Source: an uncultured Actinomycetota bacterium
GTDB lineage: Bacteria > Actinomycetota > UBA4738 > HRBIN12
Length of the DNA: 64,000 bases
Assembly (NCBI GenBank): GCA_963784055.1
Contig: CAWAPY010000018.1
Location: 69,444 to 133,443 of the forward strand
Direction of reading: 5' to 3'
Shown: piece after piece, positions 1 through 64,000 of the stretch
Position numbering within the stretch: position 1 is the stretch's first letter
Layout: every line of letters starts with the position of its first letter
Notes under the pieces: generated by a model
What the model was told of the DNA's origin: nothing
Database searches by the model: none
The model's input: only the letters and a program-made list of their open reading frames with translations
Translations under genes and position numbers: made by a program

Positions 1-330
1 GACCGGAAGTTCGGGTCGTGGCTGTTCAGCATCGTGCGGAACTGCGCGATGGACGCGCTGCGGAGCAGCCGGAGGTCCGACACACCGTGGGAGGACCAGA
101 TGGCCCCGAGGAGCGTCGCCGACCCCACCGCTCGCGCGGAGCTCGAGGCGGCCCTCCGGTCGGTCTCGACGGAGCACCGGGAGGCCTTCCTCCTCGTCGA
201 GGTGTTCGGCCTGTCGTACCAGGAGACGGCCGACGTCCTCGGCGTCGCCGTGGGCACCGTGAAGAGCAGGATGTTCCGGGCGCGGCAGGCGCTCTGCCTC
301 GCGATCGCGGACGAGGAGGAGGCGACGTGA
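1..330 (+). CDS. ECF (sigma-70 family) RNA polymerase sigma factor, C-terminal part; 5' end outside window
   Basis: Frame 1 is open from nt 1 (DRKFGSWLFSIVRNCAMDALR...). Region-4 HTH signature EAFLLVEVFGLSYQETADVLGVAVGTVKSRMFRARQAL. Stop TGA 328-330 overlaps the GTG of the next gene (GTGA). Confidence 0.85.
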   Translation, partial: DRKFGSWLFSIVRNCAMDALRSSRRSDTPWEDQMAPRSVADPTARAELEAALRSVSTEHREAFLLVEVFGLSYQETADVLGVAVGTVKSRMFRARQALCLAIADEEEAT

Positions 331-2301
331 ACTGCGACGCGGCACAACTCGTCCTGTCCGCTCGGATGGACGGTGATCGCGTGGCGGCGCGACAGGCCGC
401 CGCCGCCGTCGCGCACGCTGAGAGCGTGCACTCGGTGCCGGACGTTCAGCGAACGGTCCGCGCGGATCCGCAGCGCCGTGCGGATCCGCGCCGCCGAGCC
501 GGTGCCCGACCTGGTGGAGCCGATCATGGCCGCCGTTGCACGGGAGCGGGTTCGACCGACGGTTCCCCTCCTGCAGGAAGGGCGAGTCCGGCGACTCCCA
601 CGACCGCGCCACCGCCGCCGTCCCACCGTCTTCGCGCCCACCGCTGCGGCGGCGGTCGCGGGCCTCGTCCTCGGCAGCGTGCTGGTGGGGGGACCGTGGC
701 AGAGCGTGGAGAACCGCCCGATCGCGGCGGCGGCCGTGGTGCGGAACGTGCGCACGGTCGCGCCGACGCTCGACGCCTTCCAGGGCACGTACACGATCCA
801 CGAGTTCGGCCTGTCTCGCGAGGTACCGGAACGCCTCCTCGACATGGAGGTTGCCTTCCGTTCCCCACAACGCTTCCGCCTCGAGGTCCACGACCGGACG
901 ATCTACCCGTCCCGTTCCTGGACCCCGACCCACCTCCGCTTCATCCAGGACGTGACGACGACGTTCACGTCGGGCCCCTCGGGGTGCCCCGGCGATCTCC
1001 CCGCCCACGTGTGCCCCCGGACGCGCGCCGCGGTGACGCATCTCTCCGAGTTCTCCGCGGGTGCCCCGTTGCCTGCGGACCTCGTCCTCCCGGTCGCCAC
1101 GTTCGGATCGGCGACGGGGTTCGAGGTCCTCGGGTCGGATCGGATCGGCTCTCGGGACGCGATCCGCGTCCGCCTGTCCTTCGATCGGGCGGCACCGCTG
1201 TTCCCGTTCCTGCGGATGGGCGGCACGTGGAGGCCGTTCTTCGACCGCGACCCCGTCCTCCTGTGGCTCGACGCCGGGTCCTCGCTGCCGCTCCGGTTGC
1301 TCGTGCATCCCTCACGGAGCCCGGAACGCCGCGCATGGGAGCTCCGCTACGGCCTGGGCGTGGAGTCGCCCGACGAGCCGATCCTCGACGTGCAGCTCGT
1401 CCGGGCCTCGACCGAGCCCCCGAGCCTCGAGCTCTTCCGGATCCCCGGCGCCTCGGCGGAGCCGGCGGCGCCACCTCGGTTGGAAGACCTCCCGGACCGC
1501 ATCGGGTACGTCCCGGCGACGCCGACGGATCGCGGTGACCTGGAGCTCGTCTCGATCGTCCTGCCACCGCGGTCCGCGCCGGCGGCGCCCAGCTCGATGC
1601 TGGTGTACGCGGAGGGCATCGACTACTTGAAGGTCGGCGAGCGACGGGACTGGGTCGGCCCCGCACCGTTCGGGCCTCTGGACCCGGGCGCGCAACTGAT
1701 CCTCCTCGACGGGGGCGGGGTCGCGTACTACGAGCCCGCGGGAGAGGGCTTCGGCCGCCGGCTCGCGATCCATGCCGACGGCGCCGACGTCTTCCTCGAG
1801 ACGAATCTCCCCCGCGGGCGGTTGCTGGAGATCGCGTCCTCCCTCCCGCTCGTCGGCCGTCCGCTCCCTCCGGACCGGCGCGATCGGTCCGCGGGCGTGC
1901 ACGTGGAGCGGATCGACGTGGCCGAGGGGCTCGCCGCCGCAGGACTGCCCGCATCGCTGGTCCAGAGCCTCCCGGGCGGCTACATCGTCGCGAGCGCCGA
2001 GCGCTCCACCGTGGGATCCGCGCTGGAAGGCGTCACGCTCCACCTCCGCCAGATCGATACGGATGCCGCGGGCGAACCGCTGACCCTGCACCTCGAGCCC
2101 GACACCGGGCTGCCGCTGCCCTCGTCGTCGGAACAGGCACTGATCTCGTTCGCGGGTCTCGAAGCCCGATGGACGCCGAGCCGCTCGGAGCTCGAATGGG
2201 TCGACGGCGGCGTGTATCACTCGCTCCAGGGCGTGATTGATCTCCGATCGATGATCGAGATCGCCCGCGCGATCGCCGCGGTGGAAACCGGGGCCGGATG
2301 A
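327..2301 (+). pseudogene. Membrane-spanning anti-sigma factor (zf-HC2/ZAS N-terminus plus large extracytoplasmic domain); frame broken near nt 426 as assembled
   Basis: GTG 327 opens VNCDAAQLVLSARMDGDRVAARQAAAAVAHAES in frame 3. The text continues as CTRCRTFSERSARIRSAV... in frame 1 (the 373..2301 ORF). Skipping nt ~426 gives H-x3-C-x2-C. One TM segment (FAPTAAAAVAGLVLGSVLVGG) is followed by about 500 aa outside the membrane. Confidence 0.7.
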
Positions 2302-3546
2302 GACGCGGCCTGCGATACGGTGCCGGCGGCCTCGCCGGGGTCGCACTGGGCGTGGTGCTCACCCTCGCGATCCAAGCGCGGTCGCTCCCGTCGGCGCCCG
2401 AGGAGCCGACGGGGCCGTCGTTGCTCCTCACGCGGCCGACGCCGCCGGAGACGTTCCTGGCGTGGGTACCGCGCGGACTCCCCGACGGGTTCGCCGCGCG
2501 GGCGGCTCGGCAACCCGAGATCGCGAGGCTCACCGTGGTCGCGGAGGACAACGTGTGGCTCGTCCGCTCGTGGAGCGCGGCGGGGGAGCTCGTGGACCGC
2601 CCCGTGCGTCCGTACCGGATCCCGCTCGACGTCGCGGCCGTCGACCCGGTGACGTTCGCATCGTTCCTCCCTCCGGCGGATCAGGCGACGCTCGCGGCGA
2701 TCGAGGACGGCGAGGGGATCCTCGGATCGACCTCCGCCTCCGTTCGCCGGCTGGGGCCCGGCGCGCTCCTGGAGCTCGGTGGAGGGAGGCGGATCCGGAT
2801 CGCGGCGGTCCTGCCCGACGAGCTGGTCGGTGCGTCGGAGCTCCTCGTGTCGAAGGAGACGGGCCGCCGGATCGGGGTTACGCGCGATCGCTACCTGCTG
2901 GTGCGCCCGGTCGCCGGCGGGTCGACCACGTCCGGATCACTCCGGCGAGCGATCCAGCCGCTCCTGCCCGAGGGACCTCGGCGTCTTCCGTCGCGTCCAG
3001 GTCCGCGCGCCGGGAGAGACCCCGTACTTCCGCGCGGGCGATGCCGTGCTGCCCCCCGTCCTGCTGAAGGCGCTCTTCGGCGAGTTCGCGGCGCGTCCGG
3101 CCGCCGGGCAGCCAGGCTCGCTCGAGGTCGACCCGGCGTGGATGAGGACGCACCTCGTCACGACCCGGCTCCCGGTCCTGGGAGAAGTGCTGTGTCACCG
3201 AGGGATCGTCTCCCAGCTCCGAGGGGCGATGGGGGAGCTCCGGGATGCGAACCTGGGGCATCTGATCAGGACCTTCCACGGCTGCTTCGTCCCTCGCTTC
3301 ATCAGCCGCGACCCCACGGCGCTCCTCTCCCACCATTCCTGGGGCGTCGCCTTCGACGTGAACCTCGTCGGCAACTACTACGGTCAGCCACCGCACCAGG
3401 ACCCGCGGCTCGTCTGCACGCTCGCCCGCTGGGGGTTCCTGTGGGGCGGGACGTTCGTGGTGCCCGACGGTAACCACTTCGAGTACCGGCGGTTGCCGAA
3501 GCGTGGGGCCGATTCCGGGATCAGCCTTCCGCGAGGAGCGTGCTGA
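2298..3546 (+). pseudogene. Membrane-anchored M15 (VanY-like) D-Ala-D-Ala carboxypeptidase family protein; one frame break near nt 2973
   Basis: N-terminal TM (GLAGVALGVVLTLAI) lies in the 2298 frame. The C-terminal half is in the 2779..3546 frame, with SHHSWGVAFDVN and WGG...DGNHFEY (VanY/M15 metal-site-like motifs). ATGA overlap with the upstream anti-sigma gene. Confidence 0.7.
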
Positions 3547-5156
3547 GGCGATCGGTGGGCGAGAGGACGTCGGGGTCCACCCGGCAGTCGATCACCGCGG
3601 GCCGGCCGCAGGTCCTCGCCTCCGTGAGCGCAGCGGTGAGCCCGTCACGGTCGGCGACGGACCACGCCTCGGCGCCGTACCCCCGAGCCACCGCGGCGAT
3701 GTCCACGTCACCGATGTCGACCCCCACCGTGCGCCCGTAGGCGCGCGCCTGGTGCAGCGCGATCGTGCCGTACAGGCCGTTGCGGAACACCACGGTGGTG
3801 AACGGCACGTCGTGGCGGACCGCCGTCTCCAGCTCCTGACCCGTCATCAGGAATCCGCCGTCGCCGGCCAGGACGACGACCTCGCTCGACGGATCGGCGA
3901 GCTTGGCGCCGATGCCGCCCGGGACGCCGTACCCCATCGCGCCGCTCGTCGGTCCGACCTGGGTGCGCGGATGTGAGAACCGCCAGTACCGGTGGGCGAA
4001 GATCGAGAAGTTCCCCGCGTCGTTCACGAGGACGACGGTGGGCGGGAACACGTCCGCGAGCGCCGCGATCACGGCCGAAGGGTGCAGCGGGCCGTCGGTC
4101 ACCTCGGGAAGGGTGCTCGCCGTGAGGAACGCCCCGTGCGCGGCGGTCCAGTCGCGGCCGGGTGGCGCGTCCGGAGCGTGGTCGAGGATCGCGGTCAACG
4201 CCTCGCGCGCGTCCGCGACCAGACCGATCTCCACCGGCACCACCGCGCCGACGCTGTTCGGCTCGACGTCGATCTGGACCACCCGCTGGTCGGCCCTCGG
4301 CAGCCGGTAGCCCTGGGTCGTGATCTCGCTCAGCCGACAGCCGACGACGAGCACGACGTCGGCGTTCTCCAGGGCACGCAGCGTCTCCGGCGGCGTGGTC
4401 AGGACGAGCGGGCCGCAGTAGTTCGGATGGTCGTTGGGGAAGACGTCCTGGCGGCGGAAGCTCGCGTAGACACCGAGGCCGAACCGTTCCGCGGCCGCGA
4501 CGAGCGCGTCGCGGGCGTCCCTGGCTCCGCCGCCCGCGATCATCACGGGCGCGTCCGCCTCTCGGAGGACCGCGGCGATCCGCTCGCTGGTCCCCTCGCT
4601 CGGCGTGGGCCTGCCCCGATCGACCACACCGGGGAGATGGCTCTGCTCCGAGCCCGGCATCCCCGTCGAAGAGGTCCGCCGGGACGGCGACCATCACCGG
4701 GCCCGGCCGCCCACTCGTCGCGACGTGGATCGCGCGGCTCGACCAGCTCCGGGAGCCGTTCGCTCGACGGGGCCGTCACCGCCCACTTCGTGATCTCCCG
4801 ATAGAAGGACGGCAGGTCGACCTCCTGGAAGGCCTCTCGCCCGAGGAACGCCGACTCCACCTGTCCCAGGATCACGACCATCGGCGTCGAGTCCTGGTAG
4901 GCCGTGTGCACGCCGATCGAGAGGTTCGCGGCGCCGACGCCCCTCGTCGCCATGGCGAGCGCCGGCCGCCCGGTGACCTTGGCGTCGGCGTCCGCCATGA
5001 ACGCTGCGCCGGACTCGTGCCGCGTGGAGATCAGCGCGATGTCCGGGTGGCGGTCGCAGGCATCGAGCAGCGGGAGGAAGCTCTCGCCCGGGACCGTGTA
5101 GGCGCGCCGGACGCCCGCCGCGCCAGCTGCGCAACGATCCGCTCCGATACCGTCAC
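3521..5156 (-). pseudogene. Thiamine-pyrophosphate-dependent enzyme (acetolactate synthase large-subunit-like); at least 4 frame breaks as assembled
   Basis: N-terminus VTVSERIVAQLA.. / VRRAYTVPGESFLPLLDACDRHPDIALISTRHESGAAFMADADAKVTGRPALAMATRGVGAANL. Middle piece RAIHVATSGRPGPVMVAVPADL is in a third frame. C-terminal TPP motif GAMGYGVPGGIGAKLA...VVLAGDGGFLMTGQELETAV is in the 3521..4660 ORF. Confidence 0.75.
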
Positions 5157-5231
5157 GCCTCCCGCCGCCTCCCAGGTCGAAGACGGGGAGGATACGTCGT
5201 CGGCCGATCCGGACGGGGGTCCCCGGTGGAG

Positions 5232-5712
5232 CTACTCCGTGATCGCCTCACCCGCCGGGGACACCACGTACCACACGTCGCCGACGTCCTGCCCGTTGAT
5301 GTCGTCGGGCGTCTCGTCGGCGGCGAAGTAGTACAGCGGGTGGCCGTCGAGCGTCACCTGAACGCTGCCGTCCTCACGCTCCGTCGTCCCGAGGAGCGAG
5401 GCGTCGATGCCGTCGCCGGCCGCGGGATCGCCCTCCACGGTGAGCGGCGGCCAGCTGTCCTCACACTCGTCGTAGCACGTGCTGTCGCTGCCCGTGTCGG
5501 CGAGGAACACGTAGAGCGTGCGGCCCTCCGCATCGACGACGATCTCCCCGAAGTCCGAATCCTCGACGCCGACCGTCGCTGCGGCGGGCTCCTCTGACGA
5601 CTCACGTGGGTGAAGACGTCCCGCCCTCGGGCTCGGCGTCCTCCGAGCACGCGACCATCACGAGCGGGACGAGCACGGCCACCGCGAGCATCTTGATCCT
5701 GCCAGACACCAT
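5232..5712 (-). pseudogene. Putative lipoprotein with PF03640/COG4315-like secreted repeat; one frame break near nt 5605
   Basis: ATG 5712 is preceded by GAAGGAGG. Signal/lipobox-like MVSGRIKMLAVAVLVPLVMVAC. The continuation SEEPAAATVGVEDSDFGEIVVDAEGRTLYVFLADTGS...GHPLYYFAADETPDDINGQDVGDVWYVVSPAG lies in another frame. Confidence 0.65.
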
Positions 5713-5798
5713 CCGAGCCTCCTTCGTCGTCGTTCGGAGGTCTACGGGTGGGTGGGACCCCCGGTTCGCCCGAGGAGCCCACTCCTCTCGGGTTGGAC

Positions 5799-6701
5799 CT
5801 AGCCGGCGCGCCGCCGACCCTTGGGCTTCCGCCGCGCCTTCGCCTCCTCGACGCTCCGCTTGAGCGCCTCCAGGAGCTCGCCCACCCGTGCGTCGGGCGG
5901 CGGGGCGTCGGCCGGTTCCTCGACGTGCTCGGGCGTGCGCTCCGCGATCATCCGCAGGAGCTCGTCCCGATACTCGTCCGCGAAGACGGAAGGGTCCCAC
6001 TCCATCGCGAGCGCCTCGACGAGCAGCTTCGAGACATCGACCTCGCGATCCGTCACGTCGGCACGCCCGACATCGCCCACGAGCGGCCTGGCATCGCGCA
6101 CCTCGTCGCCGAAGTAGAGGGTTTCCAGGGCGAGCGCGTCCTCCATCGGCCGGAGCGCGACGAGGTGCGGCTTCGTGCGGAGGACGAACCGGCCGATGCC
6201 CACGCGCCCGGTCTCCTTCAGCGTCCGCAGCAGCAGCCCGTAGGACTTCTCCGCGCCGCGCCCTGGCGCCACGTAGTACGCCTTCTCGAAGTAGACCGGG
6301 TCGATGTCCTCCAACCGGACGAAGTGCTCCAGGTCGATCACGCGGCTGGGCGAGGGTCGCGCGCGCTCGATCTCCTCGGTCTCGAGGAACACGTAGGTCT
6401 CGGGCTCGACCTCGTAGCCGCGAACGAGATCCTCGTACGCGACCTCCTCCTCTGATGACAGCTGCGAGCTCGTCTCGTCGTCGGCCGGAGGGCGGTCGAC
6501 GTCGTCCGTCTCGACGGCGTCCGAATCGTCCGGCTCACGCGCATCCACAGCGGCATCCACCACCCGGCGGTACCGGACGCGACGTCCCTGTTTGTCGAAC
6601 AGATGGAACCGCACATCTTTCGCCTCGGTCGCCGGATACAGCGACACCGGGATCGCGACGAGCCCGAAGCTGAGCGTCCCGCGCCACACCGACCGCGCCA
6701 T
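5799..6701 (-). CDS. ku: Ku protein (non-homologous end joining)
   Basis: MARSVWRGTLSFGLVAIPVSLYPATE...RFHLF...; typical bacterial Ku N-terminus and length (300 aa) with a basic C-terminal tail. Confidence 0.9.
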   Translation of the reverse strand: MARSVWRGTLSFGLVAIPVSLYPATEAKDVRFHLFDKQGRRVRYRRVVDAAVDAREPDDSDAVETDDVDRPPADDETSSQLSSEEEVAYEDLVRGYEVEPETYVFLETEEIERARPSPSRVIDLEHFVRLEDIDPVYFEKAYYVAPGRGAEKSYGLLLRTLKETGRVGIGRFVLRTKPHLVALRPMEDALALETLYFGDEVRDARPLVGDVGRADVTDREVDVSKLLVEALAMEWDPSVFADEYRDELLRMIAERTPEHVEEPADAPPPDARVGELLEALKRSVEEAKARRKPKGRRRAG

Positions 6702-6725
6702 GCCGTCATCGTACCGAGGGACGCT

Positions 6726-8021
6726 TCACCACCCCTGCGTCGAGGAACCCGTAGGCAGGACGGTCGGGGGTCTCCCCCGGTATCGCGAGATCACGTTCCC
6801 GGTCTCGACGTCGAGGGTGCGGACCCGCCAGCCATGCCAGCTGTTGATGGCGTAGGCGTAACGGCCGTATACCTGCACGTCGAGGTATCGGCGGCCGAAT
6901 CGGTGCCACCGCGTGCCGTCGGTCAGGTCGTAGCCGATCAGTCCCGTGCCACCGAACTCACCGAAGTCGGCGCCTCCCCACGCCAGCAGCACACCCCCGC
7001 TGACGGCGACATGGGTGGGGCGCGGGTCGAGGATGCAGACGGCCCAGTCTCGGGTATCCACGAGCGACACGCCGGCCGCCCGGACGTCGAGATCCATCGT
7101 GCTGCCCCGCTCTCCGGAGACCGCGAGCAGCCCGTCGCCCAGCCACACCGCGCGGACGTGCGACCATTCGCCGAGCTTCGCGGATGCGCGGCGGACGAGC
7201 GCGGACGCGACGGACTGGAGGACGGATGCAGCGGGCCGCCGGAAACGGACTGCCATCTCGTCCAGATAGATCTCTGCGATCGGACCCTCGGGCGGGACCA
7301 CGAAGGCTCGCTCGCGGTCGGCGTCGAACGCGAGCCCCGGTGTCAGACGCACCCCGTGCTCTCCCAGGTTCGGGTCGAGGCCGGCTCGAAGACCCTCGAG
7401 CTCGACCGACCGAGGTCCCGAGAGATCGATCTGGACGAGGTGAGTGGGGCCGAGTTGATGGGGCCACTCCTGCGAGGTGACCAGGAGCAATCGATCGCTC
7501 GCGGCGTACGAGGTGACGACGTTGCCTGGCAGCTCAAGATGCCTCGTCCGCCCGACGCTGGCATCCCACACGGAGACCTCTTGGGAGTTCACGCTGACGA
7601 GGACTTGATCGGACAACCACGTCAAGGCGAATCCGGCGTCCGAGCTCTCGAGGTCGGTCACCGACCGGAGGGTGTCCGTGTCGATGATCCGAACGCCGTT
7701 CGTGAGACCGATCGCGAGCGATCCACCATCGGGGGAGACCGCCCACATGCTGGTCTGCTCGGGAAGCGCCGAGCGATAGGTGCTCGTCGCTCGGAGCGTG
7801 ACCGGATCGAACCAGCCGATCTCGTCGGAATCCGTTCGACCGATCCAGACCCTCCCCAACACCCCCGAGATCGACGCCACCGCATGGTCGACTGTCGTCG
7901 CATCCACTCCCTCGAACGAGCAGGGCTCCGGGACGCTTGCTTGCGGGAGCACGACGGACCCGGCCGTGCACGCCAGTGCGAGCATGCAGACGACGACGAC
8001 CCGCCCGAAGTTCTGACGCAC
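6726..8021 (-). CDS. Secreted hypothetical protein, beta-propeller-like repeats
   Basis: Intact 431-aa ORF. N-terminal hydrophobic signal (VVVVCMLALACTAGS). Repeated strand-rich blocks (WAVSPDGGSLAIG, VSVWDAS, LLAVSGERG). No family recognised. Confidence 0.55.
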   Translation of the reverse strand: MRQNFGRVVVVCMLALACTAGSVVLPQASVPEPCSFEGVDATTVDHAVASISGVLGRVWIGRTDSDEIGWFDPVTLRATSTYRSALPEQTSMWAVSPDGGSLAIGLTNGVRIIDTDTLRSVTDLESSDAGFALTWLSDQVLVSVNSQEVSVWDASVGRTRHLELPGNVVTSYAASDRLLLVTSQEWPHQLGPTHLVQIDLSGPRSVELEGLRAGLDPNLGEHGVRLTPGLAFDADRERAFVVPPEGPIAEIYLDEMAVRFRRPAASVLQSVASALVRRASAKLGEWSHVRAVWLGDGLLAVSGERGSTMDLDVRAAGVSLVDTRDWAVCILDPRPTHVAVSGGVLLAWGGADFGEFGGTGLIGYDLTDGTRWHRFGRRYLDVQVYGRYAYAINSWHGWRVRTLDVETGNVISRYRGRPPTVLPTGSSTQGW

Positions 8022-8075
8022 AACAAGGGATACACCGGACGATCGGTGCCGGTTCCTACCGACGGAGCACCGCGT

Positions 8076-8907
8076 TCAGTGACCGTATCGGTCGGCGTCC
8101 ACGACCCCGTCGTCGCCTCGGTCGAGGGCCGCCAGCTCGTCCATGTCGGTCGTGTCGAGCTCGAAGTCGAAGACGTCCCTGTTCTCCGCCAGCCGCCCGG
8201 CCTTCGATGTCATCGGGATCGGGATGAGTCCGAGCTGCACGTGCCACCGGAGCACGATCTGCGCCGGCGTCGTGGAGCGACGACCGGCCAGCTCGACGAT
8301 CGTGGGGTCCGCCAGGAGGTCACCGCCCGCGCCGATCGGCGACCAGCTCTCGGTCACGATCCCGTGCGCGGCGTGGTAGGCGCGCTGCTCCGGCCGGCTG
8401 TGCGTCGGATCCAACTGGATCTGGTTCACATGCGGCGTGACCCCGGTCTCCTCGAGCAGCCGGTCCAGGTGCGGCGGCTTGAAGTTCGAGACGCCGATCG
8501 CACGGACCTTGCCGTCCTCGAGGAGCCGGAGGAGCCCGCGCCACGCCTCCACGTAGCGATCCTTCTTGGGATTGGGCCAGTGGATCAGGAGCAGGTCGAT
8601 GCGCTCGAGGCCGAGGCGCTCCGCGCTGTTCGCCCAGCGCCTGCTGCGCCTCGGCCTCGCCGTGCCACCGCTCGTTGAACTTCGTGGTGACGAACACCTC
8701 GTCGCGATCGACGCCGCTCGCCCGGATCGCCCGGCCCACGCCGGCTTCGTTCCGGTAGTTCTCGGCGGTATCGATCAGCCGGTATCCGGCCCGGAGCGCC
8801 GCCTCGACGATCTCCTCGGCCTGCCCGTCGCCCATCGGCGAGGTGCCCAGCCCGAGCGCGGGCATCGCGACCCCGTTGGCCAGCGTGACCGTGGGGATCT
8901 CGTTCAT
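8076..8907 (-). pseudogene. Aldo/keto reductase; one frame break near nt 8620
   Basis: [24 protein letters not shown]...[17 protein letters not shown]...VFVTTKF, then [30 protein letters not shown]...AIGVSNF...IVLRWHVQLGLIPIP in a second frame. ATGA overlap with the HAD gene stop. Confidence 0.8.
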
Positions 8908-9611
8908 CCGTCGCCTCGCATCGATCGGGATGCTAGCGGGACCGCGCCGAGGCGCGCCCACATCCGGTCGTCGAGCTCTCCGATCGATCCGAGGACGAGG
9001 TCCGCCTCGGTCGGGATGTCGTCGTGGGCCCCGACGGCCGGCACCGCGACGCAGAGCATCCCGGCGGCCTTCGCCGCGCGGACACCGTTGATCGAGTCCT
9101 CCACGGCGAGACATCGTTCCGGCGGGACGTCCAGCCGCCGCGCCGCCGACAGATAGACCGCGGGGTCGGGCTTGCCGAGCTCCTCGTCCTCGCCGGAGAC
9201 CACGACGTCGAACCGCTCGGCGAGCCCGTCGAGCGAGAGGACCGCCAGGATCAGGGGCATCGGCGAGGACGACGCGAGCGCCACATCCAGCCCGAGCGAC
9301 AGGACGCGGTCGACCGCGCCGAGCGCGCCGTCGAGGAGGACGCCGCGCTCGCGGACGGCGCGGGCGACGTCGTCGACGATCGTCTCCGCCACCTGCTCAC
9401 GGCTGGGTTCGGGCCACGGCTGCCGCCGGTACCAACGGTCCACGACGTCGGCGACCCGGACGCCCATCGTCGGGTACAGGTCCTCGTCCGTGAGCTCGAT
9501 GCCGACGCTCGCGAACACTTCACGTTCCACCGCGCGCCACATCGGCTCCGAGTCGATCAGCACGCCGTCCATATCGAACACGACGGCCTCGATCTGTCGG
9601 ACGTTCGCCAT
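8904..9611 (-). CDS. HAD-superfamily hydrolase (beta-phosphoglucomutase/sugar-phosphatase-like)
   Basis: [22 protein letters not shown] (DxDG motif)...SSS...GKPDPAVYL...[17 protein letters not shown]. Start chosen at ATG 9611 rather than the track's 9650. Confidence 0.8.
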
Positions 9612-9680
9612 CACGGCACGGGATGCTACGGCCGCCCCGCGTATCATCACCCACTGCCCGTGACCCGAGGATCGCAGTCG

Positions 9681-10325
9681 ATGAGAGGCAGGCTCGTGCC
9701 GTCCGCGGTGGCCGCGACATCCGTGCTGCTCGCGGCGATCGCGCTGACCTGGGGCGAGGCCGCTCCGGTTCCCGCGCCGATCGACGCCTCCCCCTCGCCG
9801 TCACCCCGGGCTCCGGGCCAGGTGCTGGAAGCGAGGACGCTCGCGGACCTACCGGCGACCCTGCTCCCCTACCCGTTCACCGAACCGGCGCCCGAGCCCC
9901 TCGCCACCGAGATCGACGGGACGTACATGCTGATCCTCACGCTCGACGACCTCGGGGGCGCGAGCCATGCACTCCCGTTCCCGTGCCGACGGTGCCTCCC
10001 GTACGCGCGCGACCCCGGCGTGATGACCCTGATCTTCTTCCGAGGCGCGTATTTCGTGGACCACCAGATGTCCTCGTTCCATTCGACCGGCCACTACGAG
10101 GTGGACGGCGAGCGGCTCACCCTTTTCAACGACCCGAACTGCTCCCGGGAGCGCGGCACGTACACGTGGGCACTGGAGAGAGGCTCGCTCCACCTCGAGG
10201 CCATCGCCGACACGTGTGCGTACCAGGGAGAGCGGGCGACCGATCTCGCTACGGAGGATTGGACGCGGATCCCGGTGTGCCGGCGCGAGATCGCCCACCT
10301 GTGGCCGGGGATCCTCGGTTGCTGA
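9681..10325 (+). CDS. Secreted hypothetical protein (Cys-containing)
   Basis: ATG 9681 lies inside the longer 9024..10325 ORF. Signal peptide MRGRLVPSAVAATSVLLAAIALTWGEA. The upstream part of the track ORF is antisense to the HAD gene. Confidence 0.5.
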   Translation: MRGRLVPSAVAATSVLLAAIALTWGEAAPVPAPIDASPSPSPRAPGQVLEARTLADLPATLLPYPFTEPAPEPLATEIDGTYMLILTLDDLGGASHALPFPCRRCLPYARDPGVMTLIFFRGAYFVDHQMSSFHSTGHYEVDGERLTLFNDPNCSRERGTYTWALERGSLHLEAIADTCAYQGERATDLATEDWTRIPVCRREIAHLWPGILGC

Positions 10326-10340
10326 GTTGGGTCGGAGCCG

Positions 10341-12569
10341 TCAGCCAAGGAGGGAGTCCAGCGCTCGCATCCGATCGGTGAGGCGGAGCGCCATCGTCGT
10401 CGCGAGCCACCGGTGCAGCGCCGCGGCGAGCTCCGGCTCCTCGGCCTCGAGCCGCTCGATCGACCCGCGGTCGATGCGCAGGACCACGCTCGGGACCTCG
10501 GCCACCACATCGGCCGTGCGCGCGATGCCCGTGTAGTGCGCGATCTCGCCGACGACGACCCCCGGACGGAGCGTCGACAGCCGCAGCCGCGTGCCTTCGG
10601 GCGTGACGGTCTGCACGGCCAGGCGCCCGGACTCGAGCACGTAGACGTCGCCCGGCGGGTCGTCCTGGTGGAGCAGGACCGTGCCCTCGGCCAACGAGAC
10701 GCGCTCGAGGTGGGCGGCGAGGCCCGGTGGCAGAGCGTCGGGGCCGGCGGCGGGGTGCTCCCGCTTCGCCTCGGTGAGGCCGGGGGCCGACAGCAGCGCG
10801 TCCTCGCACCGCTGCAGCCCTCGGTCCAGGTCGGGCTCGAAGGAGACGAGTTCCTCCGTCTCGTCCACGCCTCCGCGGGCCAGCTGTGCGCGCACCGGGT
10901 CGGAGGCGCCAGTGAACACGACCTCGAAGCCGGAGGCCTTCGCCAGGCGGAGCACCTTCACGAACGAGACGACCGCCGAGGAGTCCACGCCGGTCACGCG
11001 CCGCAGATCGATCAGCAGGAACCGCGGCGGCGTGTCCTCTTCCACGCGCCGTCGGATCCGCTCCAGCAGGCGGTTCGTCGATCCGAAGAACACGAACCCG
11101 CTCACCCGCAGGATCTGCACGCGGTCGGAGAGCCCGCGAAGCTCGGCGCGTTCCGTGGCCGGCCGATCGACGTTGGAGCGATAGGTCTCGCCGAAGGCGA
11201 CCTCCCTGACCAGCTCGATCCGGCCGTAGCTGATGGCGAACAGCACGACCGCGAGGACCAGGCCGATCACCACCCCCTCCTTGAACCCCCAGACGATGAT
11301 CCCCGCCAGGATCGCGAGCACCACGCCGTATTCGAGGCGCGGCAGCGACCTCCGCTTGTCCCAGACCCACTCGACCATGAAGGCGAGCCCGAGGAACACC
11401 AGCACGCCCCCGACGATCATGCGCGGGATCAACCCGACGACCTCGGCGCCGACCACCACGGCGGCCAGGGGCACCAACGCCGCGATCAACCCCGCCGCTC
11501 GGGCGTCGACGTTCATCCGTGCCGCGAGCGCTGTGAGAGACAGGGCGTGGTAGCCGGGGATTCCTCCGAGCGCTCCCGAGACGACGTTCAAGACCCCTGC
11601 GTCTCGCATCTCCCGGTTCGTGTCGAGGTCCCGATCCAAGACGAGCTCGGTGCCGCTGATGTTGAACAGGATCGCCATCGTGGCCACGAACACCGCGGGC
11701 ACGATCCCGGCTGATGTTCCACCGGCAGTCCACCACGATCCGAGCACCGAGAGCCAGTCGGCGCCGCCGAGCGCGCGGAACGCCCATGGCTTCCACGGCC
11801 GCGCCGTCTCACCCGATCCGAACAGCAGCCACCCCTGATCACGGACCTCGTCGATCGACGAGCCCGTCGCGACCATCCCCACCACGAACACCACGAGTCC
11901 GATCGCGATCACCGCCGGGATCACGAGCGGGCGCTTGATCTTCCGCACCGCGATCAAGAGGATCACACCGAACGTGAGCGCCGGGATCCAGTGGACGAGC
12001 TGGTATTCGCGGATCATCGAGGGGACCGTGCGCAGATGCAGGATCGTCCCCGTGGAGACGTAGATCCCACCCTTGAAGAGCAGCCATCCCGTGCCGGCGA
12101 GGAACCCGCCGACGACCGGATACGGCACGAACCGGATCAGCGCACCGAGCCGGAACCTCCCGATCACCGTGAACAAGATCCCGCACAGGACCGTCACCAC
12201 GAGGGTCGCGGCGACGACGGTCAGGAAGATGTCGGGACGATCGTGGACCTCCAACCCGGACTGCCTGGCGATGAGGTCGAGGTCGGCGGCCTTCGCCGCC
12301 GCGGCGGAGGCGATGAGCCCGAGAACGGCCGCCGCGGCGTCCTGCACGCTGCCGACGACGCCCCGGGAGCCGGAGCGCCAGGCCAAGAACGCGAGCGTCA
12401 GCGCCGCCGCTCCGAGGTACAAACCCATGCCATCCGGCAGGCGGGCGCCCAGCAAGCCACCGAAGACGAGGGCGGCGAACGCGATCGCCAGCACACATTC
12501 GACGGCGCCGATGATCAGGCCGGCGGCGACCGAGGCGAGCCACGAGGTGGGCCGTCGCTGTTCGACCAT
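10341..12569 (-). CDS. SulP-family anion transporter fused to STAS and cyclic-nucleotide-binding domains
   Basis: Intact 742 aa. Multi-TM SulP core (FVPYPVVGGFLAGTGWLL), STAS (ILRVSGFVFFGSTNRLL...LLIDLRRVTGVDSSAV), cNMP domain (GDVYVLESGRLAV...LRPGVVVGEIA...RTADVVA). GGGAGGG lies upstream of ATG 12569. Confidence 0.85.
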   Translation of the reverse strand: MVEQRRPTSWLASVAAGLIIGAVECVLAIAFAALVFGGLLGARLPDGMGLYLGAAALTLAFLAWRSGSRGVVGSVQDAAAAVLGLIASAAAAKAADLDLIARQSGLEVHDRPDIFLTVVAATLVVTVLCGILFTVIGRFRLGALIRFVPYPVVGGFLAGTGWLLFKGGIYVSTGTILHLRTVPSMIREYQLVHWIPALTFGVILLIAVRKIKRPLVIPAVIAIGLVVFVVGMVATGSSIDEVRDQGWLLFGSGETARPWKPWAFRALGGADWLSVLGSWWTAGGTSAGIVPAVFVATMAILFNISGTELVLDRDLDTNREMRDAGVLNVVSGALGGIPGYHALSLTALAARMNVDARAAGLIAALVPLAAVVVGAEVVGLIPRMIVGGVLVFLGLAFMVEWVWDKRRSLPRLEYGVVLAILAGIIVWGFKEGVVIGLVLAVVLFAISYGRIELVREVAFGETYRSNVDRPATERAELRGLSDRVQILRVSGFVFFGSTNRLLERIRRRVEEDTPPRFLLIDLRRVTGVDSSAVVSFVKVLRLAKASGFEVVFTGASDPVRAQLARGGVDETEELVSFEPDLDRGLQRCEDALLSAPGLTEAKREHPAAGPDALPPGLAAHLERVSLAEGTVLLHQDDPPGDVYVLESGRLAVQTVTPEGTRLRLSTLRPGVVVGEIAHYTGIARTADVVAEVPSVVLRIDRGSIERLEAEEPELAAALHRWLATTMALRLTDRMRALDSLLG

Positions 12570-12588
12570 CCCTAACCCTCCCGTCCCG

Positions 12589-14775
12589 TCAGTCGAGCAG
12601 CACGTCGAAGGTTCGCATCGTGTCGGTCAGCCGCTCCGCCAGCGTGGTGGCGAGCCACCGGTGGAGCGCCGCGGCGAGCTCCGGCTCCTCGGCCTCGAGG
12701 CGCTCTATCGCCTCGCGGTCGATGCGGAGGACCACGCTGGGAACATCAGCCACCACGTCGGCGGTACGCGGGACACCCGCGTAGAACGCGATCTCGCCGA
12801 CCACGACCCCCGGCCGGAGCGTCCGCAGCCGGAGCCTGGTGCCCTCGGGCGTGACCGTCCCCACGCTCAGACGTCCAGACTCGAGCACGTAGACGTCGCC
12901 CGGCGAGTCGTCCTGGTGGAGCAGGACCGTGCCCTCGGGCACCGAGACGCGCTCGAGGTGGGCGGCGAGACCTGGTGGCAGACCCTCGAGGCGACGGCCG
13001 GCGGGGTGATCCCCCAGAGCCTCGGCCAGTTCGGGGGCGCTGAGCAGCGCGTCCTCGCATCGCTGCAGCCCTCGATCCAGGTCGGGCTCGAAAGAGGCGA
13101 GCCCATCGCGTTCGACCATGCCTCCGCGCGCCAGCTGGGCTCGGACCGGATCGGACGCGGCCGTGAACACGACTTCGGATCCGGCGGCCTCCGCCAGCGT
13201 GAGCACTTTCACGAGCGAGACGACCGCGGAGGAATCGACGCCCGTCACGCGCCGAAAGTCGATCACCAGGAACCGGGGCGGCGCGGCCCCTCCCACGCGG
13301 CGCCGGACCCACTCGAGCAGGCGGTTCGCCGACCCGAAGAACACGAACCCGCTCACCCGCAGGATCTGGACACGATCGGAGAACGTGCGGAGCTGGGCGC
13401 GCTCGGTCGCCGGTCGATCGACGTTGCTGCGATACGTATCGCCGAACGCGACTTCGTGCACGAGCTCGATCCTGCCGTAGCTGACCGCGAACAACACGAC
13501 GGCGAGCACTGAGCCGAGGACCACCCCGATCAGGAACCCCCAGGCGATGACCCCCGCGAGGATCAAGAGCACGACCGCGTACTCGAGCGGCGGCAGCAGC
13601 CGTCGCTTGTCCCACACCCACTCGACGATGGATGCCAGGCCGAGGTACCCGAGCACACCCCCGACGATCATCCGCGGATCAGCCCCACGAACGAAGCGCC
13701 GAACACGACGACGGACAGCGGCACGAGCGCCGCGACCAGGCCTGCAACCCGGGCATCCACGCGCGTCCGTGTCGCCAGCTCCGTTGCGGGAAGCGCGTGG
13801 GAGCCGGGGATGCCCCCGAGAGCGCCCGAGACGACGTTCAGGACCCCGGCGTCGCGGAGCTCCCGGTTCGTGTCGAGGTCCCGGTCGAGGATCCGCTCGG
13901 TGCCGCTGATGTTGAACAGGATCGCCAACGTGGCCACGAAGACCGCGGTCACGATCGCGGCCCCCGACTCGAGCACGGCCAGCCAGTCCGCGCCGCCGAG
14001 CGCGCTGAGCGTCCACGTCTTCCACAAGATCGCCGGGTCGAACGATCCGAGCAGCCACCCTCCGCCGCGGACCTCCTCGATCGAGGAACCGGTGGCGACC
14101 ATCCCGACGAAGAACACCACGAGCCCGAGCACGATCACCGCCGGCATCACGAACGTGCGCGTGATCGACCCGCACCGCGATCAGCAGGATCAGGCCGAAC
14201 GCCAGGGCGGGGAGCCAGCGCTGCAACGCCGAGGTCTCCAGCAGATCGCTCAGAGGTGTGAAGAGCGGCGACACGCCCGAGGCGACATAGATCCCACCTT
14301 TGAAGAGCAGCCATCCCGTGCCGGCGAGGAGCCCCCCGACGACCGGATACGGCACGAACCGGATCACGTCGCCCCTCCGCCGAGACCCGAGCCAAAGGAA
14401 GACGACCCCGCACAGGACCATCACCACCACGATGGCGGCGAGGGAGGTGAGGAAGATATCGTTCGGGCTCCCGGCGCCGTGCACGACGGCGCTCGTCGAG
14501 ACGACCGCCATCAGGGCGGCGCCCGTTCCCTGGAGACCACCGACGATGCCTCGGCGGCCGGCCCGCCAGGCCATGAGCGCGAGCGTCGATGCGGCCGCCC
14601 CGAGGTACAGACCAACTCCGTCGTCCAGGAAGTAAAACTCGAGATAGCCGGCGAAGACGAGGGCCGCGAAGGAGACCGCGAAGACGACCTCGACGGCTCC
14701 GATCACGATCCCTGCGACGACCGTGCCGAAGGTGCCGGCTCGTTTCCCGGGAACGGTTTCCTCGACCACCCCCAT
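12589..14775 (-). pseudogene. Second SulP-STAS-cNMP transporter (tandem paralog); two frame breaks (about 14160 and about 13680)
   Basis: ATG 14775 (MGVVEETVPGKRAG...). The middle TM block sits in the 13668..14150 frame (MMPAVIVLGLVVFFVGMVATGSS...). The C-terminal half returns to the 12589 frame and is near-identical in motif order to the 10341..12569 gene. Confidence 0.8.
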
Positions 14776-14904
14776 GCGGGACGACCCTAGCCGCAGTGCC
14801 CGGACCGCGCTAGTCGCTGAGGTTCCGCCGCCGGCGCGCCCTCGAGCGCGATGGCCCCTGGCGTTCCGGCGTCCTGTCCCTGCGAGTCGATAAGGTCCGG
14901 GTCC

Positions 14905-15701
<797 letters not shown>

Positions 15702-15705
<4 letters not shown>

Positions 15706-16457
15706 CGAAGGTCTGGGTGCTCGTCCAGCGGTCGATCCGCGAGGCGTTGCGGACGCCGGAGGCGTTGTTGCCGACGCTGTTCATCCCGCTGTTCTTCCTC
15801 GTCGTCAACGTGGGTCAGGCCGCCAGGATCTTCCCCTCCGATACCACGCCCTTCCTCAGCGGTCAGAACTACGCCGCCTTCCAGCTGCCGAGCTCGCTGC
15901 TGCTCGCCGCCTCCTTCGGAACGGCAGCCCTGTATCTCGTCGAGGAGATCGAGGGCGGCTACTTCGACAAGCTGCGGGCAGCGCCGGTCCCGAGGACCGC
16001 GATCATCTTCGGCCGGCTCTCGGCCGAAGCGCTCAAGAGCGCTGCGATCGCGGCGGTGATGGTGCTGGTCGCGCTGCCCTTCGGCATCACGATCGCCAGC
16101 GGTCCCCTCGGCTTCGTGCTCCTGGTCGTGCTGACCGCGGCGTGGGCCGTCGTGTTCTCCGGTTTCATGCAGCTGATCGCGCTGAAGACGCGGAGCGCCG
16201 CGGCGACCAACTCCGCCGGGCTCATCTTCTTCCCGCTGCTCTTCCTGACCCCGAGCTTCGTCCCGCGTGATCTGCTCACCAGGCCCATGGAGATCGCGGC
16301 GACCTACAACCCCGTCACGTACATCATGGAGGCGCTGCGCTCGCTCGTCCTCGAGGACCTCGCCTGGCCGGCGATCGGCAGAGGCTTCGGCGTGGTCGCC
16401 CTCCTGGGCGGCTTGATGGTCGCGCTCAGCATCCGCTCCATCCGACGCTACGACTGA
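15702..16457 (+). CDS. ABC-2 type transporter permease (DrrB-like)
   Basis: ATGA overlap with the ATPase gene. 251 aa with about 6 hydrophobic segments. Confidence 0.8.
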
Positions 16458-16953
16458 AGGACCTTGCTCCAGGTTCGGGGCTCACGACCGCACGTGGAGC
16501 TGCGCCGACCCCCGGCTAGGATCGACCGCTCATCGGCTCGCTTCACTCTGAACGTGTGGAGCTATCGATCGATCACCGCGCTGCGATCGAGAGCGCCACG
16601 TGCCACGAGTTGCCTTCTCTTCTATGCCTCTGATCCGGGGTTGTGATGCACCTGGGGAACACCCACCGGCGTCTGCCAGTCCTCCTTGCTACAGCGATTG
16701 GATCAGCAGCTCGTTTGCGCCTACCCCGTGAACTTGTTCGGCATCCGATGGCAACTAAGGGGTGCAACACGGGGAGCCGCGCCGGATGGAGATATGCATA
16801 GGTGCCGCAAGCCGCACCGAACGGTGCAGGCCGTGATTGCGTCAGCAGCCAGCGTCATCGACCGCCTTCAATCTCGCCGCACAGCCTGTGCCAGGGCGCC
16901 GCCTGGCGCGGCAATGCAACGTACCGTGTGCGAAGACGAAGGAGAGATCGACG

Positions 16954-17400
16954 ATGAACGTCCTCACACGTCACCTAACGCGTCTGGCGGTGTTCACGCT
17001 TGCCCTTGGAATCTTCATCCCGGCCGCGATGGCGCATATCACCTCTGGGAACCGGATCCGCATCTTCGATGGAAACCTCGTGGCGATCCAGCCCGACTAC
17101 GAGCGAACACCCAACTCGTCATACGCCACAACGACGGTATCGGTGCACCATCACTACTTCAACCATCCGGGCGTGACAGCGTGTCCCGGGGCTGGCAACG
17201 CGTACCGGATCCGCATCGTCCATGAGGAGAGGTTCCAACCGGACGACTTCTACGCGTTCCGAACGCTCCTCTGCGAGGGCAGCGGAGACACCGACTGGGA
17301 CGTCGGCGAGAGTGGCAACTGGCACACCGATATGCAGAAGGAAACAGGCGCCACGACGACGCCCTGGTCCGTCGAGGGGCACCTCCATTACCCGAACTGA
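16954..17400 (+). CDS. Small secreted hypothetical protein (148 aa), predicted mature N-terminus His
   Basis: GAAGGAGAG lies 7 nt upstream of ATG 16954. Signal peptide MNVLTRHLTRLAVFTLALGIFIPAAMA|HITSG. Contains an HHHY run and 2 Cys. Sits in an AT-richer patch. Confidence 0.55.
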   Translation: MNVLTRHLTRLAVFTLALGIFIPAAMAHITSGNRIRIFDGNLVAIQPDYERTPNSSYATTTVSVHHHYFNHPGVTACPGAGNAYRIRIVHEERFQPDDFYAFRTLLCEGSGDTDWDVGESGNWHTDMQKETGATTTPWSVEGHLHYPN

Positions 17401-17468
17401 GTGGATCGAAGGAGGACGCGACAACAGGAGGAGCCGGGGCTCCTCCGCTCAAGCCTGAAGGGAGGGAC

Positions 17469-18374
17469 GTGAGCGCTCAACCGATCGAATGTCGAGGCGT
17501 CAGGAAGACCTTCGGCCGCCGGACGGCGCTGGACGATGTCTCGTTCAGCGTCGGCCCCGGGGAGATCTGCGGCTTCCTCGGCCGCAACGGTGCAGGGAAG
17601 ACAACCACCATCCGGATCCTGCTCGGCCTGCTCTTCCCGACATCTGGTTCGGTCTCGGTCCTCGGCGAGGGTCCACCACTATCTGTGGAAAGTGCGCGCC
17701 GCATCGGCTTCGCCCTCGAACAGCCTCCTTTCTACCCGTGGTTGACGGCGCGCGAGAACCTGCGATCGATCCTCTGGGCGAACCGGGGTTCGCTGACCCG
17801 AGACGACCTCGACCGATCGTTGAGTCGAGTGGACCTGACCCGTGATGCAGACAGGAAGGTCAAGGAATTCTCCCACGGGATGCGTCAGCGTTTGGCGTTG
17901 GCATGTGCGCTGGCTCCATCCCCGGACGTGATGGTGCTCGACGAGCCGACAACGGGCCTCGACCCAGAAGGGATACACGACGTCCGTACCATCCTGCGCG
18001 AAGAGACGGAACGCGGCTGTGCGGTCCTATTCTCCAGCCATCAGCTGAGTGAGGTCGAGAAGGCCTGTGATCGAGTGGTTGTCCTCGAGCGTGGCCGCCT
18101 CGTAGCGGCAGGAACGCTCGAGGAGCTCGGAGGCCTCGACCAAAGGACCGAGGTGCGGGTCCGCGAAGAGGATCGGCAGCGAACGATCGACGCGCTGGCC
18201 TCATTCGATGTGGACGACCAGAGCGCTGGACGGCTGCTCGTCTCCAACGCGTCCGCGCGGGAGGTCCTCGAGCTCCTCTACAAGCGGGAGATCGTCCCCG
18301 AAGGCGTCACGGACGCCCCGCCGAGTCTCGAGGAGCGGTTCCTCGAGATCACGGGCCGGGAAGGTGCGCGTTGA
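17469..18374 (+). CDS. ABC transporter ATP-binding protein
   Basis: GRNGAGKTTT (Walker A), FSHGMRQRL (signature), MVLDEPTTGLD (Walker B). GGGAGGG upstream of GTG 17469. Confidence 0.85.
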   Translation: MSAQPIECRGVRKTFGRRTALDDVSFSVGPGEICGFLGRNGAGKTTTIRILLGLLFPTSGSVSVLGEGPPLSVESARRIGFALEQPPFYPWLTARENLRSILWANRGSLTRDDLDRSLSRVDLTRDADRKVKEFSHGMRQRLALACALAPSPDVMVLDEPTTGLDPEGIHDVRTILREETERGCAVLFSSHQLSEVEKACDRVVVLERGRLVAAGTLEELGGLDQRTEVRVREEDRQRTIDALASFDVDDQSAGRLLVSNASAREVLELLYKREIVPEGVTDAPPSLEERFLEITGREGAR

Positions 18375-19318
18375 GCGAGTTGCTGCGCCTCCGACGTCCG
18401 CTCGTCGGTGTCGTCGCGGTCGTTCTCCTCGGGGCGATCCTGATCCTCTTCTCGGTGGTTCAAGCAGCAGCGCACCGTCAGTGGGTTCGGGCCACCGAGG
18501 CGCTCGAGCTCCTCGAGAACGACCCGCAGGCGTACTGCAAGGACTTCGACATCGACCCCTCATCCGCGGAATGCGAGGCGTTCATCCGCGAGGAGGCCCG
18601 GGTCCAAAGCCTGTACCGGAGGGACACGATCTACCGCTTTCCGCTGGTGTCGGCACAGCACGACCCCCTCGGAGTCGGCGGCGTTGCGGCTGGCTTCCTC
18701 ACCACCGCTCCCGGTGTCCTCGCGATGCTCGTGGTCTCGGCCGGGTACACCGCCGGCGAGTGGACCCGAAGGACGATGGGCTGGCTCATCGCCAGAGACC
18801 CGAGACGCGTCCGGATGGTCTTCGTCCGTTTCATCGTCACATGGCTGATCGGTGTGGTCTTGATCGCAGTCGTTTGGCTCGCTCTGCTCGCCATGATCCC
18901 TCTGTTCCGGGCGCTCTACGAGCTTCCTCCGCCGCCGGAGGGGCTCGACTTCAGTGCCTTCGCCCTCGAGCGGGTGATGAGGTCGGTCGCCGTGCTCGGC
19001 GTCTATGCGGCGATCGGCACTGCGGCCTCCTTCGTCACGCGGACGCCGCTCGCCGCCTTCCTCGTAGGTACGTTCGTCCTCGCCGCAGGCGTCGCGGTTT
19101 CCTCGGTCGTGCCATGGCATCGGATCTCGGTCGGCTATCTGGTCGGCGGGTGGATGGAGTTCTCGCCGGATAACCTCCTCGTCGATCATCTGTGGGTCGA
19201 CGCGTTCCCTGGCCGGATGACCAGCGACCTCAGCCTCGCGATCGGCCTGGCCGCGACGGCTGTTGCGGCGCTCGCGGTGGCAAGCCTCGTGGCACGCCGG
19301 TCCGCGGTTCCCGTGTGA
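18371..19318 (+). CDS. ABC-2-like permease / membrane protein
   Basis: TTGA start/stop overlap with the ATPase gene. N-terminal TM, an extracytoplasmic loop of about 60 aa, then about 5 TM segments. Confidence 0.6.
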   Translation: MSELLRLRRPLVGVVAVVLLGAILILFSVVQAAAHRQWVRATEALELLENDPQAYCKDFDIDPSSAECEAFIREEARVQSLYRRDTIYRFPLVSAQHDPLGVGGVAAGFLTTAPGVLAMLVVSAGYTAGEWTRRTMGWLIARDPRRVRMVFVRFIVTWLIGVVLIAVVWLALLAMIPLFRALYELPPPPEGLDFSAFALERVMRSVAVLGVYAAIGTAASFVTRTPLAAFLVGTFVLAAGVAVSSVVPWHRISVGYLVGGWMEFSPDNLLVDHLWVDAFPGRMTSDLSLAIGLAATAVAALAVASLVARRSAVPV

Positions 19319-20202
19319 TGCGCCTACCGCGCGGCCGGTTCGGGTCCGAAGCGATGAAGCTGCGCCGACCTCTGATCGCGATGTGCCTGATCGCCGTGCT
19401 CGCCATCGTCGCGCTCGGAGTCATCGCCTACCAGCGAGAGGCGGACCAGCGGTACCGCTCCTTGACGGCGCCCGGCAGCACGTGCGCTCGGAAGACAGAA
19501 TCGACATGCTTCCCGCTCGTCGAACTTCGCGCTGATTTCCCAGGCATCGGCCTCCAGCGAGATCCGCTGGCCCTCGCGGGGATCGCTGCCGGCTTCGCGG
19601 CATCGCTGCCGGGAGCCATCGCCCTGATGACCGTGGCAGCTGCATTCGTTGCCGGCGACTGGGATCGAGGGACGATGGCCGTGATCCTCGCTCGCAACCC
19701 GGATCGTCCACACTATGTCCTGACGAAGTACGTCGTGCTCCTGGCCGGCGGCCTGGCTCTCCTCCTAGGGCTGTGGTTGACGCTCGTCACCCTCACACCC
19801 TTGCTGAACGCCCTTTATCAGCCACAACGCATCCCATCCGGCTTCAGCAGCGCTGTGTTCTCGATGAATCAGGTCGCGCGATCGATCCTCGTCATCGCGG
19901 CATACGCTGGCATCGGGACGGCGTCGGGCATCCTGATTCGCTCCTCACTCGCGTCGCTGGGAGCAAATTTGGCGTTCGTGGGGTTCGGGATCGGGCTGTC
20001 GCGGATCTGGCCGGTATCGTTCGGCTCTTGGGTGGCCGAGTGGATGGGTTTCGACCGTGAGGCGTTCGGGGGCATCCATCTGTGGCCGGTTCACGACGCC
20101 GGCACAGGCATCCTCGAGTCGGCGATTCCGGTTGCCGGCCTCATCGCGTGCGTGCTTCTCCCCCTGGTGGCGATCTGGGTGCTTGGCCGGTCGGACGTGT
20201 AG
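19318..20202 (+). CDS. ABC-2-like permease / membrane protein, paralog of the preceding gene
   Basis: TGATG junction with the preceding gene. Same topology and shared motifs (GDW.RGTM / GEWTRRTMGW; AAYAGIGTAS / GVYAAIGTAAS). Confidence 0.6.
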   Translation: MRLPRGRFGSEAMKLRRPLIAMCLIAVLAIVALGVIAYQREADQRYRSLTAPGSTCARKTESTCFPLVELRADFPGIGLQRDPLALAGIAAGFAASLPGAIALMTVAAAFVAGDWDRGTMAVILARNPDRPHYVLTKYVVLLAGGLALLLGLWLTLVTLTPLLNALYQPQRIPSGFSSAVFSMNQVARSILVIAAYAGIGTASGILIRSSLASLGANLAFVGFGIGLSRIWPVSFGSWVAEWMGFDREAFGGIHLWPVHDAGTGILESAIPVAGLIACVLLPLVAIWVLGRSDV

Positions 20203-20518
20203 CCGACCTCTCGATCGACACCCACGATCAGCCGAAGGCGCATTTCGCATCCAGCGCCACTTCTTTCGAGTCTTCGGTATCACGAAGTTCATCGTGCATG
20301 ATCCTCGGCATTCGGTCCGGATCAGCCTGCATCCTGCTTCTCGCCAGGGGGCTTCGCTTCGTAGATCTTGATCGGCTCGAGCCGAGCGCACCCGCGATGT
20401 CCCCAATCCAGGAGTCGTCACCATCACACTCTCGACCGACTCGGATAGGCTGGTGAACGTTGCCCGACTGCGCCGTCGGTCATGCACCAGGTTCTCGACG
20501 ACGAACTCTTCATGGCCC

Positions 20519-20590
20519 GCCCTCGTAGCTCAGTGGATAGAGCATCGGTTTCCTAAACCGTGTGCGGAGGTTCGATTCCTCCCGGGGGCA
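20519..20590 (+). tRNA. tRNA-Arg (anticodon CCU)
   Basis: Folded by hand. Acceptor GCCCTCG/CGGGGGC (one G-U pair), D arm GCTC-AGTGGATA-GAGC, anticodon arm TCGGT-TTCCTAA-ACCGT, T arm GGAGG-TTCGATT-CCTCC, discriminator A. No encoded CCA. Confidence 0.85.
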
Positions 20591-20595
20591 CCGCT
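20579..20595. repeat. 17-bp direct repeat CTCCCGGGGGCACCGCT (left copy; includes the 3' end of tRNA-Arg)
   Basis: An identical 17-mer occurs at 21860-21876. The two copies directly abut the IS element. Confidence 0.85.
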
Positions 20596-21859
20596 GTGAT
20601 GTCTCAGAGCATCGTGGACGGATGTGTCGGGGCATCGTAGCCGGGACACGTCATCCCTGCGGTTGGTAGTCGCGGTCGGGTCGAGCGGGTGAACGCGCAG
20701 CAGCTCACCATCGGTGGAGAGCACGCGCACGTCGAGGTCGTGCACGAGCATGATCACGCGTTTGCCTCGGTGCCTCGCACCGATCCCGATGTGATGCAGC
20801 TTGGTCCGGTGACGAAGCGTCAGCCGACCGTGCTTGTCGATCCGGTCCTGCCGCACCCGCACGCCGGCACCGACGACGATCTTCGGTCCTGCCGGCCGCG
20901 CTTTGTCCCGGGCCTCGAAGACCACCAGGGCGGGCGCCCCGTAGCCCGGTGCGGCCGGACCTCGTTGTAGTAGGCGACGAACCGATCGACCTGGGTCTGG
21001 AGCACCGCGATCGATCGAGCCGCTGGCTGCTTGGCGAGGAAGGCCTTCATCGTCTGGTGGAACCGCTCGACCTTCCCGCAGGTCTGGGGGTGGTAGGGAC
21101 GGGAATGGCGGTAGTCGATGCCAAGGGCGAGCAGCTCGGTCTGCATCACGTTGGGTCCGCCCCGGTGCCAGGTCGTGTAGACGCAGCCGTTGTCGGTGAG
21201 CAATGCGGCCGGGAACCCCCAGGCGTGCACCGCGCTCTGGAAGACCCGCAGCACCGCTGGCGCGGTCGCGCTGGCCAGCACCCGAGAGGCGACCGCCACA
21301 CGCGAGTGGTCGTCGATGAAGTTCACGATCTCGACCTCGGCGCCATCGGCCAGGCGCCAATGGGTCACGTCGGACTGCCAGCACTCGTTGGGAAGCTTGC
21401 TTCGAACCGGATCCACGAGCTCCGGGGCCGCTTGTGGGGCTGCGGGGTGACGAAGCCCCGTCGCCGGAGAACCCGCCAGATCGTCGAGACCGAAGGTACC
21501 TGCTCGTGCCGCAGACGAGGTGGTAGCGGATCGTCTGAGCGCCGGCATCGAGGCCGAGCTCGGCGAGCTCCTTGCGGAGGGCGACGATCTCATCCTCCAG
21601 GGCATCGGGCGTTCGATGCGGGATCCGCTTGGCGGCGCGCGATCGCGGCTCGATCGCTTTGTAGCCACCCTCGCGGAACCGGCCCACGAGCTTGCCGACG
21701 TAGCTCTTAGACACCCCGTGGGCCGAAGCGACCTCCCGGTAGCTGCGGCCCTCGAGCACCACGGCTTCCACCACGTAGCGAGCCAGATCCATCGCAGACC
21801 CCCGTCGTCGGTGTCCACGATGCTCCGACACAGGTGTCCACTATCCGGTGAACTCCCAG
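20596..21859 (-). mobile_element. IS481-family insertion sequence (about 1.26 kb) inserted immediately 3' of tRNA-Arg
   Basis: Imperfect terminal inverted repeats of about 50 bp. Core motif TGTGTCGGrGCATCGT at 20623-20640 and, as reverse complement, at 21811-21832. Single DDE/rve transposase. Flanked by the 17-bp direct repeat. Confidence 0.8.
20651..21792 (-). pseudogene. IS481-family transposase (HTH plus rve integrase core); about 4 frame breaks as assembled
   Basis: MDLARYVVEAVVLEGRSYREVASAHGVSKSYV...; PSVSTIWRVLRRRGFVTPQPHKRPRSSWIRFEAS (third frame); LPNECWQSDVTHW...DDHSR...LTDNG...HPQTCGKVERFH...YNEVRPHRA; C-terminus ...DRDYQPQG* ending at 20651. The track ORF that runs on into the tRNA is an artefact. 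Confidence 0.8.
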
Positions 21860-21876
21860 CTCCCGGGGGCACCGCT
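21860..21876. repeat. 17-bp direct repeat CTCCCGGGGGCACCGCT (right copy)
   Basis: Identical to 20579-20595. Confidence 0.85.
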
Positions 21877-22278
21877 ACCAGGGAAGGTGGCGCCGGGCCG
21901 AGGCCAAGATCCCGATGACGGCCTCATACTTTCTTCCCGCGTTCGTCCCGCGCCGCTCGCCGGTCGGGTCGGGGTCAGGTATCAGCTGACTGAAGGGCGA
22001 CATCGTGGCCGTCGCTCCAGTTCAACACCCATTCACCGTAGAGATGCCGGTTGTCCGCCCGGATCGTCTAGGTCGTCCCTGCCGTGGCGAGAAGATTGAT
22101 CTGGCCGAGAACGTTTCAGTGGACTTGACGCCGATAGGAGCCAGCAAGGAGAAGCTCGATCGGCACTGGCCTGATGACGGTGAAATCCACGACTGCATCC
22201 CCTTTCGACGAGTGACCTCCGGCTGCTGACGTTGTGTAGCGCATCGCCTCGGACTGGACTGGCTTGCCGGCGGGCGCA

Positions 22279-22707
22279 CTATGCATCGGCTACAGGTGCG
22301 TCATCGCGCTTGCCTCGCGCAGATTCAGAGGACTTTCCGGCGGCGAACCCCACGATCGCCGCGAGGATCGTCGCGAGGCCCTCCTCGGTGATCTTCCCCG
22401 ACACACCGAGGAGGATCACGGCGACCACGACTGTGACCAACACCATGCCATGGATCATCACGATGTGCGTCTCGCGGTCGCCCGTATTTCCCTTGCGCGT
22501 CACCCAAACCATCCAGGCGAGGAGCATCAGCGCCAGTCCACTCACGACGATCAGGAGGTACAGCAGGTCCGTTCCCTCGATGAGCGGCGTCACAAGCTGC
22601 GTCTCTGGTTCGGGGGCGGGCGTCGGGCTCTCTTCTTGAGCGAGAACGCTCCCGGGAAGAAGAACGAGAACCATCACGGCCACTCCGCCTACGAGCTTCC
22701 GTTTCAC
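22279..22707 (-). CDS. Small membrane protein (142 aa), unknown function
   Basis: AGGAGGTG lies about 7 nt upstream of GTG 22707. Signal-like VKRKLVGGVAVMVLVLLPGSVLA, then three hydrophobic helices. Confidence 0.45.
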   Translation of the reverse strand: MKRKLVGGVAVMVLVLLPGSVLAQEESPTPAPEPETQLVTPLIEGTDLLYLLIVVSGLALMLLAWMVWVTRKGNTGDRETHIVMIHGMVLVTVVVAVILLGVSGKITEEGLATILAAIVGFAAGKSSESARGKRDDAPVADA

Positions 22708-22741
22708 CCCTGCCCACCTCCTAGCGACCCCGTTCAAAGTC

Positions 22742-22927
22742 CTAGCCGCATTCCCCACCTGTCGCCTTGCTTCGGCACTCTTCGTCGAAAGTGCCTGAGC
22801 TCGGCTCCGTCGTGCTCGACTGGTAATGGGATCGCGGCCAGTTCGAGCAGTTCGAGCACCAATGCCATGTATCGGTGCCGTGCGGCCTGCGCCATTCATC
22901 CGCCAACGGATCCATCCCTTCGATCAT
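22742..22927 (-). CDS. Small Cys4 protein (61 aa), unknown function
   Basis: ORF with TWHWCSNCSNWP...EECRSKATGGEC (CxxC plus two distal Cys). Weak SD. Confidence 0.35.
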   Translation of the reverse strand: MIEGMDPLADEWRRPHGTDTWHWCSNCSNWPRSHYQSSTTEPSSGTFDEECRSKATGGECG

Positions 22928-23018
22928 CGGTCCCTACGGGTTGTTTCCCGAAGGTCGCCCAACGGTTCTCGGATGAGCGGCTCGTCTTTGGGAACGTCCC
23001 CGCGGTGACCCGTCCGAG

Positions 23019-23162
23019 CTAGCGGCTCTGTTCGGGCGAAGCATCGACGCCTGCCGCATGACGGAAAGCCGACCATGATCTTGGCTCCGACGCGCTCGGG
23101 ATCTCGACATCGTCAGCGCTCGAAGCCTGGTCGAGGATGATGAGCAGATCGTAGAGCGACAT
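23019..23162 (-). CDS. Possible 47-aa ORF translationally coupled to the upstream CCCH gene
   Basis: TGATG junction at 23160-23164. MSLYDLLIILDQASSADDVEIPSASEPRSWSAFRHAAGVDASPEQSR. Below the track's length cutoff and found by hand. No homology recognised. Confidence 0.2.
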   Translation of the reverse strand: MSLYDLLIILDQASSADDVEIPSASEPRSWSAFRHAAGVDASPEQSR

Positions 23163-23338
23163 CAGCGATCCACCCTCGGTTCGGTCCACGCGCGTGGCCG
23201 ATCAGGCGGCACCTGCCGCGCCCCCTCGAGGAGTTCGGCGAGGTGTTCCTGGCAAACGTCGATGTAGAGGGTCAGCCCGGAGATCTCGGCCACGACGGTC
23301 GTGGAAGACTCGTCGCATCTCGCGCAAACGGCGGACAT
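23162..23338 (-). CDS. Small CCCH zinc-ribbon-like protein (58 aa), Lsr2-N-terminal-domain-like, no basic tail
   Basis: GGAGGTG lies 9 nt upstream of ATG 23338. MSAVCARCDESSTTVVAEISGLTLYIDVCQEHLAELLEGAR (C-x2-C-x20-C-x2-H). Paralog of the divergent gene at 23460. Confidence 0.45.
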   Translation of the reverse strand: MSAVCARCDESSTTVVAEISGLTLYIDVCQEHLAELLEGARQVPPDRPRAWTEPRVDR

Positions 23339-23459
23339 TCCAGATTCACCTCCACCCGGTCTTGCCAGCGAGCGGAGATGCGGTTCTCGGAGGCGCCGCT
23401 GGACAACGGGCGTTCCCTGCCTTACACAACGCCTTGGAAACCGACGATGGGAGGGTTTC

Positions 23460-23729
23460 GTGGCTGAAGCAGTCGTCTTCGTTTGCGACGAATGCGGTCG
23501 ACCGGACGCGAGAACGATCACGATCCGGACGGGAACCGCGAACTACGTGAAGGATCTCTGCGACCAACACCTGAAGACGCTCCTGGCGAACACAAGGGCT
23601 CCACGCCGAGGCCGGCCGAGAGCAAGCGGCGCCGCCTCAGCCGGGACTGCGCGCCGAACCGCGGGGAAGAGCGCTCGCAAACGCCGCTCCGGGCGGAAGC
23701 GGACGACATCGAAGGCCGCGTCGAGATAG
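23460..23729 (+). CDS. Small CCCH protein (89 aa) with Lsr2-N-terminal-like fold signature and AT-hook-like basic tail
   Basis: GGGAGGG upstream of GTG 23460. VFVCDECGRPDARTITIRTGTANYVKDLCDQHLKTLLANTR (C-x2-C-x21-C-x2-H), then PRRGRPRASG...KSARKRRSGRKRTTSK. Confidence 0.5.
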   Translation: MAEAVVFVCDECGRPDARTITIRTGTANYVKDLCDQHLKTLLANTRAPRRGRPRASGAASAGTARRTAGKSARKRRSGRKRTTSKAASR

Positions 23730-23743
23730 GCCGCCGAACCGAC

Positions 23744-24679
23744 TCAGGGGTTCGGCCGAGGCGCGTCGTTGACCACGACGGTCGGTTGGGAGGCGACCCA
23801 GGACTTCAGCTCCAGCTGCGCATCGGCACCCAGCTCGTACAGCTCGATCGCGAGGAGTTGCGCGGTCTCGGGATCGAAGACGAGACGCGTCCGTGAACCT
23901 GCGCTCGACAGGTCGACCGCCGTGCCGGGGCGACCCAGCGGATCCTTTACGTGACCGACCAGCACCGGGCCGTCCAATCGAGCCGCCGCCTCGAACAAGG
24001 CAGATCGAAGCTGCGGCGACGCGACCCCTTGGGCCAGGATCTCGCCGATCACCGTGAAAACGTGATCGTCGCCGGGAGGACGCTCGACGACCTGACCTGA
24101 GCGCAGCACTCGAAGGAGCGCCTCTGGATCCGTGGGCAATCCGGTCACGTCGTGGATGGGAACGGCTCCCGGGCGATACGTATGCGTTCTCGGCAACTCG
24201 AACGTCGGCCGACCGGCGTCGTTCCACGCCTGCCGATCCGCGTCGGAGATCTCGGAGGAGAGCAGTTCCTCTCTCCGGAATCCAGAGCGGTCTTGCGCCA
24301 CCCACGTCGACACGCGGAGACGACTCACGAATCCGAACGAGCCCTCGACCCCGATCGTAGTGAAGCTTTCGCGTCGCAACTCCTCGGCGCGGATGAGGAG
24401 GTATTCGTCCGGACCGGGTTGCAAGGGCTGCTCTCTTCCCGCGATCTCAGCGAGTCGGCGGAACTCCGATGCGGCAGCTTCGTGCGGCGTCGGACTCATC
24501 AGTCCGATCACGACGACCACAGCAACCGCGGCAGTGGCGGCGGAGAGGACCAATCGTCCGCGTCGAGGACGTCGTTCTCGGTCGATCTCGCGTCGGAGCC
24601 GCGAACGGACGCGCTCGAGCGCCGCAGGATCAACCTCATCCTCGTCGAGCGCCCGCTTCACCAGTTCGAATTCATCCAT
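23744..24679 (-). CDS. Putative anti-sigma factor / ECF-associated membrane protein (resembles the actinobacterial CU044_5270-type family)
   Basis: ATG 24679 overlaps the sigma-factor stop (ATGGATGA). MDEFELVKRALDEDEV..., single TM (LVLSAATAAVAVVVVIGL), then an extracytoplasmic domain of about 250 aa. Confidence 0.6.
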   Translation of the reverse strand: MDEFELVKRALDEDEVDPAALERVRSRLRREIDRERRPRRGRLVLSAATAAVAVVVVIGLMSPTPHEAAASEFRRLAEIAGREQPLQPGPDEYLLIRAEELRRESFTTIGVEGSFGFVSRLRVSTWVAQDRSGFRREELLSSEISDADRQAWNDAGRPTFELPRTHTYRPGAVPIHDVTGLPTDPEALLRVLRSGQVVERPPGDDHVFTVIGEILAQGVASPQLRSALFEAAARLDGPVLVGHVKDPLGRPGTAVDLSSAGSRTRLVFDPETAQLLAIELYELGADAQLELKSWVASQPTVVVNDAPRPNP

Positions 24680-25244
24680 TGAAGTCGCCCACTCCTTCAA
24701 CGTCTATTGCTGGCAGCCCTGGGATGCGTTCGCGCAGCTGGTTCCTCGCTCGATGGATGCGCGATCGCACCGTGCCGACCGGAACCCCGAGAGCCGACGC
24801 GGCCTCCGAGTACGTCAGCTCCCCCACCGAAACCAATAGGAACGTTTCACGATCGTCTGGTGAGAGGGCCAGGAGAGCCTCGATCAAGATCGGCCTCAAT
24901 CGTTCGGCATCGAGACGATCGACATCAACCGTGTCGTCGACTGGGACTAGGCCGAGCGCATGGCGCCTTCTCTCGAGATAGGCACGCTCGTCCCGGAGGC
25001 GGCGTCGGATCACATTGGTCGCGATCCCTAGCAGCCAAGGGCGGGCCGAGTCGTAGCTCGAGTCGAATCCTCCTCGCCGCTGGAAAGCGACCAGGAACGT
25101 GTCTGCGACCACCTCTTCGGCGGCATCGTGCCCCACGCGTCGACGGCAAAAGCCCCACACCGCTCCGCCATGGCGCTCGAAGATCTCTTCGAATGCCTCA
25201 GGCGCATCGACCGAGCGTCGGAAGATCTCGCCGTCCGAGAGCAC
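24672..25244 (-). CDS. ECF RNA polymerase sigma factor
   Basis: Region 2 (AAEEVVADTFLVAFQR...RPWLLGIATNVIRRRLR) and region 4 (LSPDDRETFLLVSVGELTYSEAASALGVPVGTVRSRIHRARNQL). Confidence 0.85.
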   Translation of the reverse strand: MLSDGEIFRRSVDAPEAFEEIFERHGGAVWGFCRRRVGHDAAEEVVADTFLVAFQRRGGFDSSYDSARPWLLGIATNVIRRRLRDERAYLERRRHALGLVPVDDTVDVDRLDAERLRPILIEALLALSPDDRETFLLVSVGELTYSEAASALGVPVGTVRSRIHRARNQLRERIPGLPAIDVEGVGDFNG

Positions 25245-25279
25245 AGTCGGACGCTAGTCGCGCTTGGGCGCCACCGCCA

Positions 25280-25834
25280 CTAGGGTCGCCAGCGGAGCGA
25301 TGTCACCTCGTTCTCGAGCGCTCCGTAATCGGCACAGTTCGGTGTGCACGTCCGTACCGTTCCAGCGAAGTTCTCGTGTTCGAATTTCTTGTTCGTGTCA
25401 CAACCGCCGAACCCCTTGCCCGATTGAAACTTGTCATTCCATGTCGGCCCGACGTTCGCCACGCTCCACACGACTCCCGCTGAACACGTCGAGGATGCGA
25501 AGTAGCTCTGTGAGTCGCCGCCGAAGTTCAAGAGGTTGTACTCGGTGCCGATCAGCACGCTGGACGCCGTACCGAAGTCGGCTGCCGATCCTGCCGTGAG
25601 GTCGCTCGGGATCAGATCCGATGAGATGTCGAGCGTCGTTCCGGTCCCCGCCTCGAGGGCCTGATCGTATGTCGCGAAGCAGCCGATCAGTTCCAGTCGA
25701 GCATTCGTGACCGTTCCGGCCGACTCGACCGGGACCAGTCTTGTCGCGCAGTGCTCGCCGACCTCCGCCCACGCCGGTGCCACGGTCATGAGCACGCAGC
25801 CCCCAGCGATGATCACCTTCGCCCACCGTCTCAC
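25280..25834 (-). CDS. Secreted hypothetical protein; C-terminal Cys-rich beta/gamma-crystallin- or I36-inhibitor-like region
   Basis: GGAGGGGG upstream of GTG 25834. Signal peptide MRRWAKVIIAGGCVLMTVAPAWA. C-terminus WNDKFQSGKGFGGCDTNKKFEHENFAGTVRTCTPNCADYGALENEVTSLRW. Confidence 0.5.
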   Translation of the reverse strand: MRRWAKVIIAGGCVLMTVAPAWAEVGEHCATRLVPVESAGTVTNARLELIGCFATYDQALEAGTGTTLDISSDLIPSDLTAGSAADFGTASSVLIGTEYNLLNFGGDSQSYFASSTCSAGVVWSVANVGPTWNDKFQSGKGFGGCDTNKKFEHENFAGTVRTCTPNCADYGALENEVTSLRWRP

Positions 25835-25971
25835 CGGGCACCCCCTCCGGTCGACAACCTGAGCGGACGCTATGCGGCCCTTGTCATCGATTCGATGACG
25901 AAAGCGCGATGGCTCGTCACTGTTTCGGAACTCGCCGGTGAACCAGGATCCACACTGCTGGCAACCGCAGG

Positions 25972-26427
25972 GTGATGACGGTTCCCACGGTGCTCATGGT
26001 CGGCGTGGATCAGCTGCCGCTCGTCCCCGAGTACCTGAATCTCGGATCCGTCGTGGTGATCGCACCTGACCAAGAGACATTGAACCGGTGGATCACGGAG
26101 CAGACCCCCGACCGGAACGGAGGGGCACCACCCTCCGGCCATCCGTCGACTGTGGTGGACATGACCGGCCGCCGGATCATCTCCGACGGCGCGAGCCTGC
26201 CTCTGAGCGATCTCGAGTACCAGGTGCTTTCGGCGCTGCTCTCCCCCGTCGGGCGAGCGATCTCGTTCCAGGAGCTCAGATCGATCGGTTGGGGGGAGTC
26301 ACCCGAGCTCCCGGCCGACGTCTACTCGGTCCGCGCCCTGGTGCAGCGGCTCCGAGCGAAGCTCCAGGTGGCAAAGGCGGACGTCGAGATCAGGCGATCC
26401 GAGGCTACGGCTTTCGGGCGTGTATGA
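25972..26427 (+). CDS. Winged-helix (OmpR/PhoB-type Trans_reg_C) DNA-binding protein lacking a full receiver domain
   Basis: LSDLEYQVLSALLSPVGRAISFQELRSIGWGES...VYSVRALVQRLRAKL. The N-terminal region of about 60 aa is too short for a REC domain. Confidence 0.6.
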   Translation: MMTVPTVLMVGVDQLPLVPEYLNLGSVVVIAPDQETLNRWITEQTPDRNGGAPPSGHPSTVVDMTGRRIISDGASLPLSDLEYQVLSALLSPVGRAISFQELRSIGWGESPELPADVYSVRALVQRLRAKLQVAKADVEIRRSEATAFGRV

Positions 26428-26482
26428 GACGCCAGGTATCAAGCCCTAGGCGACTGCAAAGATTGTGATGCTTTCGCATTCG

Positions 26483-26549
26483 GCCCTCGTAGCTCGGTGG
26501 ATAGAGAATCGGTAATCCGTGTGCGGAGGTTGCGATCCTCCCGGGGGCA
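26483..26549 (+). pseudogene. Degenerate tRNA-Arg copy (anticodon loop deleted, T-loop mutated)
   Basis: Aligns to 20519-20590: GCCCTCGTAGCTCgGTGGATAGAGaATCGGT-----AAtCCGTGTGCGGAGGTTgCGATcCTCCCGGGGGCA. Missing 5 nt, including the anticodon. Confidence 0.7.
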
Positions 26550-26550
26550 C

Positions 26551-26605
26551 TTGCGTAATGTCTCGGGACATCGTTCACACGTGTCCCGGGACATCGTTCC
26601 ACGTC
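26551..26605. repeat. Remnant resembling the IS481-like left inverted repeat (double TGTCyCGGGACATCGTTC motif)
   Basis: TTGCGTAATGTCTCGGGACATCGTTCACACGTGTCCCGGGACATCGTTCC aligns with 20592-20645, downstream of the intact tRNA. About 70 percent identity by eye. Confidence 0.5.
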
Positions 26606-26727
26606 AGAACTGGACTCGGTACTCCTCGAGCGTGTTCGCCAGCTCCTTCGGACGGCCATGGCCGGACGGCTGTAGACCCAGCAAGCAACGCCCTGCTATG
26701 GTCGCGACCCGGGCCAGGAGGCCGCAG

Positions 26728-29287
26728 ATGAGCGGAACGGCGACGATCGTCCTCCGCGACGATGGATCCGGCAAGCTGCTCGTCGCGGCGCTCGCCCTCG
26801 CTGCGGCGCTCGTTTCGTTCGGCGTGTGGAGCGTCCCCTCGATGAACGTTGCTCGGCCCTGGACGCACGCAGAGCTGCCGACGGAGCGCCTCCTTGCCAC
26901 TCAGGTCCCACTGACGTTCACCGAATCGCCGGACGACGGGTACGTCGCCTTTGGGTCGGGGTCTCGGTTCCGATTCCGTGACGGCGGAGTCTCGATCGGC
27001 CTTCCCAACGGCCGCGGGGCGACGCTCGCCCTGACCTTCATCGGAGGGGAGACCGTTCGTCCGGAAGCCGAAGTCAAGCTACCCGGAACCATCAACCGAT
27101 TCGTCGGCCGGGATGCCGCCGCCTGGCAGGTCGGACTCACGACGTACGAAGAGATCGCGTACCGCGACGTGTGGCCGGGGGTCGACATCGTCTTCCGTGG
27201 AGATGCCGGATCGCTCAAGTACGACGTCGTGCTGAAACCGGGCGCCTCGCTGAGCGACGTGCGACTTCGATACGAGGGGGCATCAGGGCTGCGAGTCGAA
27301 TCCGATGGCGATCTCATCGCCGATGTTACGGGCGGGCACGTGATCGACTCGGCGCCCTTTGGGACGCAGCGGATGGACGGAGCAACCGCGCGGGTGGCAA
27401 CCCGTTTCGCGCTCTCTCCCGGCGCCCCCGATGAGTTCGGATTCTCCACCCCAGACGGGTTCGACCCGACACGAACGCTGGTCATCGATCCGGGGATCGT
27501 CTACCGAACGTCCCTCGGAGGAGCCGACTTCGATCAGACGGCCGCCGTCGCCGTGGGGCCTGACGGGAGCCTCTACATCGCGGGCCGGGGCGCGGCGGCG
27601 TGGGGGACGCCGACGACTCCCGGCGCCTACGACGAGACGTACAACGGACACATCGATCTCTTCGTCGCGAAACTCGACGCGACCGGCACGTTGATCTACT
27701 CGACGTTCATCGGTGGCGAGGACGACGGCGAGCATGTGAACGACCTCGCTCTCGGTGCCGACGGGAGTGTCTACGTCGCCGGCTTCGGTTTCTCGACCGG
27801 ATACCCGACGACCCCGGGGGCATGGAACGACGACTACATGAGCTTCGACGGTTACGGGCTCTTGACGAAACTGGGTCCCACCGGGTCCTCGCTCGACCTA
27901 CTCGACGAGGCTCCCCGGAACGAGTAAGGCGTATTCCGTCGCGGTCGACGACGAGGAGCGCGCCTACGTCACCGGCATCGCTCTCGAGGATTTCCCCGCA
28001 ACGCCGGGTGCGTGGGACGAGACGCCGAGCGGTCAAGGGAACGACGGCCTCGACGACGCATTCGTGGTGAAGATGCGACGCGATGGGTCCGGACCCCTCT
28101 ACGCCACGGTCGTCGGTGGGTCCGAATATGACTACGGCCACAGCATCGCGGTCGACGCGACCGGAACTCCGGTCGTGACGGGGTACACGGGCTCGTTGGA
28201 CTTTCCCACGACCGCCGGCTCGTTCGACGAGACCGACGACGTCTGGAACGACGTCTTCGTTACGAGGCTGAACGATTCCGGTTCGGACGCCCTCTACTCG
28301 GGCCTGCTGGGCGGCAACGCGGACGAAAACGTATGGGCGATCGAGCTCGCGCAGGACGGCTCCGCGTACCTGGCAGGGGAGACGATGTCGAGCGACTTCC
28401 CGACGACTCCGGATGCAGCCGACGACACGTTCGACGGCTCGAGCGATCCGCTGAGCTTCGCGCGCGATGCCTACCTGACGCGGATCTCGGCGGACGGCTC
28501 GTCGATCGAGTACTCCACCTTCCTCGGAGGTGGGACCGACGACTACGCGCTCGCGATGACCATCGAAGGCGACGACGTCTACGTCGTCGGCGAGACCGAC
28601 TCGGACGATTTCCCCACGACCGACGGGAGCCAGCGGGAGAGCCCGATCGCCGGGTTCCTCGTTCAGTACGAGGGCGGCACGACGCCGGTCTACTCGTCGA
28701 TCGTCGGCGACTTCCCGCGCGGCGTCGCCGTCGATCGCGCGGGAACCGTCTATCTGGCGATCACCGTGCCGGCCACCGATACCCCGCTCCGTTCGATGTC
28801 GATCGCCGCAGCCAGGCGTGAAGGGGTGGCGACGGCCTCGAGACGGACGCACGCGTGCACGATCGAGGGCACCCCGGGCGACGACAACCTGGTGGGAACA
28901 CCCGGGCCGGACGTGATCTGCGCGGCATCAGGGGACGATACGGTGAGCGGTGGTGGCGGAGCCGACGTGATCTACCTCGGCAACGGAAAGGACGTCGTTG
29001 ACGCGGGGTTCGGAGTCGACGCGGTCTTCGGGGGACCCGGCGGCGACCGGATTCCGGGGCGGAGCGGCCAAGATCTCCTCCTCGGGGGCGACGGCGCAGA
29101 CCTCCTCATCGGCCTCGACGGGTCCGACATCCTTCGAGGCGGCGAGAACGCGGACGTCCTGCGAGGTGGATCGGGACGCGATCGCCTCAGCGGTGGGCCC
29201 GGGTCCGACGTGCTCAATGGCGGCTCGCACCGCGACTCCTGTTCCGGAGGTCCGGGGGTCGACAGGCTTCGCGACTGCAACCCGTGA
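26728..29287 (+). pseudogene. Large secreted protein with SBBP beta-propeller repeats and C-terminal RTX (hemolysin-type Ca-binding) repeats; one frame break near nt 27895
   Basis: AGGAGG upstream of ATG 26728, with an N-terminal TM/signal. Repeated ...AVAVGPDGSLYIAGR / LALGADGSVYVAGFGFSTGYPTTPGAW / SIAVDATGTPVVTGYTGSLDFPTTAGSFD. C-terminus GDDTVSGGGGADVIYLGNGKD...GGDGADLLIGLDGSDILRGGENADVLRGGSGRDRLSGGPGSDVLNGG. Confidence 0.75.
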
Positions 29288-29377
29288 TGCCGGAACTCCG
29301 CTGCCTGTAGCTCCGCCGGATGGTGGCGCCGGAATGACCGACAACGCGGAGGGCTCTCCTCCGTGAGCGATCGGCAA

Positions 29378-31608
29378 CTAGGCCCACGCGAAGGCGCGGG
29401 TCTTGGCGCGGCGGATCCCGCCTGGTCCGATCCCGGCTACCCGGCATGCGATCCGGTGACCGTGATCACGGGGTCGGAGGTGGTAGTCGGTGCCGGTTTC
29501 GCCGGCGAGCAGGACGCCGTCTCGGAGCCAACGGAACGAGTACCGGGCCGCATTCCTCCATGCACCGCGACGAGCTTCCAGGATGTGCGTCCCGGGAAGC
29601 TGGACGAGTCGTGGCCTTCGGATGTTCCGCGGGGCGGGGATGAGTCGATAGACCCCTGCTTTCCTGCCGGTGTCCACCCCAACGTAGACCGGCTGGGCGG
29701 CGTCGTTCGTCAACCCGGTGTCAACGGTGGGTCCCAGCGCCCCCACGGAGAACGACGGACCGGTCTCGACGTGTCGGGACCACGTCAGACCACGATCCGT
29801 GCTGAACCAGAGCCCACCGAGATCGGTGCCGGCGTACACCATCGCGGGATCGTCTCGGTCGATCGCCAGCGACGTGACGTTCGATGCCCGGCCCGAGGGG
29901 TCGACCCATGCCATCGCCCAATGGCTCCCTCCGTCGGCCGAGCGGAAGACACGCGAGCCTTGCTGACTGCCTGCGACGATCCGGGTTGGAGATCCATCGA
30001 ATACGAGCGCCTCGATCGTATCGGGAGGCTGAACGACCCGCGTCCACGAGGTCCCGTCATCATCCGAGATGAACATCTTCGAGACATCAGCGTCGGCGAC
30101 CTGGACGATGATGTGTCCGCCCTCCATCCGTGCGAACGCGACCACAGGGAGCAGCGTCGGACCGAGAGGTTCCCACGAGGCACCGCCGTCCGTGGATCGA
30201 TAGATCTGGCCGGTCTCCAGCGGGAATCCTCCATCTCGGACGGCCGCAAAGAACTTGTCGGGCGTCGACGGATCCCCCACGAGCTGGTCGATGATCGATC
30301 CGCCAGGCAGATCGCCGGTCGGTGTCCAGTTGACCCCATCGTCGCTCCTGAGGAGCGGCTCGAAGGTCGGGTCGTTCGGTACCGACGGAAGTCGCGCGAC
30401 GAGCGTGGTCCCTGCCGCATCCACCGCAACAGCCGTCGGGAAGACCTCCGAATCGGGACGGGCGGGATCCCCGATGAGGCCCGTGCGGTCGACCCACGTA
30501 GCCGACGCATCGGTCGTTTCGAAGAGGGAGAAGGTGTCGACCGCGAAGGCGCGCCGGCCGTTGCCTGGGTCGACGGCGATCGCCGTGAGCGTCGTCGCCG
30601 CGAGGCCTTGATTCGTGTTCGCCCACGTAGCTCCGCCGTCGACGGAGGTGAACACGCCGCGCCCGAAGGTGCCGACCACGACGTGCTCGGGATCCTGATC
30701 GGTGGTCCGGACGAAGGGCGAGCCAAGAACGGGGGCGGTCGCGTTCCAGGTATCCCCACCATCGATGCTCCGAGCAACGTAGGCGTCGTAGCCGGTGAGG
30801 CCGGCGACGTAGATCAGGTCGGGATCGGCAGTGGACAGAGCGAGGGAGAAGACCTCGCCCGCTGGTTGCGAAGGGATCGGATCGAACGAGAGTCCACCAT
30901 CGAGGCTCCGATAGACCAACTGATTCAGCGCATAGACGATCTCACTGTCGGCACGATCGAAGACGAAGGTGCTGGTGCCGAACGGGAGGTCGCCGATGGC
31001 GACCTCCACCCATGTGTCTCCCGCATCCAGGGACCGGAACGTGCCTTCCGTGGAGGACATGAGGACGATGTCAGGATCGTCTGGGTCGATCGCCACACCG
31101 AACACCTGATCCTGACGTGTAGCGGTCCCACGTTCGTCCACCGTCGAAACTGCGATGCCCATCGCTGAAGATCTGAGACGGTCGAGACTCCGCGATGTCG
31201 ACAGCGCTCGATTCGATGAACGCCGAAGAGATCCCAGTGGAGACCATCGTCGGTGCTCTTGAACAACCCGCCATTCGTGCCCACCCAGATCACGTTGGGA
31301 TGAGTGGGATGGACAGCGAGAGCCACCGCGAAGAGATCCGTGAGGCCCGTCGATCGCCTCTGCCATGAGATGCCGCCGTCACCACTGCGGAAGACGCCAT
31401 TCCGAGTGGCTGCGTAGACGACGGTCTCATCCGTCGGGTCGAGAGCCAGGTCTGGACGACGCCTCCGAATGGTCCTCCGGTCGACCAGGTACCGATGGGA
31501 GCTCCCGTTGCCACCTCGTCCACGCTGGATACCAGGAGCGAGATGGCGGCGAGGAGAACGGACCGACCGAAGGATGGTCACTCGATGGTGCAACGCACGA
31601 CCAAGCAT
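29378..31608 (-). pseudogene. Secreted BNR/Asp-box repeat protein (sialidase/GH74/Sortilin-Vps10-like propellers); at least 4 frame breaks, all in the first ~500 nt
   Basis: At least 10 S-x-D-x-G-x-T-W boxes (RSLDAGDTW, RSIDGGDTW, TSVDGGATW, RSTDGGASW, SDDDGTSW, RSADGGSHW, STDRGLTW...). The N-terminal 160 aa are spread over three frames (31608-31100). Confidence 0.7.
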
Positions 31609-31754
31609 GGGCCTCGACTTCCTCAGGCGAGATGCGAGCTGATGTAGTGGTTATCGGAAGGTGGACGAACGACTGAAGTACTCGGATATCATCCCTCGTT
31701 GTGTTCAGCGCGAGTTGAGCACGGCGTGGTGTTCCGCGTGATGCTCGATCCGCA

Positions 31755-32414
31755 TCATCCGATCGAGACTCGGTACGCCTCGAGTCTGTCCGCCAGCTCC
31801 TTCGGGCGACTGAGCGCCGGAGTGTGTCCACCGTCGATCTCGTCCGGGGTGATACCCAGTCGCTCTCGGGCGACGCGGCGAAGGAAGGACGGCGGGAACA
31901 AACGATCGTCTCGACAGAGAAGAACGCGCGTCGGCGCATCGGGCCAGGACTTCATGGGCGAAGGCTCGTGCATCCGCGCCTCGGATTGTGGTCTTCCCCG
32001 CTTCAGCGCCTCCGCCGCGAGCTCGGCCGGAACGTCCTGATAGAAGAGCGCGATCTCGTCGTCGTAGGACTCGCGCGCTTCTTCCTCGTATCTCGTGTTC
32101 GTCCAATAGTCCGCGGGCGCCTCGCCAGGAGCGGGGATCATGGGCGCAACCAGGACGAGCAGGTCGACCGCTTTCCGACCGCAGACGAGCGGGGCCGTGA
32201 ACCCGCCGAACGATTGCGCGACCACAACCAGATCCTTCCGCTCGCCGATCGCCTCGATCACTGCATCCGCGTACTCGGGGAGGCCGGCCGAATCGTCCTC
32301 GCACGGGAGGTCCGGCGCCACGACGTCGTGACCTCGCGCCCTCAGCTCCGCCTCCACCAGGTGCCAGTACCAACCGACGTCGCCGGCGCCGTGGATCAAG
32401 ACATACGTCGCCAT
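31755..32414 (-). CDS. Alpha/beta hydrolase (SABP2/methylesterase-like)
   Basis: MATYVLIHGAGDVGWYWHLV...VVVAQSFGG (nucleophile elbow)...DGGHTPALSRPKELA. Confidence 0.8.
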   Translation of the reverse strand: MATYVLIHGAGDVGWYWHLVEAELRARGHDVVAPDLPCEDDSAGLPEYADAVIEAIGERKDLVVVAQSFGGFTAPLVCGRKAVDLLVLVAPMIPAPGEAPADYWTNTRYEEEARESYDDEIALFYQDVPAELAAEALKRGRPQSEARMHEPSPMKSWPDAPTRVLLCRDDRLFPPSFLRRVARERLGITPDEIDGGHTPALSRPKELADRLEAYRVSIG

Positions 32415-32480
32415 CCTCAGTTCTCCCCTCTGCGCGACCCGTCGATCGCTCGTTGCGGCGAGTCACGCTACCCTCGCGTG

Positions 32481-33092
32481 ATGGATGTCGCGGGGTTCAT
32501 CGCGGTCGCGACGCTCGTGGTCGTGACACCCGGACCTGACATGACCCTCGTGGCACGGAACACGTTCGCGGGTGGCCGGGCGTCGGGACTCGCCACATCG
32601 GCGGGCACGTGCTCCGGCTTGCTCGTCCACGCGACGGCTGCAGCCTTGGGTCTGTCCGCCGTGCTCCTCGCGTCATCGCAGGCGTTCACGGTCGTGAAGA
32701 TCGCCGGCGCCGCGTACCTGATCTTCCTCGGGATCCGAACCATCCTCGGTGCCCGCCGAGAGGCCTCCCTCCGAGACGGGGCGAAGGTGACCGACCCGTG
32801 GGCCGCCTATCGACAGGGTGTCCTCACCAACGTCCTCAATCCGAAGGTGGCGATCTTCTTCCTCTCGCTGCTGCCGCAGTTCGTCGAACCGGGACCGGGG
32901 TTCACGTGGCGGCTGTTGCTGCTCTCCGGACTCTTCATCCTGATGGGCTTGGTCTGGCTCACGGTCTACACGATCGCGCTCCACGCGGTGAGCGGGTTCG
33001 TCGGCCGCCCTCGGGTCAGGACCGTGATCGAATCGGTCACCGGTTGTGTGCTGATGGCGCTCGGGTTCCGACTCGCCTTCCAGCGACGGTAG
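32481..33092 (+). CDS. LysE/RhtB-family amino-acid exporter
   Basis: VVTPGPDMTLV...LTNVLNPKVAIFFLSLLPQF. 203 aa with about 6 TM segments. Confidence 0.85.
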   Translation: MDVAGFIAVATLVVVTPGPDMTLVARNTFAGGRASGLATSAGTCSGLLVHATAAALGLSAVLLASSQAFTVVKIAGAAYLIFLGIRTILGARREASLRDGAKVTDPWAAYRQGVLTNVLNPKVAIFFLSLLPQFVEPGPGFTWRLLLLSGLFILMGLVWLTVYTIALHAVSGFVGRPRVRTVIESVTGCVLMALGFRLAFQRR

Positions 33093-33098
33093 CTCGGC

Positions 33099-34982
33099 TC
33101 ACAGCCTGCCGGGCAGCGGCAGGAGATCGGCCACGGATCCGTCACCGAACGAGGGGGCGGGATGAGGTGTCTCCACGTCCGGGAGCCAGACCTCGAGCGT
33201 GGTTCCCTCGTCCGGGAGGCTCCACAGCTTGCACCAGCCACCGGCCATCTCCGCCCGTTCCTTCATGGCGGCCAGACCGAGGTGACCGGGCGCCGCCACC
33301 AGGGCATCCTGGGGCCTGAACCCGACCCCGTCGTCGGCGATCTGCATCCACGTGCCACCCTCTCGGCGCTCCAGGCTCACGGACACGCGCTCCGCACCCG
33401 AGTGCTTGCGGGCGTTCGTGAGGGCCTCCTGCGCGATGCGGTACAGGATGAGGGAGCTCCAGATCGGGAAATCGTCATCCGGGCCTTCGTCCACCGACCA
33501 TTCGAACGGCCAGGTGGACTGCTCGAGCATGAAGCGAAGCGCCGAGGCCAACCCCTGCTCCTCGAGCGTGGGCGGGCTGAGGTCGAACAGGAGCGTGCGC
33601 ATGCTCTTGATCGCCACCTGCATGACGGAGAGCGCCTCATCCATCTCCGCCGGCTCGGGATGGTTCCTGCGGAGCATCTCGAGCCGCATCTTGAGGGCCA
33701 CCATCTTCTGGACCGGGTCGTCGTGGATGTCGTGGGAGATCCGGGTGCGCTCGTCCTCGGCCGCCCGAACCACGTGCTCGAGGAGCTGCTTGCGTTGCTC
33801 GCCGATCTCCTGCAGTTCCTTGACCAGGCCCTGCAGCTCATCGGTCCGCTTCGCCACCGTGGCTTCCAGGGTGGCGTTGTGCGCGCGCAGCTGCTGCTCG
33901 AGACCCTGGATGACCCGGAGCTGGGATTCGCGTTCCTCGGTGAGCCACGCGTTGTGCAACGCGAGCGCCCCGTGTTCGGCGAACTGCTCCACCATCTCGA
34001 TCACCCATCGACGCTCGGTGGGATGGCCGTCGCCGCGTTCCACGACGACGGCGCCCAGTCCTTGGCGGCGGTCACGGAGGAGCGGCACGACCACCACGTT
34101 CCGGGCATCGGGGACCAGCGACGCGATGCGAGGGTCCGTCTCCGGGTCGATCGACCGCAATAGCTGGCTCGCGCGCTCCTGCCACGCTCGGGACACGGCC
34201 CGATCGACGCCGACGGCGACGTCGCTCGGCGATCCCTCACCGACCCAGGCGAGGAGCTCGAGGTCGCTGTGGGGTGAAGCGAGGATCACCCCGCGCCTGA
34301 ACCCGAACGTGGAACAGAGCTCGTCGAGGAAGGTCTGCGCGATGGTCTGGACGTCGGGGTCGGTGTCCAGCTCCGCGACCATCACGGAGAGCCTGAAGAG
34401 GTCGTGCTTCTGTCGCCGGAGCTCGCGCTCGCTGACGGCCGAGAAGAACGCCGTGCCGAGAGCGAGTGCCCATAGGCCCGCGACCACGAGTCCTGCCCCC
34501 TGTCCCAGGGCCGCCCCCACCTCGCCTTCTACGAACCCGACGCGAGCGGCTTCGACGGCGAGGAGGAAGAGCAGGGTGTGCCAGAGGGCGATCTTCAGCC
34601 CGGTCCGATACGAGAGCAGCAGCGTGACGCCGACGATGTGCACGCCGGGCAGGAGGAGGAGCGCTTCCGCGCTCCCGCCCGTCCGCGCGATCACGATCGC
34701 CAGGAAGATCCCGTCCACCAACAGCGACCCGTTGAGGGCCGGGCCGGCGGCGCGACCGCCCCGCGCCACGATCACCGCGCTCGATGCGGCGCACGCGAGG
34801 TACAGGACGACGGCCACGGAGACCTGTGCACTCGACACGTCGTCGGAGGCGAGCGTGGTCGCGATGACCACGCCCGCGAGACCGAGGCGGAGACCCGAGA
34901 GGTACCGGCTGCGCTCGGTGAGCGACAGCAGCTCCACCGCTTGGGTGGCCACCCTCCGACGCGCACGAGGAAGGGCGATCAC
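33099..34982 (-). CDS. Sensor histidine kinase: multi-TM input, GAF, HisKA_3, HATPase_c (NarL-partner type)
   Basis: GTG 34982 overlaps the stop of the upstream gene (GTGA). About 6 TM segments. GAF-like region (TFLDELCSTFGFRRGVILA...). H-box AAEDERTRISHDIHDDPVQ. N/G boxes YRIAQEALTNARKH...DDGVGF...GHLGLAAMKERA. The track's 843-aa ORF over-extends the N-terminus. Confidence 0.8.
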   Translation of the reverse strand: MIALPRARRRVATQAVELLSLTERSRYLSGLRLGLAGVVIATTLASDDVSSAQVSVAVVLYLACAASSAVIVARGGRAAGPALNGSLLVDGIFLAIVIARTGGSAEALLLLPGVHIVGVTLLLSYRTGLKIALWHTLLFLLAVEAARVGFVEGEVGAALGQGAGLVVAGLWALALGTAFFSAVSERELRRQKHDLFRLSVMVAELDTDPDVQTIAQTFLDELCSTFGFRRGVILASPHSDLELLAWVGEGSPSDVAVGVDRAVSRAWQERASQLLRSIDPETDPRIASLVPDARNVVVVPLLRDRRQGLGAVVVERGDGHPTERRWVIEMVEQFAEHGALALHNAWLTEERESQLRVIQGLEQQLRAHNATLEATVAKRTDELQGLVKELQEIGEQRKQLLEHVVRAAEDERTRISHDIHDDPVQKMVALKMRLEMLRRNHPEPAEMDEALSVMQVAIKSMRTLLFDLSPPTLEEQGLASALRFMLEQSTWPFEWSVDEGPDDDFPIWSSLILYRIAQEALTNARKHSGAERVSVSLERREGGTWMQIADDGVGFRPQDALVAAPGHLGLAAMKERAEMAGGWCKLWSLPDEGTTLEVWLPDVETPHPAPSFGDGSVADLLPLPGRL

Positions 34983-35638
34983 GCGAACGTCACCACGTCG
35001 GATCTGATCGGGGCCAGGGAGAGCCGCGGATCGTTGCGGTCGAGCCGATCCTGGATCGCCGCGAACGCGAGGGTCAATCCGAACAACGCGAGGACGATGG
35101 CCAGACTTCGAGCGACGGCGCCGATGGCAGCGCGCACACGTTCGCGTCCCTCCAGGGGAGATCCGGTCGCATCGGCAACCGGATGCGGGACCACGACCGG
35201 TGCGAAGACCCGGCCGATCTCCGGCCGCTCGTGGATCCGCGGACCCGCGACTGTCAACCGTCCCTCGATCCGGGCGACCTGAGGGTTCCGGCCCGCCCTG
35301 GTGCGCGCCGGGCTGACCTCCACCACCGTTGCCGGGGCCTCCCGGCGGCTCGGGCTGCTCTCCCCCGACACCGTCGATCACATCGTCAACCGTGCCGAAG
35401 ATCGTGTCGACGATCGGGTCCACGACCTCGTCGACCGGGTCGAGCACATCGTCCACGGGCGTCTCGATACGCACCCACCGTGTCCTCCACGAGACCCACC
35501 CCGTCGTCGACGGTTTCCTCGACCAGCACACAGCGGGTCCAAGAGCGGACACGCTGCCTGCGCCGACGCGGCCCCCGTGGCGACGATCGCGATGGTCGAC
35601 ATCACGACCAGGGTCGAACGAGCGATCCACCTGTTCAC
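34979..35638 (-). pseudogene. Unknown secreted, C-terminally membrane-anchored protein (paralog A of 39521..40138); 2-3 frame breaks as assembled
   Basis: GGAGGTG lies 5 nt upstream of GTG 35638. VNRWIARSTLVVMSTIAIVATGAASAQAACPLLDPLC (frame of 35378..35782). ETPVDDVLDPVDEVVDPIVDTIFGTVDDVIDGVGG...PPGGPGNGGGG (frame of 33099..35630). AVARSLAIVLALFGLTLAFAAIQDRLDRNDPRLSLAPIRSDVVTFA (34979..35371). Confidence 0.55.
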
Positions 35639-36010
35639 GGTGTCACCTCCGGGATGGTCGACCTGCTGGGAAGGCCTGGCTCTCTCATGGCGGTCCTTTC
35701 CGTCTCCCTGGTGTATCGGCTCCAGGACGCCTGTAACCCAATAGCCATCGGGGTTCATCTCCTGGTCATCCCCGGACCGCATCGCCGATCCATCGCAGTA
35801 GGGCGCCGGACAACTGCGACCCCAACCGGCCGTGGGGGGAAACCCGCAGATGAGCTGCCAGCGTGCTCGTGCAGGGGAAGGGTGGCCTCCGGATCAGTCT
35901 GCCTTCTCGGTTCATCGACAGTCGATATTGGTTGTGCGGCACAACGCCGTTACCGTTCGCGTGTCGGATATGCGAAACAGCTGAGAGGAAGATCCCGATC
36001 ACACGAGCCG

Positions 36011-37420
36011 GTGCAGGGGGTGGCACGATCGGCGACGAGTGGGACCTCGAAGCCAAGTATCGGACACTCCTCGAGCAGATCCCCGCGATCGTCTACGTGT
36101 GGAGCGTCGCGGGCGGGCTCGAGCGGATGTCCGAGGAATACGTCAGCCCGCAGATCGAAGCGACGCTGGGGTTCGGTCCCCACGAATGGCTGGAGAATCC
36201 GCGATTGTGGATCGAGCGCCTCCATCCTGACGATCGCGACGAGGTCCTGGACGAGACGGCCCGGAGCGTCGAGGCGGGAGAGCCGTTCAAGCTCGAGTAT
36301 CGGATGGTCGCTCGCGACGGGCGCGTCGTCTGGCTCCACGACATCGCGTCGATCGTCGCGTACGACGATGGTGGGAGAGCGGCGCGATACCAAGGGATCC
36401 AGTTCGACGTCACGGCCCGGAAGGAAGCCGAGCACGCCCGGCGACGTCGATCACGAGCGGGTCAGGCTCCTCGACCGCCAGCGCCAGGATCTCGTCCATC
36501 GGCTGGTCGCGGCGCAGGAAGACGAGCGGCGCCGCATCTCCGACGGGATCCACGACGACACGCTGCAGGGCCTCTTCACCGTCCGCACTCGATTGGAGAC
36601 GATCATCCGCGGGCATCCGGGATCGGAACACACCGAGGAGTTGCCCGGCGTACGTGATGAGATCTCGAGGCTCGTGGACAGCCTCCGGCGTCTGGCCTTC
36701 GAGCTGCATCCACGCGTCCTCGACGCCGAGGCGCTGAAGGCATCACTCTGGTTCCTGATCGAGCGGGCGCGAGAGCACGGCCTCGAAGGGGAGCTCGAGG
36801 ATCGGCTCGAAGCGGAGCTTCCCACGCAGGTGTGCCTGACCGTCTATCGGGTGGCACAGGAGGCGCTGCGCAACGCGGATCGCCACGGCGAGGCCTCCAG
36901 CGTGACCATCTCACTGGACGACCGAGCGGGCGGCGTGGCGATCCGCATCCACGACGACGGCCGGGGCTTCGACGTGGGGGCGCCGCAGGGCGCCGGGGGC
37001 GAGCACCTCGGGATCATCTCGATGCAGGAGCGCTCGGAGCTCCTGGGCGGATGGCTCCAGGTGGAGAGCGAACCCGGGCGGGGCACGACGATCGAATGCT
37101 GGCTGCCCCTGTCGGAGACGACCGGGATACCTCCTCAAGGTTCCTCCCCCGATCAGGAGACGGCGGACGCGAGCCATGTCCGAACCGGGAACGAGCGGAT
37201 CGCAACGGCGCCGGAGCTCAACGACCTCTCTCCGCGTGAGCGCGAGGTCGCAGATCTCCTTTCACTCGGGCACACCAACTCGGAGATCGGCGCGATCCTG
37301 CACCTCTCGATCAGGACCGTCGAACACCATCGGTCTCGCGTGTTCCGCAAGATGAACGTTCGATCGCGCGCCGGTCTCGTCCGAGCACTGCGGGAACGGC
37401 GCGCAACGGATCTCGGCTGA
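36011..37420 (+). pseudogene. PAS - HisKA_3 - HATPase_c histidine kinase fused to a C-terminal LuxR/GerE HTH (no receiver domain); at least 1 frame break near 36420; start uncertain
   Basis: PAS (YRTLLEQIPAIVYVW...PFKLEYRMVARDGRVVWLHD...GIQFDVTARKEAE) is in the 35863 frame. H-box AAQEDERRRISDGIHDDTLQ, YRVAQEALRNADRH, DDGRGF, GIISMQERSELLGG are in the 35183..37420 frame. These are followed by LSPREREVADLLSLGHTNSEIGAILHLSIRTVEHHRSRVFRKMNV. Confidence 0.7.
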
Positions 37421-37527
37421 GCACCCGAGGAACCAGATAGGGCACTTTCCGCCCTACTGGGAGCGGCCGCCCGTCTCTACGCTTCGGTGAGCGATCTCGA
37501 TCGACGATCTCAACGGAGGAGGACGTC

Positions 37528-37974
37528 GTGATGACAGGGATGCGTGTACGTGTCGGGGCGATCGTCGCTGTGCTCGGGGTCGTCCTCCTGGTGGGATCGT
37601 GGCTCCAGCCCGCGACCGCACACATCGGAGCGCCGGGGCACCTCTGGACGGCGCATCTCAGGCCGAAGGCCGACGTCCGGTACCTGCAGAACACCAAGGT
37701 GTACGTGTCTCCCGTGTTCACGGTCACCGCGCTCTCGGACGGATCGGTCACGCGCCTCTGTCCCACCGGATGGCAAGCGATCGGCGGCGGGGTCGACTTC
37801 GAGAACGCGAACGCGGAGGTCCGCGTGATCTCGAACGCGCCGGTCGTCGAGGGCGCGGGCCTGTTCGCCGCCGACGAGGGGAAGAACCCTGCGGCTCAGG
37901 GGTGGCGGGTCACGATGCGCAACACCGGCATCCTGAGCGTGAGCGGGGTCGTCGGGGTGATCTGTTCCAGCTGA
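37528..37974 (+). CDS. Small secreted hypothetical protein (148 aa), predicted mature N-terminus His
   Basis: GGAGGAGG upstream of GTG/ATG 37528/37531. Signal peptide ...VVLLVGSWLQPATA|HIGAPGHLW. C-terminal CPTGWQAIGGGVDF...VICSS. Confidence 0.55.
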   Translation: MMTGMRVRVGAIVAVLGVVLLVGSWLQPATAHIGAPGHLWTAHLRPKADVRYLQNTKVYVSPVFTVTALSDGSVTRLCPTGWQAIGGGVDFENANAEVRVISNAPVVEGAGLFAADEGKNPAAQGWRVTMRNTGILSVSGVVGVICSS

Positions 37975-38242
37975 CGCTCCGCACCCCTGACTCCTGAGCT
38001 CGGGTACCGCGTCGCCACTCCGAGCACGGCCCTTTGGCCCCCGGCCGATGCGCGCCTGTCGGTCGGACGAGCGAGGGTTGGACGCACGGCCCGTCTGGTC
38101 ACGGCGAGTCACCCGAGTTTGACGCGAAGGGACCATCGTCCCAGGTCACGCATATACCGATACCTCGTTCCAGGTAGACACGGGAGACGCCCGGATCGGC
38201 CTCGATGAGGCTTCGGGCGGCTCCAGACGGAAGGGAGCGGGA

Positions 38243-39524
38243 GTGAGCCAAGCGCGGAGTGCCTCCGGGACGGTCGAAGACCCGATCCGTGTCCTCGTCG
38301 CCGATGACGAGGAGACGGTCGTCGACGTCCTCCGCGCACTCATCGGATTCGGATCCGTCCCTCCACTTCGTCGGGGCAGCCAACAACGCCGAGGATGCGA
38401 TCGAGATGACCGCGCGAGAACGCCCGGACGTCGTCCTCCTCGACGTGCGGATGCCGGGCGGCGGAGGTCTGCGGGCGACCCGCGAGATCACGAAACGGTG
38501 CGCGCCGACGAAGGTCGTCGCGCTCTCCGCGCACCAGGACTCCGACACGGTGATCGGGATCGATCAGTGCGGGGGCGAGTGGGTACGTTCCCAAGGGCGA
38601 TCCGACGGAGAAGATCCTGCGGACGATCCATCGAGCGATGGATGCGGACTACGTCGCGGAGGAGTCGGGGCCGAAGCTGACGCTGGTCTCCCCGATGCTT
38701 CCTCGTCGCACGCAGCAGCGGACCGCGGTGGCCCGAGCGAATCCTCGACGGGGTGATCACTGCCGAGTTCGAGCCGATCGCGGAGCTCGCCACCGGCCGG
38801 ATCGTCGGCCTCGACGCGCATCCGCGCGTGGCGACGCTCCCGCATCGCTCCTACGACGCCTGGCTGGCCGATGCCGAAGGCGCCGACCTCCTCCTCGACT
38901 TCGAGCTGTCCGCGTTCCGAGCCAGCGTGTCGGCCTTGCCGGTGATCCCCGAAGACCTGTTCGTTGAATTCGAGGTGACACAGTCGACCGCGACCGAGGG
39001 AAGGTTCCGCCGTGCGATCCGAGGGTCGGTCGCCCCGCGGGTCGTGCTGGGGTTCTCGCCCCTCGCGCCCGCGGCCGCGGCCGAGCTCGAGGCCGCTGAC
39101 CCAGGCGGGATCCTGGCGACGCTTCGCGCGCGCGGAATCCGCGTCGCTGCGAGGGACGCCGGCCCCGGGTTCGAGAGCCTTCGGCATCTCTCCAACCTCT
39201 CTCCCGACCTGGCCAGGCTCGATCCGACGCTCATCCGGAGCCTGGGACAGACCTTCTCGAGCCATTCCGTCGTCGCCGCGGTGGTCGCCTGCGCCGGCGA
39301 CGTCGGGGCCCGACCTGATCGCGCCCGGCGTCGAGTCCGAAGAACAGCTGCACGAGCTCCGGAACCTCGGTGTCGAGCTGGTGCAGGGGCCGATCGTGGG
39401 AGAGCCGATCCCGTTCTCGGAGCTCCCCGGGGAGCCCGGGATGTGGGACGCGCCCAAGGCGTTGGCGCGTGGCGAGGGTCTCGTCGCGCAGCCGAGCCCC
39501 TCGACCCCGGATGGTGCCCTGTGA
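38243..39524 (+). pseudogene. Response-regulator receiver fused to a degenerate EAL-like domain; about 4 frame breaks as assembled
   Basis: GAAGGGAG upstream of GTG 38243. REC: IRVLVADDEETVV...PDVVLLDVRMPGGGG...KVVALSAHQD...AGASGYVPKG. EAL-like: ITAEFEPIAELATGRIVGLDAHPR, but FEVTQS in place of NVS, LGFS in place of ELTE, ARDAG in place of DDFG, APGVES in place of AEGVE, QGP in place of QGY. Confidence 0.7.
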
Positions 39525-40138
39525 GTCGCCGGAGCCGGCGCCTCTCGTTGATCGCGGTCGGCACGCTCGCCTTCGCGCTCACCGGGCAGCCGTCCGCGAA
39601 CGCGGCCTGCCCTGTGCTGGACGCCGCCTGCCAGGCCGGCGAGGTGCTCGGCGCCGGTGAGGGACTCGCGAAGGACACGACCGAGCCGGTCGACACTCCG
39701 GTCGACGGTACGGTCGACCCGATCGTGGATGACGGCCTGGGCCGGATCCGCGACCTCCTCGGAGGGGGTCCGATCGATCTCCCGGACCCGACCGATGAGC
39801 CCGGCGGTGGGCACCGCGGGACCGGCCCCCGGCCTCCCGGCTCTCCGGACTCCAGCGGGAGGGGTATCGGGGGCAGGAACCCCGACGGCCCCGGGTTCGA
39901 CGCCGTGTTCGGCCCGATCATCTCGGCCTCCTCCGGGATCGCTCCTCCCGAGCGTGGGGACCGGTCGACAGGGAGCACCTTCGGGGACGCTCTCGGAGGC
40001 GTGGCGCGCAGCCTGGCGATCGTGCTCGCCCTCTTCGGGCTGGCCGTCGCATTCGTCGCGATCCAGGATCACCTCGACCGGAACGACCCGAGGCTGGCGC
40101 TCGCGCCGGTCGACTCAGACGTGGTGGAGTTCGCATGA
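39521..40138 (+). CDS. Unknown secreted, C-terminally membrane-anchored protein (paralog B of 34979..35638)
   Basis: GTG 39521 overlaps the upstream stop (GTGA). Its own stop overlaps the downstream ATG (ATGA, 40135-40138). VSRRSRRLSLIAVGTLAFALTGQPSANAACPVLDAACQ...EPVDTPVDGTVDPIVDD...G/P-rich...GVARSLAIVLALFGLAVAFVAIQDHLDRNDPRLALAPVDSDVVEFA. Confidence 0.6.
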   Translation: MSRRSRRLSLIAVGTLAFALTGQPSANAACPVLDAACQAGEVLGAGEGLAKDTTEPVDTPVDGTVDPIVDDGLGRIRDLLGGGPIDLPDPTDEPGGGHRGTGPRPPGSPDSSGRGIGGRNPDGPGFDAVFGPIISASSGIAPPERGDRSTGSTFGDALGGVARSLAIVLALFGLAVAFVAIQDHLDRNDPRLALAPVDSDVVEFA

Positions 40139-41363
40139 GCATCGGACGGATCCGGCTGATGCTCGCCGACGACGAAGCGTCCATCCTCGAAGCGATGAGC
40201 GAGCTCGTGTCGATGGACAAGGAGATCGACGTGGTGGGGACCGCGCGGGACGCCGGCGAGGCGATCGACCTCGCCGAGCTCCACGCGCCGGATGTCGCCC
40301 TGCTCGACGTCCGGATGCCCGGCGGTGGCGGCAGCCGCGCCGCACGCGAGATCCGTCGACGGTCGCCCGAGACCCGCATCGTCGCCCTGTCGGCCAGCAC
40401 GGACCCCAGGACCGTCGCCTCGATGGTTCGGGCGGGTGCCGTGGGATACGTGGGCAAGGATCAGCCGGCCGACGAGGTCCTCCGCGCGATCCATCGCTCC
40501 GCCGACGGACGCGCGAGCCTCGCGGTCGATCGATCTGGGCGAGGTGGCGGAGCGGCTCGTCGAGCAGCAGACACGCGATGTCGTCCGCGTCGCGGAGCGG
40601 ACACGCGTCTCGGCGGCGCGGATCGAGGAAGCGATCCGCGGCGACATGATCCACACCGTGTTCCAGCCCGTGGTCGATCTCAACGACGGCCGCATCCTCG
40701 GCGTGGAAGCGCTCTCGCGATTCCTCTCCAAGCCCAGACGTCGATCCCGAGACCTGGTTCGCGGAAGCTGCGGATCAGGGACTGCTGGCGCGGCTCGAGC
40801 TCGCGACCGCGACCCAAGCGCTCGGGCACCTGGATGCTATCCCCGAGGGTGTGTACCTCTCGGTGAACGTCTCTCCGGAGACGCTCCGTGAACCCCGACT
40901 GGCGGAGCTCTTGCGTTCGATCCCGGCGCGGCGTGTGGTGATCGAGCTCACGGAGCGCTCGCCGATCGTGGACTACGAGGAGACGAACGCGCGCCTAGCC
41001 GAGCTCCGCGCGCTCGGCTGCCGGCTCGCGATCGACGACGTCGGGAAGGGGTTCTCCGGACTCGCGCATGTCGTCGAGCTCTCGCCGGATCTGTTGAAGT
41101 TCGACCGGAGCCTCGTCAGTGGCGTCGACGCCGACGAGCACAAGAGCGCCCTGATCGCGCGACTGAGCTCCTACGCGGACCAGGTCGAGATGGAGGTCAT
41201 CGCCGAGGGGATCGAAACCGCCGGGGAGCTCGAGACCCTCCGTGGGCTCGGCGTGGGAGCCGGACAAGGATTCCTTCTCGGACGACCCGGTCCGATCCCG
41301 TCGATCGCGGATGGCACCTGGGGATGGCCCCTGCGCCGCAACCCCTGGGCAGTTCGCCACTGA
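40135..41363 (+). pseudogene. Response-regulator receiver fused to a canonical EAL (c-di-GMP phosphodiesterase) domain; 2 frame breaks (about 40525 and about 40735)
   Basis: REC: IRLMLADDEASIL...PDVALLDVRMPGGGG...IVALSAS...AGAVGYVGKD. EAL: FQPVVDLNDGRILGVEALSRF, SVNVS, IELTE, AIDDVGKG, LKFDRS, IAEGIE, QGFLLGRP. Confidence 0.8.
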
Positions 41364-41436
41364 CCCGGTACGGGGGCACGAGGACCCGGCCACCGTTGGA
41401 CTCCAGCCGCCCGTCGTTGCTGTCGATGACAACGGG

Positions 41437-41875
41437 GTGAGGGACGATCAACTCAACAGTGACCGCGAGGCGATCTTCGCGGAACTCCTGGCGGCTTTCG
41501 GGCGCCGTGACAACGAGGTGATCCTCGCCGCGATGAGCGGAGACGTCGTCCTCGAGCTCCCCGGGACCTCAGCGCTCGCCGGCACCTATCGAGGCATCGA
41601 TGAGGTGGGACGATTCGTGAGCCAGTTGCGGTCGGTGCTCGACACGGGCCAGCACGAGGTCTCCTTCGAGCACGACGGCGACCAGATGCTCGATCCGCCA
41701 CCAGGTGGCCGTCCACGGCCCCCAGCACGTGGCCGGGATGATCCTCTTCCAGCGGTTCACGTTCGACGCGCCGAGCGGGAAGATCGTGTCGATCACGGTC
41801 GAGCCGGAGGACCGGGGGCTCTTCGACTACGTGGTCCACACCGCGCTCTCGGACGACACGGTTCCCTCTTCATAA
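41437..41875 (+). pseudogene. NTF2/SnoaL-like small protein; one frame break near 41690
   Basis: SDREAIFAELLAAFGRRDNEVILAAMSGDVVLELPG...YRGIDEVGRFVSQLRSVL, then ...VAVHGPQHVAGMILFQRFTFDAPSGKIVSITVEPED in a second frame ending TAA 41875. Confidence 0.5.
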
Positions 41876-42032
41876 GGCTTTCCGCACCGGTCGCGACCGA
41901 CCTCACCGAGAGGCGATCCCTCGTGATCGCGCCTCGTGCTCGATCGATCGATCTTCGCTGTGACCACCGCCTACAGGCAGACCCCTCAGACGCCGAGGAG
42001 AGGAGAAACACCCTCGCGAGGAGCCGGTCAGA

Positions 42033-44672
42033 ATGGGATCGAGTTGGCGGACGCGCTCGAAGCGCTGCAGCCCTATGTCTACGGGGGCTTGTTCCTCGTC
42101 GCGCTGATCCAGTGGCGCCGGCGGCCCGGGCGATCGAGCCTCTGGCTCGTGGCCACCTTCGGCGTGCTCGCGGCCGTCGTGCTCGCAGGGGCTGATCCTC
42201 CCCGAGGATTCCTCGGATCCCGCGATGGAGTGGGCCGGCCGGGCGCTGATCGCCGTCCTCGTCCTGTTCCCCTACTTCCTCTACCGGTTCACGACGACGT
42301 TGCTCCGACCGATCCCCTGGGTGAACGTGACGGGAACGGTCCTCACCGCCTCGATCGCGATCATCGCGTTCCTGCTCCCTTCGTTCCCCGACGAGGACGC
42401 CCCGCCGCCGCGCTGGGTCGGCATCTTCATCATCGCGCTCCTGACCCAGTGGGTCTTCCTCTCCGCCGTCGTGGCGATCCGCCTGTGGAGGGCCGGCAAG
42501 GGACAGCCGACCGTGGCTCGCCGGAGGATGCGGACGATGGCCCTCGGGGCGACCGGACTCGCGCTGGCGCTGGTGGTCGCGGGCCAGTTCTCCGGAGGGG
42601 AAGGGATCGCCGACGTGTTCTTCGGGCTGCTCGTCCTCGGCGCGGCTCCGCTGATGCTGATCGGCTTCGCTCCCCCACGGGCGCTCCGGATGGTGTGGCG
42701 CAGGCGGGAGGAAGCCGAGCTGCGCGAGGCCGGACACTCGCTGATGGAAGCGATCACGACCCAGGAGGTCGCTCGCATCCTGCTCCCCCATGCCCGGATC
42801 CTCCTCGGCGCCGAGGTCGCCAGGCTCGAGGGTGAGGACGGGGAGATCGTCGCGAGCCTGGACGCGAACGGAGACCCTACACGCCGGACACCGATCCCGA
42901 GGGCGAACAGACGTCGCAGGACGGACTCGAGCGCCCGATCGTCCGGGTTCCGATGCGGAAGGGTCAGCTCGTCGTGCACTCGAGCCCGCTGACCCCGTTC
43001 TTCGGGGACGAGGAGCTGTCCGAGCTGCAGGAGCTCGCCGCCCTGGCAGATCTGGCGATCGCGCGGAACGAGCTCCTCGATTCCCAGCGCACGCTCGCCG
43101 CGATCGTCCAATCCTCGGACGACGCGATCATCTCGAGGACCCTGGATGGCACCATCACGAGCTGGAACCGCGGGGCGGAGAAGATCTACGGGTACGAGGC
43201 CGATGAGGCGGTCGGCAGATCCATCTCGATGCTCGACCCGCATGGGTACGACGACGCGGAGATCATGGAGAAGATCCTTCGTGGCGAGAGCACCGATCAC
43301 TACGAGACGGAGCGGCGGACGAAGGAGCGGCCAGTCGATCCACGTCTCACTCACCATCTCTCCGATCAAGGAAGCCGACGGCACGATCTCCGGCGTGTCC
43401 GTTGTCGCGCGAGACGTGAGCGAGCGTCGCCGACTCGACGAGGAGCGCGCAGCCGCGCACGAGGAGGCCGATCGCGCGAATCACGCCAAGAGCGAGTTCC
43501 TGTCGCGGATGAGTCATGAGCTCCGCACGCCCCTGAACTCGGTGCTGGGCTTCGCCCAGCTGATGCAGATGGAGCCGATGGCTCCCAAGCAGGAGGATGC
43601 GACCCGGGAGATCCTGAAGGCGGGCACGCATCTGGTCGAGCTGATCGACGAGGTGCTGGACATCGCACGGATCGAGGCGGGGAAGCTCCGCCTGTCCCTC
43701 GAGCCGGTGGATGCGGTCCTCGTGATCGAGGAGTGCATCTCACTCCTCGGACCGCAGGCCGCCCAGGAGGGCGTCACGCGTGGCGATGGACGGTCCCGCG
43801 GCCAAGATCGGATCGACCTACGTCATCGCCGACCGCCAGCGACTGAAGCAGGTGTTGCTGAACCTGCTCTCCAACGGCATCAAGTACAACCGGGAGCACG
43901 GCACCGTCACGGTCTCGATCGAGCGCACCGCCGAGGGGAGCCGGATCAGGATCGACGTCTCGGACACCGGTCGTGGGATCCCGCCGGAGCGCCTCGACCG
44001 CCTCTTCTCTCCGTTCGAACGCCTGGGGATCGAGGGGACGGGGATCCAGGGAACCGGCCTGGGGCTCGCCCTCACCAAGCCGCTCGTCGAGGCGATGGGT
44101 GGCACGATCGAGGTCTCGAGCGAGCTCGGTCGCGGGAGCAGGTTCAGCCTGGAGCTCGCCTCCGCCGATGCGACCGCGATCGCCGAGAGCGTCGCATCGG
44201 ACGACCACCACCTGGTCGCATCGGTCGTTCCTCGGACCCGAACGTCCTCTACGTGGAGGACAACCTCGCCAACCTCAAGCTGATGGAGCGGATCCTCGAG
44301 CGCCGGCAGGGCATCCAGCTGATCTCGGCGATGCAGGGAAGCCTGGGCGTCACGCTCGCGCGCGACCATCAGCCTGACCTGATCTTCCTGGACCTCAACC
44401 TGCCGGACATGGGCGGCCAGGAGCTCCTCGGCCGCCTGAGTGCCGATCCGAGGACCGCGGACCTCCCGGTCGTGGTGATCTCGGCCGACGTGACCGCGGG
44501 ACAGCACGCGAGGCTGGTCGACGCCGGCGCTCGTGACTTCGTCCCGAAACCGTTCGACGTCGAACGGTTGCTGCGGATCGTCGATGAGTTCTGTGGCACG
44601 GCCGTCAACGCGGGTGCCCAGAACGGGTCCTCGAACGGCGAGGCGCGGCCGTCGATCCACCCGAGCTCCTGA
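42033..44672 (+). pseudogene. Hybrid sensor histidine kinase: multi-TM, GAF-like, PAS, HisKA, HATPase_c, REC; at least 5 frame breaks as assembled
   Basis: TM region (42044-42700). PAS LAAIVQSSDDAIISRTLDGTITSWNRGAEKIYGY. H-box FLSRMSHELRTPLNSVLGF. N/G boxes LLNLLSNGIKYN, DTGRGI, GTGLGLALTKPLVEAMGG (43780..44283 frame). REC VLYVEDNLANL...DLIFLDLNLPDMGG...VVVISAD...KPFD. Confidence 0.75.
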
Positions 44673-44685
44673 CCGTTCGGCGGGA

Positions 44686-45560
44686 TCACTCTGCGCGCCC
44701 GCGGCCCCCGGACGATCCGCTCTCGGCATCGGACATCGGCTCCACCACGAAGCGGTCGCTCGCGATCCGTTGCGGGGCCTCGCCTGCGACCTCGAGGGCC
44801 GACTCGAGCGAGAAGAGGTCGTCGATGGACAGCGGCAACGGCGCTTCGTCAGGCTGGTACGTCGTCCCCAGCTCGTACAGCTCACCCGTCGCGCTCATCT
44901 CGATGTGCCCGCCCAGGATCTGCCGGACCGGCTGGCCCCGCGATCGCCGTCTCGCGCGCGAAGCGCGCGAGACGGCGGATGCTCTCGCGGTAGGCGCTCC
45001 AGTCGCGGACGGTGAGGGTGCCCGGGAGCAGCGCATCGCCACTCAGGAGCAGCCCTCGCGTCCGGTCGAACAGGATCACGTGATCGTCGAGGTGGCCCGG
45101 GGCCGGGATCACATCGACGGGTCGTTCGCCCAGGTCGAGCGTGGTCCGGCCCTGCGGCCAGTCCTCGATCCCGAAGAACCCCGCGACGCCGGCCGCCCCG
45201 ATCGGCGCGATCGATCCGGCCGCGAAGGTCGGTGAACTGCGCATCGCCCGCGCGATGGTCGCCGTGGCCGTGCGAGTGGGTGATCGTCAGCTCGAGCGGC
45301 CTCGCCCCGAGCAGCTCGTCCACGGTGCGCCGGATCGGGAACAGGTCCGCGTCGGCCGTCGCACCCGTGTCGTGGAGCAGGGCGCGCTCGGAGCCCATCA
45401 GCAGGCACAGGAAGGGCGCCTCGAAGTTCACGCACTTGCTCTGGCGGATGACGAACGTGTCGTCGTGGGCCGCCACGACCTGGAGCGGCGGATCGGTCGA
45501 GTGCTCGCAGTCCGGCGAACCGTGGATCCACTTCACCTCATCGAGGTCGGTCGTCTCCAT
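44686..45560 (-). pseudogene. MBL-fold metallo-hydrolase; 2 frame breaks
   Basis: ATG 45560. HSHGHGDH (HxHxDH). PAPGHLDDHVILFD and the C-terminal third are in two other frames. Confidence 0.7.
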
Positions 45561-45593
45561 GGGACCAGGGTACGGAGGCGCGCACCGATCGGA

Positions 45594-46799
45594 TCAGACG
45601 ACCCGGACGCCGTCCTTCCAGACCTGCTCGATGCGGTCCGCGAGCGTCCCGAAGTCGAACGGATCGCCGTCGACCACGACCACATCGGCGATCCTTCCGG
45701 GAGCGAGGGTCCCGAGGGTCTCCTCGAGGCCCATCAGCTCCGCGGCGCTCGACGTCGTGGCCACGAGCGCCTGCTCGGGCGTGAAGCCGTTGGCGGCCAT
45801 CAGCTCCAGCTCCCGCAGGTTCGTCCCGTGCGGAGCGACCGGACAATCCGTGCCCATCGCCACCTTCACGCCCGCGTCGGCGGCCCGCCGGAACGCCTCC
45901 AGCTCCGGGCTCCCGAGCTCGCGGAGCTTCTCGCGGACCGCCTCGGCGACCTGGGGATTCGCGGCGATCTCGTCGGTCGTGTCCCCGGCCGTCAGCGTGG
46001 GGACCAGCCACGTCCCTCGCTCGAGCATCAGCTCGATCCCCTCGTCGTCGAGGTACGTGCCGTGATCGATCGAGCGCACGCCGGCGCGGACGGCGCGCTT
46101 GATCCCCTCGGCCCCGTGCGCGTGCGACATCACCCATCGGCCGAGGTCCGCCGCGGTGCGCACGATCGCCTCGACCTCGGCCTCCGAGAAGTTCGGCTGC
46201 GACGGATCGTCGGCCGGTGACAGGAAGCCTCCGGACGAGGCGATCTTGATCACGTCGGCGCCGGCACGGATCACCTCCCGCACCTTCGCGGCCACGCCGT
46301 CGACGCCGTCGCACACGCCGCTCGGCATGCCCGGGTACGGCTGTCCCCAGGGACCGGTCGCGCCGCTCGGCAGCCAGGGGTCGTTGTGCCCGCCGGTCAT
46401 CGAGAGCATCGTGACGCTGATCTGCATCCGCGGCCCGACGAGCGAGCCCTCCTCGACGGCGAGCCGCATCCCGGCATCCGCGCCGGCGGCGTCACGGACC
46501 GTCGTGATCCCGCACGCGAGGGTGCGCCGCATGTTCTCCGCGACCCGGTAGAACGGCGCGCTGAACGGCTCGTGCAGCACGCGGACCTCGTCGAAGTCCT
46601 CGTAGCGCGAGACCAGGTGGACGTGGGTGTCGAACAGGCCGGGCAGGATCGCCTTGCCCGAGCAGTCGATCCCCTCGTCGCCGTCGAGACCGGGCCCGAC
46701 CTCGACGATCCGTCCGCCCTCGATCAGCACGTCGGCGTCGGCGAGCGCAGCGCCCGTGCCGTCGAACACCCGTCCCCCGTGGAACACGGTCCTGCCCAC
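45594..46799 (-). CDS. Amidohydrolase-family metallo-hydrolase (COG1228 imidazolonepropionase/prolidase-like)
   Basis: AAGGAGG lies 6 nt upstream of GTG 46799. VFHGGRVFDGTG...ILPGLFDTHVHL...MSHAHG...SIDHG. The track's 523-aa ORF over-extends across the 2Fe-2S gene. Confidence 0.8.
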   Translation of the reverse strand: MGRTVFHGGRVFDGTGAALADADVLIEGGRIVEVGPGLDGDEGIDCSGKAILPGLFDTHVHLVSRYEDFDEVRVLHEPFSAPFYRVAENMRRTLACGITTVRDAAGADAGMRLAVEEGSLVGPRMQISVTMLSMTGGHNDPWLPSGATGPWGQPYPGMPSGVCDGVDGVAAKVREVIRAGADVIKIASSGGFLSPADDPSQPNFSEAEVEAIVRTAADLGRWVMSHAHGAEGIKRAVRAGVRSIDHGTYLDDEGIELMLERGTWLVPTLTAGDTTDEIAANPQVAEAVREKLRELGSPELEAFRRAADAGVKVAMGTDCPVAPHGTNLRELELMAANGFTPEQALVATTSSAAELMGLEETLGTLAPGRIADVVVVDGDPFDFGTLADRIEQVWKDGVRVV

Positions 46800-46816
46800 G
46801 AGCTGCCTCCTTGACC

Positions 46817-47284
46817 TCAGCTCGACGAACGGGCCGCGCTGCGGACCGCGCGGACGATGCCGTCGTAGCCCGTGCACCGGCAGAGGTTCCCGGAGAGCGC
46901 GATGCGCACGTCCTCCTCGGACGGATCCGGGTTCTCGCGCAGCAGCGCCGTGGCCGAGATGAGCATCCCCGGCGTGCAGAACCCGCACTGCACGCCGCCG
47001 TGCTCGAGGAGCGCGCGCTGGAGGGGAGCCAGCTCGTCGCCGGTGGCGAGGCCCTCGACCGTCGTGACGTCCCGGCCGTCGGCTTGCAGCGCCAGGTAGC
47101 TGCAGGAGTTCACCGGCTTGCCGTCGAGCAGCATCATGCAGGCCCCGCACTCCGAGTCGTCGCATCCCTCCTTGGAGCCCGTGAGCCCGATCACGTCGCG
47201 GGCGGCGTCGAGCAGGCTCATATGGGGATCGAGCTCCACCTCGTACGCGACGCCGTTCACGCGCAGCGTGGCCGGAACGCTCAT
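46817..47284 (-). CDS. (2Fe-2S)-binding small subunit of a xanthine-dehydrogenase-family molybdenum hydroxylase
   Basis: [22 protein letters not shown]...[10 protein letters not shown]...GNLCRCTGY. Confidence 0.9.
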
Positions 47285-48196
47285 GTGCTCGCCCCCCGAG
47301 CCGCGTAGGTGGCGGCGCTCGCGGGGATCGGGACGTCCTCGCCCCGGGCGCGGGCGAGGGCGACCGAGATGGCCCGGCCGGCGATCACCTCCGCCATCGC
47401 CGAGCGGTACTCGGGCCGACCCTCGGACGTCCGTGATCGGCGACGACCCGGCCGCCACCGCCCGAGCGGCGGCCGCGATCGCGTCGGCGCCGCCGTCGGA
47501 ACCGATCGAGCGCCGCCTCGGCGTCCGGGACACGTCGGATGGTGGGAGCCAGCGCCGTGATCGCGACGCGTGCGTCCGCGACCGAGCCGCCGTCGAGCCT
47601 GACGACGGCCGTCACGCCGACCACGGCGATCTCCATCTGGCGGCGATACTCGAGGCGGACGTACGCGGAGCCGGTCGCCGGGATCGGCGCCGGAACGTCG
47701 ACGCCGACGAGCAACTCGTGCGGGTCGGCCGCGGTCGTTCCCGGTCCGGTCCAGAGCTCGTCGAGCGGCACCTCGCGCTCACCGGACGCCGACCGGAGAC
47801 GGGCGGAGGCGTCGAAGCACAGCAGCGGCCCGCCGGTGTCCATCGCCGGCGAGGCGTTCATCACGTTGCCGCCGATCGTGCCGTGCGCGCGGGTCGCGTG
47901 GGAGCCCGACGATCGCGGACGCGTCGGCGAGGGCGGTGAACCGCTCGCGGATCACGTCGCTCGCGACGATGTCCTTCGTGGGTCACCAGCGCGCCGAGAC
48001 GCAGGCCCGTCCCCGCTCTCGGCGATCCCTTCGAGCGCCGCGATCCGATCGATCGCGACGATCGCCTCGGGCAGCGGGGACTTGCCCTGCCGGGCTCCGA
48101 CCACGAGGTCGGTGCCCCCCGCGACCGGGCGCGCCCCGCTCCCAGGGCGTCGAGGGCGTCCTCCAGCGTGGCCGCGGACGTGAACGACCTGGTCAC
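47281..48196 (-). pseudogene. FAD-binding medium subunit of molybdenum hydroxylase; at least 3 frame breaks
   Basis: VTRSFTSAATLEDAL..., RPVAGGTDLVVGARQGKSPLPEAIVAIDRI, GTIGGNVMNASPAMD (47385..47864 ORF), ...EYRSAMAEV. GTGA and ATGA overlaps with the flanking subunit genes. Confidence 0.75.
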
Positions 48197-50476
48197 GCGT
48201 CGGCTCCTCGGCGGACGCCGCCCAGACGCGCTCGGGTGTCATCGGGAGCTGCCGGACGTGGCCGTCCCGAGCACCTTGGCGATCGCGTTCGCGATCGCGC
48301 CGGCGGTCGGGACCTGCGGGGGCTCGCCGACGCCCTTGGAGCCGCGCGGGCCGGCGCCCTCGCGTGGGATCTGCACCCAGTCGACCTCGATCTCGGGGGC
48401 GTCGGAGCAGGTGACGAGCTTGTAGTCGAGCAGGTGCGGGTTCCGCTGCCGCCCCTCGTCGTCGAACACGGTTCCCTCCGAGAGCGCGAGGCCGACCCCC
48501 ATCACGACGCCGCCCGTCACCTGGCCGTCGGCGCCCATCCTGTTGAGGATCATGCCGGAGTCGTGCGCGGCGGCGACCTTGAGGACGCGGACCACGCCCG
48601 TCTCGCGATCGACCTTCACGTGCGCCGCCTGCGGTGATCAGCTGCGGGGCGGCGAACGTCTCGCTCCCGAGACGGCCCACGCAGCCGCCCGTGTCGCCAG
48701 CGGGGACCTCGGGGACCTCGCCCGACCCCTTCCCGTGGATCGTGCCGGCGCCGGCGATGTCCGCGATCGAGACCGACCGGTCGGGCGAGCCCTTCACCCG
48801 CACCTGTCCCTCGGCGAGCTCGAGGTCCTCGCGGTCGACCTCGAGCTCCGCGGCGGCGGCGTCGAGGAGCTGGTCGCGCACGTCGGCGGCCGCGGCCAGG
48901 ATCGCCCGACCGGAGTTGAACGTGGTCTGTGAGCCGCACGAGCCCATGTCCCAGTTCGCCGCCGCGGTGTCCTGGTAGAGCAGCGTGAGGTTCTCCGGGT
49001 CCATGCCGAGCTCCTCGGCGACGAACCTCGGCATCGCCATCACGGCTCCGCTGCCGTTCTCCTGGGCGCCGGTCACGATCGTTCCGCTGCCGTCGCCGTT
49101 CAGGTGGATGTAGGCGCCGGAAGGAGCCGGCCCGGACGGCCACCAGCCCACCGCGACGCCGATCGCCTCGTCGTCGGGGAGGTCGCGCTCGTAGCCGATC
49201 ATCTCGACGGCGCGCTCCAACGTCTGCTTGACGCCGATCTCGTCGAAGATCTGGCGCGTCGGACCCTCGGCGCCCTCCTCGATCAGCGTCCGTCGCCGGA
49301 GCTCGACCGGATCGATGCCGAGCTCGCCGAGCGACCTCGTCCATGTGCTGCTCGAGGCCCCAGCACACCTGCGGGGCGGTCGGGGCCCGCACCGAGCCGG
49401 AGGGCTGCCGGTTCGAGTAGTTGAGGAACGACTCCACGAAGACCGCGTCGATCACGTAGGGACCGCACGCGTGCATCGCGGCCATCTGCCCGAGGAACCC
49501 GCCTTCGCCGCAGTAGGCCCCCTTGTCCAGGATCAGGCGCGCCTTCCGCGCCACCAGGTGCCCGTCGCGCGTCGCACCGGTCTCGAACTCCATCACGATC
49601 CCCTCGCGCCGCTGTGCGATCGCCCGGAACTCCTCCTCGCGAGAGAAGACCAGCCGCACCGGACGCCGTGCGGCGCGCGCGAGCGCGGCCACCTGGGCCT
49701 CGAAGTGCAGGTCGCACTTCGCCCCGAACCCGCCGCCCAGCAGCGGGACCACGACCCGGACGTTCGCCTCCGGGATCTGCAGGGTCTGCGCGACCCCGGA
49801 GCGTGCGGCATAGGGAACCTGCGTCGAGGACCAGATCGTGACCTCGTCGCCCCGCCACTCGGCCAGCACGGCGCGCGGCTCGATCGGCACGCCCTGCGAG
49901 GCGTCGGACTCGTAGCGGCTCTTCACGACGACGTCGGCACCGGCCATCGCGGCGTCGGCGTCGCCCTTCACGATCGTGGAGTAGGAGATCGTGTTCCCGT
50001 TCGCCACCATCTGCTCGTCGCGCTCGTACGACGCCCAGTCGGTGGTGAACCAGGGGCGCGTCGGGCTCCATCGCCCCCACGAAGTCGGTGAGCGCGGGCA
50101 ACGGCTCGTACTCCACCTCGATCAGGCGCGCCGCTTCGGCCGCCGCGGCCTCGGTGAGGGCGGCCACTCCCGCGACGATCTCGCCCTCGAATCGCACGAC
50201 GTCCTTCGCGAACAGGGTGCGGTCCTGCACCAGCCCGCCGAAGCGGACATCGGGCAGGTCGTCCTGCGTGACCACCGCGACGACACCGGGCGAGCGCGCG
50301 GGCCTTCGTCGTGTCGATGCCGGAGGATCCTGGCGTGCGGGATGGTCCGCGTAGCGGAACGCGGCATGCGCCATGCCGGTGGATTCGAGGTCGGCGGTGT
50401 AGCGCCCGGCGCCCGTCACCTTCTCCCGACCGTCGGGGCGGATGAACGTCTTCGCTGCCGAGGTGCCGACCGCCAT
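48193..50476 (-). pseudogene. Molybdopterin-binding large subunit of xanthine-dehydrogenase-family hydroxylase; at least 4 frame breaks
   Basis: GGAGGG upstream of ATG 50476. MAVGTSAAKTFIRPDGREKVTGAGRYTADL. VPLLGGGFGAK. PSGSVRAPTAPQV.. (generic family motif, not the AYRCSFR/AYRGAGR of CO dehydrogenases). GVGEPPQVPTAGAIANAI. Confidence 0.75.
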
Positions 50477-50614
50477 CAGATGCCCTCCGTTCCGGTGGCG
50501 CACATCATGGTCGGTGCCCGCGGCTCGCGACAAACCCACGCATCCGATCGTGCAGCCGTGGACGTGATCTCGATCACGGCCGGGCCCCGCCGGCCCGATG
50601 CTAGGGTCGGCCGG

Positions 50615-52539
50615 GTGCCCGACCTCGAGAGCGTGCTCGCCGGACTGAACGATTCCCAGCGGGAAGCCGCGCTCGCACTCCGCGGACCGGTCGCGATCGT
50701 GGCCGGCGCGGGGACGGGGAAGACGACCACGATCACGCATCGGATCGCCTGTCAGGTCCGGAGCGGTGCGTTCGACGCGTCGCAGATCCTCGCCGTGACC
50801 TTCACCGACAAGGCGGCGGGTGAGCTGAAACGGCGACTCGAGGCGCTCGAGGTCGACGGGGTGGAGGCGCGCACGTTCCACTCCGCCGCGCTGTCGCAGC
50901 TCTCGCGCCTGTGGTCTGCGCACACCGGCGACCCGCTCCCCGACGTCTTGGACGCCAAGGCGCCGCTCATCGCTTCCCTCGCGAACGCGTTGCCCCCACC
51001 ACACAAGTTCCTCCCACGACGCGAGCTCGCGAGCGAGATCGAGTGGGCCAAGAACAGGATGATCGAGCCCGCCCGCTACCTCGAAGAGCTCGGCGACCAC
51101 GAGCCGCCGATCCCCGCGGAGCTGATGCTGCGGATCTACGACGGCTACGAGCGTCGCAAGCGCGCGATGGGCCGGTTGGACTTCGAGGACATGCTCGGAC
51201 TCGCCCTCCGGCTGTTCGACGACCATCCCGATGCCGCGGACGCCGTCCGATCGCGGTTCTCCGCGTTCACCGTGGACGAGTTCCAGGACGTGAACCCGCT
51301 GCAAGCGGGCTTGCTCGATCGGTGGCTCGGCGAGCGCGACGATCTCTGCGTCGTGGGTGACGACTACCAGACGATCTACGCGTTCACGGGGGCGTCACCC
51401 GAACACCTGCTGGACTTCACACGTCGATTCCCGCACGCGACGGTCGTTCGCCTCGAAGAGAACTACCGGTCCTCCCCGGAGATCCTCGAGCTCGCGAACC
51501 GGCTCGTGCCCAGCCTCGGCGGGATCCGGAAGACCCTCCGACCGAACAGACCGTCCGGCCCGTCGCCTGTCGCCCGCGCCGAGCCCGATGAGGGCGCCGA
51601 GGTCGCCGCCGTCGTGCAGGCGGTGCAGCGGCTGCACGTGGAGGAGGCCGTGCCGCTCGAGGAGATCGCGGTGCTCTCCCGGATCAACGCCCGATCCGAG
51701 CCCTTCGAGGAAGCGTTCGTCGCCGCGGGCATCCCGTACCAGGTTCGCGACGGAGCGTTCCTGCGGCGACCCGGACCGCGCGGCGTCGTGCAGCGGCTGC
51801 AGCGGGCGAGCGCGGCACACCCCGTGGCAGAGGCAGTCGCCGGCATCACCGACAGCTCGGGTACGACCCCGACGCCTCACCCGACGCCGACGAGGAGGTG
51901 ACGCGCCAGTCCGACCTCGCGCGCATGCGCTCCCTGGCGTCGGAGTTCGAGGGAACGCATCCCGATGGCGGCACGGCGGCGTTCCTCGCCGAGCTGGCCC
52001 AGCGGTTCTCCACCGCGCACAGCGGCCGCGGCGTGAACCTGCTCACCTATCACCGGGCGAAGGGGCTCGAGTTCGACGCCGTGTTCCTCCCGCGCATGAT
52101 CGACGGCGAGCTCCCGTTCCGTTCGGGCAGAGCCAAGGCCGATCCTCGCGAGGAGCGACGGCTGCTCTACGTGGGGATCACGCGCGCCCGCCGCTACCTC
52201 TTCCTCACGTGGCCCCGTGGCGGTCGTTCGCGGCCGAGCCCGTTCCTCCAGGAGATGGGGCTCTCGGCGGGAGGACGTCCCGCTCGGACCTCGGCGTCGA
52301 ACGTGTCGGTCGCCGTGACCCGCGGCGGCCCATTGTTCGATCGGCTCAAGGACTGGCGCCGCAAGCGCGCGCAGGCGGACGGCGTTCCGGCCTACGTCGT
52401 GTTCCACGACCGCACGCTCGCCGAGATCGCGGAGCGGAAGTGCAAGGACTGGGCCGACCTCGCGGCGGTCTCCGGCGTGGGACCCGCGAAGCTCGAGCGG
52501 TACGCGGACGAGATCCTGGCGGTCGTCGCGCAGGGCTAG
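50615..52539 (+). pseudogene. UvrD/PcrA-family ATP-dependent DNA helicase with C-terminal HRDC domain; one frame break near 51870
   Basis: LNDSQREAA...AGAGTGKTTT (Walker A)...VDEFQDVN...ENYRSS... then TYHRAKGLEFDAVFL...LLYVGITRAR. HRDC: RKRAQADGVPAYVVFHDRTLAEIA...VSGVGPAKLERY. Confidence 0.8.
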
Positions 52540-54139
52540 GCGTCAGAGCTCCGCGGCTCGGGATCGCGCCCGTACCCACCGCCGCCTCCCGATCGAGCGC
52601 TCAGGACATCCCCCACGTCGAGCGGCCCGTAGGCGGTGACGCGGTCGGTCAGGACGACCTCCCGATCGGTGCCGGGGTTGATGATGAGGATCCCGGGCAG
52701 TCCATCCTCACCGCCGTCGAAGCCCTTCGCGAGCGGATCGTGCGTGTTCTCCACCGTGTACTGCATCTGGACCCCCGGCTCGAGGATCCGGAAGTCGCGG
52801 GCGACCCCCGGTCCGCCGCGCCGCCGTCCCGCTCCCCCGGATCCCGGCAGCAGCTCGTGGCGCTCAACCCGGATCGGATAACGCGTCTCGATCACCTCGA
52901 CGGGGGTGTTCCGGGTATCACCGTCGCCGACGAAGATGAGCGCGGGCCCGTCGTGATCGGGCCGAGCGCCCGCTCCTCCGGGGTGGACGTCGGTGAACAC
53001 GAAGGGCGCGCCGTCGCGCGCATCCACTCGGTAGAGATCCACCCCGAAGATCTGATAGCCCCCGGCGGGAGCGCGATCGGGAAGGATCGGGGCCAGCGCG
53101 CGGATCACGAGCTCGATCAACGCGACTCCGACGTAGCCGTACGAGTCGACCGGTGCCGGGCGTTCCGGGCTCACGAGGAGGCCGGGGGCCACCTCGAAGT
53201 CGAAGACGCTCACATGGCCTTCGTTCCCGATCTCGTGGGGGGCGAGCAGCCCCTTCAAGGCACAGCGCACGTCGCACCTCGCCCCCGGGTCGTTGATCGG
53301 CCCCGCAGCGGTCGCGCTCGTGCCGTCGAAGCGGACGCTCAGGCTCGTCCCCGAGATGTCGATCTGCACCGCGACACGTTGGCGCCGCGTCCGGTCGATC
53401 CCGTCGTGATCCAGCTCGACGCTCGCCTCGTATCGACCGTCCGGGAGCGCGGCGATCCGAGCCCGCATCCCCGCTTCGGTCCGGCGGATGATCCGATCGG
53501 TGGCATCGACCACCACGTCCGCGCCGAACCGATCGCAGAGTCGCTGGACGCGCTCCGCCCCACGACGGCACGCGGCGAGCTGCGCCGCGAGATCACCACG
53601 CACGAGGTCGGGAACCCGAACGTTCGACACGATCAGCTCCATCAGGTCATCGTTCGGCACGCCGGCGCGGAAGAGTCGCTGGTGCGTGAAGCAGAGCCCC
53701 TCTTGGTACACATCCGTCGTGTCGGGAGCCCACCCGCCCGGGCTCTTGCCGCCGATGTCGGCCCAGTGAGCGGTGACGATCGTGAACGCGAGCAGACGAT
53801 CGTCGTGGAACACCGGCGTGTACACGGAGGTATCCGAGATGTGCGTACCGGTCAGGTAGGGGTCGTTCACGATCAGCGCATCGCCTTCGCGGAACGTGTC
53901 GAGGCCGCGCGCCTGGATGCCGGACCGGATCGTGTCGGAGAGAGCGCTGATGAACCCGGCGATGCCGGGAGCCTCCGCCCACAGACGAGCGTCGGCGCCC
54001 ACGATCCCGAGACCGAAGTCCTGGACCTCGTACAGGAGCGGGTTGTGCGCGGTCCGGACCAGCGTCCGGTTCATCTCGAGCGCGGCGGCTGCGAGACCTC
54101 CCGGATCACCTCCGTGTCGACCGGATCGGCCCGGTTCAC
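52536..54139 (-). pseudogene. hyuB: Hydantoinase B / oxoprolinase family protein; one frame break near 54098
   Basis: GTG 54139 overlaps the hyuA stop (GTGA). VNRADPVDTEVIR | GGLAAAALEMNRTLVRTAHNPLLYEVQDF...NDPYLTGTHISD. Confidence 0.8.
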
Positions 54140-56178
54140 GATGGCTCCTGACGGGTCAGCACCAGGTTGCCCTCCCGGTCCACGTGCCCGACCCACCCGG
54201 GCGGCACCAGCGTGGTGGAGCTCCATTCCTCGATGATCGCGGGGCCCCGGATCGGTTGGCCGACGGCGAGTGACTCGCGATCGAAGACGCGCGTCGACAC
54301 GGCTCCCCCTGCCTCCCGGAAGAACACCTGCCGTTCGGATCGTGGGCCGATCTCGGTGGTCACCGCCAATCGAGGCCAGCGGAGCTCCTCCCCCGGGACC
54401 ACTCCCCGGCAGCGGAGGGTGACCAGCTCCACGCGCGCCTCGGTGTCTCCGTGTCCGTACAGCTGACGATGACGGGCGACGAATGCTTCGTGGAGCGCGT
54501 CCACGTCGCCGATCCCCCACGCCGGATCGACGTCCACCGTGACGGTGTGCTCTTGACCTTCGAATCGAAGATCCGCCCGAGGTTCGGCGCGGACCTGCTC
54601 GGGAGAGAACCCCAGATCTGCGAGGCGCTCGGTGACCTCGAGGCGCAACGATCCGAGCTCGGCGAGGACGCCCGGCATCAGGGACTCCTCGAGCGGGGCG
54701 ACCCGCGTCGTGGATGCGTCCTCGCGGTGCTCCGACGTCAAGATCCCCCATGCGGAGAAGGTCGCCGGCGCGCTCGGCACGACGATCGTGCCGATGTCGA
54801 GCTCGAGGGCGGTGGAGGCGGCGAACAAGCCGCCACCACCGCCGTACGCGTAGAGGACGAACGTGCGGGGGTCGATGCCCCGTTCCACCGTCGCCGAATG
54901 GATCGCATCGGCCATCGCCGTCTCCGCGATCCTGAGGATCCCGTCCGCCGCTTCCTCGACGTCGAGTCCCAGGGGCGTGGCCACGCGGTCGGAGATCGCG
55001 CGGACCGCTGCCGCGACATCCAGCACCATCCGGGAGCCGAGGAAGCGATCCGGGTCGAGGCGTCCGAGGACGAGATGGCAATCGGTCACCGTCGGCACGT
55101 CCCCTCCGAAGCCGAAGCAGGCCGGCCCGGGGCGGGCTCCGGCGCTCCTCGGCCCCACCCGCAGGGCGCCCAGCTCGTCGATCCAGGCCACGGACCCGCC
55201 GCCCGCACCGATCGAGGTCACATCCACGGTCGGTGCGAGGGCCGGCAGGCCCGCGATCTCCACCTCGGTCCGCTCATGGACGCGACCGTTCTCGATGATC
55301 GCCACGTCGAACGTGGTTCCGCCGACGTCCGTGCAGATCGCATCGGGGTGTCCCAGTCGTCGGGCCAGTGACGCCACGCCCACCACACCGCCGGCGGGTC
55401 CGGACGACAACGTCCGGACGGGCAGGTCGACCGCGCGCTCCAGCGTCATCACCCCCCCGTTCGACTGCATCACGCCGATCGGCGCTTCCATCCCGGCATC
55501 GGTGAGCCGGCGCCGCAACGCGTCCAGCGAGGCGACGAACGGGGGCTGCACGTAGGCGTTGATCACGGCGGTCGACGTCCGTTCGTACTCGTGCCACTCG
55601 GATGCGATCGCCGAGGACACGGTCACGGGGAGATCCGGATGGCGGCGGCGGATCGCGTCCGCGGCCTCCCGCTCGTGCTTCGGGTTCGCGTACGCATGCA
55701 GGAAGCAGACAGCGACGACGTCGACGCCCTCGCCGACGAGCGAGTCGACCTCGGCTTCCAGGCCCGCCAGGTCGAGCGGCTCCACCTCCCCGCCGCGCGC
55801 ATCGAGCCGCTCCGCGACCTCACGGCGCAGCACCCGGGGCACGAGGGGCTCCGGCGGCACCCACACCCAGTCGTAGATGGAGGGTCGATTCCCTCGTGCC
55901 AGCTCGAGCACGTCGCGGAACCCCCGAGTCGTGATGAGTCCGACGGTCGCTCCGGATCGCTGGAGGAGGGTGTTGATGGCCACCGTGGACCCGTGGAGGA
56001 GGCGATCGACATCCGACGGTGATCCGGGCAATCGATCCAGTGCGGCCGACACCTCCGCTGCCAGCCGATCGGGGGTCGACGGCTGCTTCTCGATCGTCAC
56101 CTCACCCGAGGTGCGATCGAGGGACACGACGTCGATGAACGTGCCGCCCACGTCCACCGCGATCACGCGCGAGCTCAC
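54136..56178 (-). CDS. hyuA: Hydantoinase A / oxoprolinase family protein (ATP-dependent)
   Basis: Intact 680 aa. MSSRVIAVDVGGTFIDVV...SSGPAGGVVG...CTDVGGTTFDV. Confidence 0.9.
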   Translation of the reverse strand: MSSRVIAVDVGGTFIDVVSLDRTSGEVTIEKQPSTPDRLAAEVSAALDRLPGSPSDVDRLLHGSTVAINTLLQRSGATVGLITTRGFRDVLELARGNRPSIYDWVWVPPEPLVPRVLRREVAERLDARGGEVEPLDLAGLEAEVDSLVGEGVDVVAVCFLHAYANPKHEREAADAIRRRHPDLPVTVSSAIASEWHEYERTSTAVINAYVQPPFVASLDALRRRLTDAGMEAPIGVMQSNGGVMTLERAVDLPVRTLSSGPAGGVVGVASLARRLGHPDAICTDVGGTTFDVAIIENGRVHERTEVEIAGLPALAPTVDVTSIGAGGGSVAWIDELGALRVGPRSAGARPGPACFGFGGDVPTVTDCHLVLGRLDPDRFLGSRMVLDVAAAVRAISDRVATPLGLDVEEAADGILRIAETAMADAIHSATVERGIDPRTFVLYAYGGGGGLFAASTALELDIGTIVVPSAPATFSAWGILTSEHREDASTTRVAPLEESLMPGVLAELGSLRLEVTERLADLGFSPEQVRAEPRADLRFEGQEHTVTVDVDPAWGIGDVDALHEAFVARHRQLYGHGDTEARVELVTLRCRGVVPGEELRWPRLAVTTEIGPRSERQVFFREAGGAVSTRVFDRESLAVGQPIRGPAIIEEWSSTTLVPPGWVGHVDREGNLVLTRQEPS

Positions 56179-56200
56179 GAGCCCCTCCTGGGCAAGGCGA

Positions 56201-57388
56201 TCACGCTCGGAGGAGCGCCGTCGAGAACGGATACGGGCACAGCACGCGGCAGCCGTCCGACGTGACCACGATCTGATCGCCGAGCTTCACCCCGTCGCGG
56301 CCCCCGGGTTCACCGGCATACAGCTCCACCACCAGCGCCATGTCCTCTTCGATGCTCGTGTCCGGGTTGGACTGGCGGTCGTGCGGGTGGCACACGCTCG
56401 GGTTCTCCTCCTCCAGACCGATGCCGTGGACCATGCATTCGTAGCGCTGCGCCAGGTAGCGCTGGGGGATCGGCGGGGCGAGCTCGGCGAGCTCCCCGCA
56501 CGTCACGCCCGGCCGGATCAGCTCCTCCATCCCCCGGAGCCACTCGTGCGACGCACGGTAGGCGTCGCGTTGGAGGGCCGAGGGAGGCGCGTCCCCCACC
56601 GGGAAGGTCCGCGACACGCAGAAGAACATCCCCTCGATGCCGACGGTGTCGGTATCGACGTAGACGAGGTCGCCGGACGCGAGCCGTCGGTCGGTCGCCT
56701 CGGCCCGCCACGGATTCGTGTTCGGCCCGCCACACACCGTGTTCGTGGCGAGGTACTCCCCACCCCCGCGGATCATGACGCCGGCGAGCACCGCGAGCAG
56801 GTCTCGCTCGCTCACGCCCGGTGCGATCGCCGCCTCGAAGGCCGCGAGCATCTCCATCACCATCGCGGCGTTCACATCGAGCAACCGCAGCTCCTGTGGA
56901 GTCTTCACGCGCCGCGCCTCCTGCGTCACCGGTGCCGAGTCGCCGACCCGGATCCCGCGCTTCGCGAACGCCAGGTACGCGGGCGCACCCAGCCGGTCCA
57001 CGGCGACCGTCGATCCCTCGGCGCCGACCTCTCGAACGGCTGCACGGATCACCTCGGCCCAGGTATCGGCCTCGGCCTGTTGGTCGTCGAAGAACTCCCA
57101 CGCGTGCATCGGACGCACGTCGGGAGTCCGCAGCGCCGAGCGGTGTATCGAGTTGCCGTGCTCGAACAGGATCGGCGTCCCCTCCTGCGGGACGACGGCG
57201 CACCGGACGAACGTGCTCATCGCATAGACGGGCATCGCACTCGCACCGGTCGCGTAGCGGATGTTCGGTTCGTTGGAGAGGAGGCAGACCTCGACATCGT
57301 GCGCATGCATCGCGGCCTGGAGCCTCGCCAGCCGCTCGAGGCGGAGAGCCTCGACGTCGTACCGCTCGCCCGTCGCCACATCGGTCAC
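56201..57388 (-). CDS. M24-family metallopeptidase (creatinase / Xaa-Pro dipeptidase-like)
   Basis: GTG 57388. N-terminal creatinase-type domain, then the pita-bread core (GDLVYVDTD...HGIGLEEENP...VELY). Ends 22 nt upstream of the hyuA start. Confidence 0.8.
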   Translation of the reverse strand: MTDVATGERYDVEALRLERLARLQAAMHAHDVEVCLLSNEPNIRYATGASAMPVYAMSTFVRCAVVPQEGTPILFEHGNSIHRSALRTPDVRPMHAWEFFDDQQAEADTWAEVIRAAVREVGAEGSTVAVDRLGAPAYLAFAKRGIRVGDSAPVTQEARRVKTPQELRLLDVNAAMVMEMLAAFEAAIAPGVSERDLLAVLAGVMIRGGGEYLATNTVCGGPNTNPWRAEATDRRLASGDLVYVDTDTVGIEGMFFCVSRTFPVGDAPPSALQRDAYRASHEWLRGMEELIRPGVTCGELAELAPPIPQRYLAQRYECMVHGIGLEEENPSVCHPHDRQSNPDTSIEEDMALVVELYAGEPGGRDGVKLGDQIVVTSDGCRVLCPYPFSTALLRA

Positions 57389-57436
57389 GGCGGATGGATA
57401 GCACGGAACGCCGGACGGCGCCCCTATCGTTGAGCC

Positions 57437-58670
57437 GTGCGGGTTCCGGTCGAGGTGCCGTCGTCGAGGTGGTGGACCGTGGACGCCGTCCTGTACGGGT
57501 GCTCGGCGCTCGTCGCCGGACTGACCGCCTCGACGGCGGGGATCCCGCTCCAGCGGTGGTGGGGGCGGTTCGCGCTGTGGCCCTATGTGCTCGCGGCGGC
57601 GATCGCGCTCATCGCCGTCCGGATCCCCGGGAACGAGGCGCAGCACCGCCGCCGCCGGACGATCCTGGTCGCCGTGGTCTTCGCCGCGACCGCGATCGCA
57701 CCGATGGCCGTGGCGGCGAGTCGCCGCGCCGGCCGGTGACCCCGGCGCGTACGCCCAATCCGAGGTGATCATCGTGGAGGAGGCGGCGACCGCTCTCCGC
57801 GACGCCAGGGACCCCTACGTCGCCGAGTATCGCGACGGACCGCTCGCGGATCGGCCCGTGGCGACCCAGGTCCACTTCCCGTATCTCCCCGGCATGCTCG
57901 CGTTCGGTGTCCCGAGAGCGCTGGCCGGTCACGCCGCATGGACGGATGCTCGGGTCTGGTTCACCGTGGTCGCCTTCGCGCTCGCGGGCATGGGCCTGCG
58001 TCGGATGGCGGTCGCGCCCGAGGATCGCCTGCGGACGTTCCAGGTGCTGTTCGCGCTGCCCACCGGCGCGGTGCTCCTCGCGACCGGAGGGGTCGACATC
58101 CCCGTGATCGCGATGCTGCTGGGAGCCACCGTCCTGGTGAGCGCCAACCGGCCCCTCGCCGCAGGGGTGATGGGTGGGCTCGCCCTCGCCGCCAAGCAGA
58201 CCTCCATCCTCGTCCTCCCGTTCCTCGTGCTCGCGCTCCCCCGAGGAGATCCGCGGCGGCGGTTCGTCATCACGGTCGGCGCCGTGGGCGCCGCCGTCAT
58301 CGTGCCGTTCGCTCTGTGGGACCTGGACGCGTTCGTGGAGGACGCGATCCTGTTCCCCCTCGGCCTCGGACAGGGGGAGTCGGCGGCAGCGACGCCCACC
58401 CTCGGCTCGCTGCTCGTCGACCTCTTCCCGTCGTCTCGGACCGCGGTCACCGCACTCCTGGTGGCGGCGATCGTCGTCATCGCTGCCGTCCTCCTCTTCC
58501 GCGGCCGCGGGCCGTCCCTGTCCCAGGCATGTGCGCGCGCCGCCGGAGTCTTCGTCGCCGCGATCGCGCTCGCACCGGCGGCTCGCGTCGGCTACCTCGT
58601 GTACCCCGCCAACCTGATCGTCTGGGCGATCGCGTTCCGCGATCCCGATCGGAGAGAGGCCGCGGGCTGA
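57437..58670 (+). pseudogene. Polytopic membrane protein, GT87/DUF2029-like (putative glycosyltransferase); one frame break near 57735
   Basis: About 10 hydrophobic segments. FPYLPGMLAFGVP motif region. The family call is by resemblance only. Confidence 0.5.
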
Positions 58671-58672
58671 GC

Positions 58673-59950
58673 TCAGTGCCAGCCGCGAGCGCGGCCGGCC
58701 TCGGCGACCCGGTTGACGGCGATCTCGTACGCCGCCATGCGATGCGAGACCCCTCCCTCGTCGGCGCGCTCCAGCACGAGATCGGTGGCCGAGTCCATCA
58801 GCTCCTGGAGGCGCGCGTTCACTCGCTCCTCGCTCCATCGCTCGCGCTGGAGATTCTGCACCCATTCGAGGTAGCTGACCGTGACGCCTCCCGCGCTGCC
58901 GAGGATGTCCGGGATCACCCACACGCCGCGGTCATGGAGGAGCCCGTCGGCCTCGGGGGTCGTGGGGTGGTTCGCGATCTCCAACACGAGGTTGGCTCGC
59001 ACCCGTTCAGCGTTGTCGACCCGGAGCGACTCCTCGAGCGCCGCAGGAGCGAGCACCTCGCATCCGATCCCGATCAGGTCATCTCCCTCGATCGAGTCCG
59101 CATGCTTGAAGCCCACCACGCTGCCGGTCTGCTGCTTGTGCTCGAGCACGTCGAAGGGAACGAGCCCCTCGGCGTTGATCGCTGCCCCGCGTGAATCGGA
59201 CACCCCGACCACGCGGTATCCCGACTGGTGCGCCAGCTGCGCGAACCAGGCACCGGCGTTCCCGAACCCCTGCACCGCGATCCGGATGTGCTCCCGTGTC
59301 CAACGGCGGGATCGCGCGATGCGATCGAGGGCGAATATCGCTCCCCGACCGGTCGCGGCATCCCGTCCCAGCGAGCCCCCGAGCTTCACGGGCTTGCCCG
59401 TGATCACGGCGGGTGAGTCTCCGCGCGACCGTGAGTACTCGTCGTACATCCACGCCATCTCACGGGGACCGGTGTTCACGTCGGGGGCAGGGATGTCTCG
59501 ATACGGCCCGACCACCATCTCGATCGCCGAGAAGTACGACCTGCAGAGGCGCTCGAGCTCGTTGACGGACAGGGTCTTCGGATCGACCTTCACCCCGCCC
59601 TTGGCGCCTCCGAACGGGACGTCGAGGAGCGCCGTCTTCCACGTCATCAGCGCGGAGAAGCAGCGGAACTCGTCGCGGGACGCGTCGGGATGGAAGCGGA
59701 GCCCGCCCTTGAACGGCCCGCGCGCACCGTTGTGCTGGATCCGCCACCCCGGGTAGACATCGAACGTGCCGTCGTCGCGGGACACGCGTACCGACACCGC
59801 CACCTCTCGGCGGTGCGTCGAGAGCACCTTCCGGGCTCCGTCGTCGAGGCCGAGCCGGTCGGCGGCGACGTCGAGATGACCCTGGACCGCGTCGAACAGC
59901 CGCTCCGCCGAGGCGGCCTCGTGTGCCGATGCGACGTCGACGATCTTCAT
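58673..59950 (-). CDS. gdhA: Glu/Leu/Phe/Val dehydrogenase family (glutamate dehydrogenase)
   Basis: ATG 59950. ...GPFKGGLRFHP...LMTWKTALLDVPFGGAKGG...VQGFGNAG. Confidence 0.88.
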   Translation of the reverse strand: MKIVDVASAHEAASAERLFDAVQGHLDVAADRLGLDDGARKVLSTHRREVAVSVRVSRDDGTFDVYPGWRIQHNGARGPFKGGLRFHPDASRDEFRCFSALMTWKTALLDVPFGGAKGGVKVDPKTLSVNELERLCRSYFSAIEMVVGPYRDIPAPDVNTGPREMAWMYDEYSRSRGDSPAVITGKPVKLGGSLGRDAATGRGAIFALDRIARSRRWTREHIRIAVQGFGNAGAWFAQLAHQSGYRVVGVSDSRGAAINAEGLVPFDVLEHKQQTGSVVGFKHADSIEGDDLIGIGCEVLAPAALEESLRVDNAERVRANLVLEIANHPTTPEADGLLHDRGVWVIPDILGSAGGVTVSYLEWVQNLQRERWSEERVNARLQELMDSATDLVLERADEGGVSHRMAAYEIAVNRVAEAGRARGWH

Positions 59951-60062
59951 CCGTGCGCCCCTTCCCGTGTCGGATCGGTCGATCGAGCGGCCTTCGGCCG
60001 GAACGGTCGACCCAACCCATCGAGTCTTCCACGTCCGTGCCGTGCTGTCTGACGAGGAGACC

Positions 60063-60908
60063 TCAGCCGAGCTCCGCGAGCGTTCCCGTGATGCCGGCGA
60101 CGGCGTGCACCGCGTCGCCACCACAGCGGAACGTGACCTCGCTCGTCCCCTTGAAGGCCGAGACGAAGAGGACCCGGCCCACCACCGCGGCGTCCGTCAC
60201 CCGGAGCGTGACGGTCTGACGCCCTTCGACCTCCTCACCGCCGCACCTGGCATCGCTCGGCAGCGACCCTCGATAGACCAGACCACGGCGAACCAGCTCG
60301 AAGCCGAAGAGCGCGACGTTGCATGCTCCTTCGAACGGCGCACAGACGGCCACCATGTCCCATTCCTGGAACGCCCGGTCGCCGACCGCGGGGTTCGGAA
60401 CCCCCTCGAATCGGCTCAGCAGGTCGATCTGTCGGAACACCAACTCGATCCCGTAGAAGCCGGCGAAGTGCGCGTGCTCGATCGGCGGGATCGGCGTGCG
60501 GACGACGATCACCGAGTGACGACCTTGCCCTTCGTCGCCGATCGCGAACACCTCGTAGTCGTACCGTTGACCGATCGACACGTCGGGATCAGTGAATCTG
60601 GTCGAGCCGGGTCCGAGACGGCCAACCTCCTCTTCGTCCCTGAGGATCACATACCTGTTCACGTCTCCCCCTGCGAGCGGAGGCTCCCACGTCAGGGACA
60701 CCGAAGGAGTCACCTCGGTGCACTCCTTCGGAACGCAGACGGTCGCGGAAGCCCCCAGGCTCCGCGGGGAGGTCGGTGGCCCGAACCGGCGCGCCGCGAA
60801 GTAGACGCCGAAGCCAACCCCCGTCGCGATCGCCAGGTCGAGCGCGACGACGAACGCGACGGCTCTCCTGGTCGGTTTCGGCCTCACCGGGATCGGCGCG
60901 TCCATCAT
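60063..60908 (-). CDS. Membrane-anchored FN3-domain protein, unknown function (tandem paralog 2)
   Basis: ATG 60908 overlaps the upstream stop (ATGA). TM VAFVVALDLAIATGVGFGVYF. FN3-like LTWEPP...YVILRDEEEVG...YDYEVFAIG. Cys-containing C-terminal domain. Confidence 0.55.
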   Translation of the reverse strand: MMDAPIPVRPKPTRRAVAFVVALDLAIATGVGFGVYFAARRFGPPTSPRSLGASATVCVPKECTEVTPSVSLTWEPPLAGGDVNRYVILRDEEEVGRLGPGSTRFTDPDVSIGQRYDYEVFAIGDEGQGRHSVIVVRTPIPPIEHAHFAGFYGIELVFRQIDLLSRFEGVPNPAVGDRAFQEWDMVAVCAPFEGACNVALFGFELVRRGLVYRGSLPSDARCGGEEVEGRQTVTLRVTDAAVVGRVLFVSAFKGTSEVTFRCGGDAVHAVAGITGTLAELG

Positions 60909-61738
60909 CCCTGCGCCGTTCCTGTGAAGGTCCAGACGTTTCTCGCCGACAGGCAGTTGGAGACGGAGGGAACGGATTCCGTCAGCGTGCCGGAGATCTT
61001 CGTCGCTCGCCAGGCGTCCCTCACCGTGTGCGCCTGCTCCACGTGAAACTCGACCGTCACCGTCGAGGACGCCGTGAGCCCGTTGCAGTCGAACGTCAGG
61101 AACCCTCCGACTCCGGATCCGTGGTAGCGGGCCCCGTCGTTGCGAGCGGTGCCGGTGTTCCCCGGTTCCTCGAAGGTCCAGCCGACCGGGCACGGTCCTC
61201 GTTCGCACTTCGGCGTGAACGTGATCAGGATCCGGCCCCCTCCGGCGGAGATGCTCGAGGACTGGACCGTCAATGCGAGGACCCATTGCCCCTGCACCCT
61301 CGCGAATGCTTCTGGCAGAGCCTCCGTGCGGATACGAACGCGGGACGGGGGCGACGCACCACGATCGGAACCGATGGCGACGACCTCATATCGGTACCGG
61401 TTCTCCGGGGCGACCTCGTCATCGATGAACTCCGTCTCATCCGTTCTGCCGACGCGGTGCCCGTCGCGGGAGACGACGTAGCTGCTCGCCTCTTCGACCG
61501 GGATCCACGTGAGAGAGAGGGTCCAGGTGTCCGGATCCCCCGTCCACCGCTCCTCTCGCTCGACCCGCAGACCGCTGACCGCCGTGAGGTCGGGCGCCGA
61601 CGGTTGCGGCGTCGTGGCGCTCAGCTCCGCGGGGATGTCGGGCTCCGCGAACAACAGCGCGACGGCGACGGCGATCCCACTCGCCGCGATCGCTCCGAGG
61701 AGACCCCCGGCCAGCAACCTCCTGTACGAGGGTCTCAC
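60905..61738 (-). CDS. Membrane-anchored FN3-domain protein, unknown function (tandem paralog 1)
   Basis: TM LLAGGLLGAIAASGIAVAVALLF. FN3-like LSLTWIPVEEASSYVVSRDGHRVG...YRYEVVAIG. Cys-containing C-terminal domain. Confidence 0.55.
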   Translation of the reverse strand: MRPSYRRLLAGGLLGAIAASGIAVAVALLFAEPDIPAELSATTPQPSAPDLTAVSGLRVEREERWTGDPDTWTLSLTWIPVEEASSYVVSRDGHRVGRTDETEFIDDEVAPENRYRYEVVAIGSDRGASPPSRVRIRTEALPEAFARVQGQWVLALTVQSSSISAGGGRILITFTPKCERGPCPVGWTFEEPGNTGTARNDGARYHGSGVGGFLTFDCNGLTASSTVTVEFHVEQAHTVRDAWRATKISGTLTESVPSVSNCLSARNVWTFTGTAQG

Positions 61739-61970
61739 GGCCGTGTCAGCACGAGTGGGCGGCGCCGGTGGTTCGTCCGTTGCGCCGATGGGCTCCCCCT
61801 TCCGTGCGGGGTGGGTGCTCGCATCCTATCCCCGACGGGCGGCGACCGGGAGTCCCCGAACGGACGGGAGGGAGGACCGGCTCCGGTTGGCCTGACGGGG
61901 ACAACGCACCTACGATGCGCCTACCAGCAACCGGCCGGAACGGCGGCCGAGAGAGGAAGTCGACGACCAG

Positions 61971-62975
61971 GTGCTCTCCTTCGGTGTGACGTTCATGCTC
62001 GACCCGCCGGTGTCCAGGACGATCGAGTGGGCCAAGCTCGCCGAAGCGCAGGGGTTCGACGCCGTGTGGGCCTGGGATTCCCACGTGCTGTGGCAGGAGT
62101 TCTACACGACGTTCGCGCTGGTCGCGGCGAACACCGAACGCGTCCGGCTCGGTCCGTGCGTCACGAACCCCGCCACCCGCGACATGACGGTGACCGCGAG
62201 CGCGATGGCGACGCTCCAGGAAGTGTCCGGGGGGCGGATGGACATCGGGATGGGTCGAGGCGACAGCGCGCGGCGGGTGATCGGACAGAAGCCGGTCACG
62301 GTCGAGCACATGGAGCACGCCTGTCGGTTCATCAAGGATCTCGCGGAAGGGCGTGAGGTCGACCACGAGGGCACACCGCTCCAGCTGAAGTGGAGCGAGG
62401 GCCATCGACTGCCGGTGTGGGTGGCGGCGTACGGTCCGAAAGCGCTCCGCGCCTGCGGGCGGGTGGCCGACGGCCTGATCATGCAGCTCGCGGACCCGTT
62501 CATCCTCGGCTGGTCGCTCGCCTACGTCCGTGAGGGTGCCGAGGAGGCAGGGCGGTCGTTCGATGACATCCAGATCCAGGTGGCGGCACCCGGGTACCTC
62601 TCCGAGGACCTCGCGATGGCCCGCGACCAGGTGCGCTGGTTCCCCGCGCTCGTCTCCAACCACGTCGTGGACCTCGTCGAACGATACTCCGACGCCGACC
62701 TTCCCCAAGCGCTGACCGACTACATCGAGGCACGGGATCACTACGACTACGCCGACCACGGGCGGACCGGCGCCGAGCACGCAGACTTCGTGACCGATGA
62801 GGTCGTGGACCGGTTCTGCGTCCTCGGCACCGCCGAGGCGTGCATCGACAAGCTCCGCGAGCTGGAGGCACTCGGCGTGACACAGTTCAACATCTATTCG
62901 ATGCAGGAGGATCCCGGCCCGGCCGGGATCATCGAGGGGTTCGGGAAGGACGTGCTCCCGGCGTTCCGCAGCTGA
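61971..62975 (+). CDS. Luciferase-like monooxygenase (LLM) class, probably F420-dependent oxidoreductase
   Basis: FGVTFMLDPP...GFDAVWAWDSHVLWQE...RLGPCVTNPATRD...MDIGMGRGDS. Confidence 0.8.
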   Translation: MLSFGVTFMLDPPVSRTIEWAKLAEAQGFDAVWAWDSHVLWQEFYTTFALVAANTERVRLGPCVTNPATRDMTVTASAMATLQEVSGGRMDIGMGRGDSARRVIGQKPVTVEHMEHACRFIKDLAEGREVDHEGTPLQLKWSEGHRLPVWVAAYGPKALRACGRVADGLIMQLADPFILGWSLAYVREGAEEAGRSFDDIQIQVAAPGYLSEDLAMARDQVRWFPALVSNHVVDLVERYSDADLPQALTDYIEARDHYDYADHGRTGAEHADFVTDEVVDRFCVLGTAEACIDKLRELEALGVTQFNIYSMQEDPGPAGIIEGFGKDVLPAFRS

Positions 62976-63016
62976 GGCGGAACCAGAGCGCGAGAGAACA
63001 GAGGGAGGCAGGGACG

Positions 63017-63862
63017 ATGACGATGGTCCGGGCGGCCGTGATCCAGGCGCACGCGAACATGCCCAAGGACGACGCGGTCGACAAGCACGTCGAGCTGATC
63101 GCGAAGGCGGCTGCCGACGGCGCCGAGGTCACCTGCCTGCAGGAGATCTTCCACGGCCCGTACTTCTGCGCGGAGCAGGACCCGAAGTGGTACGCGACCG
63201 CCGAACCGGAGGACGGTCCGCTCGTCACGCGCATGCGCGAGGTCGCCAAGACCCACAACATGGTCCTTATCGTCCCCTGGTTCGAGGAGGCGCAGACGGG
63301 CGTGTACTACAACTCGGCGGTCGTGATCGAGCGGGACGGGTCGATCGCGGGCAAATACCGCAAGACCCACATCCCGCACGTCGGTCCGTGCTTCTGGGAG
63401 AAGTTCTACTTCAAGCCAGGGAACCTCGGATATCCGGTCTTCGACACATCGGTGGGCAAGATCGGGTTGATCATCTGCTACGACCGCCACTTCCCTGAGA
63501 TCGGACGAGCCCTCGGGCTCAAGGGCGCGGAGCTCGTGTTCAACCCGTCGGCCACCGTGGAGTCGTTGTCGAAGTACCTGTGGGAGCTCGAGCAACCGGC
63601 CCACGCCGTGGCCAACGGCTACTGGATCGCGGCGATCAACCGGGTGGGCACGGAGGAGCCGCTCTCGAGCGCGAAGTTCTACGGGTCCTCCTACTTCTGC
63701 GACCCCCGCGGCCAGATCGTGGCGCAGGCGTCCGACTCGGAGGACGAGGTGCTCGTGCACGATGTCGACCTGGAGATGATCCGAGACGTCCGCAATACGT
63801 GGCAGTTCCTCCGCGATCGCCGGCCCGAGCTCTACGGGGAGCTCACCCAACTGCTGCCATGA
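63017..63862 (+). CDS. Carbon-nitrogen hydrolase (beta-ureidopropionase / N-carbamoyl-amino-acid amidohydrolase-like)
   Basis: GAGGGAGG upstream of ATG 63017. VTCLQEIF (Glu), YRKTHIP (Lys), LIICYDRHFPE (Cys) catalytic-triad contexts. Confidence 0.85.
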   Translation: MTMVRAAVIQAHANMPKDDAVDKHVELIAKAAADGAEVTCLQEIFHGPYFCAEQDPKWYATAEPEDGPLVTRMREVAKTHNMVLIVPWFEEAQTGVYYNSAVVIERDGSIAGKYRKTHIPHVGPCFWEKFYFKPGNLGYPVFDTSVGKIGLIICYDRHFPEIGRALGLKGAELVFNPSATVESLSKYLWELEQPAHAVANGYWIAAINRVGTEEPLSSAKFYGSSYFCDPRGQIVAQASDSEDEVLVHDVDLEMIRDVRNTWQFLRDRRPELYGELTQLLP

Positions 63863-63940
63863 CGGAGGTCACCCGCATGGCGGAGGTCACCGGATGACGG
63901 CGCCCAGGATGAAGACGGACCGGATGAAGGGGAGCAGACC

Positions 63941-64000
63941 GTGAGGACGCTGATCCAGGGCGGCACGGTCGTGACGGCGACCGAGACCGTCGCCGCCGAC
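63941..64000 (+). CDS. 5' end of a dihydropyrimidinase/hydantoinase-like amidohydrolase (truncated by window end)
   Basis: GAAGGGGAG upstream of GTG 63941. VRTLIQGGTVVTATETVAAD resembles the usual N-terminus of cyclic amidohydrolases. Only 20 codons are visible. Confidence 0.4.
   Translation, partial: MRTLIQGGTVVTATETVAAD

Follow-up and report, generated by a model that had tools for sequence, protein, structure and literature searches.

An undescribed family of predicted single-pass membrane proteins encoded beside six-TM GAF signalling genes at a c-di-GMP locus of an uncultured actinobacterium

It is well established that accessory membrane proteins can feed into, or modulate the activity of, kinases with intramembrane sensing (PMC8534201, PMC7355866). 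Such proteins usually repress the kinases, and for most of them it is not known if they sense signals themselves (PMC8534201). A six-TM domain is found in PilS, which uses it to bind the pilin PilA directly, resulting in pilin autoregulation (PMC6058289). The locus described here lies in a 64,000-nt stretch of DNA from an uncultured Actinomycetota bacterium (hereafter the window). It encodes a sensor kinase whose membrane domain resembles that of PilS (six-TM, PilS/RegB-like), together with two copies, A and B, of an anchor protein that differs from pilin by its C-terminal anchor (Table 1). All data were taken from MAGs and metagenomes, some of which carry indel errors.

Table 1. Features of the locus, with positions in the window
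Feature	Position	Strand	Basis and remarks
Partner sensor kinase, 627 aa	33099..34982	(-)	Pfam GAF, HisKA_3, HATPase_c; GTG overlaps copy A TGA by 4 nt
Partner kinase, HisKA_3 + HATPase_c	33102-33827	(-)	Pfam
Partner kinase, GAF	33831-34367	(-)	Pfam
Partner kinase, six-TM PilS-like membrane domain	34368-34964	(-)	Hydrophobic segments and hhalign
Copy A anchor protein	34979..35638	(-)	218 aa once three 1-nt insertions are taken out
Copy A docking module, TM helix + tail	34982..35137	(-)	...ARSLAIVLALFGLTLAFAAIQDRLDRNDPRLSLAPIRSDVVTFA; own profile ANCH, E 2e-24
PAS_3-HisKA_3-HATPase_c-GerE soluble kinase-HTH fusion, without REC	35863..37420	(+)	Pfam
Predicted secreted protein, 148 aa	37528..37974	(+)	Same insertion as PAS_3 kinase; 85% identical L001 orthologue
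REC-EAL1, response regulator with degenerate EAL	38243..39524	(+)	tblastn and profile matches
Copy B anchor protein	39521..40138	(+)	Unbroken ORF, 205 aa
Copy B docking module, TM helix + tail	39980..40135	(+)	...ARSLAIVLALFGLAVAFVAIQDHLDRNDPRLALAPVDSDVVEFA; own profile ANCH, E 6e-26
REC-EAL2, response regulator with canonical EAL	40135..41363	(+)	3 frame pieces in window, with breaks near 40533 and 40741
PAS-HisKA-HATPase-REC hybrid kinase	42044..44669	(+)	tblastn against L001 878-aa protein; 6 frame pieces in window

The first-pass annotation had proposed that the two copies are paralogues with a shared architecture that fits no assignable family, and both parts of this proposal were upheld. 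Copies A and B aligned with a BLASTP E value of 2e-38 and 44% identity; the ectodomains were about 35% identical, and 38 of 46 residues were identical in the TM helix and tail. Both copies and 28-43 aligned homologues have a signal peptide with an invariant A-x-A, the motif C-x3-D-x2-C, an acidic V/D/P tract, a Gly/Pro-rich stretch, and a single strong hydrophobic helix followed by a conserved tail. Neither copy matched Pfam or NCBIfam, none of 43 full-length relatives matched Pfam, none of 63 C-terminal modules gave a significant NCBIfam match, and sequence profiles found no match in the PDB. The 256 homologues of copy B likewise all lack Pfam domains, and where the source gives a name, as it does for a few of them, the name is "hypothetical". 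Judged by sequence, both copies are single-pass membrane proteins of type I from a large family not described before, with a predicted topology of a cleaved signal peptide, an ectodomain outside and a C-terminal tail of about 25 aa in the cytoplasm.

The conserved core consists of the C-terminal TM helix and the tail F-x3-Q-D-R-L-D-R-x-D-P-[KR]-L-A-L-A-P-V-x4-6-F, the tail having a length of 22-27 aa and being either acidic or neutral. A profile built from this putative docking module of copy B matched 1,935 protein cluster representatives, and in nearly all of the 150 matches listed of these 1,935 the module was located at the C-terminus or no more than about 30 residues from it. The ectodomains differ across the family, from acidic low-complexity sequence to NHL + fn3 (L027), NHL + Ig-like (L032) and Big_13/Big_6 arrays (P0297, P0298). 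It is the C-terminal TM helix and tail, rather than the acidic ectodomain, that define the family; NHL or Ig-like domains take the place of the ectodomain elsewhere. In both paralogues dN/dS was 0.04-0.23 for the docking module (0.05-0.23 in copy A) versus 0.24-0.77 for the ectodomain; the value for copy B as a whole was 0.26-0.46. The ectodomain keeps the short motifs CPxLDxxC, DTPVD, VDPIVDD, DLPDP and GGGxH, and its net charge is -20 in copy A and -12 in copy B. AF2 modelled copy B with confidence for the TM helix (153-188) alone, the pLDDT being below 50 throughout the ectodomain, where no ligand-binding fold was recognisable, and about 55 in the tail.

The kinase encoded next to copy A has six hydrophobic segments at aa 28-184, joined by loops of at most about 20 aa, and it has no extracytoplasmic sensor domain. 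Its membrane domain aligned with those of L036-L038 at an hhalign probability of 99.8% (E 6e-30). The latter match PF25323 (6TM_PilS), which is also carried by the kinase homologues P0386 and P0387; the window's own kinase gave no Pfam 6TM_PilS score, and its PilS-like label comes from profile-profile and transitive evidence. Reading of the start and stop codons confirmed that both copies overlap signalling genes by 4 nt, as had been claimed: the stop TGA of copy A (34981-34979) with the GTG of the GAF-HisKA_3 kinase (34982-34980), the start GTG of copy B (39521-39523) with the TGA (39522-39524) that closes the REC/degenerate-EAL gene before it, and the stop TGA of copy B (40136-40138) with the ATG (40135-40137) that opens the REC-EAL gene after it. 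Pfam and a motif table agreed with the identities given earlier to these three neighbours.

Linkage to signalling genes, which the first-pass annotation had named as a check of its reading, was conserved in homologues. A 6TM-GAF signalling gene came directly after 77 of the 86 assessable distinct anchor genes drawn from 118 loci; these loci were fetched by a tail peptide pattern, so that the sample favours close variants, and the counts apply to these loci within a family of 1,935 representatives. The remaining nine were copy-B types situated between two REC-EAL genes and followed by REC-EAL, and no other kind of neighbour occurred among the 86. Anchor and 6TM-GAF genes overlapped by 4 nt in 50 of 66 measurable pairs, a count that takes the start codon nearest the anchor stop codon and is biased to short distances. 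The output domain of the 6TM-GAF protein varied (HisKA_3 kinase in 52 loci, GGDEF in 7) with a constant input module, which suggests that the anchor protein interacts with the 6TM-GAF part. One MAG had two anchor genes (L011, L014), each with its own kinase; the pairing of anchor to kinase is one-to-one, unlike that of one enzyme with many substrates. The earlier idea of a dedicated third component coupled to a kinase or receiver is supported for the 6TM-GAF partner (with HisKA_3 or GGDEF output); the REC-EAL receivers are not the conserved partner. Operon linkage by itself would fit a co-sensor, a pure regulator or a sensed cargo protein.

We favour, as reasonably probable, a split receptor in which the anchor protein is the outward-facing sensor arm of the 6TM-GAF enzyme and controls c-di-GMP signalling. 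The TM helix and tail would dock the anchor protein onto the six-TM (PilS/RegB-like)-GAF protein encoded immediately downstream, usually with translational coupling, and the variable ectodomain would supply or shape the extracytoplasmic input. This role is given to the ectodomain because the partner itself has only short loops and no such sensor domain. The window-type ectodomain (disulfide-looped, strongly acidic, Gly/Pro-rich, disordered) could report divalent cations, pH, redox or envelope state. TM-TM and tail-loop/GAF contacts would carry the signal to the HisKA_3 kinase, which in turn would control one active regulator (REC-EAL2) and one degenerate regulator (REC-EAL1). The phosphodiesterase motifs of REC-EAL2 were canonical in all 14 orthologues, and the protein is predicted to be active as a c-di-GMP phosphodiesterase. 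In REC-EAL1 every catalytic motif has degenerated (EAL to DAH/DAR, N to E, ELTE to GFSP, DD to RD, K to R, EGxE to PGVx), with these changes seen in 14 of 16 orthologues and the REC Asp kept; the protein is a conserved and probably non-catalytic paralogue.

There is no 6TM gene beside copy B, which sits between the two REC-EAL genes. We infer an ancestral operon REC-EAL1, anchor gene, kinase, REC-EAL2, in which the anchor gene was duplicated and the operon then rearranged; copy A would have kept the coupling to the kinase and copy B the place between the receivers. On this reading, the position of copy B is a lineage-specific outcome of these events. Both copies probably serve the single kinase, because their docking modules are nearly identical. 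The halves of the module are split by the PAS_3-HisKA_3-HATPase_c-GerE gene in the window and L001 only; this gene is missing from L006-L009, in which about 700 nt separate copy A from REC-EAL1. The PAS_3 kinase fusion is an uncertain member of the anchor system, and so is the predicted 148-aa secreted protein, which matched neither Pfam nor NCBIfam. The PAS-HisKA-HATPase-REC hybrid kinase is a conserved neighbour downstream of the module in relatives, including L002-L005.

The same linkage data would be accounted for if the anchor protein were a constitutive regulator or scaffold (LiaF/YycH-like) that holds the kinase off or on via its TM helix and tail, the ectodomain being a mere spacer or stability element. 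We consider this rather unlikely. It fits the reviewed view that accessory proteins mostly repress kinases (PMC8534201), as well as the predicted disorder of the ectodomain here, but the ectodomain is under purifying selection (dN/dS 0.24-0.5) with conserved short motifs, and a spacer role is hard to square with the large folded extracellular domains of binding type (NHL, fn3, Ig-like) in relatives.

From 35.2 to 45.2 kb most genes, among them REC-EAL2 (two frameshifts) and REC-EAL1 (four frameshifts giving five frame pieces, with 1-nt insertions at about 38349, 38561, 38741 and 39315), are broken by window-specific single-base insertions. DNA alignment against the L001 orthologue placed isolated 1-nt insertions in copy A at 35526, 35471 and 35251, which divide it over three reading frames. 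Once repaired, copy A forms the continuous ORF that had been presumed and shows all the features named in the first-pass annotation, from the signal peptide through a C-x6-C loop and a disordered, acidic ectodomain to the C-terminal TM helix and tail. The three insertions are most likely assembly errors, because orthologues in four related MAGs (L001, L007, L008, L009) are intact and under purifying selection (dN/dS 0.24-0.43). Compatible with the other readings would be that copy A, the REC-EAL genes and their neighbours are true pseudogenes of a decaying island, leaving copy B and the kinase alone functional. About 18 frame-breaking indels do crowd into 35.2-45.2 kb with mostly intact genes on either side, and the three copy A insertions checked are not homopolymer extensions. 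However, nearly all changes are isolated +1 insertions; large deletions are absent, and in-frame nonsense mutations were not noticed. The dN/dS between the window's copy A and its orthologues (0.24-0.43) does not exceed what the intact orthologues show among themselves. Unrelated lactamase_B, SnoaL and hybrid-kinase genes are equally affected, and similar isolated breaks occur in related long-read MAG loci (L001, L006, L011, L019), making genuine decay fairly improbable.

Given that PilS binds PilA directly (PMC6058289) and that the partner's membrane domain is PilS-like, the anchor protein could instead be a surface or envelope protein whose membrane pool is watched by the 6TM kinase for feedback on its production or on surface behaviour. 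The long family members, with Ig-like arrays and NHL domains, do resemble adhesins or surface proteins. Nevertheless, the 4-nt overlaps and the single anchor gene per kinase suggest stoichiometric partners, not abundant structural cargo, the output is REC-EAL or GGDEF (c-di-GMP) and no transcription factor acting on the anchor gene, and the protein lacks pilin features, having an SPase-I type signal peptide and an anchor at the C-terminus, not the N-terminus; we regard sensed cargo as distinctly unlikely. That the TM helix and tail serve protein sorting or processing in the manner of LPXTG, PEP-CTERM or GlyGly-CTERM, with the adjoining multi-TM protein as processing partner, is extremely improbable: a C-terminal hydrophobic helix does end secreted proteins with varied passenger domains, and two members match the VPEID-CTERM model very weakly (best E 0.033), but the conserved motif follows the helix instead of preceding it, the tail of 22-27 aa is acidic or neutral in place of a short basic cluster, none of 63 members had a significant NCBIfam sorting-domain match, the 6TM domain shares homology with the membrane domains of sensor kinases, and each anchor gene is paired with its own GAF-kinase or GAF-GGDEF protein.

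The split receptor, if true, would add a variant to the known theme of an accessory protein combined with an intramembrane-sensing kinase, in uncultured soil actinobacteria.

The two copies of the anchor protein, A and B, are clear paralogues (BLASTP E 2e-38, 44% identity), but their identity is unevenly distributed: it is about 35% in the ectodomain, whereas 38 of 46 residues are identical in the C-terminal helix and tail. A chance likeness between low-complexity proteins is ruled out by the E value, and the most conserved part is not of low complexity. The first-pass annotation had listed a common architecture for the two proteins, and every element of it was found in the two copies as well as in 28-43 aligned homologues: a signal peptide in which A-x-A is invariant among the homologues, a C-x3-D-x2-C loop, an acidic V/D/P-rich tract (net ectodomain charge -12 and -20 in the two copies), and a Gly/Pro-rich stretch followed by one strongly hydrophobic helix and a tail that reads QD[RH]LDRNDPRL[AS]LAP..SDVV.FA in the two copies. 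With a hydropathy of 2.7-3.0 for the C-terminal helix, the proteins are predicted to be membrane-anchored. In the AF2 model of copy B, built on 43 aligned sequences, high confidence was reached only in the C-terminal helix (residues 153-188, pLDDT 90-94); a pLDDT below 50 predicts disorder for the ectodomain. The overlaps with neighbouring genes were likewise as first described. Copy B begins in a GTGA (39521-39524) made up of its own GTG and the TGA of the upstream gene, and it ends in an ATGA (40135-40138) made up of its own TGA and the ATG of the downstream gene, while the TGA of copy A overlaps the GTG of the kinase gene at 34979-34982. The G+C content of the window is high and of the actinobacterial type (64-73%); the IS element listed in the table lies inside a stretch of lower GC (~64-66%, 16-32 kb).

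Features of the window, with the state of the reading frame where it is broken
Feature	Position	Strand	Description
SulP transporter	10344-12626	-	fused to STAS and cyclic-nucleotide-binding domain
tRNA-Arg(CCT)	20519-20592		immediately adjoins the IS element
IS element	20519-21872		transposase in two overlapping frames (HTH_28/HTH_32, then rve/rve_3)
Two large secreted proteins	27866-31366		beta-propeller type
First of these	27866-29284		SBBP and RTX repeats
Second of these	29378-31366		BNR/sortilin-like
HisKA_3 kinase	33099-34982	-	six-TM-GAF partner
Copy A	34979-35638	-	spread across three frames; 218 aa without three insertions
PAS_3-HisKA_3-HATPase_c-GerE	35863-37420	+	soluble kinase-LuxR-type HTH fusion, no receiver
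Predicted secreted protein	37528-37974	+	148 aa; 85% identical in L001
REC-EAL1	38243-39524	+	4 breaks
Copy B	39521-40138	+	unbroken ORF, 205 aa
REC-EAL2	40135-41363	+	2 breaks
PAS-HisKA-HATPase-REC hybrid kinase	42044-44669	+	always 3' of REC-EAL2 (window, L002-L005)
SnoaL-like gene			broken
Lactamase_B gene			3 pieces

The proposal that the proteins belong to no characterised family was borne out by Pfam, NCBIfam and PDB sequence profiles, none of which gave a significant match in searches with single sequences and alignments. Copy B matched nothing in Pfam (Pfam-A 2025) or NCBIfam (r20) better than E 0.12, none of 43 full-length relatives had a significant Pfam match, the best NCBIfam E value for 63 C-terminal modules was 0.019 (scattered matches, none significant to a CTERM model), and the PDB sequence profiles gave nothing below E 0.2. 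None of the 256 relatives from the first protein search, which come from metagenomes and Actinomycetota/Actinomycetia MAGs, carries a Pfam domain, and where the source names them they are hypothetical. An Rfam scan of the window returned one tRNA only, with no RNA element involved. A lipoprotein identity was rejected because there is no lipobox L-[AS]-[GA]-C and A-x-A is invariant; the first Cys of distant members comes 1-4 residues past A-x-A (ADETC, ADDVC), and position -3 to that Cys is N/H/Q/S and not L/V/I. Nor are these type IV pilins, since they combine an SPase-I type A-x-A signal peptide with a C-terminal anchor, in place of the class III signal peptide and N-terminal hydrophobic helix of a pilin. 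We are highly confident that this is a real, undescribed, kinase-linked family.

Linkage was examined in 30 loci from species-representative genomes (all of uncultured Actinomycetota) and 80 metagenome loci with custom profiles. Among 97 distinct anchor genes, 86 had assessable downstream DNA, and in this sample, which consists entirely of MAGs or metagenomes and was retrieved by tail-derived patterns that favour close variants, the gene directly downstream was a 6TM-GAF gene in 77 cases and a REC-EAL gene in the nine of the copy-B type; no other downstream neighbour occurred. The predicted linkage to signalling genes is thus conserved, but the earlier suggestion of a coupling to either a kinase or a receiver gene held only in its first half: the kinase-side (6TM-GAF) coupling is general, whereas the copy-B arrangement is confined to the window's own clade (L001, L006-L010, L039-L042), and receiver coupling was accordingly rejected as a conserved feature. 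The anchor stop overlapped the nearest in-frame 6TM start by 4 nt in 50 of 66 pairs, a count in which the choice of the nearest start favours short distances.

In more distant relatives a single anchor gene sits in the order degenerate REC-EAL, anchor, 6TM-GAF-HisKA_3 kinase, canonical REC-EAL, overlapping each neighbour by 4 nt, and the order continues with a PAS hybrid kinase and a REC-HD protein. In the copy-B clade the copy A-kinase pair is divergent and lies upstream. A neighbour-joining tree placed copy B with the single-copy orthologues and copy A on a longer, deeper branch, and both paralogues are under purifying selection. The simplest history is that the anchor gene was duplicated in the ancestral operon and that the segment carrying one duplicate and the kinase was then relocated and inverted. 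Anchor-gene duplication recurs in another lineage, as indicated by a protein (P0245) in which two complete anchor modules in tandem were fused by the gene caller.

The reading frame of copy A is interrupted in the window. DNA alignment to its orthologue in L001, a syntenic metagenome-assembled genome with 89% DNA identity across 13 kb, located isolated single-base insertions at 35526, 35471 and 35251, none of which extends a homopolymer. The expectation that a continuous ORF underlies copy A proved correct in relatives, where it is intact in L001, L007, L008 and L009. The breaks are not confined to copy A: about 18 isolated frame-breaking indels, window-specific and nearly all +1, cut many genes between 35.2 and 45.2 kb (35200-45250) relative to intact orthologues, including the 878-aa hybrid kinase, which is in six pieces. 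Besides the three in copy A, the positions listed are 36448, 38349, 38561, 38741, 39315, 40533, 41691, 42192, 43328, 43777, 44944 and 45220. The flanking genes are mostly intact, with only one or two indels across the ~20 kb that could be compared; single deletions lie near 51853 and 54095. The dN/dS of the window's copy A against its orthologues (0.24-0.43) does not exceed that among the intact copies, and similar isolated breaks occur in related long-read MAG loci (copy A of L006, the kinases of L011 and L019, the kinase N-terminus of L001). Taken with the intact orthologues, these observations make it probable that the indels are assembly errors, and 35200-45250 is probably a poorly polished part of a long-read assembly. 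True pseudogenisation of the island in this organism would account for breaks clustered in this way and is compatible with the other readings discussed here, but we consider it unlikely.

At distant loci the gene directly 5' of the 6TM-GAF gene differs strongly in its ectodomain. The upstream protein is an 849-aa NHL-propeller and fn3 protein in L027 and a 1,592-aa NHL and Ig-like protein in L032, and it has long acidic repeats in L025, L031 and L033. These proteins have a common ending of about 20 hydrophobic residues followed by F-x3-Q-D-R-L-D-R-x-D-P-[KR]-L-A-L-A-P-V-x4-6-F; a 63-sequence alignment of the module shows no variation at F, Q, D, D, P and L. The family-defining part is the C-terminal helix and tail. 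When 1.84 billion cluster representatives were searched exhaustively with a profile of this module, 1,935 proteins scored E <= 1e-3 and 1,054 of them E <= 1e-10, the host proteins ranging from 60 to 1,013 aa. In nearly all of the 150 matches listed, the module lies at the C-terminus or within ~30 residues of the end, and the few exceptions (P0317, P0358) resemble fused or read-through gene calls. P0358 is a 119-aa fragment in which a single ORF joins an anchor tail to the N-terminal part of the 6TM partner; a natural fusion and an indel artefact would both explain it. Arrays of Big_13, Big_6 and Big_3 domains occur in long members, one of which is named 'Ig-like domain-containing protein [Acidimicrobiales bacterium]'. 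Of the 95 representatives of at least 150 aa, 69 begin with a signal-like segment and 33 contain a C-x6-C loop; acidic, Gly/Pro-rich ectodomains are typical of them. Ectodomain diversity was drawn from this search and the locus scans; word-indexed searches with the C-terminal module and the kinase TM domain returned mainly short partial gene calls (P0128, for instance, is the end of a 229-aa ORF in L034) and said little about it. Within the window's clade, dN/dS was 0.04-0.23 for the module compared with 0.24-0.77 for the ectodomain.

The partner kinase in the window has six hydrophobic segments (aa 28-184) joined by short loops, followed by GAF, HisKA_3 and HATPase_c domains. By its place in the operon, the anchor protein falls among the accessory proteins of kinases without an extracytoplasmic sensor domain. 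The membrane domain of the window kinase gave no direct match to Pfam PF25323 (6TM_PilS), but those of related partners scored 31.8 bits (L036; gathering score 27), 25.4 bits (L037), 18.2 bits (L038) and 14.6 bits (L031). Comparison of the window type with the L036-L038 type by hhalign gave a probability of 99.8% (E 6e-30) with the common motifs TGG and SYRTGLK..W, and the homologues P0386 and P0387 carry PF25323. This indirect evidence suggests that the membrane domain of the window kinase is PilS-like. In the partner of the L036 clade (L036, 7261-8238), TGGFLSPF follows the third helix and presumably resembles the GGxxNPF quinone-binding motif of RegB; the window kinase has TGGSAEAL at this position, so that the motif is lost. 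In seven loci (L025, L027, L032, L037, L038, L107, L115) GGDEF replaces the kinase core, indicating that the anchor is tied to the 6TM-GAF input module, whatever the output.

The two receiver-EAL genes flanking copy B differ in their catalytic motifs. In REC-EAL2 the EAL, N, E-x-x-E, DD, K, E(GxE) and Q positions are canonical in 14 of 14 orthologues and in the window pieces. In 14 of 16 REC-EAL1 orthologues they are replaced by conserved alternatives (EAL to DAR/DAH, N to E, ELTE to GFSP, DD to RD, K to R, EGxE to PGVx), although in relatives Pfam EAL still detects the fold; both proteins keep the receiver aspartate. The motifs fit a pair made up of one active phosphodiesterase and one non-catalytic paralogue. 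The degeneracy of REC-EAL1 is itself conserved among orthologues from L001-L035 (LGFSPL, LEFEV, RDAGP, APGV). This pattern suggests that selection, and not decay, shaped it for a function without catalysis, for example c-di-GMP sensing or the binding of a partner. Judged by operon structure only, the kinase may phosphorylate both REC-EAL proteins.

The PAS_3 kinase-HTH gene, which has a frame break near 36350-36450 in the window, is split in two by a stop codon in L001 and absent from L006-L009, and looks like an insertion between the module halves. The gene for the 148-aa predicted secreted protein, for which no Pfam or NCBIfam family was found, was co-inserted with it. In single-copy lineages a REC-HD (HD_5) protein follows the hybrid kinase, while the window and L001 have an intervening SnoaL-like gene and no REC-HD gene thereafter. 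The hybrid kinase and REC-HD genes downstream point to a larger conserved c-di-GMP/phosphorelay neighbourhood around the module.

The reading we favour, and consider probable, is that the anchor protein is a co-sensor that docks on its partner to form a split receptor. It would be a type-I membrane protein whose TM helix and tail dock on the 6TM-GAF protein, through TM-TM contacts and through contacts of the tail with cytoplasmic loops or the GAF domain. Extracytoplasmic input from the ectodomain would then pass through the transducer to kinase activity and, via REC-EAL2, to c-di-GMP hydrolysis; in the GGDEF variants the input would be turned directly into c-di-GMP synthesis. The near-identical docking modules of copies A and B, together with the single 6TM gene in the window, make it probable that both act on one kinase. 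What the ectodomain would sense is the weakest part of the model. PhoQ senses cations or cationic peptides with an acidic extracytoplasmic surface, and by analogy with such surfaces our most plausible guess is that the acidic, disulfide-looped, disordered ectodomain may sense cations, pH, redox or envelope state. In PhoQ, unlike here, the acidic patch belongs to the kinase itself. The stimuli of PhoQ are listed in PMC8534201.

That the anchor protein is purely a regulator or scaffold of the kinase is unlikely: the ectodomain is under selection, and versions with folded NHL or Ig domains exist. Membrane-anchored proteins encoded in a kinase operon do include such modulators. LiaS and VraS are, moreover, HisKA_3 kinases too. 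YycH/YycI (WalH/WalI) with WalK, LiaF with LiaS and VraT with VraS modulate through TM contacts (PMC8534201; PMC7355866). None of these has a sequence relationship to our family (no Pfam/NCBIfam match), and none is known to have a conserved C-terminal TM-tail adaptor across swapped ectodomains or a GGDEF partner; in YycH and YycI the anchor is N-terminal and the ectodomain folded, and LiaF is polytopic. MgrB, SafA and MzrA are also small single-pass kinase modulators, but are not known to form a co-conserved adaptor family with variable ectodomains.

Still less probable is that the anchor protein is itself the sensed cargo, as PilA is for PilS in Pseudomonas aeruginosa. The six TM segments of PilS bind the single-pass pilin PilA directly (PMC6058289, citing Kilmury and Burrows 2016). 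The partner here appears, from its sequence, to have the same six-TM PF25323 type of domain with no external sensor domain. However, translational coupling and one-to-one pairing speak against a cargo, and the systems differ in that our protein is no pilin (its signal peptide is of the SPase-I type, its anchor C-terminal and its cytoplasmic tail conserved), in that the kinase is HisKA_3 with GAF and not HisKA with an NtrC-type PilR, and in that the outputs are REC-EAL or GGDEF. We know of no dedicated anchor-protein partner for RegB, which is a redox/quinone sensor, or for the ammonia sensor GrtK; RegB/PrrB and GrtK appear to have their membrane-domain family in common with our partner, but lack GAF and use other DHp families. 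PF25323 covers these two and PilS, and the domain itself perceives the signal (PMC12918730). That the TM helix and tail form a sorting signal is very improbable: LPXTG/sortase, PEP-CTERM/exosortase and GlyGly-CTERM/rhombosortase substrates also combine a C-terminal hydrophobic helix with diverse passenger domains, but here the motif follows the helix instead of preceding it, the tail is long (22-27 aa) and non-basic (net charge 0 to -4), no CTERM model matched significantly, and pairing is one-to-one with a signalling protein.

Accessory membrane proteins that work with intramembrane-sensing kinases are an already known kind (PMC8534201; YycH/YycI, PMC7355866; PilA-PilS). New are a large family that the curated libraries searched do not contain, its short, sharply conserved C-terminal TM-tail adaptor, its exchangeable ectodomains, and the PilS-like 6TM-GAF partner with a kinase or diguanylate-cyclase output. 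How many-helix kinases without an external domain perceive signals is a long-standing gap, and PilS-PilA is among the few worked examples. More tentatively, and with somewhat less than even confidence, we propose that the TM helix and tail may be a universal plug-in adaptor that would couple many ectodomains, among them adhesin-like Ig arrays, NHL propellers and acidic disordered 'antennae' with a disulfide loop, to one type of 6TM-GAF protein writing or erasing c-di-GMP. Such a modular split-receptor system would serve the sensing of surface or envelope in Actinomycetota and extend the intramembrane principle of PilA-PilS to non-pilin partners, and in the present lineage two paralogous antennae would converge on one kinase and integrate two outside cues.

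If the docking model is true, it would provide some 2,000 single-pass proteins, each naturally paired with a PilS-like 6TM-GAF transducer, with a short conserved docking element, exchangeable ectodomains and two outputs, which is enough for coevolution analysis, complex modelling and domain swaps. It would also mark the REC-EAL with conserved degeneracy as a protein that probably takes part in signalling without catalysis. Finally, it would give a name, and a candidate Pfam/NCBIfam entry, to genes now almost all called 'hypothetical' (a few 'Ig-like domain-containing') in abundant uncultured soil Actinomycetota/Acidimicrobiales, and would tie them to the control of c-di-GMP.
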